In this document: positions 1-64,000 of the stretch, in pieces | Position numbering within the stretch: position 1 is the stretch's first letter | Layout: every line of letters starts with the position of its first letter | From: Escherichia phage vB_EcoM-P3322 | Direction: 5' to 3' (one strand) | Sequence record: PV191315.1 | DNA length: 64,000 bases | Notes under the pieces: generated by a model | What the model was told of the DNA's origin: nothing | The model's input: the letters and a program-made list of their open reading frames with translations, nothing else | The model's database searches: none | Translations under genes and position numbers: made by a program

Positions 1-222
1 TGGTAAAAGCATGTGTTGCTCATATTCAGCAAAAGTGTTTTTGTTAATCTCAAGCAAAGCACCCATCATAACATCATACTGATAATCTTTATGACCAGGA
101 TTGTTTAAAATAACATCTTCAAAGATATTAAGAAGAATCTTAGTAACAAAAGCATTGTTTTCGGCACCTTCCATCTGACGGATTACCGTGATTACTTCTT
201 TTTCTTTAGTGTTTTGGCTCAT
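1..222 (-). CDS. hypothetical protein (3' end cut by window edge)
   Basis: ATG at rc 220-222, 74 sense codons with no stop to position 1; begins MSQNTKEKEVITVIRQ. Confidence 0.45.
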   Translation of the reverse strand, partial: MSQNTKEKEVITVIRQMEGAENNAFVTKILLNIFEDVILNNPGHKDYQYDVMMGALLEINKNTFAEYEQHMLLP

Positions 223-412
223 AGTGTTTCTCCTCTGATTCTATTTGGATATAACCTGTGGTTTTGCACGGGTTACACTCGTAAATTTGACCTACATCCG
301 CCATAACATATCCTGCACCACCACAATAGGGACAAGGCATAGGAGGACAAGGTATGGACGTAGTGATTGTTACGACATTATCAATTTCCAACATTTTCGC
401 CATTATTACCAT
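206..412 (-). CDS. hypothetical small Cys-rich protein
   Basis: 68-aa ORF; CPPMPCPYCGG and CNPC motifs suggest a zinc ribbon. Confidence 0.45.
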   Translation of the reverse strand: MVIMAKMLEIDNVVTITTSIPCPPMPCPYCGGAGYVMADVGQIYECNPCKTTGYIQIESEEKHYEPKH

Positions 413-624
413 TCCGCTATTAACGTCAAACCAAGTGCATCGTTAAAACGCTCAACATTTGAGTATAGGTATGGAGGGGTTATTTGCTCTAAAATTTGTG
501 CTGCTTCCACTTGGTGTTCTATGTTTTGAGAAGTTCGGGCATAAACTAAGACACCCATTTTATTCAAAATAAAAACAGAATCAGACCCATCCAGCTTATC
601 AACGGCTGCATACATTTTAGTCAT
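406..624 (-). CDS. hypothetical protein
   Basis: Start moved to internal ATG (rc 622-624) preceded by AGGAGA RBS; minus-strand array. Confidence 0.5.
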   Translation of the reverse strand: MTKMYAAVDKLDGSDSVFILNKMGVLVYARTSQNIEHQVEAAQILEQITPPYLYSNVERFNDALGLTLIAEW

Positions 625-637
625 ATTTTCTCCTGGA

Positions 638-853
638 TTACCACTCAGCAACAAGACTAGGATTCATAGCAAAAGCTTTGAAAGTTGTTATGTCATGACT
701 AACATTAAAACTAACACCTTTTACTTTCTCTAGTATTTGAACTTTCGTCTCTCCGTCCCACGGCAGGATGATAACACCATCTGCTGTGATCAACCACCAA
801 TGGTTCTCTCCATCTCGTGAATCTTTTGCTTTGTATAGAAAATTGGAACTCAT
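638..853 (-). CDS. hypothetical protein
   Basis: 71-aa ORF in minus-strand array; C-terminus ...VAEW resembles neighbour 406-624. Confidence 0.5.
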   Translation of the reverse strand: MSSNFLYKAKDSRDGENHWWLITADGVIILPWDGETKVQILEKVKGVSFNVSHDITTFKAFAMNPSLVAEW

Positions 854-1054
854 TCTTCCTCCTGTTCGGTATTATTCACCTGTGAGACACAATGTAACAC
901 AAGCTTTGTGAGTTTGTCAAGGATCTAATTACATTCTACAGAAGAAGAGGGTTAATAACTATAGGAATAGTCTTACTATAGGTGCAATACTAGTTAAGAG
1001 TTAGATTGATAGGTAAGATTTATCTTAAACGGATAATTGATAGGTGAGTCAGCA

Positions 1055-1112
1055 TTGACTTTTTCAAAAAAATATGGTACCCTAAACATATGTTTACGAG
1101 CGATAGCGAGTA
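1055..1112 (+). promoter_or_regulatory. conserved promoter-like element copy A (TTGACT-N17-TACCCT, short hairpin, CGAGCGATAGCGAGTA box)
   Basis: TTGACT 1055-1060, TACCCT 1078-1083, palindrome AAACATATGTTT, box 1098-1112; second copy at 36432-36489. Confidence 0.45.
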
Positions 1113-1213
1113 GTAGATTTCTATATAATAGTGTTTCATGTTACTCACGATAGTGAGGTATGAAACGTAAGTGAAGGTAGATAAACTATGATCATCTATC
1201 TACCATCTATTAA

Positions 1214-1423
1214 TCAGTATAGATCCAATGTTAGACTAACAGTTATCCAACAAACAATAACAGTCCATATAACAAGTAATGATCTACAAACTACATCCCA
1301 TTCAAATACATTGTATGTTAACCATTCTCCCATCACAACACAAGAACCTAACCAACATCCGACAATAACTATAATCCAATAAAAGAATCCTACAGTAGAG
1401 TATATAGCAAAAGCTTTTAACAT
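1214..1423 (-). CDS. small membrane protein
   Basis: 69 aa with two hydrophobic segments; GGAGGA RBS; ATG 4 nt after upstream stop. Confidence 0.5.
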   Translation of the reverse strand: MLKAFAIYSTVGFFYWIIVIVGCWLGSCVVMGEWLTYNVFEWDVVCRSLLVIWTVIVCWITVSLTLDLY

Positions 1424-1836
1424 CTTTCCTCCAGAAGTTGTTCAACAGTTTGACGAGTATGATTGTCCCAGTAAACCTTAGTGAAGTCAAGAGTTCCTTG
1501 TTCGTTTCTCTTAGTTTCGAAGAAGTATCCGCCTTCTCTTTCTACTCTGTCTCTAATGTGCTCTATGAGGTGCTTTTTACAAGATGCTGATAAACAATAG
1601 TCATACTCCCCACGAAGCAATGCTATAGCTGCAAGTCTGTTATCACCAACTTGAGATATTGTCCAAGAAAGCATACTACCTTTTATACCTAAAGGTGTTT
1701 GTTTAATTGAATATCCACCATACCGACTGATAGAAATTATGGCAAGTGGTTCTCCTGTTAGAGATCTTCCTAATGCACCTTCTGTTGGACTTCCTTCAAC
1801 AATACGTTTGAAAAAAGCTTTGATCTTACCTAACAT
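1417..1836 (-). CDS. hypothetical protein
   Basis: 139-aa ORF, minus-strand array, start/stop overlaps with neighbours. Confidence 0.55.
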   Translation of the reverse strand: MLGKIKAFFKRIVEGSPTEGALGRSLTGEPLAIISISRYGGYSIKQTPLGIKGSMLSWTISQVGDNRLAAIALLRGEYDYCLSASCKKHLIEHIRDRVEREGGYFFETKRNEQGTLDFTKVYWDNHTRQTVEQLLEERC

Positions 1837-1853
1837 AAGTCCCCCTTAAAAAT

Positions 1854-1988
1854 TTACTTGTTTAAAGTATCTCTTACTTGTTCTGCTTGACGTTTAGTAA
1901 TAAAAGTCCCAACCGAAACGTTAAACTCATTGACTACAGAGAACGATCCATCACGGTTCTCACGAATATTAAACAATTTCTTACTCAT
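1854..1988 (-). CDS. hypothetical small protein
   Basis: 44-aa ORF (MSKKLFNIREN...) with GGAGG RBS; below ORF-track size cutoff. Confidence 0.4.
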   Translation of the reverse strand: MSKKLFNIRENRDGSFSVVNEFNVSVGTFITKRQAEQVRDTLNK

Positions 1989-2184
1989 TTCTACCTCCTT
2001 CAATGCTTTGTGCCGTACCATCCCAAGCCATTAGAATGTTTTCCAATAGTTCACGAGGCTCTTTAAACCAAACTTCCATTTCATCAAGAATCTCGTCCGT
2101 GTCGTAAGTATAACCTGGAACACCAAGTTCACATTTCTTAAGATAGCTTTCTAACCAGCGGTGATAATTCTTAACCCCATTCAT
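1981..2184 (-). CDS. hypothetical protein
   Basis: 67-aa ORF in minus-strand array. Confidence 0.5.
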   Translation of the reverse strand: MNGVKNYHRWLESYLKKCELGVPGYTYDTDEILDEMEVWFKEPRELLENILMAWDGTAQSIEGGRNE

Positions 2185-2557
2185 ACTGTGCTACCTTTTC
2201 TTTTACCCAATCTACACGATCTTTATCATAATGTTGAGTGCCAAGGAAAAGACCATTGTGGAAACTTTCCTCACCGAAAGGATAAATTGGATCTAAACCA
2301 TCTTCTTCAAACAACATTTTTAATCTGTTTGATGTAGATTTCTTAGTTTCTGAATTGTAGTTTGTGGTTATAAGCCAATCTTCCAAACAACGACACAAGC
2401 CTTGACGAGAATCCCAAGGAAAAACACAATCTCCGACAGGAGCTTGTTCCGCCCATTTCAACCAACCTTTAAAAAAGTTATACAATATGTAGTCTTCAGT
2501 GTAATACATTAGCGCCTCCTTTACATATACAATAACACCCCGCAGAACGGGGTGCAA
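2171..2557 (-). CDS. hypothetical protein, paralog family A
   Basis: Shares GLC...YPF...R(V/I)xWVKxR motif set with 5 other ORFs in 2-15 kb. Confidence 0.55.
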   Translation of the reverse strand: MHPVLRGVIVYVKEALMYYTEDYILYNFFKGWLKWAEQAPVGDCVFPWDSRQGLCRCLEDWLITTNYNSETKKSTSNRLKMLFEEDGLDPIYPFGEESFHNGLFLGTQHYDKDRVDWVKEKVAQYEWG

Positions 2558-2560
2558 CTA

Positions 2561-3172
2561 TTATTTAATCTGTTTAAAAATTTCGTTTGGAACGGTACCG
2601 TTTAAAATACCTTCTACGATCTCTTGTGCAGATGTGTAAGAGAGTCCAAAAGAAGCTACGCCTAAAATTGCCTCCTTCAAAGGATCTGGCAGGGGTTCAA
2701 AATTACCTGCAACAAAGCCACCTGCACAAGCAGCGCCTTCATCATCCCAGAAAACAACTGCTACATCGTTACCATGCGAAGTTGTGCGATGTGCAATAAC
2801 TTCAACTTCGGTGCCTTCTTTAGGAATAGAATAAGAACTGTCCCAAGAATATCTTTCCAAATCAGGAACAAAGATAACCTTTACACCTACTGGCGGCAGT
2901 TCACAACGATAATACCAAGAATTTTTTTCGTTCATTGTTTTATTTTCCTCCACGTCTTCAAAAGTAACGATCCAATCGTAGCCGTAAGAAAACGGATATT
3001 TTAGATCTAAAGAATAAGTTTGACCCAGATCGTCCTCAACAAGAACCATCCTATCAAAGTTTGCGATGTTAGGATTATGTTTAATGACAGGATATGTTTC
3101 CCCTACAGTAAATTGTCCCAAATGGTAAAGTTCATCTCTCCAAGTAATTTGGATATGAGTGCATTGAATCAT
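2561..3172 (-). CDS. hypothetical protein
   Basis: 203-aa ORF, no recognised motif. Confidence 0.55.
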   Translation of the reverse strand: MIQCTHIQITWRDELYHLGQFTVGETYPVIKHNPNIANFDRMVLVEDDLGQTYSLDLKYPFSYGYDWIVTFEDVEENKTMNEKNSWYYRCELPPVGVKVIFVPDLERYSWDSSYSIPKEGTEVEVIAHRTTSHGNDVAVVFWDDEGAACAGGFVAGNFEPLPDPLKEAILGVASFGLSYTSAQEIVEGILNGTVPNEIFKQIK

Positions 3173-3176
3173 AAAA

Positions 3177-3449
3177 TCACCCCCAAGAAATATTTATATA
3201 TCTTACAATGTTTGCACTGTCTAAAGCCATGTTTGCACCACACCCACGCTCGCGCCAGTAACTAACAATACCTTCACAGATACTCTCTTGTATCTTCTTA
3301 TCACTTGGCATTTCTAGTATAAGACTTGGGTTGTGGATGTTTATGTTATAATATCCTTCCTCTGCGGCTTGAGCTACCAATTTACTTACTTTTTCAAAGT
3401 ACGGGGAATTAGTGGCATCTGCCATTGTTTTTAAGGTTTGTCTATCCAT
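3177..3449 (-). CDS. hypothetical protein
   Basis: 90-aa ORF in minus-strand array. Confidence 0.5.
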   Translation of the reverse strand: MDRQTLKTMADATNSPYFEKVSKLVAQAAEEGYYNINIHNPSLILEMPSDKKIQESICEGIVSYWRERGCGANMALDSANIVRYINISWG

Positions 3450-3814
3450 TATTCTGCCTCATCATAGAAGAAATCCAACTCTTGTTCCAGTTGTTTAACT
3501 CGATCCTTAACCCACTGTACACGTTTTTCATTAAACATGCAACGTTTTTCCTTACACTCTTGCTCAAAAGATTTTGCTGTGTTAAATGGGAAAGTTGTAT
3601 CTAAGCCAGCGTTTTCAAAACTGGCTAATTGCATACCATAAACAGAATATGCTAAAGAATGCTCGGCCCGAAATTCATCACTTATATACATACGTAGACC
3701 TCGGCATAAGCCAACATCAGCGTAACCACTTTCTCTTGGAAAGAGCCGGAGGTGTTCTAACCAATTATTATAGAAATCTAAAAGAATCCTCTTACACTTC
3801 AAATCGATTGTCAT
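3449..3814 (-). CDS. hypothetical protein, paralog family A
   Basis: Start at internal ATG (rc 3812-3814) with GAAGGAGA RBS; GLC / FPF / RVQWVKDR motifs. Confidence 0.55.
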   Translation of the reverse strand: MTIDLKCKRILLDFYNNWLEHLRLFPRESGYADVGLCRGLRMYISDEFRAEHSLAYSVYGMQLASFENAGLDTTFPFNTAKSFEQECKEKRCMFNEKRVQWVKDRVKQLEQELDFFYDEAE

Positions 3815-4214
3815 AAAAAGTTTCTCCTTCATCAAACAAGTTGGCAAGATTGTTCACGGCAATCTGGGTGGAAAGAAGACAACTGTTTGCAGACACATAA
3901 GCACGAGCTATTTTGTAAACATAGACTTTCGTATTACAATTATCTAGGATCGGAAGACTTTCGTCGATAGCATCTATAACACTAAACATCACATCTAAAA
4001 CTTTAATGGTGAGTGTTGTATTTGTATCTTCGTAACCTTTTTCAATCCGACCTGAATAGAAAGCATAGTCCTCAACAGTTCGTCGTTTAAACTGGCGCAT
4101 AAAATCGGAACCATCTGTAGCAGAATTGAACAAATTTTCAAAAAATACGTCCCATCCGGCAAAAAGGGCTGACAGCATGATTAAGTGATCTACAGATTCA
4201 TTTTCTTGTTTCAT
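3792..4214 (-). CDS. hypothetical protein
   Basis: 140-aa ORF in minus-strand array. Confidence 0.5.
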   Translation of the reverse strand: MKQENESVDHLIMLSALFAGWDVFFENLFNSATDGSDFMRQFKRRTVEDYAFYSGRIEKGYEDTNTTLTIKVLDVMFSVIDAIDESLPILDNCNTKVYVYKIARAYVSANSCLLSTQIAVNNLANLFDEGETFYDNRFEV

Positions 4215-4222
4215 ATCCTCTC

Positions 4223-4900
4223 CTATTTAATGTTCAGTCTGGCACACAAACGAGAAACAGTTTTAGCATCCCATTTACCACCACGTGCTGTTGCTATTTT
4301 CTTACTATTGAATTTTTCAGCAATAGTTTTGTAAGGGGTATTTAAATCTCTAAGGATCTCCAAGCGTTCACGGAATGTCTCTGCAAAAGCGTCTGCTTTA
4401 ACAGAATTGTATTCCATTTTTCCTTTTCTACGTGCAGCGGCAGTTTTAGGATTAGCACTGCCTAATAAAACACCTTTACTTTTTGCTACAGCAAGACCCT
4501 TTTTAATACGATCAGCAATACCTCTAACTTCTTGTTCAGCCAGAACAGACAGAAGCTGTATAACCATTTTATCTGCGTCTGGCATAATGGCTATCTTAAC
4601 ATCGATCATTTCTAGAAGAGTTGCTACGGAGGCGTTGTTACGACCCAAGCGGTCAACTTTAGCTACCAATAAAGTTGCTCCGGTAGCTTTACACATTTCA
4701 ACCGCTTTAACCAGTTCCTTACGTTGCTTCCAATCGCCCTTACCCGAATAGTATTCAGAAAATTGACCAATAACTTCCGCATCAGGCACAGAGTCTAAGA
4801 AGTAACGGATATCATTCTCTTGGCTCTCCATACCATATTGTGCCTCACCTTTTTTCTGTTTAGAAAGACGACTGTAAACAACAAACTTTTTCATAACCAC
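4223..4900 (-). CDS. small serine recombinase (resolvase/invertase family)
   Basis: N-terminal VYSRLSKQ catalytic-Ser region, LLVAKVDRLGRN signature, C-terminal basic HTH-like tail; own promoter. Confidence 0.8.
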   Translation of the reverse strand: MVMKKFVVYSRLSKQKKGEAQYGMESQENDIRYFLDSVPDAEVIGQFSEYYSGKGDWKQRKELVKAVEMCKATGATLLVAKVDRLGRNNASVATLLEMIDVKIAIMPDADKMVIQLLSVLAEQEVRGIADRIKKGLAVAKSKGVLLGSANPKTAAARRKGKMEYNSVKADAFAETFRERLEILRDLNTPYKTIAEKFNSKKIATARGGKWDAKTVSRLCARLNIK

Positions 4901-4923
4901 TCCTAAACTATTGCTGTATTCTC

Positions 4924-4952
4924 ACTTTACAAAACGAATAAACACTTGTCAA
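4924..4952 (-). promoter_or_regulatory. sigma70-like promoter of recombinase gene
   Basis: rc strand TTGACA (4947-4952), 17-nt spacer, TAAAGT (4924-4929); AGGAG RBS follows. Confidence 0.5.
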
Positions 4953-4964
4953 GGTATTTATTAT

Positions 4965-5177
4965 TTACAGCCATTCTACTCTTAAGCAGTATTCCTCGAC
5001 ATGTTGTTTACGCTTGTTTTTGTCTATGTAAGTGTATTCAACAAATGTCCCAAGATAGTCCTTGTCTACATTGTGTGGGCTATTGATTGGACATTTAGTA
5101 CGACAAACCCGTTGCCACTGACGAAGAATTACGGCTTTGTTTTTAGGATCAAAGGGATGAGGGTAATGTACCTTCAT
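4965..5177 (-). CDS. hypothetical protein
   Basis: 70-aa ORF. Confidence 0.45.
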   Translation of the reverse strand: MKVHYPHPFDPKNKAVILRQWQRVCRTKCPINSPHNVDKDYLGTFVEYTYIDKNKRKQHVEEYCLRVEWL

Positions 5178-5501
5178 TCACGCCTCCTGTTTTAGTCGAA
5201 AAATATTTTGAATAACTAGAGATGTATAGTTATCACCTAGTCCCATAAGTTCTACTTCCAAGTTTCGAATATCCTCCACCGTAGGAGGATATGTTGGTAA
5301 AAATGCTTGAGCATTACCAGATCCAACTTCATTGCTGTAAGCAGTTGTAAAATTGTAAGATACAAAACATGAAACACCTTTTTGTCGGTACCCGATTAAT
5401 CGACGAATACACCAGATAAGAGCCAAACCTATGAGAACACCTCCTAAACCAGCTAACAAGAAGGATAAGTTCATAATAGCTTCGTTAACAACTGCTTCCA
5501 T
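5178..5501 (-). CDS. membrane protein
   Basis: 107 aa; N-terminal hydrophobic helix LSFLLAGLGGVLIGLALIW. Confidence 0.5.
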   Translation of the reverse strand: MEAVVNEAIMNLSFLLAGLGGVLIGLALIWCIRRLIGYRQKGVSCFVSYNFTTAYSNEVGSGNAQAFLPTYPPTVEDIRNLEVELMGLGDNYTSLVIQNIFRLKQEA

Positions 5502-5511
5502 TCTTTTCTCC

Positions 5512-5811
5512 TTAGTTATGTAAACCCAAATGTGCTACAACTTCTCTACGATAAGACAACTGCATAGCGATTTTATAGCCAGGATGAAAACCATTTACAT
5601 CAATGTCATCAAACCAAATCTCAAACGAACCGTGCTTAAGAGTCATTAAGTTGATATACCATTCGATAATATAATGATCGTCAGCAATACCTTCGATGTA
5701 AAATTCTCGGCAACAGTGAGATAGGTCTTCACTCGTTTCACGTTTCCAGTCTTTGATAGCACCCTTCTCTTTGGCTTTATTCAGAATCTGGATCAGGTCT
5801 TCAACTTGCAT
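5512..5811 (-). CDS. hypothetical protein
   Basis: 99-aa ORF. Confidence 0.5.
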   Translation of the reverse strand: MQVEDLIQILNKAKEKGAIKDWKRETSEDLSHCCREFYIEGIADDHYIIEWYINLMTLKHGSFEIWFDDIDVNGFHPGYKIAMQLSYRREVVAHLGLHN

Positions 5812-5864
5812 TTTCTCTCCTTTTGTGGTTAATCTTTATATTTTAAATATTGCACCGTTTTCTG

Positions 5865-6278
5865 TCAAATAGCCTCTTTCTCTAAAACAACTCTTTGGAT
5901 CACAACATCTTCAATGTTTGCCAAACAATGACCCAAAGTCAATCCCGCCTTGAAAGGTGCTTGTAGCTTGGATTCGGCTTCTACGCGAACAGAATGTTCC
6001 GCTCCGCACATGGTGTAATCTACACGGTAAACGTTTAAACCTAAGAACATAGATTCTTCTTCTTCACAACAAGGATTGAGTTCAGCCCAGTCCCAAGCAT
6101 CTCCTTCTAAAGCAAATGGAGTGTTGTAATTGAAGAAAGTGCAGCGCGGATATTCCCCGTTGAAAGAATCTTTCAGCAGAATATATTTCTTACCGTTTGC
6201 ATGGAAGAGTTCTCCTTTGATAACCTTACCTACAAGGATATCACTGTTAGTGGAACGGGTGCAAATAAACTTTTTCAT
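5865..6278 (-). CDS. hypothetical protein
   Basis: 137-aa ORF. Confidence 0.55.
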   Translation of the reverse strand: MKKFICTRSTNSDILVGKVIKGELFHANGKKYILLKDSFNGEYPRCTFFNYNTPFALEGDAWDWAELNPCCEEEESMFLGLNVYRVDYTMCGAEHSVRVEAESKLQAPFKAGLTLGHCLANIEDVVIQRVVLEKEAI

Positions 6279-6332
6279 GATTTTCTCCTCTTTGTTTCGA
6301 TGAGATGATTATGACAAAGACAGATCCTTCTG

Positions 6333-6659
6333 TCAACTATTTATTTCTTCTGCTACACGTTCTTTTACCCAGTTCACACGATCCACATTCAAATGACAAC
6401 GGCTTTTTTCCGCTTCTAAGGTGTACTTTCCAAAATTACTGTTGAAAGGCAACACCATAACCAAATCTTTGTGGTAGAACTGCTCATGCATTTCATCCAG
6501 TACGGGTTCGTATCGTTCGCTTTCACCCATATCGTAAAAATCATAGAGGTTCGAGCACAAACCTGTGCAACGGGTGAACGGTTCGCCTTCAGGAGCACCA
6601 GCTTCCAACCATGCCAAATACGTGCGGTAAAATGTTAATAGTTCTTCGCTCATTTCCAC
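6333..6659 (-). CDS. hypothetical protein, paralog family A
   Basis: FYxxYLAWLEAGAP...GLC...LPF...RVNWVKER; closest to 7092-7418. Confidence 0.55.
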   Translation of the reverse strand: MEMSEELLTFYRTYLAWLEAGAPEGEPFTRCTGLCSNLYDFYDMGESERYEPVLDEMHEQFYHKDLVMVLPFNSNFGKYTLEAEKSRCHLNVDRVNWVKERVAEEINS

Positions 6660-6868
6660 TCTCCTTCATGATAGTAAACCTCAAAAGAATAGTAAGTGAA
6701 CATGCTCATTGTAACACCTGCCATTTCTGGATCAACGGAAGTGTTGTTATACATGTCAACTACTGCCTGACCCGCTGCTTTGGCATGTGCTGCCGAATCA
6801 CAAGCACAAACATCTTTCTCCCACGGAAACTTGCCATCATACTTAAGACGCACAATCCACATGATCAT
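6650..6868 (-). CDS. hypothetical protein
   Basis: 72-aa ORF. Confidence 0.45.
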   Translation of the reverse strand: MIMWIVRLKYDGKFPWEKDVCACDSAAHAKAAGQAVVDMYNNTSVDPEMAGVTMSMFTYYSFEVYYHEGEWK

Positions 6869-7092
6869 TCTTCCATCTCAAACCATTCAGGGAACACTTT
6901 GCGGAAGACCCGCGTGTTTTCTAAGAGAAATTCCAACTCTTTTTCCAAATCTGCGTTCCAACCGTTTATTTTAACACGGATTGCCAATGCACTTGCACGG
7001 CGACTCAATTCTTGACAGATTGGATCACGCAGAACTATTGAGTCATAAAACTGACAAACAGCCTCAAGTTCATACCAGTTATAATCCGACAT
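6865..7092 (-). CDS. hypothetical protein
   Basis: 75-aa ORF. Confidence 0.45.
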   Translation of the reverse strand: MSDYNWYELEAVCQFYDSIVLRDPICQELSRRASALAIRVKINGWNADLEKELEFLLENTRVFRKVFPEWFEMEE

Positions 7093-7418
7093 TATTCATC
7101 CTCCTCTGCAATACGATCTCTTACCCAATTAATCCTGTCCACATTCAGGTGACATACCTCTGCATCTGATTCTAAGACATATGCATCGTAGTTCTCATTG
7201 AAGGGTAATTCTTGACTCAACCCTTTGTGGTAAAACTGTGCGTGCATTTCATCTGCCAAGGTTGTTATAAGGGGATTGTAGCCATCCGCGTGCACATAGT
7301 CGAATAAGTTGGCACACAAACCGCAATCCCGCCGAAAAGGTTTACCATCAGGAGCACCAACATCAATCCATGCTAGATAAATTTTATAAAACTCCATCAA
7401 CCTTGCGCTTGTTTTCAT
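7092..7418 (-). CDS. hypothetical protein, paralog family A
   Basis: FYKIYLAWIDVGAP...GLC...LPF...RINWVRDR. Confidence 0.55.
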   Translation of the reverse strand: MKTSARLMEFYKIYLAWIDVGAPDGKPFRRDCGLCANLFDYVHADGYNPLITTLADEMHAQFYHKGLSQELPFNENYDAYVLESDAEVCHLNVDRINWVRDRIAEEDE

Positions 7419-7656
7419 TTAGCCACCTCGTTAGTTTTTCTTGCTCTTTGTTTGCGCGTTCTAAGCTTCTGAACTTTAAACAGAGGGAACGAGAATCCCT
7501 ACCCATGCACAAGCTTTCATCTAAGCTGTGCTCCCCAACCAACCAAAGAGAGTATGTTTGAACATCTAACCCATAGTTTCTGTCTTTCCATAATCTCACC
7601 CCAAGAACATCAAAAGGCGCTTCCGCGACTAAAGAAAGAAACCGATCTTTATTCAT
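7384..7656 (-). CDS. hypothetical protein
   Basis: 90-aa ORF; 3' end overlaps next gene start. Confidence 0.4.
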   Translation of the reverse strand: MNKDRFLSLVAEAPFDVLGVRLWKDRNYGLDVQTYSLWLVGEHSLDESLCMGRDSRSLCLKFRSLERANKEQEKLTRWLNENKRKVDGVL

Positions 7657-7714
7657 ATTACACCACCTTGCTCACGTTGATAATGTACACCATACATAAA
7701 ATAAATGTCAAGGC

Positions 7715-7933
7715 TTATCGACACAGATGGTTGTAACGATCTGCTTTATCCTCTGCTTCAGCAAAGTCAGCAATCAAGGAAGTTTTGAGTTCTTCCAACT
7801 CTTTCACCCAAGAGTCGTAATCGTTCTGTGTTTCTCCAATAGTTTGGAGAAAACAATCGTCGTAGCCAATAGACATGGCTAACTCGATAATACGTTCCAG
7901 TTTTTCTTCCATCACTTCTCTCCTTCTACACAC
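7715..7933 (-). CDS. hypothetical protein
   Basis: 72-aa acidic ORF. Confidence 0.45.
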   Translation of the reverse strand: MCRRREVMEEKLERIIELAMSIGYDDCFLQTIGETQNDYDSWVKELEELKTSLIADFAEAEDKADRYNHLCR

Positions 7934-8274
7934 TTCTGTTTAACATAGAAGTAAGCACCACGAGCAAGATACAAATCATGTTCAATATCGCTCACAGGAA
8001 AACCATCTGGATTTTTAAAGCCATCTTCTACAGCCAAAATGAGAGATCGTAAACTGATAGCTAACAACTCCATTTGATCTTGTAGTTTTCTATTTTCTGC
8101 GTAAAGGTTTTTGCATTTTTGTTCTGCATTTTTCCATTGTTCTAGTGCATGATCATAGCGGTGCATAAGAATAGCTTTTTCTTGTTCACGCTTAAAAGTT
8201 TCTTCACAAATGAAACCCGTGCCTAAACCAGTTTCTTCATCTTTAACAAATACTTCAACAAAATCTTTAGACAT
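7912..8274 (-). CDS. hypothetical protein
   Basis: Start moved to internal ATG (rc 8272-8274, MSKDFVEV...) with AGGAGA RBS. Confidence 0.5.
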   Translation of the reverse strand: MSKDFVEVFVKDEETGLGTGFICEETFKREQEKAILMHRYDHALEQWKNAEQKCKNLYAENRKLQDQMELLAISLRSLILAVEDGFKNPDGFPVSDIEHDLYLARGAYFYVKQKCVEGEK

Positions 8275-8275
8275 A

Positions 8276-8539
8276 TTATCTCCTATTTGCTTTTGGATAC
8301 TCCCAACCCTCTGGGAGATCTTCTTTACACATCCACTCAAAAGGCCAGCGACAATAACTGTGCCACTTTCCATCGAGATACAAGCAATCTTCATCTACTG
8401 GTCCACAAGGGTTGATAACTACAACACACCCTTTCGCTCGCCAATATTGAACTATTTCAGGGTAAAAACAAGAAACGTCGGTCCACTCCCAAATACGCTC
8501 ATCATTCAAACGGTATGCTGCTGGCAATGTTTCTTCCAT
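8276..8539 (-). CDS. hypothetical protein
   Basis: 87-aa Trp/Cys-rich ORF. Confidence 0.5.
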   Translation of the reverse strand: MEETLPAAYRLNDERIWEWTDVSCFYPEIVQYWRAKGCVVVINPCGPVDEDCLYLDGKWHSYCRWPFEWMCKEDLPEGWEYPKANRR

Positions 8540-8543
8540 ATTA

Positions 8544-8990
8544 TTAAACCTCTGTCAAAGAGAAACGCCAATCCTTACTACTACCTACACCAAGGAAGAT
8601 ATAGTTTCCGGTACTAACGGAATATCTCCAAGCGGGAATCCAATCAGGAATCTCTGGCTTATGGCTGTAGCCATAACGCTCGCCACTCGAATCTGTTGCA
8701 ATATAATTAACAAATTCAGGAACCTCTAAAGTTTCACCTTGATACTCTACACGCTTGAAGCCATCTTCCACTTCTTTCTCACCTTCTACCAGACAAGCAA
8801 GAAGTTTGATGTGAGGGCAAGTGAAATCTTGTCCTGGATAACGTGAACGGATATCGGTTAACAATGCGATCACAGCATCCGATAACTCTTTATAATCCTC
8901 ATATCTTACAAATGTGCCTTCTGTCGGATCATCAGGACACAAACGCCAAGCATCGTTGCAGTTTACAGCATAATGTCGCACTTTAGTCAT
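8544..8990 (-). CDS. hypothetical protein
   Basis: 148-aa ORF. Confidence 0.55.
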   Translation of the reverse strand: MTKVRHYAVNCNDAWRLCPDDPTEGTFVRYEDYKELSDAVIALLTDIRSRYPGQDFTCPHIKLLACLVEGEKEVEDGFKRVEYQGETLEVPEFVNYIATDSSGERYGYSHKPEIPDWIPAWRYSVSTGNYIFLGVGSSKDWRFSLTEV

Positions 8991-9000
8991 AAATACCCCC

Positions 9001-9399
9001 TTATCGTTGCGTACAATCAGCTTCTAGAGTAAGAACATTCGTTATTGTTTTATCATTTTTTAGAAATGCAAACCAAGCTAAAGTGTCTCGATACTCTGTG
9101 CGCATCATCACAACTTCAGTAGTGCCAATAAACTGTTGTGAACCATACATAGCACTACCATCTTTACTTTTTTCTCCTGTGTATTGCAGAATGCCACTCA
9201 TCAAAGCACCACCTGAATTTTTAAGGATAAAGGAGTTATCTTTATTAATGACAACAGAAGCCATTTTCTTAGGACCAGAAATCACTTCACCTTTCAGATT
9301 TTTAACAACCACATCTGACACACACTCATAAACTTGAGACGCATTTGCTGTTCCGAGTGATGCAATGAGTAACAATAAACCTACGATGATCTTTTTCAT
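9001..9399 (-). CDS. secreted/periplasmic protein
   Basis: N-terminal signal peptide MKKIIVGLLLLIASLGTANA. Confidence 0.6.
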   Translation of the reverse strand: MKKIIVGLLLLIASLGTANASQVYECVSDVVVKNLKGEVISGPKKMASVVINKDNSFILKNSGGALMSGILQYTGEKSKDGSAMYGSQQFIGTTEVVMMRTEYRDTLAWFAFLKNDKTITNVLTLEADCTQR

Positions 9400-9494
9400 A
9401 TAAACTCTCCTCTTTATTTACCCGACGCGCCCCTGTTGGGCGGAAAGGGTTGTACGCAAAATTTTTAGCTCCAATCGTCGGGTGTCCCGACTCC

Positions 9495-9701
9495 TTACGC
9501 TTTTAATGTTTTAACAGAATGACAAGCTTTGCAAACCATAACCGGAACAAGTTCGTCTCCACTGTCCGCATAAATCACTGTTTTCTTCATTCTGCTACCA
9601 CATGAACAATACTCTGTATGATCCGCTGGAATATTAAATATTCCGTAATCACTTTCATACTGTTTCTTACATATGGACACTGCTTTTGTAAAACGAGACA
9701 T
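9495..9701 (-). CDS. hypothetical Cys-rich protein
   Basis: 68 aa with CSCG...CKAC pairs (zinc-ribbon-like). Confidence 0.45.
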   Translation of the reverse strand: MSRFTKAVSICKKQYESDYGIFNIPADHTEYCSCGSRMKKTVIYADSGDELVPVMVCKACHSVKTLKA

Positions 9702-9703
9702 AC

Positions 9704-9925
9704 CTACTCCGCAAGAACATTCACTTCGTCAGAGAAAAATACGTAATCACAACCTTCCCAAACATCTTCTTCAAACCACTCCCATCCCTCAACTTTGGAC
9801 ATTTCTTCTATCGTAACAAAGAATGTTGTCATATCATCGCTAACAAGATGCGCTTCAACAACAAAAGGAATCTGAACATTCTCAAAACCAACATAACCCA
9901 ATACATCACAAACTCTAATTTTCAT
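9704..9925 (-). CDS. hypothetical protein, paralog family B
   Basis: Shares W(E/F)W...DYVFF motif with 13957-14187. Confidence 0.5.
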   Translation of the reverse strand: MKIRVCDVLGYVGFENVQIPFVVEAHLVSDDMTTFFVTIEEMSKVEGWEWFEEDVWEGCDYVFFSDEVNVLAE

Positions 9926-9926
9926 A

Positions 9927-10127
9927 TTATGCTCCTTTGTAGATTATGTTGGTGCGTTCACACTCTGCCACCAGCAAGCGATTAGCAATGTTGTCCATAG
10001 GAACATCAATCTCTACGCTCCAGGCATTGATATACACTTCTTCAATCTTTGCTCCAAGCATTTGTGCGATCAGAGCAACAGCCCCAGCATATTCAAGTTT
10101 AATCTCAATTACCATTTTGCACCTCAA
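9927..10127 (-). CDS. hypothetical protein
   Basis: 66-aa ORF. Confidence 0.45.
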   Translation of the reverse strand: MRCKMVIEIKLEYAGAVALIAQMLGAKIEEVYINAWSVEIDVPMDNIANRLLVAECERTNIIYKGA

Positions 10128-10129
10128 GG

Positions 10130-10330
10130 TTATTTATCTTGCTTGTATCTTACAAGGCGATCACACTCCAGGTCAAGAAATTTCTCCGCATTTCGTTCGT
10201 GTTTGAGCACAATACATTGTTCTTTCCAGTCTGTAGCTCTTTGCTGCGCTGCTCCTGGGTCAAAATCCCAAAGCCATGCCGCGAAAAGAACAACCATAAC
10301 AATTACTAAGAAACTAAACACTATTGGCAT
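10130..10330 (-). CDS. small membrane protein
   Basis: Start at internal ATG (rc 10328-10330) with AGGAGG RBS; TM helix IVFSFLVIVMVVLFAAWLW. Confidence 0.45.
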   Translation of the reverse strand: MPIVFSFLVIVMVVLFAAWLWDFDPGAAQQRATDWKEQCIVLKHERNAEKFLDLECDRLVRYKQDK

Positions 10331-10635
10331 TGCACATCCTCCTGTGTAGCATGGTCTTTTACCCATTTTATACGGGCAGCATTCAAATGCAATAGCCCGT
10401 TTCTTTGTGCAAAATCATATTTAAACCAGTCTCCGTCATCAAACGGGTATTCTTCAGACAATCCTGCCTCACGGAATTGCATTTGCATTTCATAATTTAG
10501 ATCATCATAACCTCCAGTCCAAAGGTAGAGGCAACTACATAATCCTTTATCATGCCAGAAAGGATTATTATCTGGAGCACCAGCTAATAGCCAATTATGA
10601 TATGCCTGATAAAATTCTTTAAGTTCCTCTGACAT
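10321..10635 (-). CDS. hypothetical protein, paralog family A
   Basis: FYQAYHNWLLAGAP...GLC...YPF...RIKWVKDH. Confidence 0.55.
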   Translation of the reverse strand: MSEELKEFYQAYHNWLLAGAPDNNPFWHDKGLCSCLYLWTGGYDDLNYEMQMQFREAGLSEEYPFDDGDWFKYDFAQRNGLLHLNAARIKWVKDHATQEDVQCQ

Positions 10636-10812
10636 TTAACCTCCTGTATATAGTGTTGAAAGATACACAGCAAAAGCATTCTCGGCTGTTTTCACCTCCT
10701 CTTCAAGATCTTCACGCTCTGCTGGCGTTAATGCATTCCGCACAGCAGCGTCTGCTTCTCGGATTTTTCTTACTAAACGTGAAACATCTTTCAGTTGTTG
10801 AAAAGTAGCCAT
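10636..10812 (-). CDS. hypothetical small protein
   Basis: 58-aa ORF (MATFQQLKDV...); stop overlaps next ATG (GGAGGTTAAATG). Confidence 0.4.
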   Translation of the reverse strand: MATFQQLKDVSRLVRKIREADAAVRNALTPAEREDLEEEVKTAENAFAVYLSTLYTGG

Positions 10813-10827
10813 AGTCTTTCTCCTGTT

Positions 10828-11187
10828 TTAGTGAGTGTCGCGCCATTCGGCAATCTCTTCGGCTAAACGATCACAAGAATCGAAAGCCACTTTACCTTCG
10901 CCAGGGTAGTTCCAGAAGACACCCCGTGAATCTGTAATGTTTATATGATACTTGTCCCACATCTCTTTTGCAAGTGGTCGATCAACATATCCTTCAAAAT
11001 ATACTTCAGTTTCTGCTGAATATGGAGTGTAATCGCTGGCAGCAAAAGCGTTCTGGAAGATCACCATCACATTACGTGTTGTGCTTGGATGCATCAATTG
11101 GTGAAATTTTAACAATCTTCCGTTGATCCTAACAACATCTCCTTCAAACAAGGAGATATCTTTTACTTTACGAAATTCTCCGCTCAT
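10828..11187 (-). CDS. hypothetical protein
   Basis: 119-aa ORF. Confidence 0.55.
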   Translation of the reverse strand: MSGEFRKVKDISLFEGDVVRINGRLLKFHQLMHPSTTRNVMVIFQNAFAASDYTPYSAETEVYFEGYVDRPLAKEMWDKYHINITDSRGVFWNYPGEGKVAFDSCDRLAEEIAEWRDTH

Positions 11188-11196
11188 TTTACCCCC

Positions 11197-11388
11197 TTAA
11201 TACACATCTCCTACAAACCAGATTTCTGGATCGCCATACTGATCCTTCTCGTAAGATTTATAGACACTACAGCAATATTTCAAAACACCATCGACAAGGA
11301 TTGTTGATCTTTCTTCTGGAATCTCTGTGATTTCACCTTTGCGGGTTTCGAAGATGGTATCACCCTTTTCAATCAGTCTGATTTTCAT
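11197..11388 (-). CDS. hypothetical protein
   Basis: 63-aa ORF. Confidence 0.45.
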   Translation of the reverse strand: MKIRLIEKGDTIFETRKGEITEIPEERSTILVDGVLKYCCSVYKSYEKDQYGDPEIWFVGDVY

Positions 11389-11587
11389 ATCGTACTTCCT
11401 TCAATGCGAGTAATGCATTTACCAGATTATCAACACCTTGATCATCCAGTGCGATAACATCGAAGTTAAACCCTGTGTCAGTTGGGACTTTACGTTTTAT
11501 GGTGTAATAGTCCCCTTCATGACGTTCAACATACACGTATGGGTAACTGCTGTTCGGATCATGTTTCACGCGAATAGATGTTTTCAT
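11369..11587 (-). CDS. hypothetical protein
   Basis: 72-aa ORF. Confidence 0.45.
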   Translation of the reverse strand: MKTSIRVKHDPNSSYPYVYVERHEGDYYTIKRKVPTDTGFNFDVIALDDQGVDNLVNALLALKEVRYENQTD

Positions 11588-11602
11588 GTTTTGTTCTCCT
11601 CT

Positions 11603-11854
11603 TTAGTCAAACCAGTTGTATTCAGAAGGGTAACGAGCGTAGTTTGGCTTATACCCCAGCCTTTTCATCTTGACAGACATACGAGTGAAGCCAAAAGTTG
11701 TTTTGCCCTTAGACATAAACTTCTTCCCACTCTTCATTGGCTTCTTAGGGTCTTTGATCGTCTGGTGTAACGCTCGCGCAAGCCACAAAGTGTATGCGCT
11801 CGGCACTTGATTAACTTTCATCTTGTTACCTTTCATCATTTTACCTCGGACCAA
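11603..11854 (-). CDS. small basic protein
   Basis: 83 aa, Lys/Arg-rich (possible nucleic-acid binding). Confidence 0.5.
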   Translation of the reverse strand: MVRGKMMKGNKMKVNQVPSAYTLWLARALHQTIKDPKKPMKSGKKFMSKGKTTFGFTRMSVKMKRLGYKPNYARYPSEYNWFD

Positions 11855-12135
11855 TCAATAGTGATCCACTCGTATGCCCCGTTCAGATCCATTTCTTTAT
11901 AAACAATAAGCCCACGCTCACGAAGAATTGCTACTGCTTCATCCATCCACTTCACCTGATTGTAGATCTGCTCTGGGTGGGTGGGAGAATTATTCAGACC
12001 AAAATCGGATGGCGTGAAATTTCTTGAAGAGTTTCCCGCTCGGGCTTCAGCAAAACATGTCTCGATCACTTCTTCAACAGGGAAATTGAAGGAAGCTTCT
12101 TTTGCAATACGGCGTAACTGTTCGGTCAGATTCAT
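11836..12135 (-). CDS. hypothetical protein
   Basis: 99-aa ORF. Confidence 0.5.
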   Translation of the reverse strand: MNLTEQLRRIAKEASFNFPVEEVIETCFAEARAGNSSRNFTPSDFGLNNSPTHPEQIYNQVKWMDEAVAILRERGLIVYKEMDLNGAYEWITIDWSEVK

Positions 12136-12162
12136 CTTATTCTCCTTTCGTTGTGCGAAACA

Positions 12163-12600
12163 TTATAACAGATCTAATGCTTTCAACTCTTCTTTCAATG
12201 ATTCAGGCAGGTCACATTCAATGTCAATCAGAGATAACAAGTGACCAACAATGCCTTCCAGATGTTGATACTCACTATAACTTATAAATTCAGAATTGTA
12301 AACAGAAACATCCTTAGTTTCTTTCACAACTTCCCCCGCAGACACGCACATAAAAAAGTTACGCTCTCCGCGAGCTAACAATATCTCCCAACTCCTGAAC
12401 GGATACTGTCCAGCTTCAATAATATCTCCACTGTCCAGTAAAGTCAATGAGCAAACAGACCCTGATTCACTAACATCTTCGACGCGGAAACAAGACCCTT
12501 CAATCAAAGCTGCCATTTTGAAATTTTCATCAGAGATCATAGAGAAAGCTTCACATGCAGCTTTACTTTTGAAACAATAAACAGCATTAACTTTAAACAT
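12163..12600 (-). CDS. hypothetical protein
   Basis: 145-aa ORF. Confidence 0.55.
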   Translation of the reverse strand: MFKVNAVYCFKSKAACEAFSMISDENFKMAALIEGSCFRVEDVSESGSVCSLTLLDSGDIIEAGQYPFRSWEILLARGERNFFMCVSAGEVVKETKDVSVYNSEFISYSEYQHLEGIVGHLLSLIDIECDLPESLKEELKALDLL

Positions 12601-12612
12601 AACATTCCCCTT

Positions 12613-13068
12613 TTAAACAAAAGATACGCCGATGGTAGCAACAACCAAACGTTTATAAACTTCAACCTCTTCTGTAGGATTAGCCATTTTATGCTCTGCT
12701 GCTTCTTTCAAAGCTTCTTCATAACTTTCAAATCCAGAAATACAGGTGTCATCAGTCATTACAACATACCACTCTTCTTTTGTTGTATCAACAGGTTCTT
12801 CTTGGGGTTTTCCACGACCACCGCGAATACCACCGTCAACAAAATAATCTATATGAGCAGAATTGATTATGTAACGATCCCCATCACTAGCAGTGATAAT
12901 ACCGTCTCTCCCTATCACAACAATTGACAAGATATTACCATTTGCATCAGTGCTCAACACCTCGAAAAAATTCTCTCCAATGATAGCAGCAATACTGTTA
13001 TCAAAGGTAGAATATAGTCGCATATAATCCTCATCCTGGAAACGGTAGACATGACCTTCTTTAAACAT
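12613..13068 (-). CDS. hypothetical protein
   Basis: Start moved to internal ATG (rc 13066-13068, MFKEGHVYRF) with AAGGAG RBS. Confidence 0.55.
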   Translation of the reverse strand: MFKEGHVYRFQDEDYMRLYSTFDNSIAAIIGENFFEVLSTDANGNILSIVVIGRDGIITASDGDRYIINSAHIDYFVDGGIRGGRGKPQEEPVDTTKEEWYVVMTDDTCISGFESYEEALKEAAEHKMANPTEEVEVYKRLVVATIGVSFV

Positions 13069-13246
13069 TGTATGCTCCTTCTTGTTCAAGAGTAAAAGGA
13101 ATGATCTCACCATAGCTGTATTGCATGGCATCCACTTCTGCTTCTGCACGTTGTGCTAGTTCTAATGTTGCACAGATCTTGTAAGGGACAGTGCTGCATT
13201 GGCTCCAGCCTGGGTATTCTTTGTTACTAAATATACAGTAGTTCCT

Positions 13247-13708
13247 TTATTCATAACTTTCTCCTCTTAGTTCATCATACCATTTCAAAGCGTCTTTTGG
13301 AAGCATACCAAAATCTTCTTTTAGTTCTTTTTCAATCTCTTCTTGCATTTCCATCAGCGTTTTCAGTTGACGGACTTTTTTGTGCATAGCCACATTCCTT
13401 TCATTAAGGTTTGTCACTACATTATTTGCACGACTTGGTGGAAATGACAAAGGTTTCACGGGAAGATAATCTTCGATATTATCTAGTGCGTTACGAAAAT
13501 TATGATCCAAGAAACGTACATCTACACGATTGTAATCGGCAGCTACAACAGTGAACACTTTAAACGGCACATTGGATAAAGTATGTTGCACATAGACAGT
13601 ACCCATATTGCCTTCAATTTTACTATTAACTTCCAGCAAACCTGTATGAGCACTAACATAATCGTGAACACATTGCACATAAGCTGCCAGTATAGTGAAT
13701 TGTCTCAT
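13247..13708 (-). CDS. hypothetical protein
   Basis: 153-aa ORF. Confidence 0.55.
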   Translation of the reverse strand: MRQFTILAAYVQCVHDYVSAHTGLLEVNSKIEGNMGTVYVQHTLSNVPFKVFTVVAADYNRVDVRFLDHNFRNALDNIEDYLPVKPLSFPPSRANNVVTNLNERNVAMHKKVRQLKTLMEMQEEIEKELKEDFGMLPKDALKWYDELRGESYE

Positions 13709-13953
13709 TTTCTACCTCCCCATAATGCTAACATTTTATTGAAAATGGAAACGCGTCGTGCGCGAGATGCCATATCATAATTCATTCTTTCCGTCTCTGC
13801 AAGAAATTGATCTACTGTAATCAACGCTTTTGTCTTCTCTTTCAGAGTTTGCATATTCATCCATTCACATTCAGAATACCAATTATCGAAATACAAACTA
13901 TCAAGAAGATCCATTGCTGCTTCGTTCTGCTGTGGTGTGATCATTGCACACAA
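13705..13953 (-). CDS. hypothetical protein
   Basis: 82-aa ORF. Confidence 0.45.
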   Translation of the reverse strand: MCAMITPQQNEAAMDLLDSLYFDNWYSECEWMNMQTLKEKTKALITVDQFLAETERMNYDMASRARRVSIFNKMLALWGGRK

Positions 13954-13956
13954 CCT

Positions 13957-14187
13957 TTAATAGACAATTTCATATTCGTGAGGAAAGAAAACATAATCTT
14001 CCCCTTCTCGTGCATCTATCTCGTCCCAAAACCATTCCTGCACTTCCATCATCTTCGAGAATCGCACATGAGCAAGCCCACTGTATTCCACCGTAGCTTC
14101 CAGCACAAGTGGAAATTTTGCATGTGCCAATCCTTTATAACCACCATCATTCTCAATACGAATTTTCATGCGTTTCATATTATGCAT
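13957..14187 (-). CDS. hypothetical protein, paralog family B
   Basis: EWFWDE...EDYVFF motif shared with 9704-9925. Confidence 0.5.
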   Translation of the reverse strand: MHNMKRMKIRIENDGGYKGLAHAKFPLVLEATVEYSGLAHVRFSKMMEVQEWFWDEIDAREGEDYVFFPHEYEIVY

Positions 14188-14389
14188 CCTTCAGACCCTT
14201 AATGAAATAACGACCAACCGGATTCCCTCGGAAGTATTCGTTAATGAAATCGATAACACACGTTTCACTACCTGTCACAACGGACGGTGCGAAGTTTCGG
14301 AACTGCACGAGTACACGACTTGCGTTAGCAAGGGTGTGCACACGATCAGTGTTAGCTAAATACAAGGATACAGTTTTCAAATTCTTCAT
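14180..14389 (-). CDS. hypothetical protein
   Basis: 69-aa ORF. Confidence 0.45.
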   Translation of the reverse strand: MKNLKTVSLYLANTDRVHTLANASRVLVQFRNFAPSVVTGSETCVIDFINEYFRGNPVGRYFIKGLKDA

Positions 14390-14438
14390 TTCATCTCCTC
14401 ATTGGCTATCTGTTATGTCATCCATTATACAAACATCT

Positions 14439-14813
14439 TTATTCAAAGCAAACATTATTTGCATCTTCAATTCTGTCTTTCACCCATTGAAGACGTAACG
14501 TGTTGGTATGACACGCCAAGTTTATACACTCTGAAAGGTAATCCATGCAATCTGCATTGAACGGAAGATTGTAGTCCAGCCCTGCACATGTAAACTGTTT
14601 CCTCATTTCGTATTTCAAACTATCCAACAAACGATCACGCCATCTTTTATCTTCTTCTCTGGTTGTCTCACCAACAAAATCATCTACATAATCTACCAGA
14701 CAACCACATAAGCCACTCGTTGTGCGATTCATTGCAGGATAGTTGGCAATCCATGCTTTATAGAAGCGAAGCAATGTTGCACTACTCAACGGAATATTTT
14801 TACTCTCTTGCAT
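14439..14813 (-). CDS. hypothetical protein, paralog family A
   Basis: FYKAWIANYP...GLC...LPF...RLQWVKDR. Confidence 0.55.
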   Translation of the reverse strand: MQESKNIPLSSATLLRFYKAWIANYPAMNRTTSGLCGCLVDYVDDFVGETTREEDKRWRDRLLDSLKYEMRKQFTCAGLDYNLPFNADCMDYLSECINLACHTNTLRLQWVKDRIEDANNVCFE

Positions 14814-14819
14814 GACAAT

Positions 14820-16391
14820 CTCCTCTCATCGTTAGCCATCTTTCATGGCAATCATCAATCACCAACATCATACGATCAATCTCAGGGAATTACAATCGAA
14901 TTATCATAGGGGATTCCTATCAATTATCCCATATATACCGATTATTTTTGACACCCCACTCTTGTATAAAAAGTAACCCAAAATATCTACGGGGAGAGAT
15001 TATTTCGGGACACCCTGTTTCATGGCAATCATGGCAAGAATATCTAATAGAATCAATATCATATGGCAAAAATCATGACGCATACGTAAGAAGTGCTTAA
15101 CGCGAATTTTCGGGCCGTCAGGTCCACGCAGCGACAATTCCCAAATATCATGAGAATGAGAATAATTATCATTCGTATTCAATGACTTATGCAAGGCTCA
15201 TGCCAACATAGCGACAAGGTGGGCCACTTGATTATAAATCACACAAACACTTATTTATCAATAGGTTGGCAACTTCATCATATGACGGAACATTGTCAAC
15301 TGATCCCGCTCATGACAAGCAGACTATTATTTATATGAGAATGATTATTATTTAAACGTTTATTAACATAAAAATTAAAATAAATCAAGAATTTTCTGAT
15401 TTTATTTACGTTTAAGAGAAGATGCTCAACATCCTACCGGATCGCCGTTGGCAATCCTCGGATATTTACGCCCCCATGATTAAGGTTTATCTCTTTTCTT
15501 AGTGCTCAACATTCCCGCCCGTGGCGGTAACATTTCGCCCCCAAAATTATTGCTTTTTATTCTATTATGTGCATAGTGTGCAATGTATCGGAATGATGAT
15601 AATCATCCTCCCATTGCCCCCATAATTATTGCCATGCTAATGATTTCATCTTGTAATTACCACAATGATTATTGTTATTGCGCTAATGTTATGATCTTGG
15701 TAATTACATATAATGCTAATAATAAGCCAGCGCAATAAGTGTAAGCGTCATTACGCTTGCAATTATTGCAAGCTACGCAGTAACAAGAAATAACCATCAC
15801 CGATGGTTATGATTGTTGGGGTGTAGTTGGCTTATTATTAGCTCGCTATGTGTCCGGCATAGCGTGCTAATGATGATCCTGGGAATGATTCGTTTTGTAA
15901 TGATTTCATTCAGTCACTATTATGGCAATAGTTATTATTTTAATGGTTTCGTTTGTTATTGTTCGTTAGTTGGTTGTTTTGTCGTGTTATCGTTATCTTG
16001 CTTAGTATTCATCATGGTTTGATTGTTTGTCGTTATCAATCATCTTGCTATTATTCCTTTGATTATGATTAGTTTGCTTATTGTTTTAGGTTGTTGGTTA
16101 GTTAGTTGTTGCGAACTATTATCAACATTATAGTTATGCACTTATATTGCATAGATAAACATGGATAGATGATAATGGTTATCATTGAACTAGAAAAGAG
16201 GTAAAAGGGTGTTTTTGATGGTTTGTTGTTGGTTGTTGATCGATTTTAACCGCTATAAATGGCTCTCTAACAGCCTGTTACCCTGGGAGGTATGGTTATT
16301 CGTTTAATGGTTGATTAGCTCGATACCGCGATTTATTCAATTTTGTTCTGTGTCGGTTTTTCATAGGCGAAAGCTATCAACATTGTTCGGG
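14820..16391. other. 1.6-kb non-coding AT-rich region with GATAAT/ATCATT palindromes and short repeats
   Basis: No credible ORF; palindromes GATGATAATCATC (~15596) and TGATAATGGTTATCA (~16166), AAGCGTCATTACGCTT, GCAATTATTGC; recurring GCTAATGAT and GAGAATGA motifs. Confidence 0.5.
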
Positions 16392-16428
16392 CAAAAAGAA
16401 AGGGCGCTTGGTGCGCCCCTTGTTTTGT
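16392..16428 (-). terminator. bidirectional intrinsic terminator-like hairpin
   Basis: GGGCGCTTGGTGCGCCC stem-loop flanked by A-run and T-run; just downstream of 16435-16854. Confidence 0.55.
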
Positions 16429-16434
16429 TGTCGC

Positions 16435-16854
16435 TTATAACGCTTCATAGATTGAGTAGATCCGGTTTGCCAGATCATTACGAAAGCGGAATTTTTCATC
16501 ACGTTTGATCATCAGATCCTTAAAACCGCATTCTTTCAGTGCTTCATTAACTTTATGGCGGCAAACGTTCATATTATCCTGCGCGTCACCAATAAACTTA
16601 TTGCTGTGATGCATTGCTTTGATCTCTTCCTCTAATACCAGGGCAACTACACGGATCGGATCAAGCTGATATGCGGTAACATCCATGCGGCATTGTAGAC
16701 GGCTTTTAACATCGTTTACCGGATATACTGCAACCTCTTCCCCGTCAACGTTCACAATAACCAATTTACCATCGATTTCGAAGCCTTTGGCGGCGCTACC
16801 GTGACAAAAAGCGTTATCGAAGGAGTAAGCTGGATTATTTGATTTAATGTTCAT
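16435..16854 (-). CDS. hypothetical protein
   Basis: Start at internal ATG (rc 16852-16854, MNIKSNNPAY); flanked by terminator hairpins. Confidence 0.5.
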   Translation of the reverse strand: MNIKSNNPAYSFDNAFCHGSAAKGFEIDGKLVIVNVDGEEVAVYPVNDVKSRLQCRMDVTAYQLDPIRVVALVLEEEIKAMHHSNKFIGDAQDNMNVCRHKVNEALKECGFKDLMIKRDEKFRFRNDLANRIYSIYEAL

Positions 16855-16949
16855 AGTGTTATCCTTTGTTTCGTTGTTTGCTGCCAGTGAATTAAATATA
16901 ATATAACGCCGATCCCCTGTCAATAGGGGATAGCGCATTATTTACATTT

Positions 16950-16980
16950 CTTTACGTTAAAGGGCGCTTAGTGCGCCCTT
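16950..16980 (-). terminator. terminator-like hairpin
   Basis: AAGGGCGCTTAGTGCGCCCTT inverted repeat after stop of 16989-17357; weak U-tract. Confidence 0.45.
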
Positions 16981-16988
16981 GTATAATC

Positions 16989-17357
16989 TTACTTTGTGCT
17001 GTTGTAAACGTTATCGCGTTCAACCATCACGGCAAGGCGGATCAGTTGATCAGTTGTATCGCGTAAATTGTCGGGCCATGTTTTACTGTTCCAGCTATCC
17101 AGGTTTGATTGTATATAGGTTTCAATGGCTTGATCCATATTATCAAACAAGTTTTCCTCCAGGCTCTCGGCTGTTTCACACTGGAAAGCATTAGCGACAC
17201 TATTAATCAATAAGCAAGCCAGTAAATCAGCATTACGCCAATTTTTACGGATAGTTTCATCTGTCAAATAACCAACGAGATTAACCTTTGCGCCAGTGGT
17301 TGACGTTGCGATCACTTCTTGTGCTTTTTCAAGTGCTTTAATTGCTGATTTGCTCAT
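16989..17357 (-). CDS. hypothetical protein
   Basis: 122-aa ORF. Confidence 0.5.
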   Translation of the reverse strand: MSKSAIKALEKAQEVIATSTTGAKVNLVGYLTDETIRKNWRNADLLACLLINSVANAFQCETAESLEENLFDNMDQAIETYIQSNLDSWNSKTWPDNLRDTTDQLIRLAVMVERDNVYNSTK

Positions 17358-17435
17358 CTTCTTTTCCTCTTTGTGGGCTTGCTGTATTGCTCGCCCTACG
17401 CAATAACTATAAGTTAACAGGAGAAATAAAGCAAG

Positions 17436-17669
17436 CTATTTTTTATAAAATTTTTCTGCTGTGATATTCTTCCCAGTAGGCTTAACCACTTGCAAGATCT
17501 TATCATGTGCCGAACGTCCAAAAGAGTAAGATCCGTACACGGTAAACCAATAATCCCCGTTCGGTTGAACGGTTACGGCGGCGTACGGTGTACCTCTTTC
17601 ATTATCCCCGATGAAGTGAGAAACATTACCGTTAACATTTGGTTTAGTGCTTTTAATTTGTTCGATCAT
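17436..17669 (-). CDS. hypothetical protein
   Basis: 77-aa ORF, AGGAG RBS, preceded by promoter-hairpin module. Confidence 0.5.
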   Translation of the reverse strand: MIEQIKSTKPNVNGNVSHFIGDNERGTPYAAVTVQPNGDYWFTVYGSYSFGRSAHDKILQVVKPTGKNITAEKFYKK

Positions 17670-17687
17670 GATATGACTCCTAAATCA

Positions 17688-17746
17688 GGCGGGAAACATT
17701 CCCGCCCTACGTGATAAATGATAATGTAAGCGTGATCCGGTGTCAA
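17688..17746 (-). promoter_or_regulatory. promoter + 5' GC-hairpin module
   Basis: rc: TTGACA (17741-17746), ~17-nt spacer, -10, then CACGTAGGGCGGGAATGTTTCCCGCC hairpin. Confidence 0.55.
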
Positions 17747-17880
17747 TAGGTAGGATTGTAAAGATTTGATAGTTTATCTCTTTGATGTTTTGTTGTTTGA
17801 TAGATGTTAGCTATCAATATATAGCGGGGTCGTCCGGTGATTATCTTCCCCTGCTCCCAGGTGCCGCCCGTTCAATAAGT

Positions 17881-17913
17881 ATAACAAAAAACAGGACAAA
17901 AACAAGCCCTGTT
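17881..17913 (-). terminator. terminator-like hairpin
   Basis: AACAGG...CCTGTT stem followed on minus strand by TTTTTGTTAT. Confidence 0.4.
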
Positions 17914-17921
17914 TATTTATC

Positions 17922-18056
17922 TTAAAACCAGTTGCCAACCGTTTCCAATAGGTCACTGACTACCAGGACAACATTAATCAGCACATATTCAACCAGGAAG
18001 GGAATAAGCGCCAGCGTTGCTACTACGATCCCCATTGTGATGATTACCTTTCTCAT
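17922..18056 (-). CDS. small hydrophobic peptide
   Basis: 44-aa ORF (MRKVIITMGIVVATLALIPFL...), single TM segment. Confidence 0.35.
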   Translation of the reverse strand: MRKVIITMGIVVATLALIPFLVEYVLINVVLVVSDLLETVGNWF

Positions 18057-18058
18057 GG

Positions 18059-18343
18059 TTAGCGGCTTACGTAAGCTTTACCGTTTACGGTCATCGGTAT
18101 GGCCTCAAGGTCTGGATCTTCCTTAAGGTCGCGTGCAAGCTCACCGCAGCGGATACCCTCGAATCCGTGGTATTCTGTCGCGCCGTCCTGGAAAGTTTTA
18201 GCGGCAAGGCATAGGCGATAATTAACACCGATCCGGTTTACCGCGTTGATATCGGTTAACGTGATGGATTCAGGCAAATCATTAGCCATTACAGGCGCGT
18301 TAATACCAACAACCAGGGCAACTACTGCGATCATCTTTTTCAT
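18059..18343 (-). CDS. secreted small protein
   Basis: Signal peptide MKKMIAVVALVVGINAPVMA. Confidence 0.55.
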   Translation of the reverse strand: MKKMIAVVALVVGINAPVMANDLPESITLTDINAVNRIGVNYRLCLAAKTFQDGATEYHGFEGIRCGELARDLKEDPDLEAIPMTVNGKAYVSR

Positions 18344-18398
18344 GTGTCTATCCTCTTCCTATTGCGTTTAATGGGGGCGTTACCGCCCTGCTTATGGT

Positions 18399-18635
18399 TT
18401 ATTGATTGATGTTATAATGAAAATTATTTTCTTCAATAGCTTTTAAAATAAAAGCCGTGATCGCTTTCGTGTCTACTTGTTCGAACGTATCAGAATAGCA
18501 CCAATAATAATCATCCCCTACTTTCGGCGGGTAAACCTGGACAAGGAGATCGCCACCTGGTTGATCTATAAGCTCAACATGCAAGCCGGATGATTCAGCG
18601 GTTTTAACGGCGGTTAATACTGTTGCAATACTCAT
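18399..18635 (-). CDS. hypothetical protein
   Basis: 78-aa ORF; GC hairpin 18651-18666 in 5' leader. Confidence 0.5.
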   Translation of the reverse strand: MSIATVLTAVKTAESSGLHVELIDQPGGDLLVQVYPPKVGDDYYWCYSDTFEQVDTKAITAFILKAIEENNFHYNINQ

Positions 18636-18679
18636 AATCTTTTCCTTTCTGATGTGGGGCGTTGCCGCCCCTTTGTTGA

Positions 18680-18979
18680 TTAGATCGCTGTTTCCAGTAG
18701 TTCGGCTAACGTCTTACCGCCTGATAGTTGGTCTAACGTTTGCTCTTCTGGCAAGAAATTAGCTGATATTAATCCGACTTGATTTCCTTTGTGCCAATTA
18801 GCTTGACGGATGATTCCATCCTTTAAAGATTTTACCGCCATTGTGCAACCGTCGCCAAATGATTCATTTTTATGATCCATCACTTCATAAGCGCCCAGCT
18901 TGCTACTGTTAGGCACCATTAACGCGAATACATCACCAACAACCAGTTTTTCTACGGTAATAATAGCGATAGTTTCCAT
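18680..18979 (-). CDS. hypothetical protein
   Basis: 99-aa ORF, GAGGA RBS, module upstream. Confidence 0.5.
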   Translation of the reverse strand: METIAIITVEKLVVGDVFALMVPNSSKLGAYEVMDHKNESFGDGCTMAVKSLKDGIIRQANWHKGNQVGLISANFLPEEQTLDQLSGGKTLAELLETAI

Positions 18980-19007
18980 TTTACTTTCCTCATTATCGGC
19001 GGCACCA

Positions 19008-19064
19008 TTGCCGCCCTACGTGGTAAATATTAGCACACTGGCGATCTGTGTCAATACTTTTTAT
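19008..19064 (-). promoter_or_regulatory. promoter + 5' GC-hairpin module
   Basis: rc: TTGACA, 17-nt spacer, TAATAT, CACGTAGGGCGGCAATGGTGCCGCC. Confidence 0.55.
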
Positions 19065-19447
19065 TCAATATAAATCAAATTATCTTCACCAATGTAAGCC
19101 GACACGTTCGGCATAAACTTAGCTGCATTGGTTAGGCGGTTGGCTGTGTTAGTGGTGTATATTTCAGGGCGATCCCAAAAGCCTACGCCGTGACCGTTAC
19201 GGGTAAAATGTAAATCATTCCCGATCTGGTTGGCTGTTGCGCCGTCGCTCATTGCCTCAGAGATAGCGGCAAGATTAGCATTAATAAAGGCTGTTACATC
19301 CTGGGCGATCCGTTGATCTGCGCTAGGAGAAAAATCATAATCGTCTAAGTTATCAATAAAATTACCTTCATGATCCCTTGCTGATTCAGCAAAAATAAAG
19401 GCTTCTTTATAGCCGTTGATGATTTCAATAATGATTTCTGTTTTCAT
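19061..19447 (-). CDS. hypothetical protein
   Basis: 128-aa ORF. Confidence 0.55.
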   Translation of the reverse strand: MKTEIIIEIINGYKEAFIFAESARDHEGNFIDNLDDYDFSPSADQRIAQDVTAFINANLAAISEAMSDGATANQIGNDLHFTRNGHGVGFWDRPEIYTTNTANRLTNAAKFMPNVSAYIGEDNLIYIE

Positions 19448-19668
19448 GCTGTACGCTCGACAATAATAATAGTTTGCGGGATCTCGTTTTCTACTACTAA
19501 CAAGGCTTTTTTCTGTGTGATAGATATTTTAACACGTTGTAAAGTAGCGGTAAAATCTTTCATTTCATTATGCGCGGATTTAGTACAATGCCAGATCTCA
19601 GGCTTACCAACTTGTAAGCCGCGTAAAAATTCCGTTTTGCCTGTTTTGTTCGTGATCATTTGTTTCAC
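19444..19668 (-). CDS. hypothetical protein
   Basis: 74-aa ORF. Confidence 0.5.
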   Translation of the reverse strand: MKQMITNKTGKTEFLRGLQVGKPEIWHCTKSAHNEMKDFTATLQRVKISITQKKALLVVENEIPQTIIIVERTA

Positions 19669-19669
19669 C

Positions 19670-19774
19670 TTAACCGATACCGTGGGAAGATAGGATCATA
19701 TTAGCCATAGTTGCAACTACTCCAACCGATAACGCCAGGCCAACCACTGCAACCGTGAAAATTTTCTCTAACAT
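19670..19774 (-). CDS. small hydrophobic peptide
   Basis: 34-aa ORF (MLEKIFTVAVVGLALSVGVV...) directly downstream of a module; track ORF extended through the promoter. Confidence 0.3.
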   Translation of the reverse strand: MLEKIFTVAVVGLALSVGVVATMANMILSSHGIG

Positions 19775-19793
19775 GATTCTACCCTCATTAATG

Positions 19794-19854
19794 GGCGTTG
19801 CACCATTGCCCCGCCCTACGTAATACACTTTACTAGATAACAAATTATTGTCAA
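19794..19854 (-). promoter_or_regulatory. promoter + 5' GC-hairpin module
   Basis: rc: TTGACA (19849-19854), -10, TACGTAGGGCGGGGCAATGGTGCAACGCCC. Confidence 0.5.
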
Positions 19855-19995
19855 GCTTTATTTTACTTCCCAAACGGAAAATTCGCTGCCTGTTGGGATC
19901 ATTTTTTTAATCTTGTTTGCTGCCGCTACCAGGTCAACGGCTTGTACTGTAATAATATAACCAATTGTCGAGGCTGTTGCGTTGAAAGTTTTCAT
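19816..19995 (-). CDS. hypothetical small protein
   Basis: 59-aa ORF (MKTFNATASTIGY...), AAGGG RBS; 3' end overlaps downstream module. Confidence 0.35.
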
Positions 19996-20014
19996 TATAT
20001 TGCCCTTTAATACA

Positions 20015-20037
20015 GGCGGGATTAATCCCGCCTTTTT
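20015..20037 (+). terminator. terminator-like hairpin (plus-strand orientation)
   Basis: GGCGGGATTAATCCCGCC followed by TTTTTG on plus strand, inside minus-strand block. Confidence 0.4.
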
Positions 20038-20039
20038 GA

Positions 20040-20210
20040 TTACTCTTCATTATCGCCGTTATAGTATTCAATGCCGTTTTCATCGGTTACGGTGATGTTA
20101 ACGCCACCGATAGCAACACGATCACGGGCAAACGTCATAGCTTCATTTAAATCTTCAGACCAAAAAATATTGTGACCTTTGCGCGATACATAAAACATAG
20201 TCGGGATCAT
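20040..20210 (-). CDS. hypothetical small protein
   Basis: Start at internal ATG (rc 20208-20210, MIPTMFYVSRKG); longer track ORF would run through the upstream module. Confidence 0.45.
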   Translation of the reverse strand: MIPTMFYVSRKGHNIFWSEDLNEAMTFARDRVAIGGVNITVTDENGIEYYNGDNEE

Positions 20211-20232
20211 GATTTGTTTCTCTTCTGTTATG

Positions 20233-20293
20233 AGCGGTGGACCATTCCGCCGCCCTATGTGGTAAACTTTACTACGTTGTTTGCCTGCTGTCA
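20233..20293 (-). promoter_or_regulatory. promoter + 5' GC-hairpin module
   Basis: rc: TTGACA (20288-20293), -10, CACATAGGGCGGCGGAATGGTCCACCGC. Confidence 0.5.
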
Positions 20294-20295
20294 AA

Positions 20296-20580
20296 CTATT
20301 TTTTAATGTTTTGCCCTACAAAATCGATCACTTCCTTAAGCTGTCTCTCTGTCATGATCGTACCTGGTAACTCTTCTTTAATTTCTTCCGGTAAATAGAT
20401 ATTACCGCGCCAGGTTAACAAACAACCGTTTTGATCTTCGCAGATAGAATAAGAAAACATCCACTCGCAATCATTTTCAAGCTCCCAAAAACACAAAAAG
20501 TCTTCTTTCCCTAAGTTTTCAACGGTTAAACATAATCCGCGACGTGCTGCATAATTAGTTAGGCTTTTTGTGATTTTCAT
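20296..20580 (-). CDS. hypothetical protein
   Basis: Start at internal ATG (rc 20578-20580, MKITKSLTNY). Confidence 0.5.
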   Translation of the reverse strand: MKITKSLTNYAARRGLCLTVENLGKEDFLCFWELENDCEWMFSYSICEDQNGCLLTWRGNIYLPEEIKEELPGTIMTERQLKEVIDFVGQNIKK

Positions 20581-20599
20581 GATTTTTCTCTCTTCTTGT

Positions 20600-20657
20600 G
20601 AGCGGCACCATTGCCGCCCTACAAGATACATATTACCAGATTAAGCGGACTTGTCAA
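20600..20657 (-). promoter_or_regulatory. promoter + 5' GC-hairpin module
   Basis: rc: TTGACA (20652-20657), TAATAT, TTGTAGGGCGGCAATGGTGCCGCTC. Confidence 0.55.
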
Positions 20658-20658
20658 A

Positions 20659-20769
20659 CTATTTTTTCTTTTTCTTTGCTTTCAATCGTCTAAGGTTACG
20701 GCTGGACTTATTGCGCAAGGCGCTTAGATCGTCGTACCCTTTCCATGCTTGCATATCTTTCGGATTCAT
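20659..20769 (-). CDS. small basic protein
   Basis: 36-aa ORF (MNPKDMQAWKGY...KAKKKKK) with AAGGGGA RBS. Confidence 0.35.
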   Translation of the reverse strand: MNPKDMQAWKGYDDLSALRNKSSRNLRRLKAKKKKK

Positions 20770-20778
20770 GTTATCCCC

Positions 20779-20940
20779 TTACTTGTTAGCCGGATCATAT
20801 ACCAGGACCGCGCCGCTTGCTTTCACGCTTTCCGCTTCATAGTTGCGCAGATCGTTTTCTGTAAGATTGAGCGCGATCACTTCCTCGATCTCAACGCCAG
20901 CGGCAAGGGCGATCTCTTTGATAATATCTGTTGTTTTCAT
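20779..20940 (-). CDS. hypothetical small protein
   Basis: Start at internal ATG (rc 20938-20940, MKTTDIIKEI). Confidence 0.4.
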   Translation of the reverse strand: MKTTDIIKEIALAAGVEIEEVIALNLTENDLRNYEAESVKASGAVLVYDPANK

Positions 20941-20950
20941 GGTGTGCACC

Positions 20951-21070
20951 TTATAAGATGATTGATAAGATAGTGACAACGAAAGCGATTATACTGATGG
21001 CAAATGTCATCTTTTTACCTTCGGATACTGCCGGATTTTCTACCGTGTATTCTACTGTGTACTTGCTCAT
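20951..21070 (-). CDS. small membrane peptide
   Basis: 39-aa ORF with C-terminal TM segment FAISIIAFVVTILSIIL. Confidence 0.35.
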   Translation of the reverse strand: MSKYTVEYTVENPAVSEGKKMTFAISIIAFVVTILSIIL

Positions 21071-21093
21071 CGTGTAATCCTCTCGTTTGCTTT

Positions 21094-21150
21094 GGGAACT
21101 ATTCCCGCCGCCCTATGAATTAAATATACACTATCTCAAAATGATTGCAA
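21094..21150 (-). promoter_or_regulatory. promoter + 5' GC-hairpin module (TTGCAA -35 variant)
   Basis: rc: TTGCAA, -10, TTCATAGGGCGGCGGGAATAGTTCCC. Confidence 0.5.
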
Positions 21151-21168
21151 GCCTTTTTCTAAATTATT

Positions 21169-21453
21169 TTATTCAGTAAACAAACCATCATTTACAACGG
21201 CGGCGATGATCTCCCGTGCCATTGATTCAGGGAAAGGGGCGCTATAGTCCTGGCTTGTCTCATCGGTATCGGTGATCCAATGATAAGCTAACGAGTAAAA
21301 GCCTTTACTAACTGTTTTCAGTGAGATGATGATCACTCGGTCAAGCTTATTGGTGAATGTTGCCGTTAATGTGTTACCCTCCTGCGTCATGTTGGACAAG
21401 TAAGCGAGATCATTAATCAGGGAAAACATTAGCACGGTGTTAGCTTTACTCAT
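21169..21453 (-). CDS. hypothetical protein
   Basis: Start at internal ATG (rc 21451-21453, MSKANTVLMF) with GAGGA RBS. Confidence 0.5.
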   Translation of the reverse strand: MSKANTVLMFSLINDLAYLSNMTQEGNTLTATFTNKLDRVIIISLKTVSKGFYSLAYHWITDTDETSQDYSAPFPESMAREIIAAVVNDGLFTE

Positions 21454-21471
21454 GATTGCATCCTCAAAGGG

Positions 21472-21530
21472 GCGCGGCACCATTGCCGCCCTACACGATA
21501 ACTATAACACAATGTAAAACAGGGTCAACC
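21472..21530 (-). promoter_or_regulatory. promoter + 5' GC-hairpin module
   Basis: rc: TTGACC, TATAGT, TATCGTGTAGGGCGGCAATGGTGCCGCGCC. Confidence 0.5.
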
Positions 21531-21731
21531 TTTATTTTTCCACGGTGTCAGCTTGTTAATCATTGGTGATAAATAGCGTTTACCAACGTAAAACAGTACG
21601 CCAACTGATGCAACGGCGGCGACCTCATGCATAGCCGACGGGAAACGGGTATCATAATAAGATCCAATAATAGCAATAGCGGCAACGGCTGCAACGTCGA
21701 TAATGATTTTCTCTTGTTTTGCGGTGATCAT
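21525..21731 (-). CDS. small membrane protein
   Basis: 68 aa with two hydrophobic segments. Confidence 0.5.
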   Translation of the reverse strand: MITAKQEKIIIDVAAVAAIAIIGSYYDTRFPSAMHEVAAVASVGVLFYVGKRYLSPMINKLTPWKNKG

Positions 21732-21752
21732 AGTATTTACCTTTTTGTATGG

Positions 21753-21810
21753 TGGGGAACTATTCCCCGCCTGATGTAATACAGTTTAACAGGTCCGGTT
21801 ATGGTGTCAA
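21753..21810 (-). promoter_or_regulatory. promoter + 5' GC-hairpin module
   Basis: rc: TTGACA (21805-21810), -10, ACATCAGGCGGGGAATAGTTCCCCACC. Confidence 0.5.
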
Positions 21811-21816
21811 CCACTT

Positions 21817-22002
21817 TTAAAGATATTTTATGCTAATGACGTTTTCAGGTTTTACCTTGTTATAATGTGCATCAACATAGATCAAACCATCGTCAGAAAA
21901 GCCCAGGATCACGCCCTGCGCGATAAAACCGTACTCGTCACGGTAACGCACGGCTATTTTTAATGTTGCGTTGTAGGCTGTTTTAAGCTCGTTTAAAGTC
22001 AT
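21817..22002 (-). CDS. hypothetical protein
   Basis: 61-aa ORF. Confidence 0.45.
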   Translation of the reverse strand: MTLNELKTAYNATLKIAVRYRDEYGFIAQGVILGFSDDGLIYVDAHYNKVKPENVISIKYL

Positions 22003-22021
22003 TTTTGTTTATCCTCTACAT

Positions 22022-22051
22022 GTAAAAAGAAAGGGCGCTTGATGCGCCCTT
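22022..22051 (-). terminator. intrinsic terminator
   Basis: AAGGGCGCATCAAGCGCCCTT hairpin followed on minus strand by TTCTTTTTAC. Confidence 0.6.
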
Positions 22052-22057
22052 GTTATG

Positions 22058-22204
22058 TTAATCCTCTAAATCCATCCAATTATATTTGTCACTCTTCCCG
22101 CGCTTTGTTTTATTACGCTTGTCACCTTTGCGGATCACTTCCTCGTTCCAGGCCTTGCGGATCTTGGAAGATTGAATTTTTTCTGCGCGATTAGATGTAT
22201 TCAT
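22058..22204 (-). CDS. small basic protein
   Basis: 48-aa ORF (MNTSNRAEKIQSSKIRK...) between module and terminator. Confidence 0.4.
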   Translation of the reverse strand: MNTSNRAEKIQSSKIRKAWNEEVIRKGDKRNKTKRGKSDKYNWMDLED

Positions 22205-22221
22205 TTTGTTTCCTCTTTATA

Positions 22222-22277
22222 TGAGCGGCACCATTGCCGCTATATTGTTAATTTAAACTGTTTTGTAAAATTGTCAA
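22222..22277 (-). promoter_or_regulatory. promoter + 5' GC-hairpin module
   Basis: rc: TTGACA (22272-22277), spacer, -10, TAGCGGCAATGGTGCCGCTC. Confidence 0.5.
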
Positions 22278-22283
22278 GGTTTA

Positions 22284-22637
22284 TCATTCATAAGAGCAAG
22301 CAAGGATCACGCCTGCAATATAAAGCCAATAATTTTCCCTTTCTCGTTGGATTTTATCATCGCTGCTATTCTCTTTAATGTATCCCCAGGATGTTAACAA
22401 GCGATCAATTTCCCAATATTCGAAAGCTATATTAATATCTGATGGCAAACCTTGTAACCATGATGCAAGTGCTTTAACAATACTATAATTAAAACGTGAT
22501 TGATTATCAGGGTACCAGTACTCGGAATTAAAACGGCGCATCAATTCCGCGATCTTCTCTTTTTCGGTTGTAATACCGTAATCATTAAAATCGATAGCGG
22601 CAAGGATGTACTCTTTAATTGCATTTTGTGCTTTCAT
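22284..22637 (-). CDS. hypothetical protein
   Basis: 117-aa ORF. Confidence 0.5.
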   Translation of the reverse strand: MKAQNAIKEYILAAIDFNDYGITTEKEKIAELMRRFNSEYWYPDNQSRFNYSIVKALASWLQGLPSDINIAFEYWEIDRLLTSWGYIKENSSDDKIQRERENYWLYIAGVILACSYE

Positions 22638-22654
22638 GGTCTTTCTCTCTTTTT

Positions 22655-22712
22655 AGCGGGAACTATTCCCGCCCTACGTGTAACAGTTTACTGAAAATTA
22701 AATCCGTGTCAA
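22655..22712 (-). promoter_or_regulatory. promoter + 5' GC-hairpin module
   Basis: rc: TTGACA (22707-22712), -10, CACGTAGGGCGGGAATAGTTCCCGCT. Confidence 0.55.
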
Positions 22713-22715
22713 GCT

Positions 22716-22937
22716 TTATTTTGTTACTACCATTTGGTACCCTGTTTCAATGTTAGTAAATACTGTTATCCCGTCCTGGCGTTCACTCATTAGCATACAA
22801 GGCGCTAACATCCTTTCTACTGCCTTGCACTCATTGTAAACGGCGGTTATGTCTCCTGCGGCCTTGTCTTCTGTGGTGAATGTATCGTTTATGTAAACTT
22901 GACTAGCGACAACGGCGACAATAGCGAAAGTGATCAT
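22716..22937 (-). CDS. hypothetical protein with hydrophobic N-terminus
   Basis: 73 aa; MITFAIVAVVASQVY signal/anchor-like start. Confidence 0.5.
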   Translation of the reverse strand: MITFAIVAVVASQVYINDTFTTEDKAAGDITAVYNECKAVERMLAPCMLMSERQDGITVFTNIETGYQMVVTK

Positions 22938-23010
22938 GATATTTTTCTCTTTATGTGTTTCTATTAGTTGATATTACAGCAATTCGCAGATTATTTTTTA
23001 GCAATTCGTG

Positions 23011-23229
23011 CTATTTACTCATAACAGTATCGAAAACAAATTTTTCTTTGTTGTCAAAGCTCACGTATCCGATTCTACCACGCAAGCCGCAAGTAGTGCC
23101 GTATTCGTAACCGTCAAGACCTTTAACCTTCCAATCCACGCCCATTAAAACCGCATTATATTTCTGACCAACTACAAACGCGCCACCAGTTGATTCAATG
23201 CAAACAACTTTAATTTTACGGATTGCCAT
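23011..23229 (-). CDS. hypothetical protein
   Basis: 72-aa ORF. Confidence 0.5.
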   Translation of the reverse strand: MAIRKIKVVCIESTGGAFVVGQKYNAVLMGVDWKVKGLDGYEYGTTCGLRGRIGYVSFDNKEKFVFDTVMSK

Positions 23230-23265
23230 TTTCTTTCTCTCTTTCTGGTGATTGGTTTCTCTTCT

Positions 23266-23305
23266 CTATAGCGCCCATTGTAAGGCGCTATAACGAAAAG
23301 TCAAC
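23266..23305 (-). promoter_or_regulatory. promoter with palindrome spanning the -10
   Basis: rc: GTTGAC -35, 16-nt spacer, TACAAT; 9-bp arms TATAGCGCC...GGCGCTATA (23266-23291) flank the -10. Confidence 0.45.
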
Positions 23306-23307
23306 GA

Positions 23308-23475
23308 TTATTTTTTAAGGCTTAAAGTACCTAACTTGTCAGCATGACGCAGACCAGGGAATATCCATTTGCCTGACTCATCTTTCACCGGGGCTTTAAG
23401 CGTAGCGCCCAGGTTGGCGGCGTTAACTTTACGTGCAACGTTGCGAGCGGCTTCACGGGTAGCGAAAGTGATCAT
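23308..23475 (-). CDS. hypothetical small protein
   Basis: 55-aa ORF (MITFATREAARNVARKV...). Confidence 0.4.
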   Translation of the reverse strand: MITFATREAARNVARKVNAANLGATLKAPVKDESGKWIFPGLRHADKLGTLSLKK

Positions 23476-23499
23476 GGTGTTTTCCTCTTCTCTTTGTTA

Positions 23500-23561
23500 G
23501 GCGGTGGACCATTCCGCCGCCTTGATGTAATACAGTTTACTTTATTTTATTAAGATTGCAA
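23500..23561 (-). promoter_or_regulatory. promoter + 5' GC-hairpin module (TTGCAA variant)
   Basis: rc: TTGCAA, -10, CATCAAGGCGGCGGAATGGTCCACCGCC. Confidence 0.5.
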
Positions 23562-23567
23562 GCGGTT

Positions 23568-23783
23568 TTATGAAATAATTGTCAAAGTAAAATCATAAGA
23601 CTGATTTAATTTATATTGTACTTTATTGCCGTAGTAGTCACCTTTACGTAAAGATCCGCGAATACCTATCACATCCTTTACATCTTTAAGATTTTTTACG
23701 CCTGTAATGTCTTTATTGAAATACTCGTCATCTGAAAATAAAACTTGACTTGCATTTTTTAACAGTGTACGGATATTAGCCAT
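23568..23783 (-). CDS. hypothetical protein
   Basis: 71-aa ORF. Confidence 0.45.
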   Translation of the reverse strand: MANIRTLLKNASQVLFSDDEYFNKDITGVKNLKDVKDVIGIRGSLRKGDYYGNKVQYKLNQSYDFTLTIIS

Positions 23784-23806
23784 CGTGATAATCTCTCTTC
23801 TGTTGT

Positions 23807-23864
23807 GAGCGGCACTATTGCCGCCCTACGTAATACAGTTTACTCTTTTTCTTTCCGGTGTCAA
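23807..23864 (-). promoter_or_regulatory. promoter + 5' GC-hairpin module
   Basis: rc: TTGACA (23859-23864), -10, TACGTAGGGCGGCAATAGTGCCGCTC. Confidence 0.55.
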
Positions 23865-23873
23865 CAATCTTTT

Positions 23874-24101
23874 TCAGATTAATTCATCCAGGCATAACAG
23901 GCGATCAACGTTGAGATCGGTTAGGCTGATGGTTGGCACCTGGTAGGATTCGATGTACTCGACGCTTGCATATTCCCCAAAATTAGCAACAGCCCACTTA
24001 TTCAAGATCTCACATACATCATTAATCTTTTTGTTTGTTACAACTGCAATGACCTGGGAAGTGCCAACGGTGCCGGATACGCGAACAATATTGATAGCCA
24101 T
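23874..24101 (-). CDS. hypothetical protein
   Basis: 75-aa ORF. Confidence 0.45.
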   Translation of the reverse strand: MAINIVRVSGTVGTSQVIAVVTNKKINDVCEILNKWAVANFGEYASVEYIESYQVPTISLTDLNVDRLLCLDELI

Positions 24102-24122
24102 AATCTTTAATCTCTCTGTTTT

Positions 24123-24182
24123 GGCGGGAAACCACTTCCCGCCCTATGTGATACATCTTACACTAATTTTAAACGTTGTCAA
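24123..24182 (-). promoter_or_regulatory. promoter + 5' GC-hairpin module
   Basis: rc: TTGACA (24177-24182), TAAGAT-type -10, CACATAGGGCGGGAAGTGGTTTCCCGCC. Confidence 0.55.
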
Positions 24183-24191
24183 CTGTTTTTA

Positions 24192-24431
24192 TTACATTCC
24201 AACCATCGCGGCACGGATCGCAGTAGTGCTATATTTGAAACCGTCTGGCGTTTTATCTTGTCCAGTTTGTTCCAGAAAAAGCATCATATCCCGCGCCGCA
24301 TCATTACGATTAGCATTAGCGTTAATAAAATCTTGGGCCAACCGGTATAACGATTCATCGTTATTAATCCAAAGGCTTACATTCCAATGAGTTTTGTTTT
24401 TGTGACCGTTGTACATTTTAGATTTAGCCAT
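24192..24431 (-). CDS. hypothetical protein
   Basis: 79-aa ORF. Confidence 0.45.
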   Translation of the reverse strand: MAKSKMYNGHKNKTHWNVSLWINNDESLYRLAQDFINANANRNDAARDMMLFLEQTGQDKTPDGFKYSTTAIRAAMVGM

Positions 24432-24465
24432 GATTTTTCTCTCTTTTTCAGTGAGGCGGGAAGTG

Positions 24466-24514
24466 TTCCCGCTCTCTATGTAATACAGTTTACTCTTTTT
24501 ATTCGTGCTGTCAA
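24466..24514 (-). promoter_or_regulatory. promoter + 5' GC-hairpin module
   Basis: rc: TTGACA (24509-24514), -10, CATAGAGAGCGGGAACACTTCCCGCC. Confidence 0.5.
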
Positions 24515-24520
24515 TGCTTT

Positions 24521-24886
24521 TTATAAATCTTTTTTACGTTTTACATCGCTCGCATGACTGTATACAGTGATCCCATTGTCACGGCAAAAACGGGAAAGAT
24601 ACGCGCCGCGTGAAAACTCTTTACCTTCCATATTAATAACCTTGCTAAATTCTTCTAGGGCAACGGTATCAAAATGATCCCCATAGCCATATTGAAACGG
24701 AACGTTAACTACTTCGATCAGTTTACCGCCGATCTCAACATCAACCATCAAAGAGAAATAAGTATTACCATAAGACTTTTGAAACCAGCGACGGGCGCTA
24801 ATATGTACCGCTTCAATGCTGGATAGTTCAATTTTAGCAGTGTTAGCCAGGGTAGCATAAGCAGAAACATTGATATTTTTAGCCAT
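24521..24886 (-). CDS. hypothetical protein
   Basis: 121-aa ORF; degenerate module upstream (24890-24975). Confidence 0.5.
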   Translation of the reverse strand: MAKNINVSAYATLANTAKIELSSIEAVHISARRWFQKSYGNTYFSLMVDVEIGGKLIEVVNVPFQYGYGDHFDTVALEEFSKVINMEGKEFSRGAYLSRFCRDNGITVYSHASDVKRKKDL

Positions 24887-24981
24887 AGTCTTTAATCTCT
24901 TTTGATTAGTTAGGAGTATTCCCGATAAAAGTTATTATGCTTATACTATCACTCATTGTCAATAGTATAAGACTAAAACTT

Positions 24982-25161
24982 TTAACGATAATCGTTATAG
25001 GCTTTATTGACCTGGCGAATGTAACATTCGAAAGCAAGATCAATGTATTCGTATTCACGCACATAATCACCATAGGTCACTACATACATTTTTAAAGTTT
25101 CCTCATAAGCCAGGAGGATCGAATCTAAACCTATAATCTCAGTTTTTGCAATGATAGCCAT
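24982..25161 (-). CDS. hypothetical small protein
   Basis: 59-aa ORF (MAIIAKTEIIGLD...). Confidence 0.4.
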   Translation of the reverse strand: MAIIAKTEIIGLDSILLAYEETLKMYVVTYGDYVREYEYIDLAFECYIRQVNKAYNDYR

Positions 25162-25181
25162 GATGTTAACCTTTTATTGTT

Positions 25182-25238
25182 GGCGGCACCATTGCCGCCC
25201 TACGTGATAAACTATACCAGAATTTTAAACAGTGTCAA
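25182..25238 (-). promoter_or_regulatory. promoter + 5' GC-hairpin module
   Basis: rc: TTGACA (25233-25238), 16-nt spacer, TATAGT, CACGTAGGGCGGCAATGGTGCCGCC. Confidence 0.6.
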
Positions 25239-25244
25239 CCGTTT

Positions 25245-25607
25245 TTATTCGTAAATTTTACCGCTTTCGGCCCATACCATAACGCGGCGCATACTATCCC
25301 AAGTGTTTTGATCCAAGTTTAAGCCGTGCAACTCTTCGGTACTTCCCAGACCAGGTACCGCTTTGTTGTAAGTTGCATATAAGCGCCCTTGATACTCATA
25401 CGCCAGAGTAAGATCCGTTTGAATCATCTTTTTAAGCATAGCATTAAGCATCATATTAGCGGCATGTTGATCACGTTTTAGCGGTAACATATCAATAAGG
25501 GCGCGATAAGCTGAAACATGAATATCAACCGTTTCACGTGGTAAATTTTTCATATCATCACGGAAAGATACCAGATTAAACATGATAGTATTGATTTGCT
25601 TGCTCAT
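25245..25607 (-). CDS. hypothetical protein
   Basis: 120-aa ORF. Confidence 0.5.
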   Translation of the reverse strand: MSKQINTIMFNLVSFRDDMKNLPRETVDIHVSAYRALIDMLPLKRDQHAANMMLNAMLKKMIQTDLTLAYEYQGRLYATYNKAVPGLGSTEELHGLNLDQNTWDSMRRVMVWAESGKIYE

Positions 25608-25628
25608 TGTGTTACCCTTTTTTGTTTT

Positions 25629-25689
25629 GGCGGGGAAGTATTCCGCCGCCCTATGTGATACATCTTACCAGATTAAAAAACGTTGTCAA
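25629..25689 (-). promoter_or_regulatory. promoter + 5' GC-hairpin module
   Basis: rc: TTGACA (25684-25689), 16-nt spacer, TAAGAT (25662-25667), CACATAGGGCGGCGGAATACTTCCCCGCC. Confidence 0.6.
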
Positions 25690-25698
25690 GAATATTTT

Positions 25699-25794
25699 TT
25701 AGAAAATAATAACCGCTACTACAACCCAAAATGGAACGGCTAGAATGATAGCGTTAATCGTTCCAACCGTCAAGCTATTTTCTTTATTAATCAT
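25699..25794 (-). CDS. small membrane peptide
   Basis: 31-aa ORF (MINKENSLTVGTINAIILAVPFWVVVAVIIF). Confidence 0.3.
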   Translation of the reverse strand: MINKENSLTVGTINAIILAVPFWVVVAVIIF

Positions 25795-25822
25795 TGTAAG
25801 CCTCTTGCATAATTTCACTATT

Positions 25823-25880
25823 AGCGGCACCATTGCCGCCCTACGTGGTAAATATTATGCCAGTGGCGGCGATATGTCAA
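25823..25880 (-). promoter_or_regulatory. promoter + 5' GC-hairpin module
   Basis: rc: TTGACA (25875-25880), 17-nt spacer, TAATAT, CACGTAGGGCGGCAATGGTGCCGC. Confidence 0.6.
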
Positions 25881-26443
25881 AGACTATTTTCAAAGTTTTC
25901 TAGTGCGATCCTTTTTTCTTCCTCTGTTGGCTGATAATCAGGAAAAGCATCAACACACAACAACGGCGGGATCTCTTCGTACTCTTCCTCTTCCGTTGTC
26001 TCCTCGTCTTCCTCCTGGGCTATGGCTGCAATTTTGGCTAATTTTCTTTCAGCTTGAATCAATTTACCATCAAGTACGTTTTTTGCCATGTTGTAAGCGG
26101 TCCAGGTGATGCGCTTACTTTCCAATGCTTCATCAAGCGCCGCTATCTTGCTGGGGTATTCATCCAGGACACGAAAAGCCGGATCAATTTTGTACAAAGG
26201 ATTATCTTTCGCGCCGTCGCTCGCATCTTCCGCACTGGATAAATCAGCGTTACCATTTGCCAGCCAGCCAGGGCGCACATAACGCGCTTTTACGTTGCCG
26301 TTACTACGTGCTAATCTGTTACCTATTTGCTCACCGCTATATCCCGTGGATTCATCGATAAGATGATCGGGAATGATGCGCGGATCATCTGCTTCATGTT
26401 TTACCCAAGACTGGATCACATATTCGCGGCCCATATTAACCAC
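25877..26443 (-). CDS. hypothetical protein with acidic C-terminal stretch
   Basis: 188 aa; EEDEETTEEEEYEE acidic segment. Confidence 0.55.
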   Translation of the reverse strand: MVNMGREYVIQSWVKHEADDPRIIPDHLIDESTGYSGEQIGNRLARSNGNVKARYVRPGWLANGNADLSSAEDASDGAKDNPLYKIDPAFRVLDEYPSKIAALDEALESKRITWTAYNMAKNVLDGKLIQAERKLAKIAAIAQEEDEETTEEEEYEEIPPLLCVDAFPDYQPTEEEKRIALENFENSL

Positions 26444-26693
26444 CTTTTTTCAACAATTGGCATACTTTAAAAAGACTTGCTGAATCCTTGCAAGGGTAGA
26501 AAGATGTACGATAATCACGTACGCCAACCTTGCGGATCTCGATGTTTTCGCATGTTGTTTGATCAAAGATATTTATTTCATCACGCCCCCTTATATAAAC
26601 ATAGTGGGGATGTATTAACGCATATTTTGCTAATCTGTAAAAAGCGTTATCTTTGAACGCGATCACGTGACCTTTTAATTTGATGTAAAACAT
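26436..26693 (-). CDS. hypothetical protein
   Basis: 85-aa ORF. Confidence 0.45.
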   Translation of the reverse strand: MFYIKLKGHVIAFKDNAFYRLAKYALIHPHYVYIRGRDEINIFDQTTCENIEIRKVGVRDYRTSFYPCKDSASLFKVCQLLKKGG

Positions 26694-26710
26694 TCTACCA
26701 CCTTACAAAT

Positions 26711-26766
26711 AGCGGGAACTATTCCCGCTTTATGTAACATATTAACAAATTATTCGTTAATGTCAA
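26711..26766 (-). promoter_or_regulatory. promoter + 5' GC-hairpin module
   Basis: rc: TTGACA (26761-26766), -10, CATAAAGCGGGAATAGTTCCCGCT. Confidence 0.55.
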
Positions 26767-26769
26767 GCC

Positions 26770-27042
26770 TTAAAGCAAAAACGCTACATCTTGCGCTTTT
26801 AGTGTAGTATCAACCATTTTCGGGCTTTTATAATCAACAAAGCGCGCGGTTTTTTCAATAGCGAAACCGAGATAATCTTGCTTGTTGAAATTACATTCTT
26901 TCTTAAATGTTTCCCGTGCAATGGCAATCGCTGCGTCCAGGGATAAACGCCCGTCAATATTGATATTAGCGAAAGATCCGCCACCGCTCATAGGTTTACC
27001 AGTGGTGCCAGCTACGATCATTGTTGCGCTATATGATGCCAT
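26770..27042 (-). CDS. hypothetical protein
   Basis: 90-aa ORF. Confidence 0.5.
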   Translation of the reverse strand: MASYSATMIVAGTTGKPMSGGGSFANINIDGRLSLDAAIAIARETFKKECNFNKQDYLGFAIEKTARFVDYKSPKMVDTTLKAQDVAFLL

Positions 27043-27067
27043 GATGATAATCTCTCTTCTGTTACGA

Positions 27068-27126
27068 GCGGGAAACCACTTCCCGCCCTATGTGATACAT
27101 CTTATCAGGTTGTTGTTTGTTGTCAA
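27068..27126 (-). promoter_or_regulatory. promoter + 5' GC-hairpin module
   Basis: rc: TTGACA (27121-27126), TAAGAT-type -10, CACATAGGGCGGGAAGTGGTTTCCCGC. Confidence 0.55.
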
Positions 27127-27132
27127 TACTTT

Positions 27133-27330
27133 TTATTCTATCCCTGCAATTTGATTAACGCGCTTGCATTTTGTAGCGTGCTGGTCTTCTGTAATGACTC
27201 CCATTTCTAACAGGGAATCAATGAAAGATAAAACCGTTTCATGATCATCCTGGGGATGACTGAACTCAGTAAAACCGTTTACTATTACGTTGATTTGTCC
27301 AGCTTTCGCCACAATATGCAATGTTGCCAT
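27133..27330 (-). CDS. hypothetical protein
   Basis: 65-aa ORF; unusually long GC-rich 5' leader. Confidence 0.45.
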   Translation of the reverse strand: MATLHIVAKAGQINVIVNGFTEFSHPQDDHETVLSFIDSLLEMGVITEDQHATKCKRVNQIAGIE

Positions 27331-27603
27331 GATCTTAACTCCAGGTGATGAATGATGTTTTTTGTTGGTGGACGGTGGATTATGGAGATCCTCACCTTTG
27401 CCCGTCCTGCATTGCGCCCTCCTGTTGTTTATTGTCGTTGTGCCGCGCCCCCCTCGACAAGATGAATACTACGCTACCAGGCGAGGAACGTCAACCACTT
27501 TTTCAATCTTTTTTATTTTCTTTTTGCTTGCTATATATAAAGGAAAGGGCTATCATCTTTCTACCGCGCCAACCAGGGCGCACAACAAAGAAAGGGCGAC
27601 ACC

Positions 27604-27870
27604 ATGACAAATACTACATTACACCTTATGCACTCATTGGGCTGGCAAGGCGGCACGGTGCACCAGGTAGCAAGCGCAACGGGCTTAAAGGTTGAAACAG
27701 TTCTCAACCTGGGCGATCATAAGGTGGAAGAGATAGACCATTTTGATCCGTTCGCTGATGGTTATTTATGGGCTTGCAGTGGCGGCGGGGAAAGCAAGAT
27801 CCCACCAGGGGCGCGGGGCGATATGCATTTTTGGTTAGGTGTCCTTTCCTGGCAAGAAAACAAAAAATAA
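27604..27870 (+). CDS. hypothetical protein in GC-rich island (uncertain)
   Basis: 88-aa plus-strand ORF with AAGGG RBS and upstream TTGCTA-N17-TATCAT; GC content clearly above surroundings. Confidence 0.3.
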   Translation: MTNTTLHLMHSLGWQGGTVHQVASATGLKVETVLNLGDHKVEEIDHFDPFADGYLWACSGGGESKIPPGARGDMHFWLGVLSWQENKK

Positions 27871-27872
27871 TC

Positions 27873-27901
27873 TTGACAAGCCCAGGGATCGGGCTTATAC
27901 T
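27873..27901 (+). promoter_or_regulatory. strong sigma70-like promoter with operator-like palindrome in spacer
   Basis: TTGACA (27873-27878), 17-nt spacer AGCCCAGGGATCGGGCT, TATACT (27896-27901); GC-rich structured sequence follows, no convincing ORF. Confidence 0.5.
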
Positions 27902-28130
27902 GTTTTACATACAGAAGAGGAAGCGCCACCCCACGGCGTAAAGGCGGGGCTAACATACCAGGGCGCTGGTTGGAAGGTTGATCGCCGGTAGGCTGGGCGC
28001 TATATATTTGTAAAGAAATGTAAAGATAAAATAATCGCTTGCTTTCCTGGCTGGATCTGTTATTCTTATTACATGGCGAGGGGACACGGGAGCGCGAGAC
28101 AAACACCGCCCCTGCGCGTCATTCTCTAAA

Positions 28131-28202
28131 TGAGAATGATTATCATTTACCTTATCAAATAAGAATCAATCTCATTTATAAACCTAAATGCGAATCATTA
28201 TC
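28131..28202. promoter_or_regulatory. pair of Fur-box-like sites
   Basis: GAGAATGATTATCATTTAC and GCGAATCATTATCATTTGC match about 14-15 of 19 positions of GATAATGATAATCATTATC. Confidence 0.35.
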
Positions 28203-28253
28203 ATTTGCATTTCCATATGAGAACTCTTCTCATTCCCATCTGCATAAATTTTT

Positions 28254-28434
28254 GTAAACTTTAAATTTTGCTTTTGTACTTTCATTTTTGTAAAAGCAAA
28301 AAAACTTTAAATACTGTGGGCGCGCAAAATTTTTAAAATTTTCCTTGACTTTTGAGTTTTGTTTTGTATCTAACATTTTAAGATAATTTTCCTAAACTTT
28401 AAATTTTGGTTTTCAACTTTCACTTTTGTAAATT
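28254..28434. repeat. degenerate tandem direct repeat (~138-bp period), iteron-like
   Basis: TAAACTTTAAATTTTGCTTTTGTACTTTCATTTTTGTAAAAGC (28254-28296) vs TAAACTTTAAATTTTGGTTTTCAACTTTCACTTTTGTAAATTC (28392-28434); ATTTGAGATAAC repeated twice nearby. Confidence 0.6.
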
Positions 28435-28674
28435 CTTAAAAAGTTTAAATAATTTGAGGAATTTTTGAGATAACAAGTAGGGGTAATTTGAGATAACCTT
28501 TAATCTTATTGGCAGACCTTCAGGAACCCACCTAGATCGAATCCTAATGATGCAAACTGAAAAAGATAAGTGTTTGTATAGGACAAAATAATAGGCTCTC
28601 TACAGTGTTGTAGGAGCCTTATTTCTGTGCTACAAAGTGACACCTTTGTTCTAAAAATGAAAAAAGTTAAAATA

Positions 28675-29217
28675 TCACAAATATCGTCTTTGCGGTATTT
28701 TGTCTGGGAAAAGTATTTCGATCAGTTTGTTATGATATTTGCCTAAAAGATTCTGCCCTTTCCAGGTGGCAGGGTTTAGCACCCCTGGTTCATACATCCC
28801 CATTCCAATTCCGTAAACCTTATCGTAGGGGCTTGCTTCAACAAACGTTTTGTATTGGTAAAGGTGTAAGTCTGCATACAAATCTGGATTCTGTACATAT
28901 TTCAAGCATAAACCTCGCATAACAATACGCTCACGGTTCTCTTCCCATACGTTGTTATCAAAATCCGACACTGCCCTACCCATACGTTTGTAATAAGCTT
29001 GGATCTTCTCATCTTTCCGTATCAAACTATGAGTCAGAATAGCCTGTGCAGTGTTGTGGTCATTAAAAAGCAAAGCTTTACGCCACATCATGTATTGTTC
29101 GACACAATTAAATGTCTGATTGTAACCTGGTTCGGTTTCTGTAAAGGGTGCAATATACCAATTACTAAAAACATCTTTATGTGAAAAGAAGAATACATAT
29201 TCGTCAGTTATTCTCAT
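28675..29217 (-). CDS. NADAR-domain protein (YbiA-like, DUF1768)
   Basis: FSNWY...P, EQYMMWRKALLF, ILTHS, MGRAV, NVWEENRERIVMRGLCLKYVQNPDL, GIGMG...GQNLLGKYHNKLIE follow the NADAR motif order. Confidence 0.75.
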   Translation of the reverse strand: MRITDEYVFFFSHKDVFSNWYIAPFTETEPGYNQTFNCVEQYMMWRKALLFNDHNTAQAILTHSLIRKDEKIQAYYKRMGRAVSDFDNNVWEENRERIVMRGLCLKYVQNPDLYADLHLYQYKTFVEASPYDKVYGIGMGMYEPGVLNPATWKGQNLLGKYHNKLIEILFPDKIPQRRYL

Positions 29218-29429
29218 TTTTTCATACCTTCTAAGACTTTAGCTTGCCCGTCTTGAAAAGCTTTCATCAGAACTATCTTAAGATTGACTTCCAAGCGTTC
29301 TTCATCCTCTTTATAACAATCCAACACTGCTTTAAGTTCATCATAGTGGTTCAGAATAGGTTTAAAGATTTCATGATCTGCTAAACGTGCCATAGTTTCT
29401 CCTTTGTTAATCCATCCACCAGTAGCCAT
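29214..29429 (-). CDS. hypothetical protein
   Basis: 71-aa ORF, start/stop overlap with neighbours. Confidence 0.45.
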   Translation of the reverse strand: MATGGWINKGETMARLADHEIFKPILNHYDELKAVLDCYKEDEERLEVNLKIVLMKAFQDGQAKVLEGMKK

Positions 29430-29772
29430 AAACTGCGTCTGCGTCGATTAGTTTGTGTTTGTTGTTCCGCATGTAGTCTAAGATAAGTAGGCGTTTATTG
29501 TATCTGGAGAGATTATGACCCTCTTTTCCGCCATAGTCAAAATATTTTGCAAGATCTTTGCACTCAAACAAAATTAGTTCGGGAGTTTCTTCACACTGGT
29601 CTGTCTGGTACACTTGACGAATGATCATGTATACATCGTCGTCTTCCGCTAAATGCTCTACTGGTCCACATCCAGCAGGAACAAATTCATAGTCCCATCT
29701 GATCAGATGTTTCTCTACTGCTTCAAAGAAGTCCATTCTTTCGTTGCGCATAATTTGAACGTCAACTAACAT
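29407..29772 (-). CDS. hypothetical protein
   Basis: 121-aa ORF. Confidence 0.5.
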   Translation of the reverse strand: MLVDVQIMRNERMDFFEAVEKHLIRWDYEFVPAGCGPVEHLAEDDDVYMIIRQVYQTDQCEETPELILFECKDLAKYFDYGGKEGHNLSRYNKRLLILDYMRNNKHKLIDADAVYGYWWMD

Positions 29773-30764
29773 GTTTCCTCCTGTAATGTTCCACCATAAA
29801 GTTTATAAATGTTTTGTATTGAGGCCATGCAAGATAACTCTACTGTTTCTGTGTAGCCATCTGGCATAGAATATTTGCTCACTGCTTCCGTGTGAAGGAC
29901 ACGCTTACAACGCTTTTCTGCATCTTTGCATTGCTTCACAGTAGGGAAGTGCCACACTTGGCTCTGTTTCATAGTAAACACATTATGACTATTTTGTTCT
30001 TTGATACGGCGATCACTACTATTGGCAATACCAAACTTCAAAGCACAGAGAAGATTTTGTTCATCGTAGATATAGTTGATGTATGCCTGTTGTTGTGTAT
30101 GCCCTTTACACTTCGGACAACCACGCCCCTTATGTAATAAGTGGTCAGCATTCCCTATTTGCTCCCCGTGATCCTTACATCCATATTTAAACTCTCCTGT
30201 TGAGGAAGGTTTACTAATCCACTCTATCCAGATATATCCTTTACTTTCTAAACCTTTTCTCACCTTGTAAGTGATCTGATCTTTTGTATAACGGTAAACT
30301 CTAGTACAACGACAAGGGATAATCCCTTTTTTAAGATCGTTCCCTGCAATGTAAAATTTACCATCACACACTCCTGCTTGTACGTATTCATCATGAGAAC
30401 AAACAGGACATTCAACCATCCAGAGAATATGACTCCCTTTACGTTTGCCTGTATTGGTGAAAATGGTACCAGGTTTAAACTTTCCTGTGTTAATGAAATC
30501 TTTTATGTGCTGATCGTCTGTCTTACCTCCTTTCCCAAATCCTTTCCCAATTGCACAGACAGGACAACCAGCACGACCAGTTTTAAAGTTTTTAAATGTT
30601 GTAGTGTTCCATTCATGAGCATACTGACAACGATTGATCATTTTCGTGTGTTGTCCTGTAAACGGCTCAACAATTCCAATAATCTCAATCCCTTTAGCAG
30701 CAGCAATAGGTTGACACTCTTCAATATATTGTTCAATACTCTTCTTTACTGGCATATCTAACAA
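29766..30764 (-). CDS. Cys-rich protein with repeated zinc-ribbon/HNH-like modules
   Basis: Three repeats of C-x2-H ... G-x-G-C-P-x-C (CQYAHEW...GCPVCA; CPVCSHD...PCRC; CKDHGEQIGNADHLLHKGRGCPKCKG). Confidence 0.6.
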   Translation of the reverse strand: MLDMPVKKSIEQYIEECQPIAAAKGIEIIGIVEPFTGQHTKMINRCQYAHEWNTTTFKNFKTGRAGCPVCAIGKGFGKGGKTDDQHIKDFINTGKFKPGTIFTNTGKRKGSHILWMVECPVCSHDEYVQAGVCDGKFYIAGNDLKKGIIPCRCTRVYRYTKDQITYKVRKGLESKGYIWIEWISKPSSTGEFKYGCKDHGEQIGNADHLLHKGRGCPKCKGHTQQQAYINYIYDEQNLLCALKFGIANSSDRRIKEQNSHNVFTMKQSQVWHFPTVKQCKDAEKRCKRVLHTEAVSKYSMPDGYTETVELSCMASIQNIYKLYGGTLQEETC

Positions 30765-30792
30765 TTATCTCCCTGTTAAACTGAAATCAATA

Positions 30793-30817
30793 TAACAAAA
30801 CCCGCCGAAGCGGGTTT
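30793..30817 (-). terminator. bidirectional intrinsic terminator
   Basis: AAACCCGCCGAAGCGGGTTT hairpin; on minus strand followed by TTTTGTTATA; 17 nt after ATPase stop. Confidence 0.6.
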
Positions 30818-30833
30818 AGCTATTTGTGCTGTA

Positions 30834-31973
30834 TCAGAATACGCTACCCAGGGTAGTGGAACGTTGTGTTACAGGCTCCAGCACCACTCGCAGAGTGTTT
30901 CCTGGTGTAGTGCTCATAACCAGAATCTTACCACCTTCAATCAGATCACAAGTTAGACCATCAGCCGTTGCACATAGATCAATATGTGGATCACCATCTT
31001 CATCCAGGATAACATAACTGTTGGTTTCCATTGCTTCCACTTCATCATCTTTCAAACTTTGTAGATAGATGTTCAGGGAACAAGCACCCGACAAAAACTT
31101 AGTAGGGGTGAAGTCGTGCCAGTTATTGATCCAATTCACCTTCAGCGTTTTGCCATTAGCTACGATAGAAGCCACATTCCATTTAGCATCGTTGCCTAAA
31201 GAAATACCCATCATTTCAAGACATTCTTTAAAAGTCATTTTTGGATAGAAATTCAATTCTTCTACAATACCTTGAATAACATCGAAAGACAACTCTGTGC
31301 TAACATCCCATAAACGTTGGAAGTTATCTACGTGTTTTTTATTTACCAAGTTCTTATCCAAGTAATCTAACATAGTTTCACTAGACAGTTTATCGTAATT
31401 GAAACTGTAATAGATACGACTAGGACGGTTTACAAAATATTCCGAGATATAACCACTATTTTTAGTTAGGATGTAAAGTTTATTCCCACTTCCTGTTCCA
31501 TCCAACAAGGTCAACAGTGCTTCCTGATCTTCTTTCTTAGCGTACACTTTATCAAATTCGTCAAATAAAACAACAGCACGATCTGTAATTTTACTCATAA
31601 ATTCTAAGAAGCCAGCATCTGTGTAAGGCTGTGTAACCAAAATGGTTGGAATACCTAAACCTTCTGTGGACATTAGGGACATGCTAATTAGTTTAGCTAA
31701 CATCGTCTTACCACTGCCTTTTGTGCCTGTCAGTAACACCCCAGTATTTTTACCTTCTTTACTACGACGAGCAAATGTTTTAATAACATGTGCGGCGCGG
31801 TCTTTAGTTTCCCCATAAAGAGTGTTCGGAAGAGAGAAACTTTCGCCACGCACTAAAGAGTAGTTACCGTGCGGATCGCAGTTGACAACCCAAACTCCAG
31901 CAGGAAGTTTATTAGCTTCAACACCATATTCCTTATTTACAACAGCCACATCTCCAAAAATAGTGTATTTCAT
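30834..31973 (-). CDS. AAA-family ATPase
   Basis: Walker A LLTGTKGSGKT, Walker B VVLFDEFDK, sensor-1 LYILTKN, arginine-finger-like FVNRPSRIYYSF. Confidence 0.75.
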   Translation of the reverse strand: MKYTIFGDVAVVNKEYGVEANKLPAGVWVVNCDPHGNYSLVRGESFSLPNTLYGETKDRAAHVIKTFARRSKEGKNTGVLLTGTKGSGKTMLAKLISMSLMSTEGLGIPTILVTQPYTDAGFLEFMSKITDRAVVLFDEFDKVYAKKEDQEALLTLLDGTGSGNKLYILTKNSGYISEYFVNRPSRIYYSFNYDKLSSETMLDYLDKNLVNKKHVDNFQRLWDVSTELSFDVIQGIVEELNFYPKMTFKECLEMMGISLGNDAKWNVASIVANGKTLKVNWINNWHDFTPTKFLSGACSLNIYLQSLKDDEVEAMETNSYVILDEDGDPHIDLCATADGLTCDLIEGGKILVMSTTPGNTLRVVLEPVTQRSTTLGSVF

Positions 31974-32329
31974 TAGAACGTTTCTCCTTTTAAAATAATT
32001 ACTGTAAACTTTGCAGTTTTTTCACTCTTAATATTCTTGACTAATAAGTATTCTCCTCCAGGGGCATCTTTATACTGTTTAATAGCTACTATTTCATTTT
32101 TGCAAGTGGCTATAATCGAATAAAAAGGACGTTCCGTGTTATCTTCTTTTCCTGTATATGCCTCAACATCTTTACACTCTTCTAGAACACCATTTCCAGG
32201 TGTATAGTAAAACTTGTTGCCTGTGATCACAACATCTTTACCAATATCTGTTTTAACTGCTACAAATTTTTGAGCGTAAGTGGTGAAGCTTACGGTAGCC
32301 AGCAATGTGGCTAAGATTAATTTTTTCAT
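31973..32329 (-). CDS. secreted protein
   Basis: Start at internal ATG (rc 32327-32329) with GAGGGA RBS; signal peptide MKKLILATLLATVSFTTYA. Confidence 0.55.
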   Translation of the reverse strand: MKKLILATLLATVSFTTYAQKFVAVKTDIGKDVVITGNKFYYTPGNGVLEECKDVEAYTGKEDNTERPFYSIIATCKNEIVAIKQYKDAPGGEYLLVKNIKSEKTAKFTVIILKGETF

Positions 32330-32340
32330 AAACTTCCCTC

Positions 32341-32505
32341 CTATTCCCACAACATACAAATCGCAGCGACAAACATATTAGCAATAGCCGCACCAAGAAC
32401 TATAAACATCGCCAGTTCAGAACAATATTCACCAACCAGAGGGGATACTATTGCACAAAGTAGTCCCAATGTCAAACACAAGTTGATGATGAAGTTTAAA
32501 ATCAT
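32341..32505 (-). CDS. small membrane peptide
   Basis: 54-aa hydrophobic ORF with AAGGAGAG RBS. Confidence 0.35.
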   Translation of the reverse strand: MILNFIINLCLTLGLLCAIVSPLVGEYCSELAMFIVLGAAIANMFVAAICMLWE

Positions 32506-32514
32506 ATTCTCTCC

Positions 32515-32706
32515 TTACAACCAACCCTTTGCCTGGTAGCCTTTAGAAAATCCATCTTCCCATTCTTCGAATTCCTTTTTGTGTGTCTTTGGACAATATG
32601 GATTTACTTTATTAAACATACCAAACTTGAACCCTGCGGTATACCCCTTCTTAAAAGCTATTGATTCTAAAGAGATCATATTCTTTCTCCTCTTAGAATT
32701 CGACAA
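32515..32706 (-). CDS. hypothetical protein
   Basis: 63-aa ORF. Confidence 0.45.
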   Translation of the reverse strand: MSNSKRRKNMISLESIAFKKGYTAGFKFGMFNKVNPYCPKTHKKEFEEWEDGFSKGYQAKGWL

Positions 32707-32944
32707 TGATTTTGTCTAAGTGTTCTGCTTCAACTTGGGATAATGTTAACACCTGCACCAAACCTCTGTCAATGCCTAATTTGATCACTTGCAAATAATC
32801 ACCGAAAAGATCAGAGATTTCAATCTGGTGTTCAGTAACCACCACGACCTCGTTACCCTTGGTATACTCTCTCCAGATTCGTCCACACTTGTAAATGAAA
32901 TCTTTCTGGTCTTCACTGATCATCTTAGGCTTAACGCTTAACAT
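32693..32944 (-). CDS. hypothetical protein
   Basis: 83-aa ORF. Confidence 0.45.
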   Translation of the reverse strand: MLSVKPKMISEDQKDFIYKCGRIWREYTKGNEVVVVTEHQIEISDLFGDYLQVIKLGIDRGLVQVLTLSQVEAEHLDKIIVEF

Positions 32945-33300
32945 TACATACTCCCGTATTCTGGTTCAATATTATGTTTACGACAAATGGTATCCCAACG
33001 TTCATTACCAAAACTTCTTCCATGTAGAGCGTTAAATGCGAAATGCTCTGCCAACCACAATACTACATCATCAGGATCTGTGTCAAGAGGAATTCTAAAC
33101 TCTCGATCATAACGCATACGCAGAATAAAATCCTTATCATCTTCAAGGAGATACATGTGACTTTTAGCCCGTGATGCCAAATCAAAGAAAGGAGACTCAT
33201 CTTTCCAAACGTGACGCTCAACTTCAACACCATGATCAACTACCAGAGTAGCGATTACCTCTCTCATTTCTTTACTAAACATATTACCTCCATTAACCAA
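32944..33300 (-). CDS. hypothetical protein
   Basis: 118-aa ORF. Confidence 0.5.
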   Translation of the reverse strand: MVNGGNMFSKEMREVIATLVVDHGVEVERHVWKDESPFFDLASRAKSHMYLLEDDKDFILRMRYDREFRIPLDTDPDDVVLWLAEHFAFNALHGRSFGNERWDTICRKHNIEPEYGSM

Positions 33301-33481
33301 TTAGTTCAACCGATTTGCAAATGTAAATCCAAACTGGAGTGAGCATAAGAGCTGTACCGAATACACAATTCCACTTAATTCCCATTTCCTCTATTAGAGA
33401 CATGATTAAGCCAACAGCACTAATAATCAGATAGATCCCTAAGAAAGCCATTGTGAAGAATTCAGACATATTTAGCTCCAA
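33293..33481 (-). CDS. small membrane protein
   Basis: 62 aa, two hydrophobic segments. Confidence 0.45.
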   Translation of the reverse strand: MELNMSEFFTMAFLGIYLIISAVGLIMSLIEEMGIKWNCVFGTALMLTPVWIYICKSVELIG

Positions 33482-33828
33482 AGATTATCAAAATAACTAG
33501 CGAATAAAAGACGGCCCTCTAATCGTGCCTTCCTTTGATCTTCAGCATACACGATTTCTGGATTACCACTATCAATAAAAGCATTCTCCATCTTTTCTAA
33601 AATATTTAACCACTCTCTTCTACCTGTCTCCTCTTCTTCATCTGTATACGGCGCACTTCTATTTGGATACAAAACACGCATCAGTTTAGTGGGGATCATG
33701 ACAAACGTGCTATTGTTTGCCTTCTCACGGAAGGCTTTAATTCCTGCATAGATTACCTTCCCCAAAGCTGCATCCAAATCCATCAGGTCACTTTCTTCTA
33801 TTTGAATTTCATCGTGTACAATTTTCAT
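33472..33828 (-). CDS. hypothetical protein
   Basis: 118-aa ORF. Confidence 0.5.
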   Translation of the reverse strand: MKIVHDEIQIEESDLMDLDAALGKVIYAGIKAFREKANNSTFVMIPTKLMRVLYPNRSAPYTDEEEETGRREWLNILEKMENAFIDSGNPEIVYAEDQRKARLEGRLLFASYFDNLWS

Positions 33829-34112
33829 CGTGCCTTCTCCCGATCTGCATCTAATTTCAACAAGAAAGCTGTATACTCTTCCGAACCTTGGTGTAAAAAC
33901 ATGTGATAAGAGCTTACCAGTTTCTTCGTTGTCGTATAACGTTCCATTTCCCCAACAACACCTCCACCTAGTGTGTAGAGCACAATACCTTCAACTCCAA
34001 CATAGGTTACTACTTCAACCAAATCTGTGTTATCCCAATAGTAGTTAGGTGACACAATAAGATCGCCCACTGCCAGTTTAATGTTTGCTACTTCATCTTG
34101 TGAATAATACAT
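33825..34112 (-). CDS. hypothetical protein
   Basis: Start at internal ATG (rc 34110-34112) with GAGAGGAGAA RBS. Confidence 0.45.
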   Translation of the reverse strand: MYYSQDEVANIKLAVGDLIVSPNYYWDNTDLVEVVTYVGVEGIVLYTLGGGVVGEMERYTTTKKLVSSYHMFLHQGSEEYTAFLLKLDADREKAR

Positions 34113-34149
34113 TTGGTTCTCCTCTCTTAATTGATGGAAATAGTATACC

Positions 34150-34641
34150 TTACCACATAATCTCGCGCAACTCTTTTTCTTCTTTAAAATTACGCAAGTT
34201 TTCCAGTGCACGGTTTAGGTCTTCTTCCGTCTCTGCTTTCTGGACTTTTTCCATCATTTTCGCAACAATATTTTTCTTAACTTGCAAATCTGGAACAGGC
34301 ATACGTTTTTCCATTTCATAAACTTCTCGTTTATGACGTTCCTCCATCTCTGCTTTTTCTTTTACCCAATCCGCCTCGTCCATTGCACCTTTGCAGACAC
34401 AAGTGTAACCTTTAATAGTATAATCACCATGTTCAATACCAGGTTGAAGAGCTAAGGCTTCATTACCACAATACGCGCACAACGGACGACCCGGCATTTT
34501 CAAAGTTTTGGTAGCCTTAGCGCCACATTGACTATCCCAGCTTGTTTTATAACTGGAACCATCATCTCCGTGAGAACGACCGACTAAGAAGTTACGGAAG
34601 AAGCCAGTAGCACGTTCGTCGATGTAGTCAGGGTAAGCCAT
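34150..34641 (-). CDS. hypothetical Cys-containing protein
   Basis: 163 aa; CAYCGN...CVCKG cysteine pairs. Confidence 0.55.
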   Translation of the reverse strand: MAYPDYIDERATGFFRNFLVGRSHGDDGSSYKTSWDSQCGAKATKTLKMPGRPLCAYCGNEALALQPGIEHGDYTIKGYTCVCKGAMDEADWVKEKAEMEERHKREVYEMEKRMPVPDLQVKKNIVAKMMEKVQKAETEEDLNRALENLRNFKEEKELREIMW

Positions 34642-34654
34642 TGTATTTCTCCTT

Positions 34655-34948
34655 TCACATTAAGACACGTTTTGTGTCGATGGGTGCATTATCAAACATG
34701 TTAAGAACATTGTCAAGCAGTTTTACTAATTCGTTTGTAATTTGTTCCTTTGAACGGGAGGAAGTGAGCACTTTGCTTTCACCAACAATATGCATAACTT
34801 TTATAGGAGCGTCTAAAATGATGTTGTGCTGACGATCCTCTTCAAAAGAAGCCAACCATTTCTCATTGTTACCGTGCAAGGCTACAATCACACCAAAACC
34901 GTTAATTGTTTCAGAAATATTCTTAGTTGCTAAAGTAATGTTCATCAT
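34655..34948 (-). CDS. hypothetical protein (first gene of minus-strand arm)
   Basis: 97-aa ORF next to divergent promoter region. Confidence 0.5.
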   Translation of the reverse strand: MMNITLATKNISETINGFGVIVALHGNNEKWLASFEEDRQHNIILDAPIKVMHIVGESKVLTSSRSKEQITNELVKLLDNVLNMFDNAPIDTKRVLM

Positions 34949-34980
34949 CTACCTCTCTTGTTAATGTTCATACATGATAC

Positions 34981-34996
34981 CTGAAAATAATTTCAG
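34981..34996. promoter_or_regulatory. perfect palindrome (operator-like) in divergent promoter region
   Basis: CTGAAA-ATAA-TTTCAG, 6-bp arms, between the minus- and plus-arm promoters. Confidence 0.4.
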
Positions 34997-35004
34997 ATCA
35001 AGTA

Positions 35005-35032
35005 TTGACATACTTTTTAATCTTGTTAAGAT
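35005..35032 (+). promoter_or_regulatory. sigma70-like promoter of plus-strand arm
   Basis: TTGACA (35005-35010), 16-nt spacer, TAAGAT (35027-35032); RBS AAAAGGAGAAAA and ATG 35063 follow. Confidence 0.6.
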
Positions 35033-35062
35033 CAACTCCTACCAAACAAAAGGAGAAAACAA

Positions 35063-35506
35063 ATGCAAAACATCCAAAACATCAAACTGACTTGGCCCGA
35101 AGCTAAAGAAGCAATGAAGGAAGGTAGACGTGTTGAGCACCGCCATTTTTGTGGTGGCGAATGGTTTGAGATGCGAGATGGTGTTATTCTCGACGAACAA
35201 GGTTATAACATGGAAACTTGGTTCAGAGGGGAAGCTTGGCAGGAAGAGGGTTGGTCTGTAATTGAAAAAGAAGACAGTAAGGAAGAAGGCGTGTTGTCTA
35301 ATGTAGAACGCGAGATGAGGGAAACAAAGATACCTGCTTTGGATTTTGTATACCTGGAAGAACTTGTGGCAGCATCTTTTGTAGCAGGAAACCTTTGGAA
35401 TACACCTGTTAGCCGACTGGAGAACCTAAATAACCCGTCTGCTCGTAATCACAAGCTTTATAAGGGTAAAGGTCACAACAAATTAAAGAAAGGAAAGAAG
35501 AAATGA
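35063..35506 (+). CDS. hypothetical protein, possible DUF2829-like N-terminus
   Basis: 147 aa; N-terminal LTWPEAKEAMKEGRRVEHRHF...W pattern; Lys-rich C-terminal tail. Confidence 0.5.
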   Translation: MQNIQNIKLTWPEAKEAMKEGRRVEHRHFCGGEWFEMRDGVILDEQGYNMETWFRGEAWQEEGWSVIEKEDSKEEGVLSNVEREMRETKIPALDFVYLEELVAASFVAGNLWNTPVSRLENLNNPSARNHKLYKGKGHNKLKKGKKK

Positions 35507-35652
35507 TCTACAAAAACAAGTTCACTGGTTGTCTCCGTAAATTTATCAATAAGAAAGGGTATGTTTCTCTTGACAAGGGTGTTACGTGGGTGCAAAATGG
35601 CACTTCAGAACAACTGATCAAGGCTTTACCTTACTATGAGGAGGTTTTATGA
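35503..35652 (+). CDS. hypothetical small protein
   Basis: 49-aa ORF; ATGA start/stop overlap on both sides. Confidence 0.35.
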   Translation: MIYKNKFTGCLRKFINKKGYVSLDKGVTWVQNGTSEQLIKALPYYEEVL

Positions 35653-35909
35653 CACTTTATCACGTAACTACAGAAGGCGACTGTGAAGGCCGCACTACAA
35701 AAGATTTGGGGTATGTTGAAGCAGATTCACCTGAACATGCTATCAAATACCTGCATTCCATCGGGAAGTATGCGGGTTATGAGTATACTATCTACGAGGT
35801 TGAAATTATTAACCTTATACAAGTGGCAACTCCTATGGCAGAGTTGAAACATCTTAAGGCAAAAGTAAGACCTGGTATAGTGTCCGATTACAAAGGGGAA
35901 GTAAAGTGA
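35649..35909 (+). CDS. hypothetical protein
   Basis: 86-aa ORF with GAGGAGG RBS. Confidence 0.5.
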   Translation: MTLYHVTTEGDCEGRTTKDLGYVEADSPEHAIKYLHSIGKYAGYEYTIYEVEIINLIQVATPMAELKHLKAKVRPGIVSDYKGEVK

Positions 35910-36118
35910 GTGGATGGATTAAAGTATCTGGTACCGAGGATGTTCCTATCGGAGAGTGGCTTGTAATCATGGCAAACGGCAAGAAGGGATTCTGTGAAGT
36001 TAACAAAACACGCAATGGCACGATAGCTGTTATCAATGGTCATTTTTATTTTGACTTGGCACCTGTGATCGCATACCATGCACTACCAACATATGAAGAG
36101 GAGATTAACAATGGCTAA
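35906..36118 (+). CDS. hypothetical protein
   Basis: 70-aa ORF. Confidence 0.45.
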   Translation: MSGWIKVSGTEDVPIGEWLVIMANGKKGFCEVNKTRNGTIAVINGHFYFDLAPVIAYHALPTYEEEINNG

Positions 36119-36428
36119 CAAAGAACCACATGTATATACTGCACTGGTAAAGCACTTGAACAAAGAACGTAACAGGATCATTGCAGATTATCGTAAATTT
36201 AAACGTAATAGTCTAAATCGTAAATACATGCCACATGCAGCTTTTGACGCTACACGTGCAGTATTTCGTGCAAAGATTGCGGAAATGGATAATCTGCTTA
36301 AGCTTGCACGATTATCTATTCATGCATCCAAAGTAACAGGAGTCACTCACTTCTTTGACTTCGATACTAAAGCACTATATGCACCAGAAGCAGGTGAACA
36401 ATTGATTTATCTACTTACCAAAAAATAA
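36111..36428 (+). CDS. hypothetical protein
   Basis: Start at ATG 36111 (MANKEPHVY) after GAGGAG RBS. Confidence 0.5.
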   Translation: MANKEPHVYTALVKHLNKERNRIIADYRKFKRNSLNRKYMPHAAFDATRAVFRAKIAEMDNLLKLARLSIHASKVTGVTHFFDFDTKALYAPEAGEQLIYLLTKK

Positions 36429-36431
36429 GTG

Positions 36432-36489
36432 TTGACTTTTTTCAAAAAATATGCTACCCTAACCCCGAAGGGTCGAGCGATAGCGAGTA
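36432..36489 (+). promoter_or_regulatory. conserved promoter-like element copy B
   Basis: TTGACT (36432-36437), 17-nt spacer, TACCCT (36455-36460), hairpin ACCCCGAAGGGT, box CGAGCGATAGCGAGTA. Confidence 0.5.
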
Positions 36490-36604
36490 TAGATTATGTA
36501 ATAGATTAATCTCTATCGTTAGATGTTCGAAGAACAGAGATTTAAGTACTTGTTCTTATCGGTAGATGATCGTAAGATCAAGAACAATAATAGGAGAGTG
36601 TGTT

Positions 36605-36802
36605 ATGTTAGTCAGTGAAATACTACCTGACTCTAATGGTAATCAGATCACTGTTGATTGGTTTCCTGGTACTGGTACACTAGATCTAACTGCTGAATGG
36701 TCTGGTGATATTTATGGAGAAGGTGTATTATCATTGTCTACAGAACAAATGATCATCCTTCGTGACTTCTTAATTAGTTTAGATCTAGGAGAAAACAAAT
36801 GA
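36605..36802 (+). CDS. hypothetical protein
   Basis: Start at ATG 36605 (MLVSEILPDS) after AGGAGA RBS. Confidence 0.45.
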   Translation: MLVSEILPDSNGNQITVDWFPGTGTLDLTAEWSGDIYGEGVLSLSTEQMIILRDFLISLDLGENK

Positions 36803-37068
36803 GTAAAACTTCTGTTGAGTTTATCGAGAAATCCCCTGTTCCAAAGTTATACCGTTTATCTGAAATTGAACCTATGTCTGTTTTCTACTACTACGATTCA
36901 GAAGTAAGTGAACAAGAACGGGACTACTACTTAGCTACAGATACAGGTGCAGTGTGCTTAACAGGTTCTCGTGCAGGAGAATACATTGTGACTAGTCGTT
37001 TTAATGAAGCAGATTACTGTTGGGCTAAGGTTGAAACTAAGATTGTCATCAACATCACTAATCATTAA
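36799..37068 (+). CDS. hypothetical protein
   Basis: 89-aa ORF. Confidence 0.5.
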   Translation: MSKTSVEFIEKSPVPKLYRLSEIEPMSVFYYYDSEVSEQERDYYLATDTGAVCLTGSRAGEYIVTSRFNEADYCWAKVETKIVINITNH

Positions 37069-37090
37069 GACTAATCTGACAAAGAGTTAC

Positions 37091-37120
37091 TTGACATGTG
37101 CAAAGCTCTTTGTGTAGAAT
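37091..37120 (+). promoter_or_regulatory. sigma70-like promoter
   Basis: TTGACA (37091-37096), 18-nt spacer, TAGAAT (37115-37120). Confidence 0.5.
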
Positions 37121-37150
37121 AAAGATTCACTTACTAAGGAGATTTTATAA

Positions 37151-37348
37151 ATGGCTACAAAGAAACAGAAAATGAAATGTCTTACTCTCACTGAACTGGG
37201 TCAAGCTTCCAACTGCGTTACTGTTGGTAAGATTTATTCTACAGTTCTTGATAAAGACAACAACAGTTTTACTTTCAAAGATGATAACGGAAACCCTCAA
37301 GTTGGAATCTACCCTTCCTGTGCTTTTGGTACTTGGGAAAAAGTGTAA
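37151..37348 (+). CDS. hypothetical protein
   Basis: 65-aa ORF with AAGGAG RBS. Confidence 0.45.
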   Translation: MATKKQKMKCLTLTELGQASNCVTVGKIYSTVLDKDNNSFTFKDDNGNPQVGIYPSCAFGTWEKV

Positions 37349-37391
37349 CTAATTAGAGGGTATACTTGTAAACAAGATTAAGGAGGCATTT

Positions 37392-37565
37392 ATGGGAGAT
37401 AAACAAAGTAACATCCGTTACGCGCTTTATGGAAGAATGGGTGCAGATTGTGAATGGATGCTTCTGTCGCAACGTATACCCTCTTACAAAGAGGCTCTTG
37501 AAAAAAGAGACTATTACAAACAAACATGGCGTTTTGTCATTTGTAAACACTATTTGGAGGCGTGA
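37392..37565 (+). CDS. hypothetical small protein
   Basis: 57-aa ORF (MGDKQSNIRYALYGRMG...) with AAGGAGG RBS. Confidence 0.35.
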   Translation: MGDKQSNIRYALYGRMGADCEWMLLSQRIPSYKEALEKRDYYKQTWRFVICKHYLEA

Positions 37566-37873
37566 TGAGTACATTATCATTAGCAGTTACGGTGCACCAG
37601 TATTACGAAGAAGCTGTAAAAGATTCAGAAAATCCATCTACATTAGTATTTGAAGATCGGACTGGTCTTAAGTGGGTAGAATCTTGTGGTGAACTTTACT
37701 TTTGGTATCCACAAGGTTGCACAAGTAATTCTAATTTGTATAGTTATGAATTGGAGTATCGTGCGCCTGTAGACGAAGATGATAATTACATCATGTATTA
37801 TGTTAATAATGGTTGCGGTGAAACGTTTAATGTAGTATTCTCTAAAGCCTTGAAGTCCGACGAGGAAATGTAA
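37565..37873 (+). CDS. hypothetical protein, tandem paralog 1
   Basis: TLSLAVTVHQYYEEAVKD...YRAPVDEDDNYIMYYVNNG; paralog of next gene. Confidence 0.5.
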   Translation: MSTLSLAVTVHQYYEEAVKDSENPSTLVFEDRTGLKWVESCGELYFWYPQGCTSNSNLYSYELEYRAPVDEDDNYIMYYVNNGCGETFNVVFSKALKSDEEM

Positions 37874-38178
37874 TGCGGCACAATACGACTTTAAGTTTGG
37901 CAGTTGCAGCCCACATGCTGTACAATGATTCTGTGAAGGATGAGTTGTCGCCTGTGAGTTTAGCTTTCCATCTGATAGACAGGGATTGGATGTTCTCTGG
38001 TGAGGATGAAATCTACTACGTAAATTCACGCGGTTTTATTGAAAGTTTTGAACTTGAACATCGCGCACCAACAGCAGAAGATGATCGTTTTATTATGTTC
38101 TGTGTAAATGATGGTTACGGAGAGGTATATGACGTAGTATTCTTCAAAAACCGACAGAAGACTGAAGAGGAATTCTAA
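37873..38178 (+). CDS. hypothetical protein, tandem paralog 2
   Basis: TLSLAVAAHMLYNDSVKD...HRAPTAEDDRFIMFCVNDG. Confidence 0.5.
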   Translation: MRHNTTLSLAVAAHMLYNDSVKDELSPVSLAFHLIDRDWMFSGEDEIYYVNSRGFIESFELEHRAPTAEDDRFIMFCVNDGYGEVYDVVFFKNRQKTEEEF

Positions 38179-38541
38179 ATGAAAAGGCTACTTTGTGTCC
38201 TGATGTTGATGATTGCCACCAATGCTACAGCCGCCCGTGATGGTTTCAAGATTGGGGTGGAAGGTAGCCAATTCTTCACTTGGTATGGTGGTGAAGCTGT
38301 CTACCAGGTGGATGATAAAAAGTATAACTGTAAGTTTGATCGTATAGATCGTGGAGTGGATAATTGGGGTGACGCTTACAAAGCCACAGGTTTCTATTGC
38401 ACAAAAGATTTATATATTACAGTCAAAGAACCACAAGACAACAGAAAGGTGTTGTTCATTGTGGTAAACCCTGCTAAATTTGAAGAACGTAAAGCTTACT
38501 ATGCAGATATGTTCATTGAATACAAAAAGGAGGAAAAATGA
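38179..38541 (+). CDS. secreted protein
   Basis: Signal peptide MKRLLCVLMLMIATNATAA. Confidence 0.55.
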   Translation: MKRLLCVLMLMIATNATAARDGFKIGVEGSQFFTWYGGEAVYQVDDKKYNCKFDRIDRGVDNWGDAYKATGFYCTKDLYITVKEPQDNRKVLFIVVNPAKFEERKAYYADMFIEYKKEEK

Positions 38542-38900
38542 GAGAAACAATCGTAGATGTTGTTATTAATGGTCAACGTTATGTGCCTGTTGTAGAGAAA
38601 GCTGAACCAGATGCTTTAGATGTTGTTTTTGAAGACGATGATCTTGGCACTGTTACTGTGCGTGAATATTTCAGACGACTGCTCTCTACGCTTTGGGAAG
38701 AAGAAGATAGTTTCAGTGGAAAACGCCCTTTCGGTAACTCTTGCTGGCAGTTCGATTTGATTATTGGTTTGATCGATGCTGGGTACCTGGAAGGTAAAGT
38801 TTATCGTGACGAAGATGGTGGTATAGAAGATACCGACTATGATCGGGAAGAAGCAGATAAACTCATCCAGGGTCTGATCGCACGTATGTGTTTAGGTTAA
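38538..38900 (+). CDS. hypothetical protein
   Basis: 120-aa acidic ORF. Confidence 0.5.
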   Translation: MRETIVDVVINGQRYVPVVEKAEPDALDVVFEDDDLGTVTVREYFRRLLSTLWEEEDSFSGKRPFGNSCWQFDLIIGLIDAGYLEGKVYRDEDGGIEDTDYDREEADKLIQGLIARMCLG

Positions 38901-38901
38901 T

Positions 38902-39270
38902 ATGAAGGTATTAAACTTTTACCATTTAGGCAAAACAATCCCAGAGGGTGCTGTTTATATTGGTAGAGCAATGCCACATATGGGACTAAAAGCCTCTAAG
39001 TTTGCAAATCCTTTTAAGTTAAAAGATGATGAACCACGAGGATCAACCATACAAAGGTATAAAGAGTGGTTGTGGGAGCAAATTCGTTGTGGTAAGATCA
39101 CTCTTGAAGATTTATTAGAGTTAGAAGCGAAAGATTTAGTTTGCTTCTGCTCACCTCAACCTTGTCATGGAGATGTATTGGTAGCAGCCGTAGCTTGGGC
39201 TAGAAAAGAGTGGGACAAAAGGCATCCTACTTATGTAGACAATTATTGGATTTGGGAGGAGAATTTTTGA
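38902..39270 (+). CDS. hypothetical protein, possible DUF4326-like
   Basis: GRAMPHMGL...FANPF...YKEWLW...CFCSPQPCHGDVL pattern. Confidence 0.45.
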   Translation: MKVLNFYHLGKTIPEGAVYIGRAMPHMGLKASKFANPFKLKDDEPRGSTIQRYKEWLWEQIRCGKITLEDLLELEAKDLVCFCSPQPCHGDVLVAAVAWARKEWDKRHPTYVDNYWIWEENF

Positions 39271-39620
39271 AAAATATTATTGATGTAGATGTGTTTGGTA
39301 TCACAACACTACAAGACAAACAAGCAACACTGTATTATCATAAAAAAGAGGACCAAGCTTACATCTACATCGGGGCAGAAAAGTTTGGTGTTGGAGATAT
39401 GGTTTTAAATGTTGAAGGAGATCTTCCTTTAGAACAAAAGTTGAAAGTTTTTCGTTTCACAGGAGATGTTAAACTAGACGGCGTTATCGCAATCCTACAA
39501 GAAGACCATTATTACATGGTAACTTTCGTTACTCCTGCTTTCTCTGGCCTTAATGGAGAAGAAGCTCTTAATGATGTTATTATCTTAAAGATTGGTAATG
39601 CTCTAAACGATGTAAACTAA
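39267..39620 (+). CDS. hypothetical protein
   Basis: Probable TTG start at 39267 after GGAGGAGAA RBS. Confidence 0.45.
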   Translation: MKNIIDVDVFGITTLQDKQATLYYHKKEDQAYIYIGAEKFGVGDMVLNVEGDLPLEQKLKVFRFTGDVKLDGVIAILQEDHYYMVTFVTPAFSGLNGEEALNDVIILKIGNALNDVN

Positions 39621-39633
39621 AGGAGGAGTGAGT

Positions 39634-40143
39634 ATGTTCTTTGATGCAAATTCTCTTTTTGTATCTACAGCAGGGCAATCTGCTGTTAATGCAGAATTTG
39701 AGGAAAGAGAAGAATGGATTGATAATCACAACTACGATCCAAGTAATTTAAACTGGTGCAGTTTGGATGTTGGTAATCTTAGTAGAGATAATGCACTTAG
39801 AGCATACTACTCTGTATATACTGTTGACAATCTTTATCAATACTACGTGTTTCGTAGTCTTATTGTTAATCTTAATTTAGCTGGACGTTTAAAGAACAAT
39901 AAGGCATTCACATTGGGACATTATATTCCCTTCCGTAAAGGTGGTGTGCATTTTCCATGCAATTGGATTATTCAAACACGAAAAGAAAACAGTTTAGCAG
40001 GAGACACCATGCCAAGATTTAAAGATAAGTGGACATGGGAAAAACAAATGGGGTACATTAATGCACATTTGCCACCTAATCTAAAAGAACCTTACGCCAG
40101 CAGAGCTAAGGAAATGATGAGGATTGTCAAGAGTTTTTATTAA
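39634..40143 (+). CDS. putative HNH-type nuclease
   Basis: GHYIPFRKGGVHFPCNWIIQTRKENSLAG resembles the His-Me finger H-x-IP...GG...N...N motif. Confidence 0.45.
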   Translation: MFFDANSLFVSTAGQSAVNAEFEEREEWIDNHNYDPSNLNWCSLDVGNLSRDNALRAYYSVYTVDNLYQYYVFRSLIVNLNLAGRLKNNKAFTLGHYIPFRKGGVHFPCNWIIQTRKENSLAGDTMPRFKDKWTWEKQMGYINAHLPPNLKEPYASRAKEMMRIVKSFY

Positions 40144-40157
40144 GAGAGGAGAAATAC

Positions 40158-41750
40158 GTGTCTACACAATTGAGTTTTACACCTACTGATGAACAATACG
40201 CTATTGAAAGCGGGTATAAAGAAAATCGTTTCGTTACAATTCAAGCTAAATCTGGATCAGGTAAAACGTCAACACTGTATATGTTGGCTAATGGCACAAA
40301 TGATAGTATTCTATATTTGGCATTTAACAAAAGTATGGCAGAGGAAGCTCGACGTAAAATGCCGCCCAATGTTATGTGCCGAACGCTACATTCTATTTGT
40401 TACCAGCGTCTTCCACAAAACCTTCGACACAAATTATCTCGTCCAGAAGGTCAATATGTTAACGTAGCTGGAACTGGTAGTGAGATTGCCAAGAAATTCA
40501 AGATTCAGAACTTGATCGATAAGAATGGTAAAGTGCTACTGACTCGTGCAATGATCGGGTTAATGGTAAAACAAACTTTAGCTAAATATGAGTTTTCTGA
40601 CGATGAACATATCGGACATAAACATTTTCCTAAAGTGCACATGTCAGACCTAAAACGTAAAAACATCAACGAACAAAAACTTATTAACGAAGTTGTTAAA
40701 TATGCGAAGCAACTTTGGCGTGAGCGTATTGATCCTAAATCAGAAACCATTATGACTCATGACACCTATGTGAAACTCTTTGAATTGAGCAAAGAAGATT
40801 TAGGATACGATATTATTTTTGGAGATGAATTCCAGGATGTTAACCCTGCATTCCTGTCTATCCTTCGTAATGCTAAATCGGCTAAACGTATTGTTGTTGT
40901 GGGTGATGAATTTCAGAGTATTTATCAGTTCCGTGGAAGCCAGAACATGATGAAGCAAACGGCTACATATGGGGTTGAGTTGCCTCTGACAGCTTGTTTT
41001 CGCTTTGGTTCTAAAGTTGCGGACATTGCTAATGCGATCCTTTCTGATCGTTCACCTCTGAAGCATCCGCTGGTAGGCAAAGGTTATGATACTGTCACTG
41101 GAAGTTTTCATTCTGATGTGGTAGATTATAGTAAACCTTACACCATTATTTTCCGTAAGAATTTGACTCTGTTGCTCGAAGCTATGGACCGAATCGCTAA
41201 CGGAGAAGAGATTATTATTAACGTAGATACCAAAGATTTCATTTCTATGGTTGATAGTGTTAATGCTTTACGTAGAGGTGATTTGGACAAAGTTAAACAT
41301 GAGACAGTTCTCCCTTACACTTCTTGGGAAGAATTTGTAGAGTGTGCAGAATCAGATCCTGATGCAAAACGACTTTTAAACATTGTTGTTTCTGGTAAAG
41401 CTAATAATATTGCATATACTTTACGTATGCACCGTAACTCTCCAACGGCTAAAGTTACTTTAACTACAGCCCACAAATCAAAAGGTTTGGAGTGGGATCA
41501 GGTTATTGTTGCAAATGACTTCCCTTCCAATTATGATAAGAAGGGTGAGTGGGTAGGTCTTGAAGAATCAGAACGAAATCTTCTGTATGTTGCACATACA
41601 CGTTGTATTAAATGTCTGCAATGGAACCGAACTGTTCAAGAGATTTTAGACATGCATCGTTTAGGTAAGAGCACGGCTCCTGTATCTGAAGAAGATAAGC
41701 TTATAGCTGCCCTTGCTCGTAAGATTAATCAAATCAGAGAGGATCGTTAA
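40158..41750 (+). CDS. UvrD/PcrA-like SF1 DNA helicase
   Basis: GTG start; Walker A AKSGSGKT, Ia LAFNKSMAEEAR, II FGDEFQDVNP, III VVVGDEFQSIYQFRGS, C-terminal TAHKSKGLEWDQVIV. Confidence 0.85.
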   Translation: MSTQLSFTPTDEQYAIESGYKENRFVTIQAKSGSGKTSTLYMLANGTNDSILYLAFNKSMAEEARRKMPPNVMCRTLHSICYQRLPQNLRHKLSRPEGQYVNVAGTGSEIAKKFKIQNLIDKNGKVLLTRAMIGLMVKQTLAKYEFSDDEHIGHKHFPKVHMSDLKRKNINEQKLINEVVKYAKQLWRERIDPKSETIMTHDTYVKLFELSKEDLGYDIIFGDEFQDVNPAFLSILRNAKSAKRIVVVGDEFQSIYQFRGSQNMMKQTATYGVELPLTACFRFGSKVADIANAILSDRSPLKHPLVGKGYDTVTGSFHSDVVDYSKPYTIIFRKNLTLLLEAMDRIANGEEIIINVDTKDFISMVDSVNALRRGDLDKVKHETVLPYTSWEEFVECAESDPDAKRLLNIVVSGKANNIAYTLRMHRNSPTAKVTLTTAHKSKGLEWDQVIVANDFPSNYDKKGEWVGLEESERNLLYVAHTRCIKCLQWNRTVQEILDMHRLGKSTAPVSEEDKLIAALARKINQIREDR

Positions 41751-42002
41751 ATGGCAGGGTATCACATAACAGACATTAAGAAACAATCTTACGGAAGCAT
41801 AGAAAAGATTAAAGAGGAAGTGGAAGAACTTTTCGATGCTGTTGAACAGGATTGCAAAATAATGCAACTTGTTGAACTATCTGATATTATAGGTGCTGTC
41901 GAGGGAGTGTTAGAACAACAGTTCCCAGGTACGACTTTACAAGATTTGATCATTATGTCAAACATTACTAAACGTGCGTTTCGCACAGGAGGAAGGTCAT
42001 GA
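41751..42002 (+). CDS. hypothetical protein, possible MazG-like pyrophosphatase
   Basis: 83 aa; IEKIKEEVEELFDAV...LVELSDIIGAVEGV helical EExxE/D pattern. Confidence 0.4.
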   Translation: MAGYHITDIKKQSYGSIEKIKEEVEELFDAVEQDCKIMQLVELSDIIGAVEGVLEQQFPGTTLQDLIIMSNITKRAFRTGGRS

Positions 42003-42556
42003 ACACAGGTGTGATTGCCGAAGCCATCCAGAGTTATGGACGCTTTGCTGAAATGTTAGATGTTCCTTATTTAGTAGATGCAGATATTTTGGCATTCACA
42101 CTGCCACCTGGCAAAGAAGATGCTCCTTTGGGGCATCCTAATGGGAAGTTTTATGTTGCCAGTGCCGAGCAATCATTCTTGCAAATGGAAAAGGATGGCT
42201 ACGAGTTTATCGCTGGTCATCCCTACATGGCCCTGACACCATGTTACCGCACAGAGGAAGTGTTGGATGATTCTCACTTCAACATCTTCTTGAAGCTGGA
42301 GTTGATTGAGTTCTATCCCAGCTTTGGTGAAGTGAAAGAGTATGCCGAAGAAATGCGATACTTCTTCTGGACCTACTACAAAGTCCAAACAAGAATTGTA
42401 GAAACAGAAATAGGGCTTGACGTGGAAGACATGAATGGTTTAGAATTAGGGTCATTCGGAACAAGATTGTCCCCACAAGGTCATCCATATATTTATGCAA
42501 CAGCCATAGCCGAACCTCGTGCATCTATGGCAATTAACAGGAGGAATCATGATTAA
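41999..42556 (+). CDS. hypothetical protein
   Basis: 185-aa ORF. Confidence 0.5.
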   Translation: MNTGVIAEAIQSYGRFAEMLDVPYLVDADILAFTLPPGKEDAPLGHPNGKFYVASAEQSFLQMEKDGYEFIAGHPYMALTPCYRTEEVLDDSHFNIFLKLELIEFYPSFGEVKEYAEEMRYFFWTYYKVQTRIVETEIGLDVEDMNGLELGSFGTRLSPQGHPYIYATAIAEPRASMAINRRNHD

Positions 42557-43937
42557 TAAATTTGCCCGTAAACAGGAAGTTGCTGAAGCAGCACGTCGCG
42601 CTGGTGTGTATGACAAATTGTGTGAAGGTATTGTGAAGGTGTATGGCTGGGAGGGAGAAGATGATCCAACCTGTTCAGGTGATTTTGCAATGAACGATAT
42701 GACCTTCCCATATATTTCCTACAATGCCTCCACTGGTGAAATAAACGGTGTAACCAGCACCAGTGTTGATCGTTATCCAGACGCAGAACAAACCACAGGA
42801 GGTTACATGTTAGATCTGATTCTTAAGAAATCAGGGTTATTGGGAATCGAAGACGTTTTCGTAGATGCAGATAGTTTATCATTAAGAGATGTTGTTAAAC
42901 TACTGGTAGACTTTAGATTTGCAACAGGTAAAAGCTTCTGGAAGCCAGAAGATGCTGAACGTTTGAAGACAATCGACCCAAGTATGTATGAACTGCCACA
43001 ATATAAAGATAAACAATTCCGCAAGGTTATCTTCTTTGATCGTCAAGCAGGCTTAGATGCAATGCATATTGAAGTTGGGGATTTACCACGCCCACACTCT
43101 GCTGCTACTGGTGATCGCGGCCTTGTAGAAGTCACGGCCCAAGAATTTAAAAATATGTTTGCTGCGAAATACGATGAAGCTGCGCCTGTGCCAAGTATTG
43201 AGGAGCAAGAGGAAGAACAGTTTGTAGCGGAAGATACTGCATTTGAATATCTGCCGAACACAGGTGTTATGCCTTCAGAAGATTTCGTGCAGGTTCGCTT
43301 CAACAATGGTCAAACAGATGTTGCTAAGGGAACAGTATTCACTTGGAATATCGACAATCTGGAAGAGTGGGCGATTAAAGAATACTTCATTCTCCCGCGC
43401 ACGGCAAAATACAACTATAATAATGGTGGACACCGCCCTTGTGGTGGTCACGTAGAAGTTCTCTTTCGTGACGGAACTACGGATAGTGGATCGGCTACGC
43501 ATTTCACTTGGGGTCATGTTGGATATGATCGGGATATTGTTGGTTGGCTTCCAACTAACAACCCTAAACCACGTTACCGTAAGCCTCGTAAGAAGCCGCC
43601 AGTAGGTAAGAAGAGTGTCGTTCGTGTCCTTTACACTACACAGCAGACATACACATTTAAAAATGTGGTAGACGTGCAAGTGACCGAGGAGCGAGTTTAT
43701 ATCCAATATGATCGTGAAGTTACAGAGGGTATTAAAGAATCGGTTACTACCGAAATTGAAAATAAGCTTGTTATGGCAATCATTGTTGAAGAAAGTAAAG
43801 TAGAGAACGGTAAAGCCTACACTGTTCGTGATAGCTTCTTGCGTAACATTGATGGAACTTGGGATTATAATGGACACGATGGGACCGCTGTAAAGAACGG
43901 TAAGATCATGGGAAGACAATTCCTCTCCAAACGATAA
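42549..43937 (+). CDS. hypothetical protein with internal repeats
   Basis: Start at ATG 42549 after AGGAGG RBS; repeated ...G(Q/T)TD...(T/S)xFTW... segments. Confidence 0.55.
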   Translation: MINKFARKQEVAEAARRAGVYDKLCEGIVKVYGWEGEDDPTCSGDFAMNDMTFPYISYNASTGEINGVTSTSVDRYPDAEQTTGGYMLDLILKKSGLLGIEDVFVDADSLSLRDVVKLLVDFRFATGKSFWKPEDAERLKTIDPSMYELPQYKDKQFRKVIFFDRQAGLDAMHIEVGDLPRPHSAATGDRGLVEVTAQEFKNMFAAKYDEAAPVPSIEEQEEEQFVAEDTAFEYLPNTGVMPSEDFVQVRFNNGQTDVAKGTVFTWNIDNLEEWAIKEYFILPRTAKYNYNNGGHRPCGGHVEVLFRDGTTDSGSATHFTWGHVGYDRDIVGWLPTNNPKPRYRKPRKKPPVGKKSVVRVLYTTQQTYTFKNVVDVQVTEERVYIQYDREVTEGIKESVTTEIENKLVMAIIVEESKVENGKAYTVRDSFLRNIDGTWDYNGHDGTAVKNGKIMGRQFLSKR

Positions 43938-43943
43938 AACTTA

Positions 43944-43967
43944 AAGGCGCACTTTGCGCCTTTTTTG
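43944..43967 (+). terminator. intrinsic terminator
   Basis: AAGGCGCACTTTGCGCCTT hairpin followed by TTTTTTG. Confidence 0.7.
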
Positions 43968-44037
43968 ATTTTCCTCAAAGCTTTTTTCGGTTGGAAGAGG
44001 TAGAATAATAGTTCTACTCACAAAATAAGGATTAATA

Positions 44038-45864
44038 ATGAAAGATTTGTACCAAGATGTTTTTTCTTTTTTAGATCGCACTTCAGAAACATACACTAGA
44101 GAGAATGCAAACAAACCTTCCCACCTCGTTAACACGCATAGGGATCTCTTGGCGGGGATTTTAAGCAAACATATGGCAATGACACAGATACTGCCAAAAA
44201 ACTTGTCAGAATGGCATACAGAAGGTTTTGGACATATTCACGACTTGGATTATCTGCTCTCTCCTCTTACAAACTGTTGTCTTGTTAATTATCAAGATAT
44301 GTTAGAAAATGGTTTTAAGATCGGTGCTGCACAGATAGAAAAACCAAAATCTATTGGAGTAGCTACCACAGTGCTAACTCAAATCATCCAAGCTGTAGCA
44401 TCGAGCCAGTATGGTGGACAGACTTGTGCGCATATTGACGAGGGATTAAAACAATACGTAGAAAAAAGCTACAACAAAATCTTTAATAATCTCAGCAAAA
44501 ATTATCGTGGTCCTAATACAGAGGACTTAGAGAAAAGGGCGATGGAAGTGGTGGACAGTCTTGTTTATGACGCAATGCAAACACTTCTGTATCAAGTTAA
44601 TACCTTGATGAGTGTGAATGGTCAATCACCATTCATCACTATCAGCCTCGGCTTGGACACCTCTGTTTTTGGACGAATGATCACTAAGAACTATTTAAAG
44701 GTTCATACAGGAGGTCTTGGGAAGGATCGCGTGACCCCAGTATTCCCGAAAGTCGTGTTCTTCCTGAAAGACGGGGTGAATATGAAACCGGGTGACCCGA
44801 ATTACGATCTCAAGCAACTGGCAATGGAATGTTGTGCAGAAAGGATTTACCCTGATTTCATCTCTGTTCCACTGAACATGGAAGTCACAGGATCTTCAGA
44901 TGGCAAGGTTACAAGCATGGGTTGCAGAAGCTTCCTTTCTCACTATGCCACCGAACAAGGAGAAAAATACGATGGACGATTCAACCTTGGAGTAGTTTCT
45001 ATCAACTTACCTCTGATCGCTGCGGAAGCGAGAAGTAAAGGAGAATCTTTCACCGATCTTCTTAATAAACATATGGAGATAGCCTACGATGCTCACATGC
45101 TACGTGTAAACCGTATCAGACATACCAAAGCATCTGAAAACCCTATTCTTTTCATGGAAGGGGCTTTAGCTCGTTTAAATGCCAACGATGAAATTGGTGT
45201 TTTGTTTGAAGGTGGTTATGCTTCTATTAGTATTGGTTATGTAGGTCTTGCCGAAGCTTTGGAAATCCTTTATCCAGAAGAAAAAGATAAAAAGGAACTT
45301 GGTAAAAACATTCTGCAACATATGAAAGATGTGTGTGCTGTGTTTAAAGAACGATCTAATTTGGCGTTTAGTCTCTATGGAACTCCAGCAGAATCTTTGT
45401 GCTATAAGTTTGCAACAGCTTTAAATGAAAAATACCCAGGTTTGGTAGAAAGAGACTATCTTACTAACTCTTTTCATCAACCTGTGTGGTTGGTAACAAA
45501 CCCTTTTGAAAAATGGGATTATGAAGCAGGTTTTGCACAGATTAGTAATGGTGGTAACATAAGTTATGTCGAAACACCAAACTTAAAGAATAACTTAGAA
45601 GCTTTGGAAACTTTAGTAGACTACGCTTATGAACATATTCACTATTTTGGTATTAATCAGCCCGTGGATCAATGCTTTAAGTGTGGTTTTCATGGGGAAT
45701 TTAAGGCAACGGCTAAAGGGTTTGAGTGTCCTGATTGTGGCAACCATGAAGAAGAAACTATTTCTGTAGTTAGACGTGTATCAGGGTATCTTTCTGCCCC
45801 TAATTCACGGCCTTATAACAAAGGTAAAATGCAGGAAGTTTTGCAAAGGGAGAAACATTTTTGA
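44038..45864 (+). CDS. nrdD: anaerobic ribonucleoside-triphosphate reductase (class III)
   Basis: 608 aa; C-terminal glycyl-radical RVSGYL and Zn site CFKCG...CPDCG; followed by activase gene; no intron. Confidence 0.9.
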   Translation: MKDLYQDVFSFLDRTSETYTRENANKPSHLVNTHRDLLAGILSKHMAMTQILPKNLSEWHTEGFGHIHDLDYLLSPLTNCCLVNYQDMLENGFKIGAAQIEKPKSIGVATTVLTQIIQAVASSQYGGQTCAHIDEGLKQYVEKSYNKIFNNLSKNYRGPNTEDLEKRAMEVVDSLVYDAMQTLLYQVNTLMSVNGQSPFITISLGLDTSVFGRMITKNYLKVHTGGLGKDRVTPVFPKVVFFLKDGVNMKPGDPNYDLKQLAMECCAERIYPDFISVPLNMEVTGSSDGKVTSMGCRSFLSHYATEQGEKYDGRFNLGVVSINLPLIAAEARSKGESFTDLLNKHMEIAYDAHMLRVNRIRHTKASENPILFMEGALARLNANDEIGVLFEGGYASISIGYVGLAEALEILYPEEKDKKELGKNILQHMKDVCAVFKERSNLAFSLYGTPAESLCYKFATALNEKYPGLVERDYLTNSFHQPVWLVTNPFEKWDYEAGFAQISNGGNISYVETPNLKNNLEALETLVDYAYEHIHYFGINQPVDQCFKCGFHGEFKATAKGFECPDCGNHEEETISVVRRVSGYLSAPNSRPYNKGKMQEVLQREKHF

Positions 45865-46331
45865 ATTTTGCAGGATACGAACCTGTAGATCTTATTAATG
45901 GTGAGGGAGTTAGGTGCTCCCTCTGGGTTAGTGGTTGTAGCCACGGTTGTCGTGGCTGTTTTAACCAAAAAGCCTGGTCTTATTCTTATGGGAAACCGTT
46001 TACTCACGAAAATGTAGAGCAAGTTTTAAAAGATTTGTCAAGACCGTTTGTAAAAGGTTTAACAATTTTAGGAGGAGAGCCATTAGATCCACAGAATATT
46101 TACAATGTTAAAAACCTTATAGAAAAGGTTAGAGACGTTTATGGGTCAAGCAAAGATATAATGGTGTATACAGGGTATACTTTTGAGGAAGTGCCTTTGT
46201 ATATTAAAAATCTTGTTGACATTATTGTAGACGGAAAGTATGAAATAAACAATCCAACTGCAAAACCTTTCAGAGGGTCAGATAATCAAAGATTATGGAC
46301 CAAAACGGCAAGTGGTTGGCAATCAGATTAA
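45861..46331 (+). CDS. nrdG: anaerobic RNR activating protein (radical SAM)
   Basis: TTG start overlapping nrdD stop; CSHGCRGCFN radical-SAM cluster motif; GLTILGGEPL. Confidence 0.85.
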   Translation: MNFAGYEPVDLINGEGVRCSLWVSGCSHGCRGCFNQKAWSYSYGKPFTHENVEQVLKDLSRPFVKGLTILGGEPLDPQNIYNVKNLIEKVRDVYGSSKDIMVYTGYTFEEVPLYIKNLVDIIVDGKYEINNPTAKPFRGSDNQRLWTKTASGWQSD

Positions 46332-46344
46332 CTTAGGAGGTTTC

Positions 46345-46536
46345 ATGGTTACATATTTTGCTGTAGGAGATAGAGTAGGGACGGCGGGAGAACTTTTGAA
46401 GAACAGTGATCGGGACGTTAAGGACATTCTTGCAACCCTTGTGGATATTTTACAAAGAAAAGAGTTGCTTTCTGATCGAGATGTTGCTAAATTACTTGAT
46501 ATCGGAGGAGATGAACTTCAAAGACTTCCATTTTAA
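46345..46536 (+). CDS. hypothetical small protein
   Basis: Start at ATG 46345 after AGGAGG RBS. Confidence 0.4.
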   Translation: MVTYFAVGDRVGTAGELLKNSDRDVKDILATLVDILQRKELLSDRDVAKLLDIGGDELQRLPF

Positions 46537-46551
46537 GTGAGGAGATAAGTA

Positions 46552-47157
46552 ATGCAACATAGTGTAGTAGTCAACATGCCGAATAGTGGGGATAAATCTT
46601 TTGGTGTCCCTGCTAAAAAAGTGTGGAAAGCCCATTTTCATCTTACTTTATCTAATGTTAGTTCTGAAGAGTTGATGAAAGCAGCTAAGATTATTGGTGC
46701 CAAATGCACAACAATTGATTTACATCGGGATACAAAGTCTCAACGTGATCGTATGTTAACAAAGTATCAAAGCGATCTCGACACTACTTTAATGTTGCAG
46801 TGTGTAGAAAAACTTGAGAATGCAGGTTTCAATGTTGTTCGTTACAAACTGGAACGAATGTTTAAACATGTTGCCTGTGTTCTTTTCATGGATCTAAGTA
46901 AAGAAAATTACGGAGAAGTTCACATTAAGACTTCAGCAAGTGATCCCGAAGTAGAAACAAACTTCTTCCGTATTTCTTCTAATGCTGAAGAAGTTGATTA
47001 CCGATTTTATAATGCTCGCTTATATTCCGCAGAAGATAAGTTGCGTTTCAATGAAGCGTATGATATGCTCTTGAACAGTGGGATACAGATAAAAGGCTAC
47101 CACATAGAACAAGTGGTAGTGGACAGTAATCTTAACTTAGACGCATGGTGGGCTTAA
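46552..47157 (+). CDS. hypothetical protein
   Basis: 201 aa; single HxTx-like HFHLTL motif only. Confidence 0.5.
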   Translation: MQHSVVVNMPNSGDKSFGVPAKKVWKAHFHLTLSNVSSEELMKAAKIIGAKCTTIDLHRDTKSQRDRMLTKYQSDLDTTLMLQCVEKLENAGFNVVRYKLERMFKHVACVLFMDLSKENYGEVHIKTSASDPEVETNFFRISSNAEEVDYRFYNARLYSAEDKLRFNEAYDMLLNSGIQIKGYHIEQVVVDSNLNLDAWWA

Positions 47158-47158
47158 T

Positions 47159-47815
47159 ATGACTATTAAACATATCTCTTTTGATGTATGGAACACACTG
47201 ATCACAGCAAACTCCAATTACGCAGACATGCGAGCCTGGACTATCGCAAAATATGGAGATATTACGGAAGTGGAAGCAAGAGCAGCTTATAAAAAGATCA
47301 AAAAGGAACTGGATAATGCAGCACTTCAAGGCAAAGCCGAGTGTGCAGCATATGCTTGGGAAAGACTTGGTTCTGAACTTGGGATAACGCCTTGGAAGTC
47401 TGCAAAGCTTCGTTTCGAGTGTGAACAGTGGTTCCTTAAGTTTCCACCACACGTAGCCGTGGATCTGCCGATGTACTTGCTGTATCTTTCGGGGCGTTAT
47501 GATTTGAGTATTAAGAGCAATACCAACTTCATATCAGGGGATATCCTGCGTCGTGCTTGTAAGTTTGATAGTTGGAATTGTTTTGAGTTCACCCATTTCT
47601 CGGATGAAGCTTTACTTTGTAAACCAGATCCGCGATTCTTTGCTCGCACGCTCACGTATTCTCCGATCCCTCTGTTAGGGCACGAAGTGTTGCACGTAGG
47701 CGATAGTGAAGAATATGATGGAAAATGTGTTGACTTAGGATTTAACTTCTGTCATATTAAGAACCCTAACGACTTACTAGAGAAACTTAAAAGAGGAGAA
47801 ATTGTAAATGCGTAA
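47159..47815 (+). CDS. HAD-like hydrolase
   Basis: Motif I FDVWNTL, II LSIKSNTN, III KPDPRFF, IV VGDSEEYD. Confidence 0.7.
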   Translation: MTIKHISFDVWNTLITANSNYADMRAWTIAKYGDITEVEARAAYKKIKKELDNAALQGKAECAAYAWERLGSELGITPWKSAKLRFECEQWFLKFPPHVAVDLPMYLLYLSGRYDLSIKSNTNFISGDILRRACKFDSWNCFEFTHFSDEALLCKPDPRFFARTLTYSPIPLLGHEVLHVGDSEEYDGKCVDLGFNFCHIKNPNDLLEKLKRGEIVNA

Positions 47816-48635
47816 TCAAACTCAAATTTTTGCAAATAAATTTGATGACCTGGAAACTGCTACTTTTGATATCCAAGATTATTCAAAATTGAAATTTGGT
47901 AGTAACCAAGCTGCGCGTCGTATGGGTAAAGAATTGGCACTTCAGTTTTTTGCTCAAGTGGCAATGAAACATATTGGGGAACAATTTGTTATCATTCCTT
48001 CTCCTTATAACCATGTGCATAATGCTGCAACAATGATGACAGATCATTTTATTAATTACTTTAATATGTTGCAATCACAATATGATCAAGGTCGTTCAGC
48101 AGAACTGGACATTATTCATCGTAAAGTTAGCTATATCAACGATTATGGTTTCTTGGATAAAGCTAGTCGTAAGAAACTTATTGATGGGGATACATTCTAC
48201 TGCAACAAAGAATTCTGGGGTGATAAGAAGCTTGTATTCATTGATGATGTAAATATCACTGGAACGCATGAAGACAAACTGATTGAGATCCTTGATGAAA
48301 ATCAAGTTAAAAATGATGTTTACTTCCTGTATTTTGCAAAATACGAAGGTAATCAAGCAGATACCGAAGCTAAACTGAATTTTAACTACATTAATACACC
48401 AGAAGCGTTTGTTAAAATGATTAATGAAGAACGTGATGCACAGTGTCTTGTTCGTCCTATTAAGTATCTTATGGGCCAAAATCATGAAGACTTCAAAATC
48501 ATTCTTAGCCAATTGCCACATTACTATGTAGAGCAACTTTTCTTTGGATGCTTGGGAGAAGGTTACAACCGAATTTCAAAGTATGCTGAAAACTTTGAAT
48601 TCTTGGATCGTTACACAAAACAACACATTCTGTAA
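47808..48635 (+). CDS. phosphoribosyltransferase (type I PRTase)-like protein
   Basis: PRPP-binding-loop-like KKLVFIDDVNITGTHE; 8-nt overlap with HAD gene. Confidence 0.55.
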   Translation: MRNQTQIFANKFDDLETATFDIQDYSKLKFGSNQAARRMGKELALQFFAQVAMKHIGEQFVIIPSPYNHVHNAATMMTDHFINYFNMLQSQYDQGRSAELDIIHRKVSYINDYGFLDKASRKKLIDGDTFYCNKEFWGDKKLVFIDDVNITGTHEDKLIEILDENQVKNDVYFLYFAKYEGNQADTEAKLNFNYINTPEAFVKMINEERDAQCLVRPIKYLMGQNHEDFKIILSQLPHYYVEQLFFGCLGEGYNRISKYAENFEFLDRYTKQHIL

Positions 48636-48648
48636 TAAGGAGCTAAAA

Positions 48649-49122
48649 ATGCTTAAAATTAAAACAGGTAATCTTATTGATGCCGCTAAAGCAGGTGAAG
48701 TAACTGTTATTGCTCATTGTTGCAACTGTATGTGTAATATGGGGGCAGGTATTGCCCCACAAATCAAACGAGCATTTCCTTACGCATATGCAGCAGACTT
48801 AGACACAATGGCTGGTGATCAAAGTAAACTAGGTTGTTTTAGTTTAGGGGTGCCAGACGAACAATCCGACCCTTTGGTATATAATCTATACGGGCAATAC
48901 CGTTACGGATACAATGCTAAAGGTCGTCAGTTGGACTATGATGCACTTTACGATGCACTAATAGCTATGGCTAACGATTTGCTTCTCCGTGACCAAAAAT
49001 GTAAGATCGGCTTACCTATGATTGGCGCTGGATATGCTGGAGGTAATTGGGCTATCATCCAAGTGATGATTGAAGAAACTTTAGTAAAAACAGGTCACGA
49101 TGTGACTATTTATAAACTTTAA
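48649..49122 (+). CDS. macro-domain-like protein
   Basis: Start at ATG 48649 after AAGGAG; GNLIDAAKAGEVTVIAHCCNCMCNMGAGIAPQIKRAFP and GLPMIGAGYAGGNWAII resemble macro-domain loops. Confidence 0.55.
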   Translation: MLKIKTGNLIDAAKAGEVTVIAHCCNCMCNMGAGIAPQIKRAFPYAYAADLDTMAGDQSKLGCFSLGVPDEQSDPLVYNLYGQYRYGYNAKGRQLDYDALYDALIAMANDLLLRDQKCKIGLPMIGAGYAGGNWAIIQVMIEETLVKTGHDVTIYKL

Positions 49123-49134
49123 GAGGAGATTAGT

Positions 49135-49356
49135 ATGGGTGTTTTTGCAGGTATTGTTGCAGTGGTAAGCTTTTTTGTTATTGCTTTTATGCTTAGTTTG
49201 ATTCCAGCTTGGTTACTGTTGCTGGCTTACAACTATGTTGCTGAAGTTATGGGTCATGCAGATATCACTGTCCCAGTAACCTTCTGGACCGTGGTTTGTG
49301 TTTCGTTTATTCTGGCTGTATTACGAGGAATCTTTTCCTCTCATTCAACAAAATAA
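49135..49356 (+). CDS. small membrane protein
   Basis: 73 aa, two TM helices. Confidence 0.5.
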   Translation: MGVFAGIVAVVSFFVIAFMLSLIPAWLLLLAYNYVAEVMGHADITVPVTFWTVVCVSFILAVLRGIFSSHSTK

Positions 49357-49359
49357 GTG

Positions 49360-49418
49360 TTGACATAGTTCTTAAAAAGAGTAAGATGTATCACATGAAG
49401 CGGGGAATAGTTCCCCGC
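49360..49418 (+). promoter_or_regulatory. promoter + 5' GC-hairpin module upstream of terC
   Basis: TTGACA (49360-49365), 16-nt spacer, TAAGAT (49382-49387), GTATCACAT, hairpin GCGGGGAATAGTTCCCCGC; same class as the minus-strand modules. Confidence 0.6.
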
Positions 49419-49435
49419 AAAGAGAGGAGAAAAGA

Positions 49436-50410
49436 ATGCAACTTGGTTTCCCAATTATTGATGTAGTTGTTTTAGTTGGTATTTTAGCATTGTCTATTGG
49501 TATTGATTTCTTTGGTCACAAAGAAAATAAAGAAATTTCATTCAAATCCGCAGTTGGTTGGTCGATCTTTTGGATTGGTGTATCATTAGCTTATTATGGT
49601 TTTGTATACTTCCAACATGGTGCCGATTTTGCTAACTTGTTTTTAAGTGGATATGTGTTGGAAAAATCTTTGTCGGTAGATAACTTGGTAGTATTTGTAG
49701 CAGTATTCGCAAGTTTTGGTATTAAAAGCACACACTTGCAGCACAAGATTCTACTTTGGGGTATTGCAGGTGCGATTGTCTTCCGAGGTGTGTTTGTAGC
49801 AGTAGGCACTTACTTGTTAAGTTTGGGCTGGTATGTTAATATCTTCTTCGGTGCGGTCATCCTTTTCTGTGCAGCTAAAATGGTATTTGCTGGAGATAAT
49901 GACGCAGAAGTTGATTACTCTAAACACTGGGCTACCCGTATTGTTCGTAAACTGTTCCCTGTATCTAATAAAATGGATGGGGAGAAGTTCTTCACAATCG
50001 AAAATGGTGTTCGTGTAGCAACTCCAGCTTTGGTTTGCGTATTCGTGATGGAAATGGTGGATGTAATCTTTGCAGTAGATTCGGTTCCAGCGGTGATCGC
50101 AGTGACACAAGAACCCCTGCTTGTATTCTCTTCGATGTTATGTGCAATCTTAGGTCTACGTGCTCTGTTCTTTGTTCTTAGTGTCGCACTGAAGTATCTG
50201 GTTCACTTGGAGAAAGCAGTTATTGTGGTTCTGGTGTTTGTAGGCGTTAAACTGATGTATCACCCGTTTGCAGAAACATTGCATGAGAAAATGAGTTTCC
50301 TGCCAGCACATATTGATCCAACTATTAGTATGTATATCGTGCTTGGTACTTTGGCCCTTGGTGTTATTGCAAGCTTTATCTTCCCTGAAAAAGAAGAAGC
50401 TACTGTTTAA
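49436..50410 (+). CDS. terC: TerC/Alx-family integral membrane protein
   Basis: Multi-pass membrane protein with YVLEKSLSVDN and FAVDSVPAV...ILGLRALFF signatures. Confidence 0.85.
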   Translation: MQLGFPIIDVVVLVGILALSIGIDFFGHKENKEISFKSAVGWSIFWIGVSLAYYGFVYFQHGADFANLFLSGYVLEKSLSVDNLVVFVAVFASFGIKSTHLQHKILLWGIAGAIVFRGVFVAVGTYLLSLGWYVNIFFGAVILFCAAKMVFAGDNDAEVDYSKHWATRIVRKLFPVSNKMDGEKFFTIENGVRVATPALVCVFVMEMVDVIFAVDSVPAVIAVTQEPLLVFSSMLCAILGLRALFFVLSVALKYLVHLEKAVIVVLVFVGVKLMYHPFAETLHEKMSFLPAHIDPTISMYIVLGTLALGVIASFIFPEKEEATV

Positions 50411-50416
50411 TAAATG

Positions 50417-50440
50417 AGCCTCCTTCGGGAGGCTATTTTA
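50417..50440 (+). terminator. intrinsic terminator
   Basis: AGCCTCCTTCGGGAGGCT hairpin followed by ATTTTAT. Confidence 0.65.
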
Positions 50441-50452
50441 TAGGAGAGACTT

Positions 50453-50803
50453 ATGAGTAATTTTGATGAAATTCAAGAACTTGTTTGGGATTTATCTGGT
50501 GATGTGGATTACATTTCAGATTATCTTTCAAAAGTTTACCCTGGGGTAAGCGTTATGATTGTGACCAAAGATCCAATTAATTTGCCTCCTAACGTGGTAG
50601 CTTGTTGTGGAAGTGGTTCAGGAGAAGTAGAGCCTGTATCTCGTTGGGAATTAACTAAAGCTGTTTCAAAACGAAATGGTGAAGTTTTGAATATTGATAT
50701 CGAACAAATATGGACTTCTCCAGCAGCCAAATGGAATGATCCTAATGGTTGGGATTTGTTCTTCTGGGATAATGAAACTGATGATGAGGTATTTTTAAAA
50801 TGA
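50453..50803 (+). CDS. hypothetical protein
   Basis: 116-aa acidic ORF. Confidence 0.5.
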   Translation: MSNFDEIQELVWDLSGDVDYISDYLSKVYPGVSVMIVTKDPINLPPNVVACCGSGSGEVEPVSRWELTKAVSKRNGEVLNIDIEQIWTSPAAKWNDPNGWDLFFWDNETDDEVFLK

Positions 50804-51045
50804 AATACTTGTTGGTTGTGTTTGAAAATATTTGTTTTGCAATAGGGTTGTTTGTTGTAATTTTTGTATTGACAAGCGTAATCAACGGCAGTAAAGTGAG
50901 TTTATACCGAGATGGAGAGCAACTCTATTGCTTCTCTGGAGATTTCAAACACAGATGTATTAATAGTCAAAATGAGGAAAGCAAATATGAAAAAACTAGC
51001 CCTGATTTTAATTGGTTGTATCTTTTTAACAGCTTGCGAGGATGA
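50800..51045 (+). CDS. hypothetical membrane protein (uncertain)
   Basis: ATGA overlap with upstream stop; N-terminal TM helix; 3' end overlaps lipoprotein gene. Confidence 0.35.
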   Translation: MKYLLVVFENICFAIGLFVVIFVLTSVINGSKVSLYRDGEQLYCFSGDFKHRCINSQNEESKYEKTSPDFNWLYLFNSLRG

Positions 51046-51424
51046 AACAAATCCTGCACAATACCAACAACCTCCTCAACAATACACTCAACAAGGATCT
51101 GACGGAGATACAACTATTATCAACAATGGTGGCGGTTCTAGTAGTAGTGGTGTTGGTGAGTTTGCTACAGGTATGTTGTTAGGGCATATGATGAGTGGCA
51201 GTAGTAATCGTAGCAGTGGTGATTATAACGATAACAGAACGATTATTAATAAGCATTATAATACACCTAAACCGAAAACTAATTTTTATGGTAAGCCTAA
51301 ACAAGAGATAAAAACTTATGAAAAGCCGAGACAAACTTTTAAAACAAATAGTAGCTATACAACTCGTAAATCTTACAATAGCCCTTTAAGTAAAAAGAGT
51401 TCATCTCGTAGCAAGCGACGTTAA
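50987..51424 (+). CDS. putative lipoprotein
   Basis: Start at ATG 50987; lipobox MKKLALILIGCIFLTAC; Gly/Ser/Asn-rich middle, basic C-terminus. Confidence 0.5.
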   Translation: MKKLALILIGCIFLTACEDETNPAQYQQPPQQYTQQGSDGDTTIINNGGGSSSSGVGEFATGMLLGHMMSGSSNRSSGDYNDNRTIINKHYNTPKPKTNFYGKPKQEIKTYEKPRQTFKTNSSYTTRKSYNSPLSKKSSSRSKRR

Positions 51425-51438
51425 TAAGGAGAAAAACA

Positions 51439-52032
51439 ATGACAATTTCTATTCGTACTTCCATCGTAGGTGTTAAAAGGTTGCCTAATGCTTTGCAAAT
51501 CACACGCGCTTTGAGGGATACATTCTCTGCTGTGGACGAGCATAAGATGCTTGATAATCTTTCAAATTGGCCCTATTTCCATTATTTTAAAAATGAAGAT
51601 GACGAGTTTATAGACGCTGTTTCTTATGGTTATGATTTCGGTAAGGAGGTTTCTGCTGAAGAATTTGTAGCTATGGTGTTCCCAAACGGTTTGCCTACTC
51701 GCAGTAAACGTAAAAAAGGACCAAAAAACAAGAAACGTGCTACTAATAAAGCTACCATTTTCTTTACTGATGGCACACAATATACGATTAAAGATTTTGA
51801 AGAGGTATCTTATACAGCAGGTGGGAATCTTTCTTTCTACACCATCAAAAAACAAAACTCTACGTTCAGCCATGTTTCTAACATGATTGAAATGTTAGTA
51901 GAAGATATTGAAAGCGTGGCTGTGTTAGGTATGCATAAAAGCTTTTTAATTACAAATATTTCAGATTTCAGTGCAAGTTTATCTGGCCCTGATTTTGAAG
52001 CCACGACCACGCATTTCGCTTTTAAGGTGTAA
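51439..52032 (+). CDS. hypothetical protein
   Basis: 197-aa ORF. Confidence 0.5.
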   Translation: MTISIRTSIVGVKRLPNALQITRALRDTFSAVDEHKMLDNLSNWPYFHYFKNEDDEFIDAVSYGYDFGKEVSAEEFVAMVFPNGLPTRSKRKKGPKNKKRATNKATIFFTDGTQYTIKDFEEVSYTAGGNLSFYTIKKQNSTFSHVSNMIEMLVEDIESVAVLGMHKSFLITNISDFSASLSGPDFEATTTHFAFKV

Positions 52033-52035
52033 GTT

Positions 52036-52626
52036 ATGCATACCGAGAGAGACTTGCAACTCTTGTGGTGGGAAGTGATGCAGGAAATAAAAGAAGATTT
52101 TCCTGCTTACTACAACATGTTACGTGAAGCAGGATATAAAGCTTGTGTTAGAAACAAAGTGAATAACTCTTTCGGTTGGTGCAACTACCGAGATAAAATT
52201 GTTGTTGTAAATTGGCACTTGCATAAGAACTCCACAAGAGATATGATCGTGGATACAATGAAGCACGAAATTGCTCATGCTATTGATGGTTGTATGGGTA
52301 AGTTTAGTAGGCACGGTGCTCATTGGCAAAAACTGGCAGCAGAATTAGGGGCTAATCCTAAAGCCACTTCCAAAGAGCCGTTGAACCACGAATATAAATA
52401 TGTTCTTGTTCTGGTAGATAGGTTTGCGACAAGATGTGTTAGAGGTTATAATCGTAAACCTAATCGCATGTACCCAGGTAAGCAACCTAATATGTGGTTG
52501 AAATCAGATAAAGAAGGGACCGAAGGAAAATTATGGTTGTATAAATGGGACGATTGGGTTAAAGTAGCTAAAGAGTACGGTGTTTCACCATATATAAGAG
52601 ATGCAGAAGAGGAGAATGAAGAATGA
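52036..52626 (+). CDS. SprT-like zinc metalloprotease-domain protein
   Basis: HEIAHAIDG (HExxH) followed by HGAHWQ. Confidence 0.6.
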   Translation: MHTERDLQLLWWEVMQEIKEDFPAYYNMLREAGYKACVRNKVNNSFGWCNYRDKIVVVNWHLHKNSTRDMIVDTMKHEIAHAIDGCMGKFSRHGAHWQKLAAELGANPKATSKEPLNHEYKYVLVLVDRFATRCVRGYNRKPNRMYPGKQPNMWLKSDKEGTEGKLWLYKWDDWVKVAKEYGVSPYIRDAEEENEE

Positions 52627-53735
52627 CAAGTCCATTTTTAAAAGCAGCTACTGGTGGTCAGAAGAAGCCTGAAATGAGCGTATTTGCTGCAACAACAGAT
52701 GCAAGTAAATCTGTATTCGCTCCAAGCGTGTTAGATGCCAGTCCTGTTTATGCACCAGCGGCACCGCAAGAAGTTCCAGTTTTGCCTTCTATGACCCGAC
52801 AAGAGATCGAAGAGATTGGGGCAGAGGCAGGAACAACCTTGCGTTCCTTGAATGCCGAGGTATTAAAACATCAACGTAGTAATCAAGGCGATCAGATGAG
52901 TGAACGACTCACAGCTTTGATTAAACAGGCAAAACAACTTGATCCAAACTCTATTAAACAAAGCAAGGGTATTACTAAACTCATTAAAAAAGTTATGGGT
53001 ATGAAAGAAGATCTGTTTGGGGAGTTTGATAATGTTAATAACCGTATTGAAGAGTTGGTAAAGAACCTTCAAATGGATATTCGCAAAGAAGAAGATTCCT
53101 TGGTATATCTTGAAAAGCTACATCAAGCTATTGGACAATATGCTGCAAGTTTGAACCGAGATATGCAGCTTCTAACAGCAACCTATGAAAAAGAAGAACA
53201 AGCTTTGGCTGCTCTTCCAGAAGATGCAGTAGAACAGCGACAAGTGATCCGAGATACTTTGGATCTTCTGGAGATTCGTATTGCAGATTTAAAAGCATTG
53301 CGCCTACTGTGTGTCCAAATGGGACCGCGTGTACAAGGTATGCAAAAAGTTTCTGCAAGCTTAATGCGATCTGCGCGTAACATAGTAAATAATGTTATTC
53401 CTGCTTACTCTGCTAACTTCTCAATGTATATCGAGAGCTTACGTCAAATGAAAGCAGCAGAGACGCAGAATAACGTTCTTGATGAATTTAACCTGGCAAT
53501 TAAACTGGGTAGCGATCTTGCCACACAGAATCAGATCGAAGCAGCAGCACTGGCTAACCGTCAAGTGTTGGATATTGAAACTCTGCGTCACGATCAGGAA
53601 AACTTGGTTAAGATGTTGGAAGAAACTAACCGCATCAATACGGAAGCCCGTGCTGCTCGTGTTGATTATATTAATGAAGTTCAATCTCTGGAAGACGGGA
53701 TGGTAGCTGCTGTGAAACGAGGGCTTGGTAAATGA
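52623..53735 (+). CDS. hypothetical helical protein, possibly TelA-like
   Basis: 370 aa, Gln/Glu/Leu-rich helical composition; size and Ter context fit TelA; no motif verified. Confidence 0.5.
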   Translation: MTSPFLKAATGGQKKPEMSVFAATTDASKSVFAPSVLDASPVYAPAAPQEVPVLPSMTRQEIEEIGAEAGTTLRSLNAEVLKHQRSNQGDQMSERLTALIKQAKQLDPNSIKQSKGITKLIKKVMGMKEDLFGEFDNVNNRIEELVKNLQMDIRKEEDSLVYLEKLHQAIGQYAASLNRDMQLLTATYEKEEQALAALPEDAVEQRQVIRDTLDLLEIRIADLKALRLLCVQMGPRVQGMQKVSASLMRSARNIVNNVIPAYSANFSMYIESLRQMKAAETQNNVLDEFNLAIKLGSDLATQNQIEAAALANRQVLDIETLRHDQENLVKMLEETNRINTEARAARVDYINEVQSLEDGMVAAVKRGLGK

Positions 53736-53929
53736 GAATCCGTATCTATATAATTGATGAAGACATTGGTGTCCGTTATGATGACGAAAAACGATTCGCA
53801 CCGATGGGAGGTATATATCCCCCAAGTGTTCTAGCAGTTTGTCGTGATTGTTATATTTATGAAGGTTGTCGTAACTTCCGTAAATTCGAACTCCTTGCAG
53901 ATATTGACTTCAATGAGGAGGAGGAGTAA
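53732..53929 (+). CDS. hypothetical protein
   Basis: 65-aa ORF. Confidence 0.45.
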   Translation: MRIRIYIIDEDIGVRYDDEKRFAPMGGIYPPSVLAVCRDCYIYEGCRNFRKFELLADIDFNEEEE

Positions 53930-54102
53930 TGAAAATATTACGAGTGAATATTGAAACTGCTTGGTGTGGATGCAATGAGGTTGTGGATATCGAAATTGAA
54001 GATGATATGTCTCAAGAGGATATAGAAGATCTTGCGCACGAAACCTTTCAGGATTATTGTAATTACGGGTTCCATATTTTAGAGGAGGAAGAAGATGTTT
54101 AA
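53929..54102 (+). CDS. hypothetical small acidic protein
   Basis: 57-aa ORF with GAGGAGGAGG RBS. Confidence 0.35.
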   Translation: MKILRVNIETAWCGCNEVVDIEIEDDMSQEDIEDLAHETFQDYCNYGFHILEEEEDV

Positions 54103-54298
54103 CTACGATAACGATCCTAATATTATCCAGTTAACCCGACAAGAACTGATCACAATCATTGAAGATGCTTTTATTGATGGCTGGAATACACAAGATAATG
54201 ACTGGGGTGGACCCGAAGCTTTTCTGGAACATCATAAAACTTATGGAGACTCTTGTGAAACCACTGTAGCTCTTGATAATCTGAAGGAGGGTTTGTAA
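54095..54298 (+). CDS. hypothetical protein
   Basis: 67-aa ORF. Confidence 0.45.
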   Translation: MFNYDNDPNIIQLTRQELITIIEDAFIDGWNTQDNDWGGPEAFLEHHKTYGDSCETTVALDNLKEGL

Positions 54299-54861
54299 TG
54301 GGTTGTTTTAGCTTTTTGTGCAAAGAATCGGGCAAAGCTGCCCTTTCTACTTCTTTCGACGGATCACCTTGCTACCTCTTTCTTTTGAAGGACGGTGTTG
54401 TTATTGAAGAGATGTATGGCAACTATGATAGTTATGGTTGTGTTTTCTCTGGAAAGGAGGATGAAAACGGCGTTCGTGAACGGTTCGAATGGGCTATGGA
54501 TTGGGGTAAGGTTTGTGATTTGATGCATTCCTCAAATCCAAGGGACGGTATCGCTATGGTGCTGGAAGAGTACTTTACAGGTGAAATCCCTACAGAACAA
54601 TCTGACGGAGATCCTAACCAAGGTTGGGGTGATGGTGAAGAAGATCCAGATTGTTTTTTCAGCACAGAAAAGAATAAGTTTAAACGTGTTGACAACCCTT
54701 ATCACAAAGTGCATAATACTCTCATTGAAACAGAAGATGACAAGATGGAAATTGAAGAAGATGATCCTCTTGTAACACTTCCTATAAGTGAGTTACAAAA
54801 GATCACTAAGGAAGCTTACGATTTGGGCTTCAAAATTGGTAGAGGAGGTATGCGTGTTTAG
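54298..54861 (+). CDS. hypothetical acidic protein
   Basis: 187-aa ORF. Confidence 0.5.
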   Translation: MGCFSFLCKESGKAALSTSFDGSPCYLFLLKDGVVIEEMYGNYDSYGCVFSGKEDENGVRERFEWAMDWGKVCDLMHSSNPRDGIAMVLEEYFTGEIPTEQSDGDPNQGWGDGEEDPDCFFSTEKNKFKRVDNPYHKVHNTLIETEDDKMEIEEDDPLVTLPISELQKITKEAYDLGFKIGRGGMRV

Positions 54862-55132
54862 ATTCAATATTCAAGAAGAAAAAAGTCAGGATTTACCTAT
54901 TGCTTTCGAAGATCTTGACGTAGGGGCCACATTCATGTATTATGATGCCTATGAAGACGCAGGGTTGGATACCTACCGTAACTTGGTGTTCATTAAAAAT
55001 TCCACAAACAGTGCGATTTGTATTAATGGATCACTAGCACAACGAGGCTATACTCATTGCATCCCACCAGATACAAATATGGTGGAAGTAGATTTAGAAG
55101 TTACCAATATTACACTTAAGAAGGAGAAATAA
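54854..55132 (+). CDS. hypothetical protein, Ter-associated small paralog 1
   Basis: GTG start after AGAGGAGG; (D/E)DLDVGATFMYYDAYEDAGLD...VTNITLKK parallels 56154-56423. Confidence 0.45.
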   Translation: MFRFNIQEEKSQDLPIAFEDLDVGATFMYYDAYEDAGLDTYRNLVFIKNSTNSAICINGSLAQRGYTHCIPPDTNMVEVDLEVTNITLKKEK

Positions 55133-55133
55133 T

Positions 55134-55928
55134 ATGTCCGAGAAAATCAGCCTGAAAAAACGTCAAGAAAACCTTGCTTTCTCTCTGAAAAAGAATAAGA
55201 ACCTGAACGAAGGTAAGATTGTTCTTCGTGTAGCATGTGCTCTAGATATTTCTGGTAGTATGCATGGTCTATATTCTAGTGGGGTAGTGAGTGATTTTGT
55301 AGGTAAACTGCTTCCTTTTGGTATGCTGTTCGACGATAATCAACAAATTGATATGTGGGCCTTCAATACGAGTTCCCAAGAGCTTACTCCAGCAACAGCA
55401 GATGTTTACGATGACTATGTTGGTAAATGTATGCGTAATGTTCGTATCGGAGGTGGAACAAATTACGCCCCTGTAATGGCGGATATCTACGATGAGTATT
55501 TTGGCACTGTTACTAAATATATTACCACTAAACAAGTGGTACAAGAGGAGGCTCCAAAGAAAGGTTTCTTTAATCGTCTACTTGGTAAAACTGAAACAGT
55601 ATCTGTAGAGCGTGAAAAGGTCGTAGCTGTATCTGAACCAGGTGCTGACGTTACCCCTGGTGTTGTATTCTTCCAAACGGATGGTGAGAATGGTGATCCT
55701 AGTGCTGTTCGTCGTCTTATCGAAGAGAATAAGAATAAACCTATTTATTGGTTCATGGTTGGCGTTGGTAATGAGAAGTTTGGCTTCCTGAAAGAACTGG
55801 CAAATGCTTATGATAATGTTGGTTTTATTGGTATTAAAGATTTAGACTTGACAGATTCAGAGCTTTATGACAAACTCTTATCTGAAGAGTTCGGAGAGTG
55901 GGTTGTTAAAGTAGGTGCTAAAAAATGA
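55134..55928 (+). CDS. von Willebrand factor A domain protein (TerY-like)
   Basis: MIDAS DISGSM...GGGTNY...FQTDGENGD; N-terminal MSEKISLKK like TerD N-terminus. Confidence 0.75.
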   Translation: MSEKISLKKRQENLAFSLKKNKNLNEGKIVLRVACALDISGSMHGLYSSGVVSDFVGKLLPFGMLFDDNQQIDMWAFNTSSQELTPATADVYDDYVGKCMRNVRIGGGTNYAPVMADIYDEYFGTVTKYITTKQVVQEEAPKKGFFNRLLGKTETVSVEREKVVAVSEPGADVTPGVVFFQTDGENGDPSAVRRLIEENKNKPIYWFMVGVGNEKFGFLKELANAYDNVGFIGIKDLDLTDSELYDKLLSEEFGEWVVKVGAKK

Positions 55929-56173
55929 TCGACGAGCTTGCCTCTCAAGTCATAGAAAATTATTGGCGCGAGAGAGAAGCTTTCATTATGCGCAGTCTCA
56001 AAGAGTATTTCATTGGGACTGTGCGAATGGAAGATATTGTAAGTAGAGTAGAGATTCATGTATGGCCTGATTATGAAGAATGGGTTGACAAAGAAAATGA
56101 AAATGCTATAATTCTTCGTATATACAAACCGGAGATAACATTAGGAGGAAGAAGTGTTAAACTTCGAAATTGA
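55925..56173 (+). CDS. hypothetical protein
   Basis: 82-aa ORF. Confidence 0.45.
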   Translation: MIDELASQVIENYWREREAFIMRSLKEYFIGTVRMEDIVSRVEIHVWPDYEEWVDKENENAIILRIYKPEITLGGRSVKLRN

Positions 56174-56423
56174 TGAGCAAAAAGTAAATAAACGATGCCT
56201 TACCATTAAAGATTTGGATGTAGGAGATACTTTCGTCTATGAAAATGCATTTGACGAAAATGGTTTAGACCTTAGTGAAATCATTGTTTATTTAAAAGTA
56301 GATGATGGGGAAAACGATTATTCTGCTGTAGAACTAAACCATCATGCACAATTAGTATCAATCCAAAACACATCTAAGCTTTTGGAAGTAGAATTGACTG
56401 TAACTGGTATTACACTTAAATAA
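56154..56423 (+). CDS. hypothetical protein, Ter-associated small paralog 2
   Basis: GTG start after GGAGGAAG; KDLDVGDTFVYENAFDENGLD...VTGITLK. Confidence 0.45.
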   Translation: MLNFEIDEQKVNKRCLTIKDLDVGDTFVYENAFDENGLDLSEIIVYLKVDDGENDYSAVELNHHAQLVSIQNTSKLLEVELTVTGITLK

Positions 56424-56438
56424 TAGAGGAGACAAAAG

Positions 56439-57041
56439 ATGACTGATAAAATTTCCCTGAAAAAAGGCTCTAGCGAAAAAATTTCCCTGAAGAAAGTTGC
56501 TCCGGCTCTGAAAGAACTGCGCCTGGAATTCTCTTGGAAATCTGATTCTAAACTGGATCTGGATGTAAGTGCACTGGTTTGTCGTCATAATGCCGCTGGC
56601 AATCCTGAAATGTTGTCTGCACGTCATCTGGTTTGCTATGCTAACAAGTTTGATCCTGAACGTTCTACCTTCGCTGGTGACGATGTTCGTGATGGAACTG
56701 GTAGCATGGAGCAGATTGATATTACTCTGGCTAAAATCTCTCCTGATGCACAAGAGATTGCCTTTGTTCTGACCATTGATGATGATACAGGTCTGAAACG
56801 TTTTGGTCATGCTTCTGAAGGTATGCTTAAAATCTTCGACTCCGAGCGCAATGTGGAAATTCTGGATTTTGACTTCCTGGCTCCTGAAGTAGCTGGCAAC
56901 ACAATCTGCCACGTGGCTTCCTTGGTTCGTGAAGATGGGGAATGGAAGCTGAAAGCATATGGTGTAGGTAAAGCTGGTCTGGATATTTGTGATGTGGTGA
57001 TGGCCTTCGGTGGTAAAAAAGAATGGTATGAATGTCCATAA
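56439..57041 (+). CDS. terD: TerD-family protein
   Basis: KISLKKG...LEFSWKS...DLDVSALV...GDDVRDGTG...EQIDITLAKI...IAFVLTIDD...GEWKLKAYGVG follows TerD strand pattern. Confidence 0.85.
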   Translation: MTDKISLKKGSSEKISLKKVAPALKELRLEFSWKSDSKLDLDVSALVCRHNAAGNPEMLSARHLVCYANKFDPERSTFAGDDVRDGTGSMEQIDITLAKISPDAQEIAFVLTIDDDTGLKRFGHASEGMLKIFDSERNVEILDFDFLAPEVAGNTICHVASLVREDGEWKLKAYGVGKAGLDICDVVMAFGGKKEWYECP

Positions 57042-57059
57042 TAATTAACAAATGATTTT

Positions 57060-57081
57060 GAGGGGGAGAAATCCCCCTCTT
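57060..57081 (+). terminator. terminator-like hairpin
   Basis: GAGGGGGAGAAATCCCCCTC followed by TTG (weak U-tract). Confidence 0.4.
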
Positions 57082-57140
57082 GCAATAAAGCCTCTATCGT
57101 GTTATACTAGAAATTCGTTAACTTAAAAAGGAGGCAAAAT

Positions 57141-57662
57141 TTGCTGATAAAAAACTTTGTAACAGTTGCGTTACTATCCTTAACTGCTTTTACATTTACA
57201 CCTGTTGTGGCGAAAGCCGAAGCTGCAAACGTAAAAACCGCTAAAGTAGTTCACAAATGTACAAAGCAATATAATGATAAAATTCTATTAGCTTGTGCAA
57301 TTTACGCAGAAGGTCGCGGTCTGGGTAAAAAAGGAATGAATGCCGTTGGGAATGTGGTAATCAACAGAAGAAATGATACATACTTCCCTAACACAGTCAG
57401 AGGAGTCTTGTTCCAGAAAGGGCAATTCTCATATGCGAAAACTTTTAACGTAACAGAGAAAGATAAGTGGCAGGAAGCAAAAGCAATAGCGGAGCGTTTA
57501 CTTTATTTAGAGAAACATTTTCCTGAATTGCGGTCTGTTTTAGATGTTACTAAAGGTGCTCTATACTTCAAGAAACGGAATATAAGAACACACTGGGAAC
57601 GTGATATGCGTCTTGTTTATCGAGATAAAGTGCATGGTTTCTATCTACCAAAGGGGAGTTAA
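57141..57662 (+). CDS. SleB/CwlJ-like cell-wall hydrolase with signal peptide
   Basis: TTG start after AAAGGAGG; signal LLSLTAFTFTPVVAKA; LLACAIYAEGRG...AVGNVVINRRN...FPNTVRGVLFQKGQFS. Confidence 0.7.
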   Translation: MLIKNFVTVALLSLTAFTFTPVVAKAEAANVKTAKVVHKCTKQYNDKILLACAIYAEGRGLGKKGMNAVGNVVINRRNDTYFPNTVRGVLFQKGQFSYAKTFNVTEKDKWQEAKAIAERLLYLEKHFPELRSVLDVTKGALYFKKRNIRTHWERDMRLVYRDKVHGFYLPKGS

Positions 57663-57663
57663 A

Positions 57664-57948
57664 ATGCAAGAAGATAATACTGTTGTTGTAGCAAGTTACC
57701 TGGTTGTCGGTCTTACTGAAGAGGATGTATACTACACCCGTAAGCATTTAGAAGCATACGCTACTTTGTTTATGGAAGATGAAAAGGATGTAGATAAATA
57801 TAGCATTGACATGATCAACGACAGTATTTATCCTTGTATGGTTCTTAAAGTAGATGCTGTGTTGTGGGAGCGTTTTGCAAGGACTCATGATGCTGTAGAA
57901 TGCTCCGCAGTAATGTCTCAAAACAACATTTTAGGGGAGATTCATTGA
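57664..57948 (+). CDS. hypothetical protein
   Basis: Start at ATG 57664 after AGGGGAG. Confidence 0.45.
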   Translation: MQEDNTVVVASYLVVGLTEEDVYYTRKHLEAYATLFMEDEKDVDKYSIDMINDSIYPCMVLKVDAVLWERFARTHDAVECSAVMSQNNILGEIH

Positions 57949-58178
57949 TGGGAGAAGTCATTGAAGTCAATTTTCGCACTAAACAGAAAGTGCAAAAATA
58001 TGTCGTTATTAAAAACATTTGCGTTGTCTGCTTCAATACGGTAATATACGACTCACGACGCGGAGAAAACGAAAATGAACCTTACATTGAAATTTCTAAG
58101 AACAAAGGTCAATGTATTTGTAAGAACTGTGCAGTAGCTATTAAGGAGGTTGTAAATGAAAACGCTTGGGACCAATGA
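57948..58178 (+). CDS. hypothetical zinc-ribbon protein
   Basis: Start at ATG 57948 (TGATG overlap); CVVC...CICKNC. Confidence 0.45.
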   Translation: MGEVIEVNFRTKQKVQKYVVIKNICVVCFNTVIYDSRRGENENEPYIEISKNKGQCICKNCAVAIKEVVNENAWDQ

Positions 58179-58347
58179 AACTGGCGAGATCTCTCTTCAA
58201 GAAGTGACAAACGACAAACTGATTAAACTACGGGACGTAGCCCGTGACCATCTCCAAGAATCTTTTAAAGAATATATGGAAGCACGAGATCGTGTGATCC
58301 AAATCCAACAAGAAATGATTAAACGTGGGATTGTAGCTGACAGTTAA
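58156..58347 (+). CDS. hypothetical protein
   Basis: 63-aa ORF. Confidence 0.4.
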   Translation: MKTLGTNETGEISLQEVTNDKLIKLRDVARDHLQESFKEYMEARDRVIQIQQEMIKRGIVADS

Positions 58348-58363
58348 TATAACGGAGGGGAGA

Positions 58364-58927
58364 ATGATTTATTATATTACTCCCTATCTGACAGGAAATA
58401 TCGGCAAGGCTATCAATGAAGCCATTGCCGTTCTTCCAGATGATAGTTGGGTGTGTTTAAGAGATACCGATACAATGTTCCTCCTACCTGATCAACCGTC
58501 TATGCTTGAAGAGCTTGTTATGTCAAACCCGCCTTTTGATGTAATAGGTGCAACTTGTAACAGGTTAGGCAGTGGTTATCAACTTTTCTCTAACCAAATT
58601 AACGATGATCCAGATATTCTAAACCATATAGAATATGCTAAGATTGCAAGAGAATATCATAAAGTGAGTGTTGAAGAAGTTCCTTTCGGAACACCTCTGG
58701 CAGGTTTCTTTTTGCTTTTTAGAAAATCATTGTGGAATGAAATTCCTTTCGAAGAAAAATCTATCCAATTCGACTTAATTTTCTCTCGCACTTTACATGA
58801 AAAAGGAAAGAGGTTAGGATTGATGCGGGGAATGTATCTGTTTCACATTTACAGATTAGGTCAAACAAATCCTCAACGGTCTATACATCATTTATTACAC
58901 TGTCATGATCACAGTAAAACTATTTAG
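58364..58927 (+). CDS. putative glycosyltransferase (GT-A-like)
   Basis: N-terminal IYYITPY...GNIGKAINEAIAVLPDDSWVCLRDTDTMF (DxD-like DTD). Confidence 0.4.
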   Translation: MIYYITPYLTGNIGKAINEAIAVLPDDSWVCLRDTDTMFLLPDQPSMLEELVMSNPPFDVIGATCNRLGSGYQLFSNQINDDPDILNHIEYAKIAREYHKVSVEEVPFGTPLAGFFLLFRKSLWNEIPFEEKSIQFDLIFSRTLHEKGKRLGLMRGMYLFHIYRLGQTNPQRSIHHLLHCHDHSKTI

Positions 58928-58935
58928 GAGAGAAA

Positions 58936-59619
58936 ATGGAAAATATTAAAATCGGAGTGGGTGTTATCACTGTAGGTGTCCGTCCACTTAAAGACTACCT
59001 TGTAACAGATCCACGTGCAGATTTTCGAGTATTCAACGATCCAGATCGTAAAGGTGTAGCTTATGCCAGGAATGAACTTATGCACCAGTTTTATGAAGAA
59101 GGTTATGATTATTGGTTTATTTTTGACGATGATTGCTACCCAGTCATGGAGGGATGGGAAACATACTTTGTAGATCAAGCTGTCTCTGGAGGATGGGATT
59201 TCTTTGGTATGCCGGAGTATTTCAAAGATAAAGTTGTTGGAAGCAAAGGAGAAGTTATTCTCTGGGAACTTGCAATGTGTCAATTTGCAATGTATTCTCG
59301 TGCCGTTGTTGAGAAGATGGGTTATTTCCGTCCTTACACTCACGGTTATGGTTTTGAAGATGCTGAATGGGGACACCGTTTGCAAGCTGCTGGTTTGAAT
59401 CATGGTATTCAGGCAACACCTTGTCCACTTCGTATCATGGCTTATATCCACCCAGACGATGTTTTTGGAAACAATCCTATGCCTTTTGCTAACCTGACAA
59501 AAGAAGAGAAAGAGGCTGCTATTGGGATTAACTGGGAAGAATATAAAGCATCTTTAGAGGATATTAAAAATGGGAAAATCCGAATTTCCTATGAGGAGGC
59601 ACTAGCACATGTCAAATAA
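58936..59619 (+). CDS. glycosyltransferase family 2-like protein
   Basis: GVGVITVGVRP...KGVAYARNE...YWFIFDDDCYP (DxD)...GYGFEDAEWGHRL. Confidence 0.6.
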   Translation: MENIKIGVGVITVGVRPLKDYLVTDPRADFRVFNDPDRKGVAYARNELMHQFYEEGYDYWFIFDDDCYPVMEGWETYFVDQAVSGGWDFFGMPEYFKDKVVGSKGEVILWELAMCQFAMYSRAVVEKMGYFRPYTHGYGFEDAEWGHRLQAAGLNHGIQATPCPLRIMAYIHPDDVFGNNPMPFANLTKEEKEAAIGINWEEYKASLEDIKNGKIRISYEEALAHVK

Positions 59620-60559
59620 AAAATGGTCTAAACTAAAAATTGATGCAAAACCTCACAGCGGTTGTGACTATCATCGTATTGTTATACCATTTAACAACAA
59701 CAATAATATTCAACCTAAGAAAGATGTTGTTGTGTTTAACCGTATCCACTCTAAAGGTGCAGAATACGTTTTATCTTTGAAACGTCAAGGTGTTAAGGTT
59801 GTTGTAGACTTAGATGATTTTTACCAACTTAATCCAGAACATTATTTAGCAAGTCTATACGAGTCAAACACTCATGCTATTGTAGCTATGGTTAAGCTTG
59901 CTGATGTGGTTATTGTGACTACGGAATATTTGGCATATAAGATCCGTCACTTAAATAGGAATGTTGTTGTGATCCGAAATGCACTTCCTTTTGATAGCGG
60001 ACAATTCACTTTGTCAAATGATCGTTCATCCGGTACCCCTGTTGTATGGGCTGGCGGTGCTAGTCACGAACCAGACTTACGACTAGTCTCTAATACTTTC
60101 GATGATGAACTTCTTACTATTGCGGGATATGAAGCATCACAAAGCATCACGGGACAAGAGTGGATTAAGATTCGCAGAAATTTACCAAATGCCAAATATA
60201 AAGCCGCTGTAAAAGATTTAGATAATTACATGAGTGTTTACGAAAGTCATGCTATTGCTATAGCTCCTTTGGTAGATAATGATTTTAATAATTGTAAAAG
60301 TAATCTCAAAATCCTGGAAGCTGGAGCAAAAGGTATTCCAATTGTTTGTTCTAAGGTATTACCTTATTTTAACCCTGTAGATGCTCGCGCTGTTGCTTAC
60401 GCAGAGAATAAAGCAGAATGGCATTACGAAATTGTTAAGCTTCTTCGCAATCCAAACTATCGGGAAGATCGTGGCTTGTTCTTGGCTGAACATGTTCGAA
60501 CACATTATAATCTGGCAGATGCAAACGAGTTGCGACGCCAGGTTATTGAAAGTTTGTAG
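59609..60559 (+). CDS. putative glycosyltransferase-like protein, tandem paralog 1
   Basis: 316 aa; VVVFNRIHSKG...VVDLDDF...ADVVIVTTEYLAYKI...NVVVIRNALPFD; paralog of 60567-61511. Confidence 0.45.
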   Translation: MSNKKWSKLKIDAKPHSGCDYHRIVIPFNNNNNIQPKKDVVVFNRIHSKGAEYVLSLKRQGVKVVVDLDDFYQLNPEHYLASLYESNTHAIVAMVKLADVVIVTTEYLAYKIRHLNRNVVVIRNALPFDSGQFTLSNDRSSGTPVVWAGGASHEPDLRLVSNTFDDELLTIAGYEASQSITGQEWIKIRRNLPNAKYKAAVKDLDNYMSVYESHAIAIAPLVDNDFNNCKSNLKILEAGAKGIPIVCSKVLPYFNPVDARAVAYAENKAEWHYEIVKLLRNPNYREDRGLFLAEHVRTHYNLADANELRRQVIESL

Positions 60560-60566
60560 GTGAAGT

Positions 60567-61511
60567 ATGGGACAAATAATTCTTGACAATCGTAACGGAA
60601 TCAATTATAGTGTCTGCGATTTCCATAGGGTAGTGCTGCCTTACTCAAGGCAGTTCTCTTCACAACCTAAACACAACGTTTTCGTTTTTAACGGGGTGCC
60701 AACAAAAGGTAAAGAGGGCTTTTTAGCCCTTAAAAACCTAGGCTTTAAAATGGTTATGGATTTGGATGACTCTTTAGTTATTCCAAAAGGACACATGTTA
60801 GAAGGTATTTTTGAATCAGGTATTCGTGAACATTTAAAATGGTTTTTAGAGCACAGCGATCTCGTTACAACTACGACACCTGCTTTGCAAGTTGAACTTT
60901 CACAATACAATGATAATGTGCACATAATCCCTAATGGACTTCCTTACGATGAAGGTCAATTTGTGTTGACCCGTGATCGCTACTCCAAAACTCCATTAGT
61001 CTGGGCTGGAAGTGAAACACATAAACAAGACTTGGCTATCTTGCCCGATTTTGGTAAAGATCTTACAATATGTGGTTTTCGTAGGGATTCTGAAGTTTTA
61101 AGTAGTCGTGAATGGTCTGTGATCAGAGAAAATGTAGCACCAACTTGTGTTTATGAAGGTGTAAGACCATATGCCAACTACATGGAATCTTACGATGGTC
61201 ATCAAATCAGTCTTGCGCCATTGATTGATAACGTGTTTAATAATGCAAAAAGCAATCTTAAAATTCTTGAGGCAGGTGCTAAGGGTTTACCTTTGATCTG
61301 TTCTCCTCGTGAGAATTATCATACACAAGAGTTTAAAGATTTGTTATTCTTTGCTGAAACACCTTCCGAGTGGAAAGATATTACGGAATACTTATTAAGT
61401 GCTCCCGATGTTTGCATGGAGAAAGGATTAGCATTAGCTAAGTATGTCAGGACTCATTATCACATTGATGTGTTGAATGAGCGTCGTAGACTTTTATTTG
61501 AGGAGCTATAA
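60567..61511 (+). CDS. putative glycosyltransferase-like protein, tandem paralog 2
   Basis: 314 aa; VFVFNGVPTKG...VMDLDDS...SDLVTTTTPALQVEL...NVHIIPNGLPYD. Confidence 0.45.
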   Translation: MGQIILDNRNGINYSVCDFHRVVLPYSRQFSSQPKHNVFVFNGVPTKGKEGFLALKNLGFKMVMDLDDSLVIPKGHMLEGIFESGIREHLKWFLEHSDLVTTTTPALQVELSQYNDNVHIIPNGLPYDEGQFVLTRDRYSKTPLVWAGSETHKQDLAILPDFGKDLTICGFRRDSEVLSSREWSVIRENVAPTCVYEGVRPYANYMESYDGHQISLAPLIDNVFNNAKSNLKILEAGAKGLPLICSPRENYHTQEFKDLLFFAETPSEWKDITEYLLSAPDVCMEKGLALAKYVRTHYHIDVLNERRRLLFEEL

Positions 61512-61789
61512 TGATTAACACTTTTGATTTTGAATACACCACTCGTAACGGGAAAGCTTTAGTCGTGGAGGTGGATTACTATTATGAAGAGCCTAACCCG
61601 CTTTCTCGTGAAAGTGATTGGGATTACCACGGAGGGCTTTTAATTGACGGTATTCGTTTTTATGAAGGCTCTACAGAAGTTTTTGAAAAAGATTTAAATG
61701 TAACTGTAGCAGAAATTGCTTTCCAATTTAGAAAGCATATGGAAGAACTAGAAGCAGAATATATGATGGAGACTAACGAACCATTTTAA
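61511..61789 (+). CDS. hypothetical protein
   Basis: 92-aa ORF, ATGA overlap. Confidence 0.45.
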   Translation: MINTFDFEYTTRNGKALVVEVDYYYEEPNPLSRESDWDYHGGLLIDGIRFYEGSTEVFEKDLNVTVAEIAFQFRKHMEELEAEYMMETNEPF

Positions 61790-61801
61790 CAGGAGAACAA
61801 A

Positions 61802-63580
61802 GTGTCGCACATTATAACTAAATATGGATTTGATGTTGATCTTAGCAAGGAAGGACATACAGGTTGTCCGCGCTGCATGAAAAATGGCAAGGATCGCTCT
61901 CGTAATAACCTGATGGTTTATGGATTAGATTCTAATGGAGAGCATAAAGGTGCTAAGTGCTTTGCGTGTGAATACACTATTCCTAGCGTAGAATGGTTAC
62001 GAGAAAATGGTGAAGTTTTAGAAGAAGAGGAGGAGATTGTGGGTTCGGAATTTAATAAACAGATTCATCGTAAAATTGTTCAAGAAACATCAACCAACCC
62101 ACGTGGTTATCGAGGCATTAAAGAAAAAGTTTCATCTTTCTATGGTGTTCGTTATGAATACCGCCAGGAAGGGGATCAGATGGTAGTAGAAAGTTGTTTA
62201 TATCCAACTACTATCGGTAAAGAATTAGTTGGTTTTAAGCGTCGTATTCATCCTAAAGATTTCAGTAAACCTATTGGTCAAGTAGGTAAAGATGTAGATC
62301 TTTTTGGACAAATTCGTTTTGCAGACCGTTCTCATACTGTGGTAATTACAGGTGGTGAACACGATGCTCTGGCAGCTTATCAAATGCTGTCTGAAAACTT
62401 GGACAACAAATATGAACTTCCAGCAGTAGTTAGTGGCACAACTGGTGAAACCAGTATGTATAAACAAGTTCAGGCACAATATCCTTTCTTTGAAAAATTT
62501 AAGAAGATTATTGTTTGCATGGATAATGACAAAGCAGGTAATGAGGCATTTGAAAATATTGTTAAGGTGTTGCCTCGTAACAAAGTCTACCGTATGCAGA
62601 TGGATCTTAAGGATGCCAATCAGTATCTGGAAGAAGGTCGTGCAAAAGATTTCGTAAAAGCTTTTTGGAGTGCTCGTCTATACACCCCAGCAGGTGTTTA
62701 TGCTTCTAATGTCTTGTATGAAGCTGCATTAGAATGCTTGGAATCCAAGATGATTACCTTGCCTCCTTTTATGCGTGTTGCTGCAAATATGCTGGGTGGT
62801 GGTTTAGTAGAGGAAGAGATTACAGTTATCCTGGCGAAGACCAGTATCGGTAAAACTTTGATGGTGAACGAGATCACCAAACATATTATTGTTGCGCACC
62901 CAGAACATACCCTAGGTATTCTGTCCTTGGAAGCAACTTATAAGAAATATTCTCGTAACCTGTTGTCCTCGTTCCTGCATATTCCTCTACACAGGAAAAC
63001 ACCGGAAGAGAAATTTCAAATCTTGGAAGAGAATAAAGAAAAAATCCTAGATTTTTACGAAAGAGAAGATGGATCACCACGTTTTTATGTGTGTGATGAT
63101 CGTGGAGCAGATGTGGAGTCTATCAAAGAAAAAGTTTTGGAGATGATCATCTATTTTGGAGTAACAATTCTTGTTATCGACCCTTATTCTGATTTGCTTT
63201 CTGGTATGGATGTTCAAGCCCAGGAAGAGTTAGCAACATGGTTGAAGCGCATCATGAAAGAGTATGCTATAACTATTATTGTCATCTCACACGTTAAGAA
63301 ATCGGCTAATGGTGGCAATGAACACTTAACAGAGGACGATGCAATGGGTAGTAGTTTCTTGGCTAAAGGTGCTGGTATTACCTTGGCTTTGGAACGAGAT
63401 AAAGCCGCTGAAGACCCTGTAGAACGCAATACGACTCATTGCTTTATCCTAAAAAACCGTGAGTTCTCAGAAACTGGTCCGGCAGGGCAGTTTTACTATG
63501 ACATTAGAACTGCAACTCTGCATGACAAAGAGCAGTATTTCAACAATCCTGCTAATTTGCCTACGGATAGCAACTATTAA
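61802..63580 (+). CDS. bifunctional DNA primase/helicase (T7 gp4-like)
   Basis: GTG start; Zn ribbon CPRC...CFAC; TOPRIM VVITGGEHDALAAY and IVCMDNDKAGNEA; DnaB-like Walker A AKTSIGKT, Walker B ILVIDPYSDL. Confidence 0.85.
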   Translation: MSHIITKYGFDVDLSKEGHTGCPRCMKNGKDRSRNNLMVYGLDSNGEHKGAKCFACEYTIPSVEWLRENGEVLEEEEEIVGSEFNKQIHRKIVQETSTNPRGYRGIKEKVSSFYGVRYEYRQEGDQMVVESCLYPTTIGKELVGFKRRIHPKDFSKPIGQVGKDVDLFGQIRFADRSHTVVITGGEHDALAAYQMLSENLDNKYELPAVVSGTTGETSMYKQVQAQYPFFEKFKKIIVCMDNDKAGNEAFENIVKVLPRNKVYRMQMDLKDANQYLEEGRAKDFVKAFWSARLYTPAGVYASNVLYEAALECLESKMITLPPFMRVAANMLGGGLVEEEITVILAKTSIGKTLMVNEITKHIIVAHPEHTLGILSLEATYKKYSRNLLSSFLHIPLHRKTPEEKFQILEENKEKILDFYEREDGSPRFYVCDDRGADVESIKEKVLEMIIYFGVTILVIDPYSDLLSGMDVQAQEELATWLKRIMKEYAITIIVISHVKKSANGGNEHLTEDDAMGSSFLAKGAGITLALERDKAAEDPVERNTTHCFILKNREFSETGPAGQFYYDIRTATLHDKEQYFNNPANLPTDSNY

Positions 63581-63598
63581 GGGCTTCGGCCCTTTTAT
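63581..63598 (+). terminator. intrinsic terminator
   Basis: GGGCTTCGGCCC hairpin followed by TTTTATT. Confidence 0.65.
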
Positions 63599-63610
63599 TA
63601 AAAATACCTG

Positions 63611-63639
63611 TTGACAACTTTACGGAAGAGACTTATACT
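63611..63639 (+). promoter_or_regulatory. sigma70-like promoter
   Basis: TTGACA (63611-63616), 17-nt spacer, TATACT (63634-63639); RBS AAGAGGAGAAG and ATG 63673 follow. Confidence 0.6.
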
Positions 63640-63672
63640 TGTCTCATCAACCAAACAAGAGGAGAAGTAAAA

Positions 63673-64000
63673 ATGCGTATGACAATCGATCTGAATGCAA
63701 AAGTTAAAGCTGCTGGTGCTCTGGGTGCTGGTGTTATTAAACACAAACAAGCGTTGGCATTTGCCATCCCACATATGATTGTTGAGGATCATCCTGAAGA
63801 GTTTGCTGTAAAAGTTGTTGAGAACAATGTCTCTGTTATTGAACATCTTCCAACTGGACGTTCTTACCGTGTTGTTTCTTCTAAAGGTTTCCGTTTCGAT
63901 GTAAGCCCTTCTTTCACAAAAGGTGCTGGTCGTAGTAAAGTGGGTATTCTTTCTTACAAATATTATATCGATAAAGTTGCAGATGGTGTCGCATTCTGTC
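63673..64000 (+). CDS. hypothetical protein, 3' end cut by window edge
   Basis: Strong RBS; MRMTIDLNAKVKAAGALGAG...; open to window end. Confidence 0.5.
   Translation, partial: MRMTIDLNAKVKAAGALGAGVIKHKQALAFAIPHMIVEDHPEEFAVKVVENNVSVIEHLPTGRSYRVVSSKGFRFDVSPSFTKGAGRSKVGILSYKYYIDKVADGVAFC

Follow-up and report, generated by a model that had tools for sequence, protein, structure and literature searches.

The window analysed here, a 64,000-nt stretch of Escherichia phage vB_EcoM-P3322 (record PV191315.1), is 98–99% identical to Phapecoctavirus genomes (99% to phAPEC8), and by this identity it is Phapecoctavirus DNA of the phAPEC8-like type, from a genome of about 150 kb. It contains two look-alike plus-strand stretches, copy A and copy B (Table 1). 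Copy A lies inside a 360-bp gap (854–1213), close to where the minus-strand early array ends, and is oriented opposite to that array. Copy B lies in the plus-strand array of replication and nucleotide-metabolism genes, directly 3′ of a conserved 105-aa gene, and because it starts past a stop codon it is not coding. Considered as a candidate reader of the hairpin described below, the 105-aa protein belongs to a PHROG family of unknown function and had no Pfam match. Its AlphaFold model (pLDDT 82) consists of a helical hairpin and a small beta hairpin, and comparison of this model with the PDB gave no significant match (best E = 1.2; DksA-type factors about E = 2).

Direct reading of both stretches confirmed the order given in the original prediction: TTGACT, a 17-nt spacer, TACCCT, a short hairpin and an identical box. 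The two are real copies, with a similarity far beyond chance. The shared 16-mer CGAGCGATAGCGAGTA has exactly two matches in the window at ≤ 3 mismatches (0.17 expected by chance), and the 29-nt promoter part has two at the same limit (0.00 expected). When the two regions were aligned, as had been proposed, the similarity ran on for a few more bases 3′ of the box (TAGATT ... TAATAG) and stopped there.

Table 1. Positions of the two copies, their parts and neighbouring features in the window.
Feature	Position	Strand	Basis or remark
Copy A, whole module	1052–1122	+	Family covariance model, 73.3 bits, E = 2.7e-15
Copy A, −35 hexamer TTGACT	1055–1060	+	Read directly from the sequence
Copy A, predicted extended −10 TGgTACCCT	1075–1083 (TACCCT 1078–1083)	+	TG and TACCCT invariant in the alignment
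Copy A, short palindrome AAACAT/ATGTTT	1084–1095	+	Predicted start site A1090 at its centre
Copy A, box hairpin, loop GAUA	1096–1111	+	RNAfold and covariation
Copy A, identical 16-mer CGAGCGATAGCGAGTA	1097–1112	+	Read directly from the sequence
Second hairpin 3′ of copy A, GUUUCAU ... AUGAAAC, inner ACUCAC/GUGAG	1133–1166	+	Palindromic, could form on either strand
Hairpin GGTAGATA ... TATCTACC	1176–1204	.	Separates copy A from the stop codon of gene 1214–1423
Sigma70-like promoter TTGACA-18-TACATT with TG, gene 638–853	891–920	−	Back to back with copy A
Copy B, whole module	36429–36499	+	Family covariance model, 72.3 bits, E = 4.9e-15
Copy B, −35 hexamer TTGACT	36432–36437	+	4 nt past the stop codon of ORF 36078–36428
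Copy B, predicted extended −10 TGcTACCCT	36452–36460 (TACCCT 36455–36460)	+	Sequence and alignment
Copy B, short hairpin ACCC-CGAA-GGGT	36462–36473	+	Predicted start site G36467 in its loop
Copy B, box CGAGCGATAGCGAG	36474–36487	+	Hairpin core as in copy A; flanking pair U/U, unpaired
Copy B, identical 16-mer CGAGCGATAGCGAGTA	36474–36489	+	Read directly from the sequence
Leader hairpin TTGTTCTT ... AAGAACAA	36550–36587	+	Just 5′ of the ribosome-binding site
AGGAG and ATG of the first gene after copy B (36605–36802, 65 aa)	36592–36607	+	

Occurrence in related phages

A family covariance model built from 25 relatives matched the window at these two sites alone (E about 1e-15) and gave no other match there up to E = 10. 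The element had been described as two-copy, with a search of the full genome suggested; in phAPEC8 that search recovered a third, diverged copy C at record positions 57,858–57,928, outside the window, and the number is three per genome. The combination of TGnTACCCTA and the box likewise occurs at exactly three sites in phAPEC8. Copy C sits at a divergent junction heading the tRNA, lysis and structural unit. Both B and C are at the head of multi-10-kb units, roughly 33 kb for replication and roughly 43 kb for the tRNA/structural unit.

Most Phapecoctavirus genomes are 95–99% identical to each other, so conservation inside the genus says little. The module is also kept in Justusliebigvirus, in unclassified Klebsiella and Citrobacter phages and in metagenome relatives. 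Justusliebigvirus muut has A, B and C copies at syntenic places, and the copies in a Klebsiella-phage-like clade are of the C type, flanked by orthologues of gp125/127/128 and gp267/124. Across genera, the DNA flanking the three syntenic sites is not alignable; the hexamers and the box are invariant whereas the spacer and the loop are free. These comparisons tilt us towards the view that both window copies belong to a conserved promoter-plus-leader module of Stephanstirmvirinae phages. Rfam gave no match at gathering thresholds in the window and only chance-level matches around the copies (10–17 bits against cut-offs of 45–290). GenBank records of these phages annotate other promoters and not these modules; the module was previously unannotated.

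Predicted promoter

The module runs from the −35 TTGACT through a free spacer of 17–18 bp to an invariant TGnTACCCT(A) and, 12–15 nt later, the box. TTGAC, TG and TACCCT are invariant alignment columns, and the sequence between them varies. Among the 32 Stephanstirmvirinae copies, those of the Justusliebig-like A type have TTTTACT as the −35 element and the rest TTGAC(T/A); two distant matches (L024 and L143) are without a clear −35. The spacer is 17 nt in most copies, including both in the window, and 18 nt in four (L134, phiWec190 B and both C copies). Fixed spacing, a variable spacer and invariant hexamers plus TG together argue for a predicted sigma70-type extended −10 promoter at the start of the module. 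The proposed class of regulated promoter and leader is in keeping with this comparative pattern, in which the −35, TGnTACCCT and their distance are kept while the spacer drifts.

In both window copies TTGACT matches TTGACA at five of six positions and TACCCT matches TATAAT at three of six, though as TAnnnT preceded by TGn. A generic sigma70 scan left the sites below threshold (8 of 12 hexamer matches), which counts against the promoter reading; that they went unlisted follows from the three-of-six −10 match. An alternative −10, TATGCT, would have put the short hairpin at the RNA 5′ end. It was rejected, as it is 12 bp from the −35 and has no A at hexamer position 2 in several relatives. Start sites at 1090 and 36467 were placed by the usual 7-nt distance past the −10 hexamer. 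Read by eye, 15 of 16 variants have a pyrimidine six positions past the hexamer, followed by a purine at position 7, a pattern that is confounded with the C-GAA-G loop motif.

With the sigma70 extended −10 promoters of E. coli, which drive early genes of virulent coliphages, the module shares TTGAC(T/A), the 17–18-bp spacer, TGn, and A and T at −10 positions 2 and 6; copy B also has the A-rich upstream region. The other promoters of the phage annotated in NC_020079 (‘PHIRE’/‘MEME’) read TTGACA-17-TAnAAT followed by a 5′ stem-loop. They share with the module a stem-loop at the transcript 5′ end, so this architecture appears general in the phage. The module departs from the usual sigma70 and PHIRE/MEME promoters in its invariant, non-consensus TACCCT followed by AA, and from the PHIRE/MEME class also in its invariant tandem-G.A hairpin where these have a plain GC stem, and in its three copies that head major units instead of many small early genes. 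GCTACCCTAA(A) also agrees with the sigmaS −10 region KCTAYRCTTAA, in the form quoted in PMC5650638 from Weber et al. (2005), at 8–9 of 11 positions, among them C at −13 and C at −8. Unlike sigmaS promoters, which need neither, the module has a consensus −35 and a TG motif, and copy A has G at −13.

Structure past the −10 hexamer

The original prediction took the short hairpin as the structure and the sequence after it as an identical box. By covariation the box is itself the better-supported hairpin. On the plus strand it can be folded as C-GA-GC-loop-GC-GA-G, with two G-C pairs, two tandem G.A mismatches and a closing C-G pair, and a further flanking pair covaries. In copy A the closing pair is A1096-U1111, followed by C1097-G1110, the tandem G.A/A.G, G1100-C1107 and C1101-G1106; in copy B the flanks are unpaired and RNAfold favours another pairing. 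The C1101-G1106 pair (C36478-G36483 in copy B) is invariant in all 34 copies, among which the closing pair is C-G in 22, A-U in nine, U-A in one and other in two. Length changes are confined to the apex (GAA, GAUA, GAAA, GAAU, GCA, GGGA).

The box topology is the minimum-energy RNA fold in seven of eight lineages, and RNAalifold predicts the same fold independently. On an unfitted alignment 65.6% of cells were pairing (shuffles, 56.4 ± 1.7) with a covariation score of 0.248 (shuffles, 0.119), and scores were lower when the register was slid by 1–3 columns; the sequences are related, so that shuffle controls overstate the significance of these values and few independent compensatory events lie behind the counts. 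The signal favours the plus strand, with a fold energy of −5.0 versus −1.8 kcal/mol for the minus strand, and the −3/+3 flanking pair is U.G in most copies, where the opposite strand would have A.C. Nearest-neighbour RNA folding yields small energies (−2 to −9 kcal/mol), which beat those of shuffles only in the Justusliebig-like A copies. Folds with DNA parameters were no better than shuffles either, although nearest-neighbour parameters do not model the mini-hairpin motif described below. As folding energies are mostly like those of shuffles, the case for structure rests on covariation and on the pattern of insertions and deletions.

The short hairpin does change compensatorily, as had been claimed: its central pair is C-G in 10, A-U in seven and U-A in five among 25 sequences, and in copy B it differs from shuffles at P of about 0.01–0.02. 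Its assignment to the primary-transcript leader does not hold, since the predicted start site falls in its loop and the hairpin would be absent from the primary transcript. A covarying hairpin that spans the predicted start site cannot be explained by an RNA-only model.

Sequence context and candidate transcripts

Copy B does precede a plus-strand gene, but the leader from the predicted start site to the ATG at 36605 would be ~ 138 nt long and not ~ 170 nt. The leader hairpin in front of this gene carries a WebGeSTer terminator annotation in phage ASO2A, yet no T-run follows it. Termination or attenuation in the leader was rejected, as a U-run 3′ of the hairpin occurs in some lineages only and is not conserved.

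Copy A had been described as antisense to the membrane-protein gene 1214–1423. It does not overlap this gene, and its transcript would do so only if transcription passed the hairpin at 1176–1204. That hairpin is possibly the end of a copy A transcript, the terminator of the minus-strand gene, or both; it is annotated as a minus-strand terminator in ASO2A, and a terminator scan found no T-run terminator there. The convergent gene encodes a 69-aa membrane protein here and in phiWec190 and an acidic, soluble 80-aa protein in muut. The pairing of copy A with the membrane gene is therefore not conserved in Justusliebigvirus, and a fixed antisense target is unlikely. A type I toxin–antitoxin system was rejected because the convergent gene is not conserved and the predicted RNA falls short of it unless it runs past 1176–1204. 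A coding explanation was rejected as well: phAPEC8 carries an annotated 39-aa ORF across copy A, but this ORF is broken in phiWec190. A plus-strand 64-aa ORF (1188–1382) is not conserved, having 21 codons in phiWec190.

A discrete small RNA from copy A, also proposed originally, is possible. Conserved hairpins downstream speak for it: the outer stem of hairpin 1133–1166 changes compensatorily in phiWec190 (AUUGC/GCAAU), and the Justusliebig-like A copies carry UUUCAUG-N5-CAUGAAA. These hairpins are palindromic, however, and could equally belong to the minus-strand mRNA. Pairing of a copy A RNA with the copy B leader was rejected, as the 9–11 nt of complementarity spotted by eye (36561–36571 with 1190–1204) were no better than in shuffles in three genomes.

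Comparison with known hairpin elements

Lambda-type nut sites (boxA and boxB, read by N) and HK022 put sites occur in few copies just past promoters that head long units. In nut, boxB is a 5-bp stem with a 5-nt GNRNA loop, and a CGCTCTTA-like boxA lies upstream. The module is similar in its few copies, its small, conserved, promoter-proximal hairpin with a purine-rich loop, and its sequence conservation within a genome. We did not detect a boxA-like CGCTCTTA within 60 nt of copy A or copy B, and where nut has a 5-nt GNRA-like loop and a stem of 5 bp, the box has tandem G.A pairs and a loop of 3–4 nt. The module is also much smaller than put, and copy A heads no genes.

The box core of both copies, GCGATAGC, fits the DNA mini-hairpin motif GCGNAGC/GCGNNAGC of Hirao and colleagues, as do the cores GCGAAGC, GCGAAAGC, GCGCAGC and GCGGGAGC of relatives and 34 of the 35 copies examined. 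The loop variants fit GCGN(N)AGC better than they fit the RNA GNRA rule. This motif is extraordinarily stable as DNA and much less stable as RNA (PMC13037366). Known examples are the G4, St-1 and alpha3 priming sites, ssiA and the promoters of the N4 virion RNA polymerase; they act in the single-stranded DNA of single-stranded DNA phages or plasmids, or with a phage-encoded polymerase, whereas the module lies in a double-stranded myovirus genome directly past a predicted sigma70-type promoter.

The ops element (operon polarity suppressor, GGCGGTAGCGTG) recruits RfaH as a hairpin of the non-template strand with a C:G pair and a loop, in which RfaH reads G5 and T6 base-specifically; T11, followed by G12, is the pause site. 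The G5A change abolishes recruitment and T11G is among the changes with the strongest defects in vivo (PMC5995543). The box is identical to GGCGGTAGCGTG at 9 of 11 positions over GCGxTAGCGxG. Like ops, it is a small hairpin with a C:G pair (the C3:G8 equivalent) and a 4-nt loop in the leader of very long operons, and it is specific to the sense (non-template) strand. Unlike ops, it has A in place of G5 and of T11 (A-G where ops has T11-G12), sits only 6–9 nt past the predicted start site and, with its additional tandem G.A and flanking pairs, is longer than the transcription bubble. The equivalent of the flipped T6 is present in the window copies and absent from relatives with 3-nt GAA and GCA loops. 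By its sequence the box is not an ops site, and with A at both critical positions host RfaH is unlikely to be its reader.

Discussion

On balance, we slightly favour a shared promoter with a 5′ stem-loop leader that co-regulates three units, and the three transcription units are probably controlled together by the module. Host RNA polymerase with sigma70 would start about 7 nt past TACCCT, near 1090 and 36467, and sigmaS may read the promoter too, given the resemblance of the −10 region to its consensus. The first ~ 30 nt of each RNA would then form a 5′-terminal stem-loop capped by the box. Such a stem-loop may serve as a common cis-acting handle that shields the 5′ end from decay, gives access to one trans-acting factor, or both. 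A factor of this kind, acting on all three transcripts through stability, translation or anti-termination, would bring about joint regulation. Copy A has no gene to drive and most likely would give a short, structured non-coding or antisense transcript reaching into the 3′ end of the early array.

Several other readings would account for parts of these data. For copy A itself, a dedicated small-RNA gene is conceivable though on the doubtful side; its product of ~ 115 nt (~ 1090 to ~ 1204) would hold three hairpins and act in trans or, as an antisense RNA, on the early array at its 3′ end. Two genera keep a copy at position A, with no conserved plus-strand ORF behind it. Each of the two hairpins past the start is conserved in seven Justusliebig-like copies and shows one compensatory change, besides the compensatory outer stem of hairpin 2 that separates this phage from phiWec190. 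But hairpins 2 and 3, both palindromic, fall within the 3′ untranslated region of the minus-strand gene, for which they may provide a terminator or processing signals. Hairpin 3 has no U-tract behind it, and the shuffle-level complementarity to the copy B leader, the lack of an Rfam match and the different convergent genes of the two genera also weigh against it. That the similarity is a leftover of neutral duplication, or reflects a coding or minus-strand feature without function of its own, is hardly credible: the near identity of most Phapecoctavirus genomes and the ORF annotated over copy A would suit it, but the module occupies three syntenic sites across genera between flanks that cannot be aligned, the ORF is broken in phiWec190, and the signal for structure is plus-strand-specific.

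Two further readings place the hairpins in DNA, where a short hairpin straddling the predicted start site becomes possible. In one, which we regard as unlikely, the non-template strand forms one or two mini-hairpins once the promoter has opened, the short C-GAA-G-type one at the predicted start site and the GCGN(N)AGC box, for an elongation or anti-termination factor to read in the manner of ops and RfaH. The fit of the core and its relatives to the DNA motif, the 9-of-11 match to ops and the multi-10-kb units behind copies B and C agree with this. Against it stand the two A residues at the G5 and T11 equivalents, a supported stem that with its flanks measures 16–21 nt and exceeds the 10–11-nt elongation bubble, the U.G (T.G) that is the commonest state of one flanking pair and suits RNA better, the DNA-parameter folds, and the outcome of a tblastn search of phAPEC8 for an RfaH/NusG homologue, which with approximate query sequences gave no match better than E = 2.7 and is a weak argument. 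The fullest form of this idea, that the module is a phage counterpart of ops, is distinctly improbable: the mini-hairpin, as non-template DNA or as its RNA copy, would load a dedicated putative factor onto host RNA polymerase at three sites and make the replication and tRNA/structural units processive, and copy A would then drive terminator-resistant antisense transcription back across the early region and so shut off early genes. In the other, the modules would be replication origins or priming sites, opened as an R-loop, with mini-hairpins that hold the displaced strand and a primase–helicase that loads there. At oriF and oriG of T4, transcription from a promoter opens the DNA as an R-loop. 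Mini-hairpins of the GCGN(N)AGC type are reported at the complementary-strand origins of G4, St-1 and alpha3 and at ssiA (PMC13037366), there are several copies per genome, long pure-AT tracts follow copy C, and in phAPEC8 the cumulative GC skew reaches its minimum (136 kb) at a distance of 1.5 kb from copy B. GC skew merely tracks gene orientation here, however, and was rejected as an origin marker; no AT-rich unwinding tract lies directly 3′ of copies A and B, copy B has no iterons, and nothing links phage replication proteins to the site, which makes this a very unlikely reading.

Under the shared promoter and stem-loop leader that we prefer, the finding bears on how these phages order their genes. 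Isolation of Phapecoctaviruses and related phages for use in phage therapy is widespread. The three-copy module heads the replication and structural units and combines an unusual, invariant −10 with a tandem-G.A hairpin that is likewise invariant, which makes it an obvious candidate for the switch behind the timing of middle and late expression. Its three short sites would offer a handle on gene ordering in a phage without an RNA polymerase of its own or a known sigma factor. If the hairpin is read as DNA, the principle of ops and RfaH would extend to phages.

A predicted promoter-plus-hairpin module with three copies

Copies A and B share a TTGACT hexamer, a 17-nt spacer, TACCCT, a short palindrome that differs between them, and an identical 16-mer, CGAGCGATAGCGAGTA, here called the box. 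The original prediction of a two-copy conserved element proved accurate, and the likeness is not due to chance: with up to three mismatches allowed, both the 16-mer (0.17 expected) and the 29-nt promoter part (0.00 expected) matched the window only twice, and pairwise alignment confined the likeness to ~65–75 nt, with none beyond. The most fitting description is that A and B are two members of a three-copy, subfamily-wide module of promoter plus hairpin that had gone unannotated. Sequence comparison establishes its promoter architecture, its plus-strand hairpin and its three syntenic positions; promoter activity and the start site are predictions.

By megablast, the window belongs to a Phapecoctavirus (Stephanstirmvirinae; phAPEC8, dw-ec, ASO2A and others, 98–99% identity), its plus strand corresponding to the minus strand in the phAPEC8 record. 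Small minus-strand genes of the early region fill 200–35,000, and a plus-strand array including helicase, ribonucleotide reductases and primase starts at 35,063. Among the host-type and 'PHIRE' promoters annotated for phAPEC8, none is at site A or B.

Copy B as a blastn query matched 133 phage records, at two places per record in Phapecoctaviruses and a few others and at one place in Justusliebigviruses, the latter count holding at blastn sensitivity. Many more diverged copies came from scanning metagenomes and IMG/VR for the pattern, which gave 31 distinct sequences; 25 of these went into a covariance model (R1). An R1 search of the window returned nothing besides A and B up to E = 10. In the full genome, where the original prediction had proposed to look for further copies, a third, diverged copy, C, was found in phAPEC8, beyond the part covered by the window, so that the copy number is three, not two; a phAPEC8 scan for TGnTACCCTA and the box together gave no site beyond A, B and C. 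Copy C reads TTGACT-18-TACCCT-AGAAATCTATTAA-CGAGCGCAGCGAG-TTAAGG and lies in a 470-bp divergent gap heading gp005, a tRNA cluster, lysis, terminase and structural genes.

Coordinates of the modules and of neighboring features (window positions unless stated otherwise)
Feature	Position	Strand	Remarks
Copy A	TTGACT 1055-1060; TACCCT 1078-1083; box 1097-1112	+	Sequence reading; 17-nt spacer; AAACATATGTTTA, then CGAGCGATAGCGAGTA; R1 73.3 bits
Copy B	TTGACT 36432-36437; TACCCT 36455-36460; box 36474-36489	+	Sequence reading; 17-nt spacer; AACCCCGAAGGGT, then CGAGCGATAGCGAGTA; R1 72.3 bits
Copy C	phAPEC8 NC_020079 57,858-57,928 = L005 (part of phAPEC8) 7858-7928	+ in L005	Opposite to window plus strand; R1 48 bits, E ~1e-9
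σ70-like promoter with TG	891-920	-	TTGACA-18-TACATT; for gene 638-853; back to back with copy A
Direct repeats ACTATAGG	958-965, 975-982		Between copy A and divergent minus-strand promoter
Direct repeats ATTGATAGGT	1005-1014, 1036-1045		Between copy A and divergent minus-strand promoter
39-aa ORF across copy A	1020-1139	-	Annotated in phAPEC8 (gp264) and ASO2A (ASO2A_058)
Hairpins 3′ of copy A	1133-1166, 1176-1204		Palindromic
PHIRE-type promoters	17,689-26,729	-	More numerous class; TTGACA-17-TAnAAT plus covarying GC stem-loop GGCGGCAATGGTGCCGC or GGCGGGAATAGTTCCCGC
PHIRE-type examples	18999-19015, 20602-20618, 21474-21490, 22656-22673, 25183-25199, 25824-25840	-	
105-aa gene	36111-36428	+	Basic; phrog_14778, a family without assigned function

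All three copies are present at syntenic positions in the Justusliebigvirus muut. B follows the gene orthologous to window ORF 36078–36428. A, whose −35 is TTTTACT, occupies the gap upstream, read in minus sense, of the gene orthologous to window ORF 638–853. C (L146 14933–15005, minus strand), with the same box CGAGCGCAGCGAG as in phAPEC8, precedes Prs-like and NAPRTase genes, tRNAs and structural genes. Copies from a Klebsiella-phage-like clade are C-orthologues by flanking-gene homology and are likewise followed by Prs-like and NAPRTase genes, and phiWec190 has a diverged copy B with the box CGAGCGGGAGCGAG. Two unrelated contigs (L024 2275–2350, plus strand; L143 5839–5898, minus strand) matched weakly, at ~28–30 bits; in both, TGCTACCCTAA precedes the box hairpin, whose flanks pair perfectly, and no TTGACT −35 is present at the usual distance. 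Given these matches, the module may range beyond Stephanstirmvirinae.

NAD-salvage genes adjoin the module in relatives (L067 2200–5100; muut L146 12026–14724; L009 2583–3070; L067 and L009 being further DNA stretches). Immediately 3′ of copy C are Prs-like and NAPRTase-family genes; in Klebsiella phage phi1_175008, NadR is encoded ~1 kb past copy B. None of these genes is present at the module sites of the window phage.

Promoter architecture

TTGAC, TG and TACCCT(A) are invariant family-wide, the spacer sequence varies freely, and the hexamers are 17 bp apart (18 bp in four copies). Invariant hexamers and TG at a fixed distance around a drifting spacer are the signature of a σ70-type extended −10 promoter, which we predict the module to be. 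TACCCT retains both key −10 positions (A at 2, T at 6) and matches TATAAT at only 3/6 positions, and for this reason a generic promoter scan did not list sites A and B. The alternative −10 TATGCT was rejected: 12 bp separate it from the −35, and in several relatives it has no A at the key position. At the usual 7-nt distance, transcription would start at A1090 and G36467; 15 of 16 variants have a pyrimidine at position 6 and a purine at 7, a pattern confounded with the recurrence of a C-GAA-G loop. In addition, the invariant GCTACCCTAA agrees with the σS consensus KCTAYRCTTAA at 8–9 of 11 positions, a likeness that may serve as a lead for testing.

Other annotated promoters of this phage consist of TTGACA-17-TAnAAT followed by a covarying GC-rich 5′ stem-loop (GGCGGCAAUGGUGCCGCC vs GGCGGGAAUAGUUCCCGC). 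Promoters with a 5′ hairpin behind them are thus the norm for this phage, and within that layout the A/B/C module forms a rare class of its own. The more numerous class is the one annotated as 'PHIRE promoters' in phAPEC8, where the 20-mer so labelled corresponds to the hairpin at the 5′ end of the RNA and not to the promoter itself.

The box hairpin and the start-site hairpin

The box sequence CGAGCGAUAGCGAG is mirror-symmetric. It folds with a C1-G14 pair, tandem G.A pairs (G2.A13 and A3.G12) in a favorable pyrimidine-GA-purine context, G4-C11 and C5-G10 pairs and a GAUA loop. This topology is the minimum-energy fold in 7/8 lineages (RNAfold), and RNAalifold predicted it independently from seven Justusliebig-like A copies. 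All length changes among relatives fall at the apex (GAA, GAUA, GAAA, GAAU, GCA and GGGA). Among the 21 sequences of an alignment not fitted to structure, 13 have C-G, 6 have A-U and 2 have another combination at the pair just outside the box; in the model-fitted alignment of 34 the counts are C-G 22, A-U 9, U-A 1 and other 2. Both the C-G and the A-U state occur inside the A lineage and inside the B lineage. Paired cells made up 65.6% of the unfitted alignment versus 56.4 ± 1.7 in shuffles, with a covariation score of 0.248 versus 0.119, these controls being generous as the sequences are akin; slid registers all scored lower. Folding energies are small and mostly inside the shuffle range. The −3/+3 pair of the flanks is U.G in most sequences and folding is better for the plus than for the minus strand, which argues that the structure belongs to the strand that would be transcribed from the promoter. 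The flanks are fully paired in phAPEC8 copy C (UUAA/UUAA, with long pure-AT tracts after them) and unpaired in window copy B.

The short hairpin just after TACCCT had been described as compensatory. In a structure-unfitted MAFFT alignment of 25 sequences, positions 2–4 after TACCCT retain three pairs with a partner 7–9 nt downstream: the outer is A-U in 22, the inner C-G in 19, and the central C-G in 10, A-U in 7, U-A in 5 and other in 3. Overall pairing was 68% (58 ± 2.3 in shuffles; slid registers ≤50%), and single sequences exceeded shuffles in 7/16 variants, both window copies included. Covariation of the central pair was borne out, with states that track three clades and hence only about two independent double changes behind the count. 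The C copies of phAPEC8 and muut lack the short hairpin. In every lineage the predicted start site falls inside the loop of this hairpin, so the primary transcript could not contain it if the σ70 reading is right. Triloop hairpins of the form C-GAA-G or GTTC-GAA-GAAC turn up repeatedly in leaders (window 36525–36535; start-site hairpins of many relatives); their loop is of the type seen in the stable DNA mini-hairpins.

The box hairpin may act as RNA or as DNA. Its core fits the motif GCGNAGC/GCGNNAGC, an extraordinarily stable DNA mini-hairpin, much weaker as RNA, with known examples at phage priming sites and in N4 promoter hairpins (PMC13037366). It also matches 9/11 positions, over GCGxTAGCGxG, of the ops element GGCGGTAGCGTG, which recruits RfaH to RNA polymerase and, in the leaders of long operons, functions as a small hairpin of the non-template strand (PMC5995543). 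Unlike ops, the box has A at both the G5 and T11 positions; in vitro, RfaH is no longer recruited once G5 is changed to A, and in vivo G5A and T11G rank with the strongest defects (PMC5995543). We therefore rejected the box as an ops site. A box working like ops with another reader seems improbable; tblastn, a weak search with approximate query sequences, found no RfaH- or NusG-like gene in phAPEC8. The box hairpin would serve for 5′-end protection and/or as a common regulatory handle, possibly in anti-termination.

Surroundings of copies A and B

Copy A lies inside a 360-bp gap (854–1213). The divergent promoter at its back suggests that the last ~13 genes of the minus-strand array are a separate unit, and the direct repeats between the two may be a regulator binding site; Justusliebig-like contigs have related motifs (ACCTATCAA, ATTAATCGG) ahead of their copy A. 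No conserved plus-strand ORF follows copy A. Its product may be a discrete RNA of ~115 nt, plausible at best because the two 3′ hairpins are palindromic and also fall within the 3′ untranslated region of minus-strand gene 1214–1423; hairpin 1176–1204 is annotated as a minus-strand terminator in ASO2A. Hairpin 1133–1166 shows a compensatory change in phiWec190 and has a counterpart in Justusliebig-like copies. The 39-aa ORF is probably not a gene, because stop codons interrupt it in phiWec190.

Copy B starts 4 nt past the stop codon of the conserved 105-aa gene, which is directly upstream in every lineage examined and occurs only on Stephanstirmvirinae-sized contigs. The AlphaFold model of its protein combines a helical hairpin with a small beta hairpin and had no significant structural match in the PDB. 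The leader, originally put at ~170 nt, measures ~138 nt from the predicted start to ATG 36605 and closes with a hairpin (36550–36587) just ahead of AGGAG-N8-ATG. The first gene after it varies by lineage, encoding a 65-aa soluble protein in the window and an 88–89-aa membrane protein elsewhere.

A literature search found no publication on transcription in this phage group. The module is a familiar kind of element in a new form, and its main worth is as a testable way into the unmapped gene-expression programme of these phages.

Follow-up and report, generated by a model that had tools for sequence, protein, structure and literature searches.

Six conserved, diverged copies of an N4 gp3-like domain in a Phapecoctavirus-type phage of Escherichia coli

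T7 Ocr, the ArdA-type DNA mimics, and T4 AsiA are small, acidic early inhibitors that act by binding. The "ea" genes of the lambdoid pL operon (lambda ea22 and ea8.5, and the eaA type of P22) are non-essential and of unknown function. The closest relatives of the genes considered here are the members of PHROG 2510 (pVOG VOG7392), which include coliphage N4 gp3, phi92 gp006 and gp010, PTXU04_00085, 86, and 87, and JG068 gp5. Most phages carry one to three copies of this domain, whereas the lineage studied here has five to seven, dispersed over 12.6 kb; in jumbo Burkholderia phages two or three domains are fused in one chain, unlike the single-domain copies described below. The members are all without known function, so membership gives no mechanism. 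No functional name occurs among the named homologues, which are all called "hypothetical protein," and the structure-based annotation of the SF1-1 record leaves every copy unnamed. No paper found cites PHROG 2510 or VOG7392, the mentions of "gp3" in a polyvalent-protein paper are unrelated, and the phages covered by a transposon-mutagenesis preprint are unrelated. The anti-defense gene bas54_0140 of Bas54 (HIDEN-SEQ preprint) was considered as a family member and dropped as unlikely.

The window analyzed, a stretch of 64,000 nucleotides from Escherichia phage vB_EcoM-P3322 (PV191315.1), comes from a Phapecoctavirus-type E. coli myophage. The original prediction held that six of its open reading frames, here called A1 to A6, form one paralogous family, and this is upheld. 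All six are present on the minus strand where first placed, with only the starts of A1 and A3 needing correction; in their full-length alignment 15 columns are invariant, those of GLC, PF, and RxxWV among them, and all six match PHROG 2510 (best E 5.5e-32). The motif set that they were said to share is correct as a consensus, but inexact in A1, A2, A5, and A6. BLASTP between copies ranges from A3/A4 (51% identity, E 6e-41) down to A1/A6 (23% identity, E 0.09 taken alone), and such low-scoring pairs are joined because of the profile. An HMM built from the six gives its own members 130-156 bits; no seventh copy was found in the window, where the next best of 674 six-frame ORFs reaches 8 bits against that HMM. 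With leave-one-out HMMs the omitted copy scores 51-113 bits, compared with at most 10.4 bits for shuffles (200 per copy), which clearly contradicts the possibility, raised with the original prediction, that the similarity is no better than in shuffled controls. A Shine-Dalgarno box precedes every copy. A1 to A6 are real genes; they arose by ancient duplication of a single phage-specific domain, and each is now maintained separately.

A1 and A2 are the most divergent copies. A1 (2171..2509, minus strand; 112 aa; HMM 141 bits) matches PHROG 2510 over residues 4-110 with E 6e-27. Its true start is the ATG at 2509, with AAGGAGG upstream, and the earlier end at 2557 is a TTG extension; the orthologues are annotated at 339 nt, are 96-99% identical in six genomes, and have a dN/dS of 0.10. 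A1 has FF in place of FY and the C-terminal motif RVDWVKEK. Within the TTG extension, separating the upstream gene from the start of A1, is a terminator-like hairpin (2535..2555, minus strand, reading 2555-2535), a consensus match only, with a 9-bp stem, six GC pairs, and a T-rich tail. A2 (3449..3814, minus strand; 121 aa; HMM 135 bits) has orthologues that are 98-100% identical and lacks the GAP..PF loop motif as well as the usual Glu, Gln, and His; phi92 gp010 clusters with it in a neighbor-joining tree without bootstrap. A3 (6333..6653, minus strand; 106 aa; HMM 142 bits; dN/dS 0.32) most likely starts at ATG 6653, with GTG 6659 as the alternative, because the AAGGAGA box abuts GTG 6659 and the orthologues are annotated at 321 nt; this copy is missing from ESCO5. 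A4 (7092..7418, minus strand; 108 aa; HMM 156 bits; dN/dS 0.26) is closest to the consensus, was chosen for the structure model, and is missing from Klebsiella phage ZCKP1. A5 (10321..10635, minus strand; 104 aa; HMM 136 bits), with the C-terminal motif RIKWVKDH and orthologues that are 98-100% identical, is the most strongly conserved copy (dN 0.005, dS 0.26, dN/dS 0.018).

A6 (14439..14813, minus strand; 124 aa; HMM 130 bits; dN/dS 0.28) lacks the GAP...PF loop motif and is the first gene of the leftward cluster in which all six lie. Here it is recombinant: its first ~7-11 codons resemble A7, an additional copy that related phages have, and the remainder is A6. Compared with Mt1B1_P17, ~312 bp including A7 are missing, and the two BLAST segments overlap by 16 bp at 14781-14796 of the window. 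The region upstream of A6 (14814..15028, minus strand) opens a 1.6-kb stretch without ORFs of at least 70 aa and has sigma-70-like promoter matches at 14895-14867 and 15028-14999, which come from a consensus scan only, one that gave 69 matches where 52 were expected.

The alignment, HMM, and phage database search that had been suggested were run and place A1 to A6, on sequence grounds, in PHROG 2510 and VOG7392 together with N4 gp3. The window-derived HMM gives N4 gp3 60 bits (E 4e-17), the PTXU04 copies 72-87 bits, phi92 gp006 85 bits, and JG068 gp5 51 bits; N4 gp3 itself matches PHROG 2510 with E 8e-24, and the seven copies in the record of phage anhysbys are tagged VOG7392. These members have length, a five-helix prediction, the GLC, PF, and RxxWV motifs, and early or accessory placement in common with A1 to A6. 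The profile search found 1901 clusters (50% identity) at E<=0.001, tblastn found homologues in 260 phage records, and more than 100 phage genomes on deposit already contain nearly identical genes; a second homologue search with a broader alignment gave fewer matches and added nothing. One match was to a plasmid, a P1-like phage-plasmid, and the idea of a plasmid leading-region family was rejected. Pfam gave three sub-threshold chance matches among A1 to A6 (best E 0.014), NCBIfam gave no match for the scanned copies A1, A4, and A6, diverse homologues likewise had no match in either, and none of the six copies matches a PADLOC defense model at E<=1. Already clustered in PHROGs and pVOGs, the family is at present a well-supported "hypothetical protein family" and not a discovery.

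The leftward cluster of early small genes starts at a non-coding region near the likely genome end, and therefore probably belongs to the DNA that enters the cell first and that host RNA polymerase transcribes first. Relatives in very different phages, N4 included, are likewise placed in regions that enter or are transcribed earliest: JG068 gp5 has annotated host promoters to one side and the early terminator to the other, phi92 gp006 lies 2.3 kb from the left terminal repeat, and phi92 gp010 is followed directly by two "potential Eaa-like" genes. In a lambdoid prophage the domain is one module of P0173, a multi-domain protein of 441 aa that also matches PHROG 60 and is encoded in an operon between the repressor gene and xis/int. 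The placement of P0173 and phi92 gp010 is early and accessory, as is that of the lambdoid "ea" genes, but the resemblance is positional only, and no sequence or profile match to the Ea families was obtained. Among the Vequintavirinae records returned, LTH01 alone matches the whole queried segment with a family member; five other records match part of it (69%, in two pieces), and there the member adjoins DNA polymerase genes. PTXU04_00085, 86, and 87 were each scored "Not Fit" on CRISPRi-ART knockdown in a laboratory strain (PMC11879866, supplement). Under laboratory conditions PTXU04 can do without any one of these copies, which redundancy could explain.

Structure prediction had also been suggested, and it gave a confident, compact five-helix AlphaFold2 model of A4 (pLDDT 94.2, pTM 0.87) for which a PDB search found no solved relative. 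Foldseek against BFVD returned 17 viral proteins at E<=1e-3 (TM 0.70-0.86), all uncharacterized, from phages of Burkholderia, Rhizobium, Achromobacter, Delftia, Pectobacterium, Klebsiella, Erwinia, and Pseudomonas. A natural tandem fusion was modeled as a single confident body (pLDDT 94.9, pTM 0.81). No structural similarity was found to solved sponge and inhibitor folds or DNA mimics (Acb2, Tad1/Tad2, Ocr, ArdA, AsiA), and neither a significant superposition on winged-helix/HTH proteins nor a basic DNA-binding surface was seen. An HEPN nuclease was rejected as well; the polar run H-x-N-x-x-R is in the reverse order of Rx4-6H, the His is only 74% conserved, and no HEPN chains are among the structural matches. 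The near-invariant residues, in A4 numbering, are Phe10/Tyr11/Trp17, Gly33-Leu34-Cys35, Phe62, Pro72-Phe73, Asn92, Arg95, and Trp98-Val99. The Cys is present in 214 of 215 domains (99.5%), the Arg in 211 of the 212 aligned (98% of domains), Pro-Phe in 214 of 215, Asn92 in 93%, and His90, Glu57, Gln61, and Glu83 in 74-80%. Conservation of Cys and Arg to this degree is uncommon in a domain that is only a scaffold, and the two residues could point to a pocket or an active site. Only 42% of domains have a second Cys before the His, and a conserved metal site was rejected on that ground. The pI of the copies is 4.5-5.3 and the median of neighboring genes is 5.2; acidity was dropped as a DNA-mimic signal, the neighbors being equally acidic. 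Neither the acidity, which is not distinctive, nor dN/dS, which carries no sign of antagonistic co-evolution, speaks for a binding role.

The reading we prefer, at a probability of roughly 45%, is that A1 to A6 are early accessory proteins, not essential to the phage, whose action is to bind host targets through a shared scaffold. Each copy is translated as a cytoplasmic protein whose domain, of ~105 aa, is acidic and five-helical, and its near-invariant residues would hold a rigid common scaffold together. Positions specific to each paralogue and kept within its orthologue group are spread over the sequence outside the invariant core. They would give each paralogue its own surface, and therefore the copies would differ in the host protein they bind, or in which variant of a single host or defense target they recognize. 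The natural fusions, with two or three domains per chain, suggest that one domain can pack against another, and single-domain copies may accordingly work as homodimers or heterodimers. We infer binding as the mode of action, as well as dimerization and, in this phage, early transcription. Like T7 Ocr, the ArdA-type proteins, and T4 AsiA, the copies are small, acidic, helical, cytoplasmic, and early-encoded. The original prediction called the family anti-defense or host-takeover factors. Repeated duplication with deep divergence, early position, dispensability in PTXU04, and plastic copy number fit this, but PADLOC, Pfam, NCBIfam, and structures show no direct tie to a defense system or host target, and the label is therefore a guess from context.

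Of the competing explanations, chance similarity or non-genic reading frames can be given practically no weight. The A1/A6 pairwise E value is all that speaks for it, and it is already refuted by the leave-one-out scores, the Shine-Dalgarno boxes, purifying selection, homologues in the thousands, and the confident fold. The original prediction also proposed repeated duplication and diversification under host-driven selection. The duplication and diversification are borne out by the deep divergence between copies (23-51% identity), and copy number is plastic, at five to seven across the genus and one to seven across the family. An arms race in which the copies are now diversifying under host-driven positive selection would agree with that plasticity, with the A7/A6 recombination and the loss of A3 or A4 in some genomes, with a related IMG/VR contig that has four different family types in the same region, and with the variability of the end-proximal A6 clade, the highest of all (dN 0.076). 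It is nevertheless quite unlikely, and ongoing diversification is the part of the proposal that found no support: across orthologues in six genomes dN/dS is 0.02-0.32 per copy, with none above 0.32, and the pooled value of 0.17 compares with 0.16 for ~33 neighboring genes. Orthologues are 90-100% identical across the genus, even between E. coli and Klebsiella phages, and each paralogue is kept under purifying selection. Judged from the neighbor-joining tree, which has no bootstrap, the duplications seem older than the split from phi92-like phages.

Such strong purifying selection, most evident in A5, would also be expected if the proteins worked for the phage's own program and not against host defenses; they could then be cofactors in early-to-middle transcription, for instance, or in replication. 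N4 gp3, at 1.2 kb, directly follows gp1 and gp2, an order shared by an N4-like contig, and gp1 and gp2 are cofactors of N4 RNAPII (PMC4496689); the gene is moreover kept across N4-like phages of Escherichia, Achromobacter, and Erwinia. This explanation is very unlikely all the same. The N4 reviews (PMC4496689) do not mention gp3 and give it no role, the copies are freely lost, as well as individually dispensable in PTXU04, and their acidity makes direct DNA binding unlikely. The family also spans unrelated transcription strategies, from the virion RNA polymerase of N4 to T7-like phages, host-RNAP-dependent myoviruses, T1-like siphoviruses, and lambdoid prophages. A doubtful alternative, less improbable than the last two, makes the domain a small ligand-binding or enzymatic module whose paralogues differ in ligand. 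Its putative pocket would be formed by Cys35 at the N-terminus of helix 2, by Arg95 and Asn92, facing inward from helix 5, and by the loop Pro72-Phe73-Asn74. It would bind or chemically modify a small molecule, for instance an immune signal derived from nucleotides or a metabolite that reacts with thiols. The conserved Cys, Arg, Pro-Phe, and polar positions listed above fit this, as do nine conserved aromatic positions per ~100 residues and inter-helix loops that are long yet conserved and confidently modeled; helical periodicity would put Cys35 and Leu38 on one face and Asn92, Arg95, Trp98, and Val99 on one. However, Cys and Arg are the only truly invariant polar residues, A1 and A2 lack Glu57 and Gln61, A2 lacks His90, A1 has Asp at Asn92, a conserved metal site is lacking, and there is no PDB similarity to known nucleotide sponges or enzymes. 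Equally doubtful is the bolder idea that the N4 gp3-like domain is a new fold class of early effector with a functional Cys-Arg pocket. The pocket would serve as a sponge for, or modifier of, a signaling molecule of the host, or else would trap a host protein covalently, and the multi-copy phages would hold a specificity panel.

The family has no curated entry, and yet its carriers include two model phages, N4 and phi92, along with lambdoid prophages and phages of the T7-like and T1-like kinds. It is directly testable, since N4 and PTXU04 can both be manipulated genetically, and six conserved, diverged copies in one genome are a comparison set for specificity determinants. If the family acts on host targets, it would be among the more widespread uncharacterized early phage domains. 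If the Cys-Arg pocket were real, it would be a major uncharacterized counter-defense or host-takeover family, because its ~1900 clusters come from phages, both lytic and temperate, that infect alpha-, beta-, and gamma-proteobacteria.

The six minus-strand open reading frames A1 (2171..2509), A2 (3449..3814), A3 (6333..6653), A4 (7092..7418), A5 (10321..10635), and A6 (14439..14813) form a real, conserved, expressed-looking family, as the original prediction held. Their full-length alignment contains 15 invariant columns, and all six are preceded by a Shine-Dalgarno box. A3 and A4 share 51% identity; the weakest pair, A1 and A6, shares 23%, which is not significant by itself. In leave-one-out HMMs the omitted copy scored 51-113 bits, while shuffled sequences (200 per copy) scored at most 10.4 bits. 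With an HMM of all six, the copies themselves scored 130-156 bits, whereas the highest-scoring non-member among 674 six-frame ORFs reached just 8 bits, so the window contains exactly six copies. Two of the predicted boundaries needed correction: A1 starts at ATG 2509 (its orthologues are annotated at 339 nt, and the TTG extension to 2557 holds a terminator-like hairpin), and for A3 the most likely start is ATG 6653.

All six copies match PHROG 2510 (function unknown), and the depositors of phage anhysbys labelled its seven copies pVOG VOG7392. GenBank already contains near-identical genes from more than 100 phage genomes, and PHROGs and pVOGs group them into clusters, so the paralogy is implicit in existing databases. 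Pfam, NCBIfam, and PADLOC have no match for the family, and source names of homologues are "hypothetical protein" throughout. When 1.84 billion representative proteins were searched with a profile, 1901 clusters matched at E≤1e-3, 959 of them also at E≤1e-10; by tblastn, 260 deposited phage genomes carry the family. Foldseek matches in BFVD came from phages of Burkholderia, Rhizobium, Achromobacter, Delftia, Pectobacterium, Klebsiella, Erwinia, and Shigella, with more distant matches from Pseudomonas phages. Most members are single domains of about 100-120 amino acids; among 186 proteins with sequences in hand, 19 have two domains and two have three, and some of the multi-domain members come from the jumbo Burkholderia phages BcepSaruman and BcepSauron. 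Coliphage N4 gp3 clearly belongs to the family (60 bits, E 4e-17 with the window-only HMM; E 8e-24 against PHROG 2510), and a review of N4 transcription assigns it no role. The six copies belong to a very widespread, phage-only domain without a characterised relative.

The theme common to members is location in early or accessory small-gene regions. N4 gp3 lies at 1.2 kb, after the RNAPII cofactor genes gp1 and gp2, an order repeated in an N4-like metagenomic contig. Annotated host promoters and the early terminator flank JG068 gp5, a T1-like phage carries a member within a small-gene cluster, and another is found on a P1-like phage-plasmid. In a lambdoid prophage the domain is one module of a 441-amino acid protein (P0173) encoded between the repressor gene and xis/int. 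On a metagenomic phage contig (L019), the member ends a tellurite-resistance-type cluster (TerC, two TerD, TerF-like, TelA), immediately before a PRTase_3 gene. Across the member loci compared there was no recurrent partner gene. In Escherichia phage LTH01 (Vequintavirinae), the gene adjoining the single family copy (4718-5004 of locus L020) has about 80% nucleotide identity to a gene that many T-even phages carry, where it is annotated as DUF5417 or found beside frd.2; this suggests that small genes are exchanged between unrelated myoviruses. The sole functional data for the family come from PTXU04, which has three tandem copies: in genome-wide CRISPRi-ART each was called "Not Fit", the label for genes that are dispensable on laboratory E. 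coli; their HHpred annotation is "unknown" (PMC11879866, supplementary file 16).

In the window, the six copies are located within a run of about 45 small genes, every one on the minus strand. Megablast with 2000-15000 matched 125 phage records, 54 of them with 95-99% identity over 80% or more of the query; the phages are all E. coli myoviruses of about 150 kb in the genus Phapecoctavirus (Stephanstirmvirinae), for example Mt1B1_P17, ESCO5, and phAPEC8. Between the cluster and the next minus-strand genes, the ORF list leaves a 1.6-kb stretch (14814-16434) without any ORF of at least 70 amino acids, and A6 is the first gene downstream of it. Several deposited Phapecoctavirus genomes start inside this stretch; the equivalent spot in the related phage phi92 is the 343-bp left terminal repeat, directly after which the equivalent cluster begins, with the member gp006 at 2.3 kb. 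The rV5-like phage Bas54 is reported to have an intergenic region of about 2 kb without tolerated transposon insertions (preprint 10.1101/2025.11.20.689424). Repeats found in 14814-16434 are short and weak only, the promoter-like sites upstream of A6 are no more than matches to a consensus, and a GC-rich hairpin (AAGGGGCGC...GCGCCCTTT) at 16399-16421, on the far edge of the stretch, has a terminator score on both strands.

Other genes of the window are also duplicated. A second minus-strand family has two members (9704-9925 and 13957-14187; 37% identity, E 9e-11), and the orthologue of the former is labelled "protein ea8.5" in Shigella phage SF1-1. Three further paralogous pairs lie on the plus strand, two of them adjacent: 37565-37873 with 37873-38178 (44% identity over the aligned part), 59609-60559 with 60567-61511 (41%), and 23953-24390 with 26921-27154 (54%). 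A small minus-strand ORF at 206-412 has a DnaJ-type CxxCxGxG zinc-finger repeat; in P0173 a similar motif follows the family domain as a C-terminal fusion, another homologue (P0157) has the domain fused to a zinc ribbon, and phi92 gp025, in the same cluster, is a "DnaJ-like zinc finger" gene. The 225-amino acid minus-strand gene at 4223-4900 lies midway through the early cluster of a lytic phage, and near-identical records label it inconsistently: recombinase, resolvase, or DNA invertase in various records, and "methionine ABC transporter ATP-binding protein" in Mt1B1_P17. Its dN/dS of 0.002 is the lowest of the region.

Every paralogue has a positional orthologue with 90-100% identity in five other E. 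coli phages, and Klebsiella phage ZCKP1 has orthologues of all except A4. By the Nei-Gojobori method, dN/dS was 0.10 for A1, 0.32 for A3, 0.26 for A4, 0.018 for A5, and 0.28 for A6 (A2 was left unscored owing to an ORF-overlap filter). Hence these are old copies, each maintained individually, and not rapidly diversifying ones. The two phi92 copies group with the A6/A7 and A2 clades in a neighbor-joining tree without bootstrap, which suggests that the duplications are older than the genus. Copy number varies: A3 is absent from ESCO5, while Mt1B1_P17 and anhysbys have a seventh copy (A7) adjoining A6. The window lacks about 312 bp present in Mt1B1_P17 and its A6 has an A7-type N-terminus (MQESKN...); A6 of the window is the product of a deletion by recombination between tandem copies. 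A more distant 153-kb relative (L017, IMG/VR contig IMGVR_UViG_3300014004_000001) has six copies inside 15 kb, two corresponding to A3 (97%) and A4 (81%) and four of other types, 33-47% identical to any window copy.

The AlphaFold2 model of A4 (34-sequence alignment; pLDDT 94.2, pTM 0.87) has five helices (residues 5-19, 34-42, 50-64, 77-85, and 93-107) linked by long, confidently modelled loops. Foldseek found no similar solved structure in the PDB at E≤1e-3, and profile searches of PDB sequences gave no match. P0042, a natural two-domain fusion with a four-residue linker, was modelled as one confident body (pLDDT 94.9, pTM 0.81), a hint that family domains may pack against one another. Across 215 domains, Cys35 (99.5%), Pro72-Phe73 (99.5%), and Arg95 (98%) are nearly invariant (A4 numbering), as are Gly33, Phe10, Phe62, Leu34, Asn92, and Trp98; Glu57, Gln61, Glu83, and His90 are kept in 74-80%. 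A conserved metal site was ruled out, since a second cysteine before His90 occurs in only 42% of domains.

The best-supported mechanism, given a probability of about 0.45 by inference, is that the six copies would be early, non-essential accessory proteins acting by binding, with a common scaffold and paralogue-specific surfaces directed toward host factors or defence components. Positions that distinguish the paralogues and are fixed inside orthologue groups are scattered over the full length of the sequence, away from the invariant core. The chief alternative, considered unlikely, is a pocket, ligand-binding or thiol-dependent, with Cys35 and Arg95 at its centre. From helical periodicity, Cys35 and Leu38 would share one helix face and Asn92, Arg95, Trp98, and Val99 another, and we infer that these probably meet in the interior or a pocket; the only polar residues invariant in the six window copies are the cysteine and the arginine, several other conserved polar residues being lost in A1 and A2. 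A regulatory role internal to the phage is less likely still, because members occur in phages of varied lifestyles, copy number is variable, and copies are dispensable.

The proposal of host-driven selection on anti-defence or host-takeover factors is borne out only in part. An arms race is consistent with the duplication and divergence, the early position, and the plastic copy number, but the sequences are under ordinary purifying selection, with a pooled dN/dS of 0.17 for the family and 0.16 for about 33 neighbouring genes, and nothing connects the family to any defence system, the PADLOC search included. The family is best described as uncharacterised early accessory phage proteins, N4 gp3-like, whose function and structure appear to be new ground, and it makes a sound and tractable target, though not a surprising one.

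Follow-up and report, generated by a model that had tools for sequence, protein, structure and literature searches.

A 64,000-nt stretch of the genome of Escherichia phage vB_EcoM-P3322 (PV191315.1; hereafter the window) carries a gene for a 223-aa serine recombinase with an intact active site and very probably an early promoter of its own. The gene is conserved and under purifying selection in a subfamily of lytic phages, and we observed neither inversion of a phage segment nor integration into a host genome. We tentatively propose that it codes for an early-expressed resolvase-type enzyme acting on a putative single site per genome copy, a reading which we consider plausible rather than probable.

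The phage and previous annotation of the gene

Sequence comparison identifies the window as part of a lytic, phAPEC8-like Phapecoctavirus of ~150 kb. The region is 97–99.7% identical to ~60 Phapecoctavirus genomes, including phAPEC8, ESCO5, ESCO13, ZCKP1 and tuntematon, and the small same-strand genes around the recombinase gene, described in an earlier note on this DNA as a lytic-type array, belong to this lytic group. Phage Schickermooser has a 329-bp direct terminal repeat (PMC6563267). Since this repeat maps to window positions 15098–15426, and several independent records start or stop exactly at 15426, the physical left end of the genome is placed inside the window by these alignments. 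The recombinase gene is located ~10.5 kb from this end and is transcribed away from it. No informative Pfam domains were found in its neighbours, and PADLOC gave no match that would link it to defence or anti-defence.

The gene is already known from public annotation. It is the orthologue of phAPEC8_0049 and Phi92_gp052, which are the same gene with nothing different: the protein read from the ATG is 100% identical in 62 phage records. In GenBank, phAPEC8_0049 has been annotated since 2012 as ‘putative site-specific recombinase’, and the names DNA invertase, resolvase and serine recombinase are used elsewhere. Several records (OR062524.1, OR062529.1, NC_052662.1 and others) misannotate it as ‘methionine ABC transporter ATP-binding protein’, which hides it from recombinase or lysogeny screens. 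One study missed the gene entirely (PMC10269720) and another guesses that it keeps ‘concatemers as single genome’ (PMC10282059).

A small serine recombinase with a complete set of catalytic residues

The open reading frame covers 4223–4900 on the minus strand (ORF list) and opens with a GTG at 4900, two codons upstream of an ATG at 4894. The length of 225 aa given by the earlier note corresponds to an existing reading frame, but is obtained only from this GTG. The GenBank records place the start of the orthologous gene at the ATG, and the ATG at 4894 is the likely start codon, giving 223 aa (Table 1).

The protein matched PF00239 (Resolvase) over residues 7–144 (E = 5e-18; 65.9 bits vs a cutoff of 23.3) and PHROG 125 ‘DNA invertase’ (E = 1e-32). 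Residues Y7, R9, S11, Q25, R58, D81, R82 and R85 are invariant in an alignment of ~20 family members with gamma-delta resolvase and Hin. The same was observed in an alignment of 51 sequences, and in both alignments the catalytic residues are kept without change down to 30% identity. This is the full active-site set, matching R8, S10, R45, D67, R68 and R71 of gamma-delta. With all catalytic residues present and a PF00239 score well above cutoff, the earlier description of a serine recombinase with the catalytic-serine region and a DRLGRN signature holds. From the alignments and the structural model described below, we infer that the enzyme is catalytically competent.

Table 1. Features of the recombinase gene in the window and dyads found upstream of related genes
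Feature	Position	Strand	Sequence or residues	Basis and remarks
Serine recombinase CDS	4223..4894 (stop codon included)	-	223 aa	ORF list, PF00239, PHROG 125
Catalytic core	4637..4864	-	S11 nucleophile (codon 4864-4862), R58, D81-R82-L-G-R85-N (residues 81-86, 4654-4637)	Read from the sequence; R9 (4870-4868) just beyond the span
C-terminal helical DNA-binding region (predicted)	4226..4447	-	Residues ~150-223, motif IAxxxNxxxIxTxRGGKW	
Shine-Dalgarno	4900..4904	-	AGGAG	Sequence; 5 nt before ATG
Sigma70-type early promoter (very probable)	4924..4952	-	TTGACA (4952-4947), 17-nt spacer, TAAAGT (4929-4924)	Promoter scan
Upstream dyad, Shewanella phages			AAACCCAGTGACTTAA-TA-TAAGGTTACTGGGTTT	
Upstream dyad, Klebsiella plasmids			TATCATTTGTTTGCCG-AA-CGGCAAATTTATGATA	
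Upstream dyad, one subgroup			ACAAA-N6-TAACG-NN-CGTTA-N6-TTTGT	Bipartite half-site ACAAA-N6-TAACG

An AlphaFold model built on the 51-sequence alignment (pLDDT 89.7) predicts the serine-recombinase catalytic fold followed by a long E helix (residues 109–139) and, in the C-terminal ~75 residues, four short helices (149–172, 175–183, 188–197 and 210–219). The best Foldseek matches were the catalytic domains of Sin, gamma-delta, TP901-1 and Bxb1 (the first three at E ~1e-6), and the full-length model was aligned to Bxb1 and other large integrases. HTH_7 (PF02796) gave no Pfam match in the C-terminus, and PF07508 matched the tail weakly (E = 0.003, residues 189–218). As judged by sequence and model, the C-terminal region is similar to the opening part of the ‘recombinase domain’ in large serine recombinases and unlike the HTH_7 of Tn3 or Hin.

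Two other layouts do not describe the protein. Its catalytic domain begins at residue 2, so that there is no N-terminal MerR-like HTH as in IS607-type enzymes, and flanking repeats are absent. Large serine recombinases exceed 400 aa and contain a zinc ribbon and a coiled coil beside a complete recombinase domain, whereas here 223 aa end in four short helices after the E helix.

The phage enzyme shares with the Tn3 and gamma-delta resolvases and with Sin its small size, the catalytic fold and the residues Y6, R8, S10, R45, D67, R68 and R71, and the reaction that we propose would be of the same type. It differs from them by an identity of only ~24%, by the absence of HTH_7 and of a three-subsite res (the intergenic space is 70 bp), and by its presence in a lytic phage instead of a transposon or plasmid. 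The invertases Hin, Gin, Cin and Pin are likewise small serine recombinases found in phages with the same active site. In contrast to these systems, we found no inverted crossover sites and no inversion polymorphism (three 25-kb stretches, ~60 genomes), and the DNA-binding domain is different. As in the integrases of Bxb1, phiC31, TP901-1 and A118, additional residues (SKQKKGEAQYGMESQ) separate the nucleophile of the enzyme from the conserved Gln, and its C-terminal motif is similar to the helices that open the recombinase domain in these large enzymes. However, they measure 450–600 aa against 223 aa; the phage enzyme has no zinc ribbon or coiled coil and is without the greater part of their recombinase domain, and no integration was seen.

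An early promoter upstream of the recombinase gene

The promoter TTGACA-N17-TAAAGT reported in the earlier note was recovered by our scan (Table 1). Counts of generic promoter-like sequences in the region were near chance (40 found vs 30.8 expected). For the strict pattern TTGACA-N16-18-[TC]AnnnT, by contrast, window 1–39000 has 25 matches on the coding strand vs 4 on the opposite one, and shuffles have 1.6 ± 1.2. A TTGAC-type promoter with ~17-nt spacing lies at the same place in five orthologues (phiWec181, Tr1, alia, phi1_175008 and FBKp34). Because the strict pattern is strand-biased and enriched over shuffles, and because these orthologues have equivalents, the promoter is very probably real. 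It is one among ~25 early promoters and no peculiarity of the recombinase gene.

In Klebsiella phage phi1_175008 (locus L006, 3955–3985), the recombinase promoter has its spacer and −10 inside a perfect 25-bp palindrome, ATGAAGAGTA-GTGCA-TACTCTTCAT. This palindrome is missing from the alia promoter, though the recombinase orthologue is 78% identical.

An old gene that has changed place once

The recombinase gene is found in ~135 records, about as many as the terminase of the subfamily, and by this count it is present in essentially every member of the Stephanstirmvirinae. The protein is 50–75% identical in sister genera and 57% identical between genera, within the 40–85% of neighbouring orthologues, and the gene does not differ in GC content from the genome around it. 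Compared with two other Phapecoctavirus genomes, it has 10 nucleotide differences, every one synonymous, while the neighbouring genes have amino-acid changes. As judged by these sequence comparisons, the gene is old, vertically inherited, strongly conserved and under purifying selection; it belongs to the Stephanstirmvirinae and to related myoviruses of 130–150 kb, and is no recent insertion.

Its position nevertheless differs between lineages. In Justusliebigvirus (alia), Klebsiella phages phi1_175008 and FBKp34, Shewanella phage 1/40 and two metagenomic relatives, it lies in a lysozyme-PhoH-HslV ... DprA/ligase block. The two small genes that border it there adjoin each other in Phapecoctavirus, with a terminator alone between them, and the recombinase gene is ~16 kb from this ‘empty’ site, in the left-end early cluster. 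From these positions, the promoter-plus-gene unit changed place a single time, in an ancestor shared by Phapecoctavirus, phiWec181 and Tr1. We found neither flanking repeats nor a target duplication to mark this move. The suggestion of the earlier note that the gene marks a mobile insertion is thus weakly sustained as regards the different placement of the unit in Phapecoctavirus and its sister genera, but not otherwise, given the lack of flanking repeats, the genome-like GC content, the near-universal presence and a divergence like that of the neighbours.

The Schickermooser copy (MK373788.1; L008, 11280–11955) has seven small deletions, 19 nt in total and all in the first 270 nt, and is annotated as a 128-aa fragment. 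We rejected this copy as a sign of dispensability: the adjacent genes in the same record also carry indels, of 3–4 nt, so that the breakage is probably a sequence error.

No invertible segment and no integrated state

The earlier note had raised the possibility of an invertible segment near the gene, with paired crossover-type repeats. Our repeat searches took in the 64-kb window and the other 100 kb of the genome (Schickermooser 14–114 kb), ~164 kb in total, and together with the dyad searches gave no inverted-repeat pair above chance level and terminator hairpins. The sole inverted pair touching the gene (4318–4346 / 4888–4916), which spans most of it, was rejected as a chance match: the pairing is not conserved in orthologues and shuffled queries did equally well. 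The promoter region had no partner anywhere in the window. In genome-wide scans, palindromes and dyads with 12-nt arms were within or near the shuffle range (47 observed vs 25–44 and 13 observed vs 2–14). Those with 14- and 16-nt arms were about twice as frequent as in shuffles (20 and 22 observed vs 6–14), and the top matches listed were mostly terminators, AT-rich tracts and terminal hairpins.

Comparison between genomes points the same way. The tail-fibre genes are all in the same orientation. Colinearity was compared over three 25-kb stretches, the repeat scans alone covering Schickermooser 16–76 kb and window 50–64 kb. Window 25001–50000 and the 25-kb baseplate/tail-fibre region each form a single colinear block in 56–67 genomes; for window 1–25000, the listed, best-covered genomes each give one colinear match, apart from those truncated where a record ends. 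No segment was seen in both orientations among the isolates (~60 genomes, three 25-kb stretches), and flanking inverted repeats were absent at 80 related loci from viral metagenomes. The invertible segment is therefore not supported by any of these comparisons.

The recombinase locus had no match among 5,426 complete E. coli genomes, plasmids included, and we consequently rejected integration or a plasmid state. This bears on the use of these phages. Members of the Phapecoctavirus group have been put forward for therapeutic use, for which a recombinase gene is routinely seen as a safety problem. Because the locus is absent from these 5,426 genomes and ~60 phage genomes are without inversion in the compared regions, our data argue that the gene is no sign of lysogeny or of host-range switching by inversion.

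Relatives on small plasmids and upstream dyads

The same full-length two-part architecture, at 35–40% identity, is found in ‘recombinase family proteins’ of 5–7 kb cryptic plasmids (Klebsiella, Synechococcus, Marinovum and Paracoccus) and in Shewanella phages 1/4 and 1/40, a Shewanella phage also sharing the PhoH-HslV...DprA neighbourhood of the gene. Such full-length relatives are carried by many small plasmids, mostly typed as non-mobilizable, and on the two Klebsiella plasmids inspected (5.8 and 6.5 kb) the relative is the sole annotated recombinase. More than 500 relatives are on viral contigs, mostly of 5–50 kb.

We searched the 200 nt before the start codon for dyads with 16-nt arms around a 2-nt centre and a match of 12/16 positions or better. 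Such 34-bp 16-2-16 dyads were present at 28% of 78 related loci vs 2% of control windows. They are clear in the Klebsiella plasmids and Shewanella phages, 20–70 nt before the start codon, whereas the coliphage orthologues are without them: in the Stephanstirmvirinae the best promoter-proximal dyads reach 8–12/16 and are not conserved. Nor was a res site with crossover and accessory subsites found beside the gene in the window, where the best dyad within the 70 bp of intergenic space at 4895–4964 is 11/16 and is unconserved in orthologues.

The relatives' dyads (Table 1) are laid out like crossover sites of serine recombinases and overlie the promoter of the enzyme's gene, which would make a ‘one gene, one site’ module by analogy with resolution systems. 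The half-site of one subgroup lacks self-complementarity in its middle, and this speaks for a site bound by protein and against an RNA hairpin. The dyad of two closer relatives, however, takes in the ribosome-binding site and may form a hairpin in the RNA. Direct repeats near the genes of other relatives (L028, L062, L066, L076, L091 and L096) were examined as sites and rejected, being terminators and promoters.

Three of the related loci showed further features. A 9.6-kb IMG/VR contig (L027) with a 44%-identical relative has a ~400-bp end repeat (545–931 vs 6755–7167, 6.2 kb apart); the contig probably represents a small circle whose assembly ran past one full turn, which agrees with the relatives on small plasmids. 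In Vibrio phages 277E43-1 (L017, 7470–8573) and VnaP (L018, 6740–7843), a 1104-nt gene, annotated as a histidine kinase-like ATPase in one of the two records, lies right after the recombinase gene or two genes on. It may be a partner gene of the recombinase, and is absent from the coliphages. ICP1 isolate 2017_DRC_48 (L014, 2751–6863) has a homologue of ~30% identity in a block without legacy GP numbers between GP41 and GP30, which seems to be a variable region present in some ICP1 isolates only.

Possible role of the recombinase

In the resolvase-type reading that we tentatively favour, host RNA polymerase would transcribe the gene from its sigma70 promoter early after injection. A dimer of the recombinase would then bind a single dyad-symmetric site, one per genome copy, and two such sites in direct repeat, on multimers arising by replication or recombination or on circularised intermediates, would be recombined. 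The chemistry would be the usual serine mechanism, with a 2-bp staggered double-strand cut, a covalent 5′-phosphoserine at S11 and subunit rotation. On small plasmids, enzymes of this kind usually serve to resolve multimers. Here, we infer the enzymatic activity, phage DNA as the substrate and resolution as the reaction. This reading fits the intact active site, the purifying selection, the presence of the gene in about as many records as the terminase, the plasmid relatives, the upstream dyads of relatives and the DNA-metabolism neighbours, since the lysozyme-PhoH-HslV...DprA/ligase block hosts the gene in five other lineages. It also fits the absence of paired sites, because a single-site system would need none; as one site per genome copy suffices and leaves no repeat in an assembly, repeat searches are blind to the substrate of a resolvase. 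Cre/loxP of phage P1 offers a functional analogy only, that of a phage recombinase with one site per genome that cyclises or monomerises DNA. Cre, however, is a tyrosine recombinase and P1 is temperate, and the site considered here is putative.

Several observations weigh against the resolvase-type reading. Our dyad searches provided no candidate site in this phage, and the upstream dyads of some relatives, which include the ribosome-binding site, may be RNA hairpins. Terminal-repeat phages package from concatemers, and resolving these would be without obvious benefit. Supercoiling of the DNA and accessory sites are both required by the classical small resolvases, and neither is evident here. 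The literature searched gave annotation-level remarks only and no experiment on any member of the family. More generally, and with somewhat less assurance than for the resolvase-type enzyme itself, we envisage a recombination step of the lytic cycle in terminal-repeat myoviruses (Stephanstirmvirinae, Shewanella 1/4-like phages and some vibriophages), which would monomerise or cyclise genomes at a putative single site or rearrange host or competitor DNA, and would serve neither inversion nor lysogeny.

Alternative roles were weighed against the same data. Action on DNA other than that of the phage (host chromosome, resident prophage, satellite or plasmid), in early takeover or in competition between elements, could account for early expression from a host-type promoter among small takeover-type genes, for our failure to find a site on the phage genome and for homologues restricted to a variable region of some ICP1 isolates. 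We consider it unlikely: the gene is conserved across phages of Escherichia, Klebsiella, Citrobacter, Shewanella and Vibrio, hosts without a common chromosomal target, most lineages place it among DNA-metabolism and not takeover genes, PADLOC gives no match, and the literature searched holds no precedent. A recombinase turned into a DNA-binding regulator of its own or other early promoters, and no longer recombining, would explain why the dyads of relatives overlap the promoter region, and repression of their own promoter is common among resolvases such as those of Tn3 and gamma-delta. The nucleophile and every active-site arginine are, however, invariant throughout a deep family; this argues for selection on catalysis and makes the regulator improbable. 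We judge just as improbable a selfish cassette of promoter and gene that moves within phage genomes and is of no use to the phage. The unit is indeed a self-contained transcription unit, bounded by a terminator in some relatives, and its position differs between Phapecoctavirus and the sister genera, with a terminator alone at the ‘empty’ site; but it moved only once across a deep phylogeny and left no flanking repeats or target duplication, its GC content is that of the genome, its 57% identity between genera falls inside the 40–85% of its neighbours, and essentially all members keep it under purifying selection.

The two readings suggested by the name of the gene or by the habits of its family fare worse. 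A DNA invertase of the Gin/Cin/Hin type, flipping a phage segment such as the tail-fibre genes or a promoter, would agree with the name ‘DNA invertase’ in many GenBank records and with bacterial relatives P0089 and P0071, which adjoin tail/baseplate genes in prophages. This rival is already largely refuted by the repeat searches over the window and the other 100 kb, the chance-level pair at the gene, the single direction of the tail-fibre genes, the colinear genomes and the 80 loci without flanking inverted repeats; the identity to Hin is just 25% and the C-terminal domain is different, and we regard it as very improbable. An integrase or plasmid-maintenance resolvase serving a hidden temperate or carrier state is hardly credible. 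Relatives do occur near the ends of ~30–40 kb viral contigs and on plasmids, but the locus is unmatched in the 5,426 complete E. coli genomes, the zinc-ribbon and coiled-coil domains of serine integrases are lacking, and the phage group is described as lytic and without prophage matches (PMC10282059).

The remaining interest is why purifying selection maintains a site-specific recombinase, catalytically intact as predicted, in all members of a lytic subfamily. If the resolvase-type enzyme acts in the lytic cycle, it would add a step to DNA handling by large terminal-repeat phages. A compact 223-aa recombinase with a new target site is a possible yield.

Other features of the window

A non-coding region (14815–16435) surrounds the terminal repeat, and the boundaries of the repeat are both at GTTRAGCA (GTTG/AGCA at 15426 and GTTA/AGCA at 15098). 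The boundary at 15098 is invariant in phiWec181 and alia, and these boundaries may be terminase cutting sites. In the 329-bp terminal repeat, we found nothing dyad-symmetric with an even centre that could be a Cre-like cyclisation site.

Three palindromes ~55 bp apart are located in 15640–15900, 270–450 bp outside the terminal repeat. They are kept across genera with compensatory changes in both arms: CGCTATG...CATAGCG of the window is replaced by GCCTATG...CATAGGC in alia, and ATAACCATC...GATGGTTAT by ATAACTATC...GATAGTTAT in phiWec181. Their centres are odd or variable in length, with iteron-like ATCATTAGCA repeats nearby, and their sequence suggests hairpins that belong to an origin or a packaging signal. 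The best dyad of the genome (15734–15767; 16-2-16, 13/16) was considered as a crossover site and rejected. It is a terminal non-coding hairpin whose centre shrinks to 1 nt in phiWec181, with a compensatory arm change, and alia has a different palindrome.

Paralogous early proteins of ~105–130 aa are encoded at 2171–2557, 3449–3847, 6333–6659, 7092–7418, 10321–10635 and probably 14439–14813 (repeat family D8). The two members tested had no Pfam match, and the paralogues share N-terminal FYxxYLxWLxxGAP...GLC and C-terminal RVxWVKERV motifs. At least 10 copies of a 56–75-nt cassette are present at 17690–27138, and at 49350–49426 on the other strand (repeat families D1–D7 and I1–I5). On the transcribed strand, the cassette consists of a TTGACA promoter, a conserved box CACGTAGGGCGG and a short GC stem-loop with compensatory stem changes, an arrangement which we take to resemble the promoter-stem-loop cassettes of T4-type phages.
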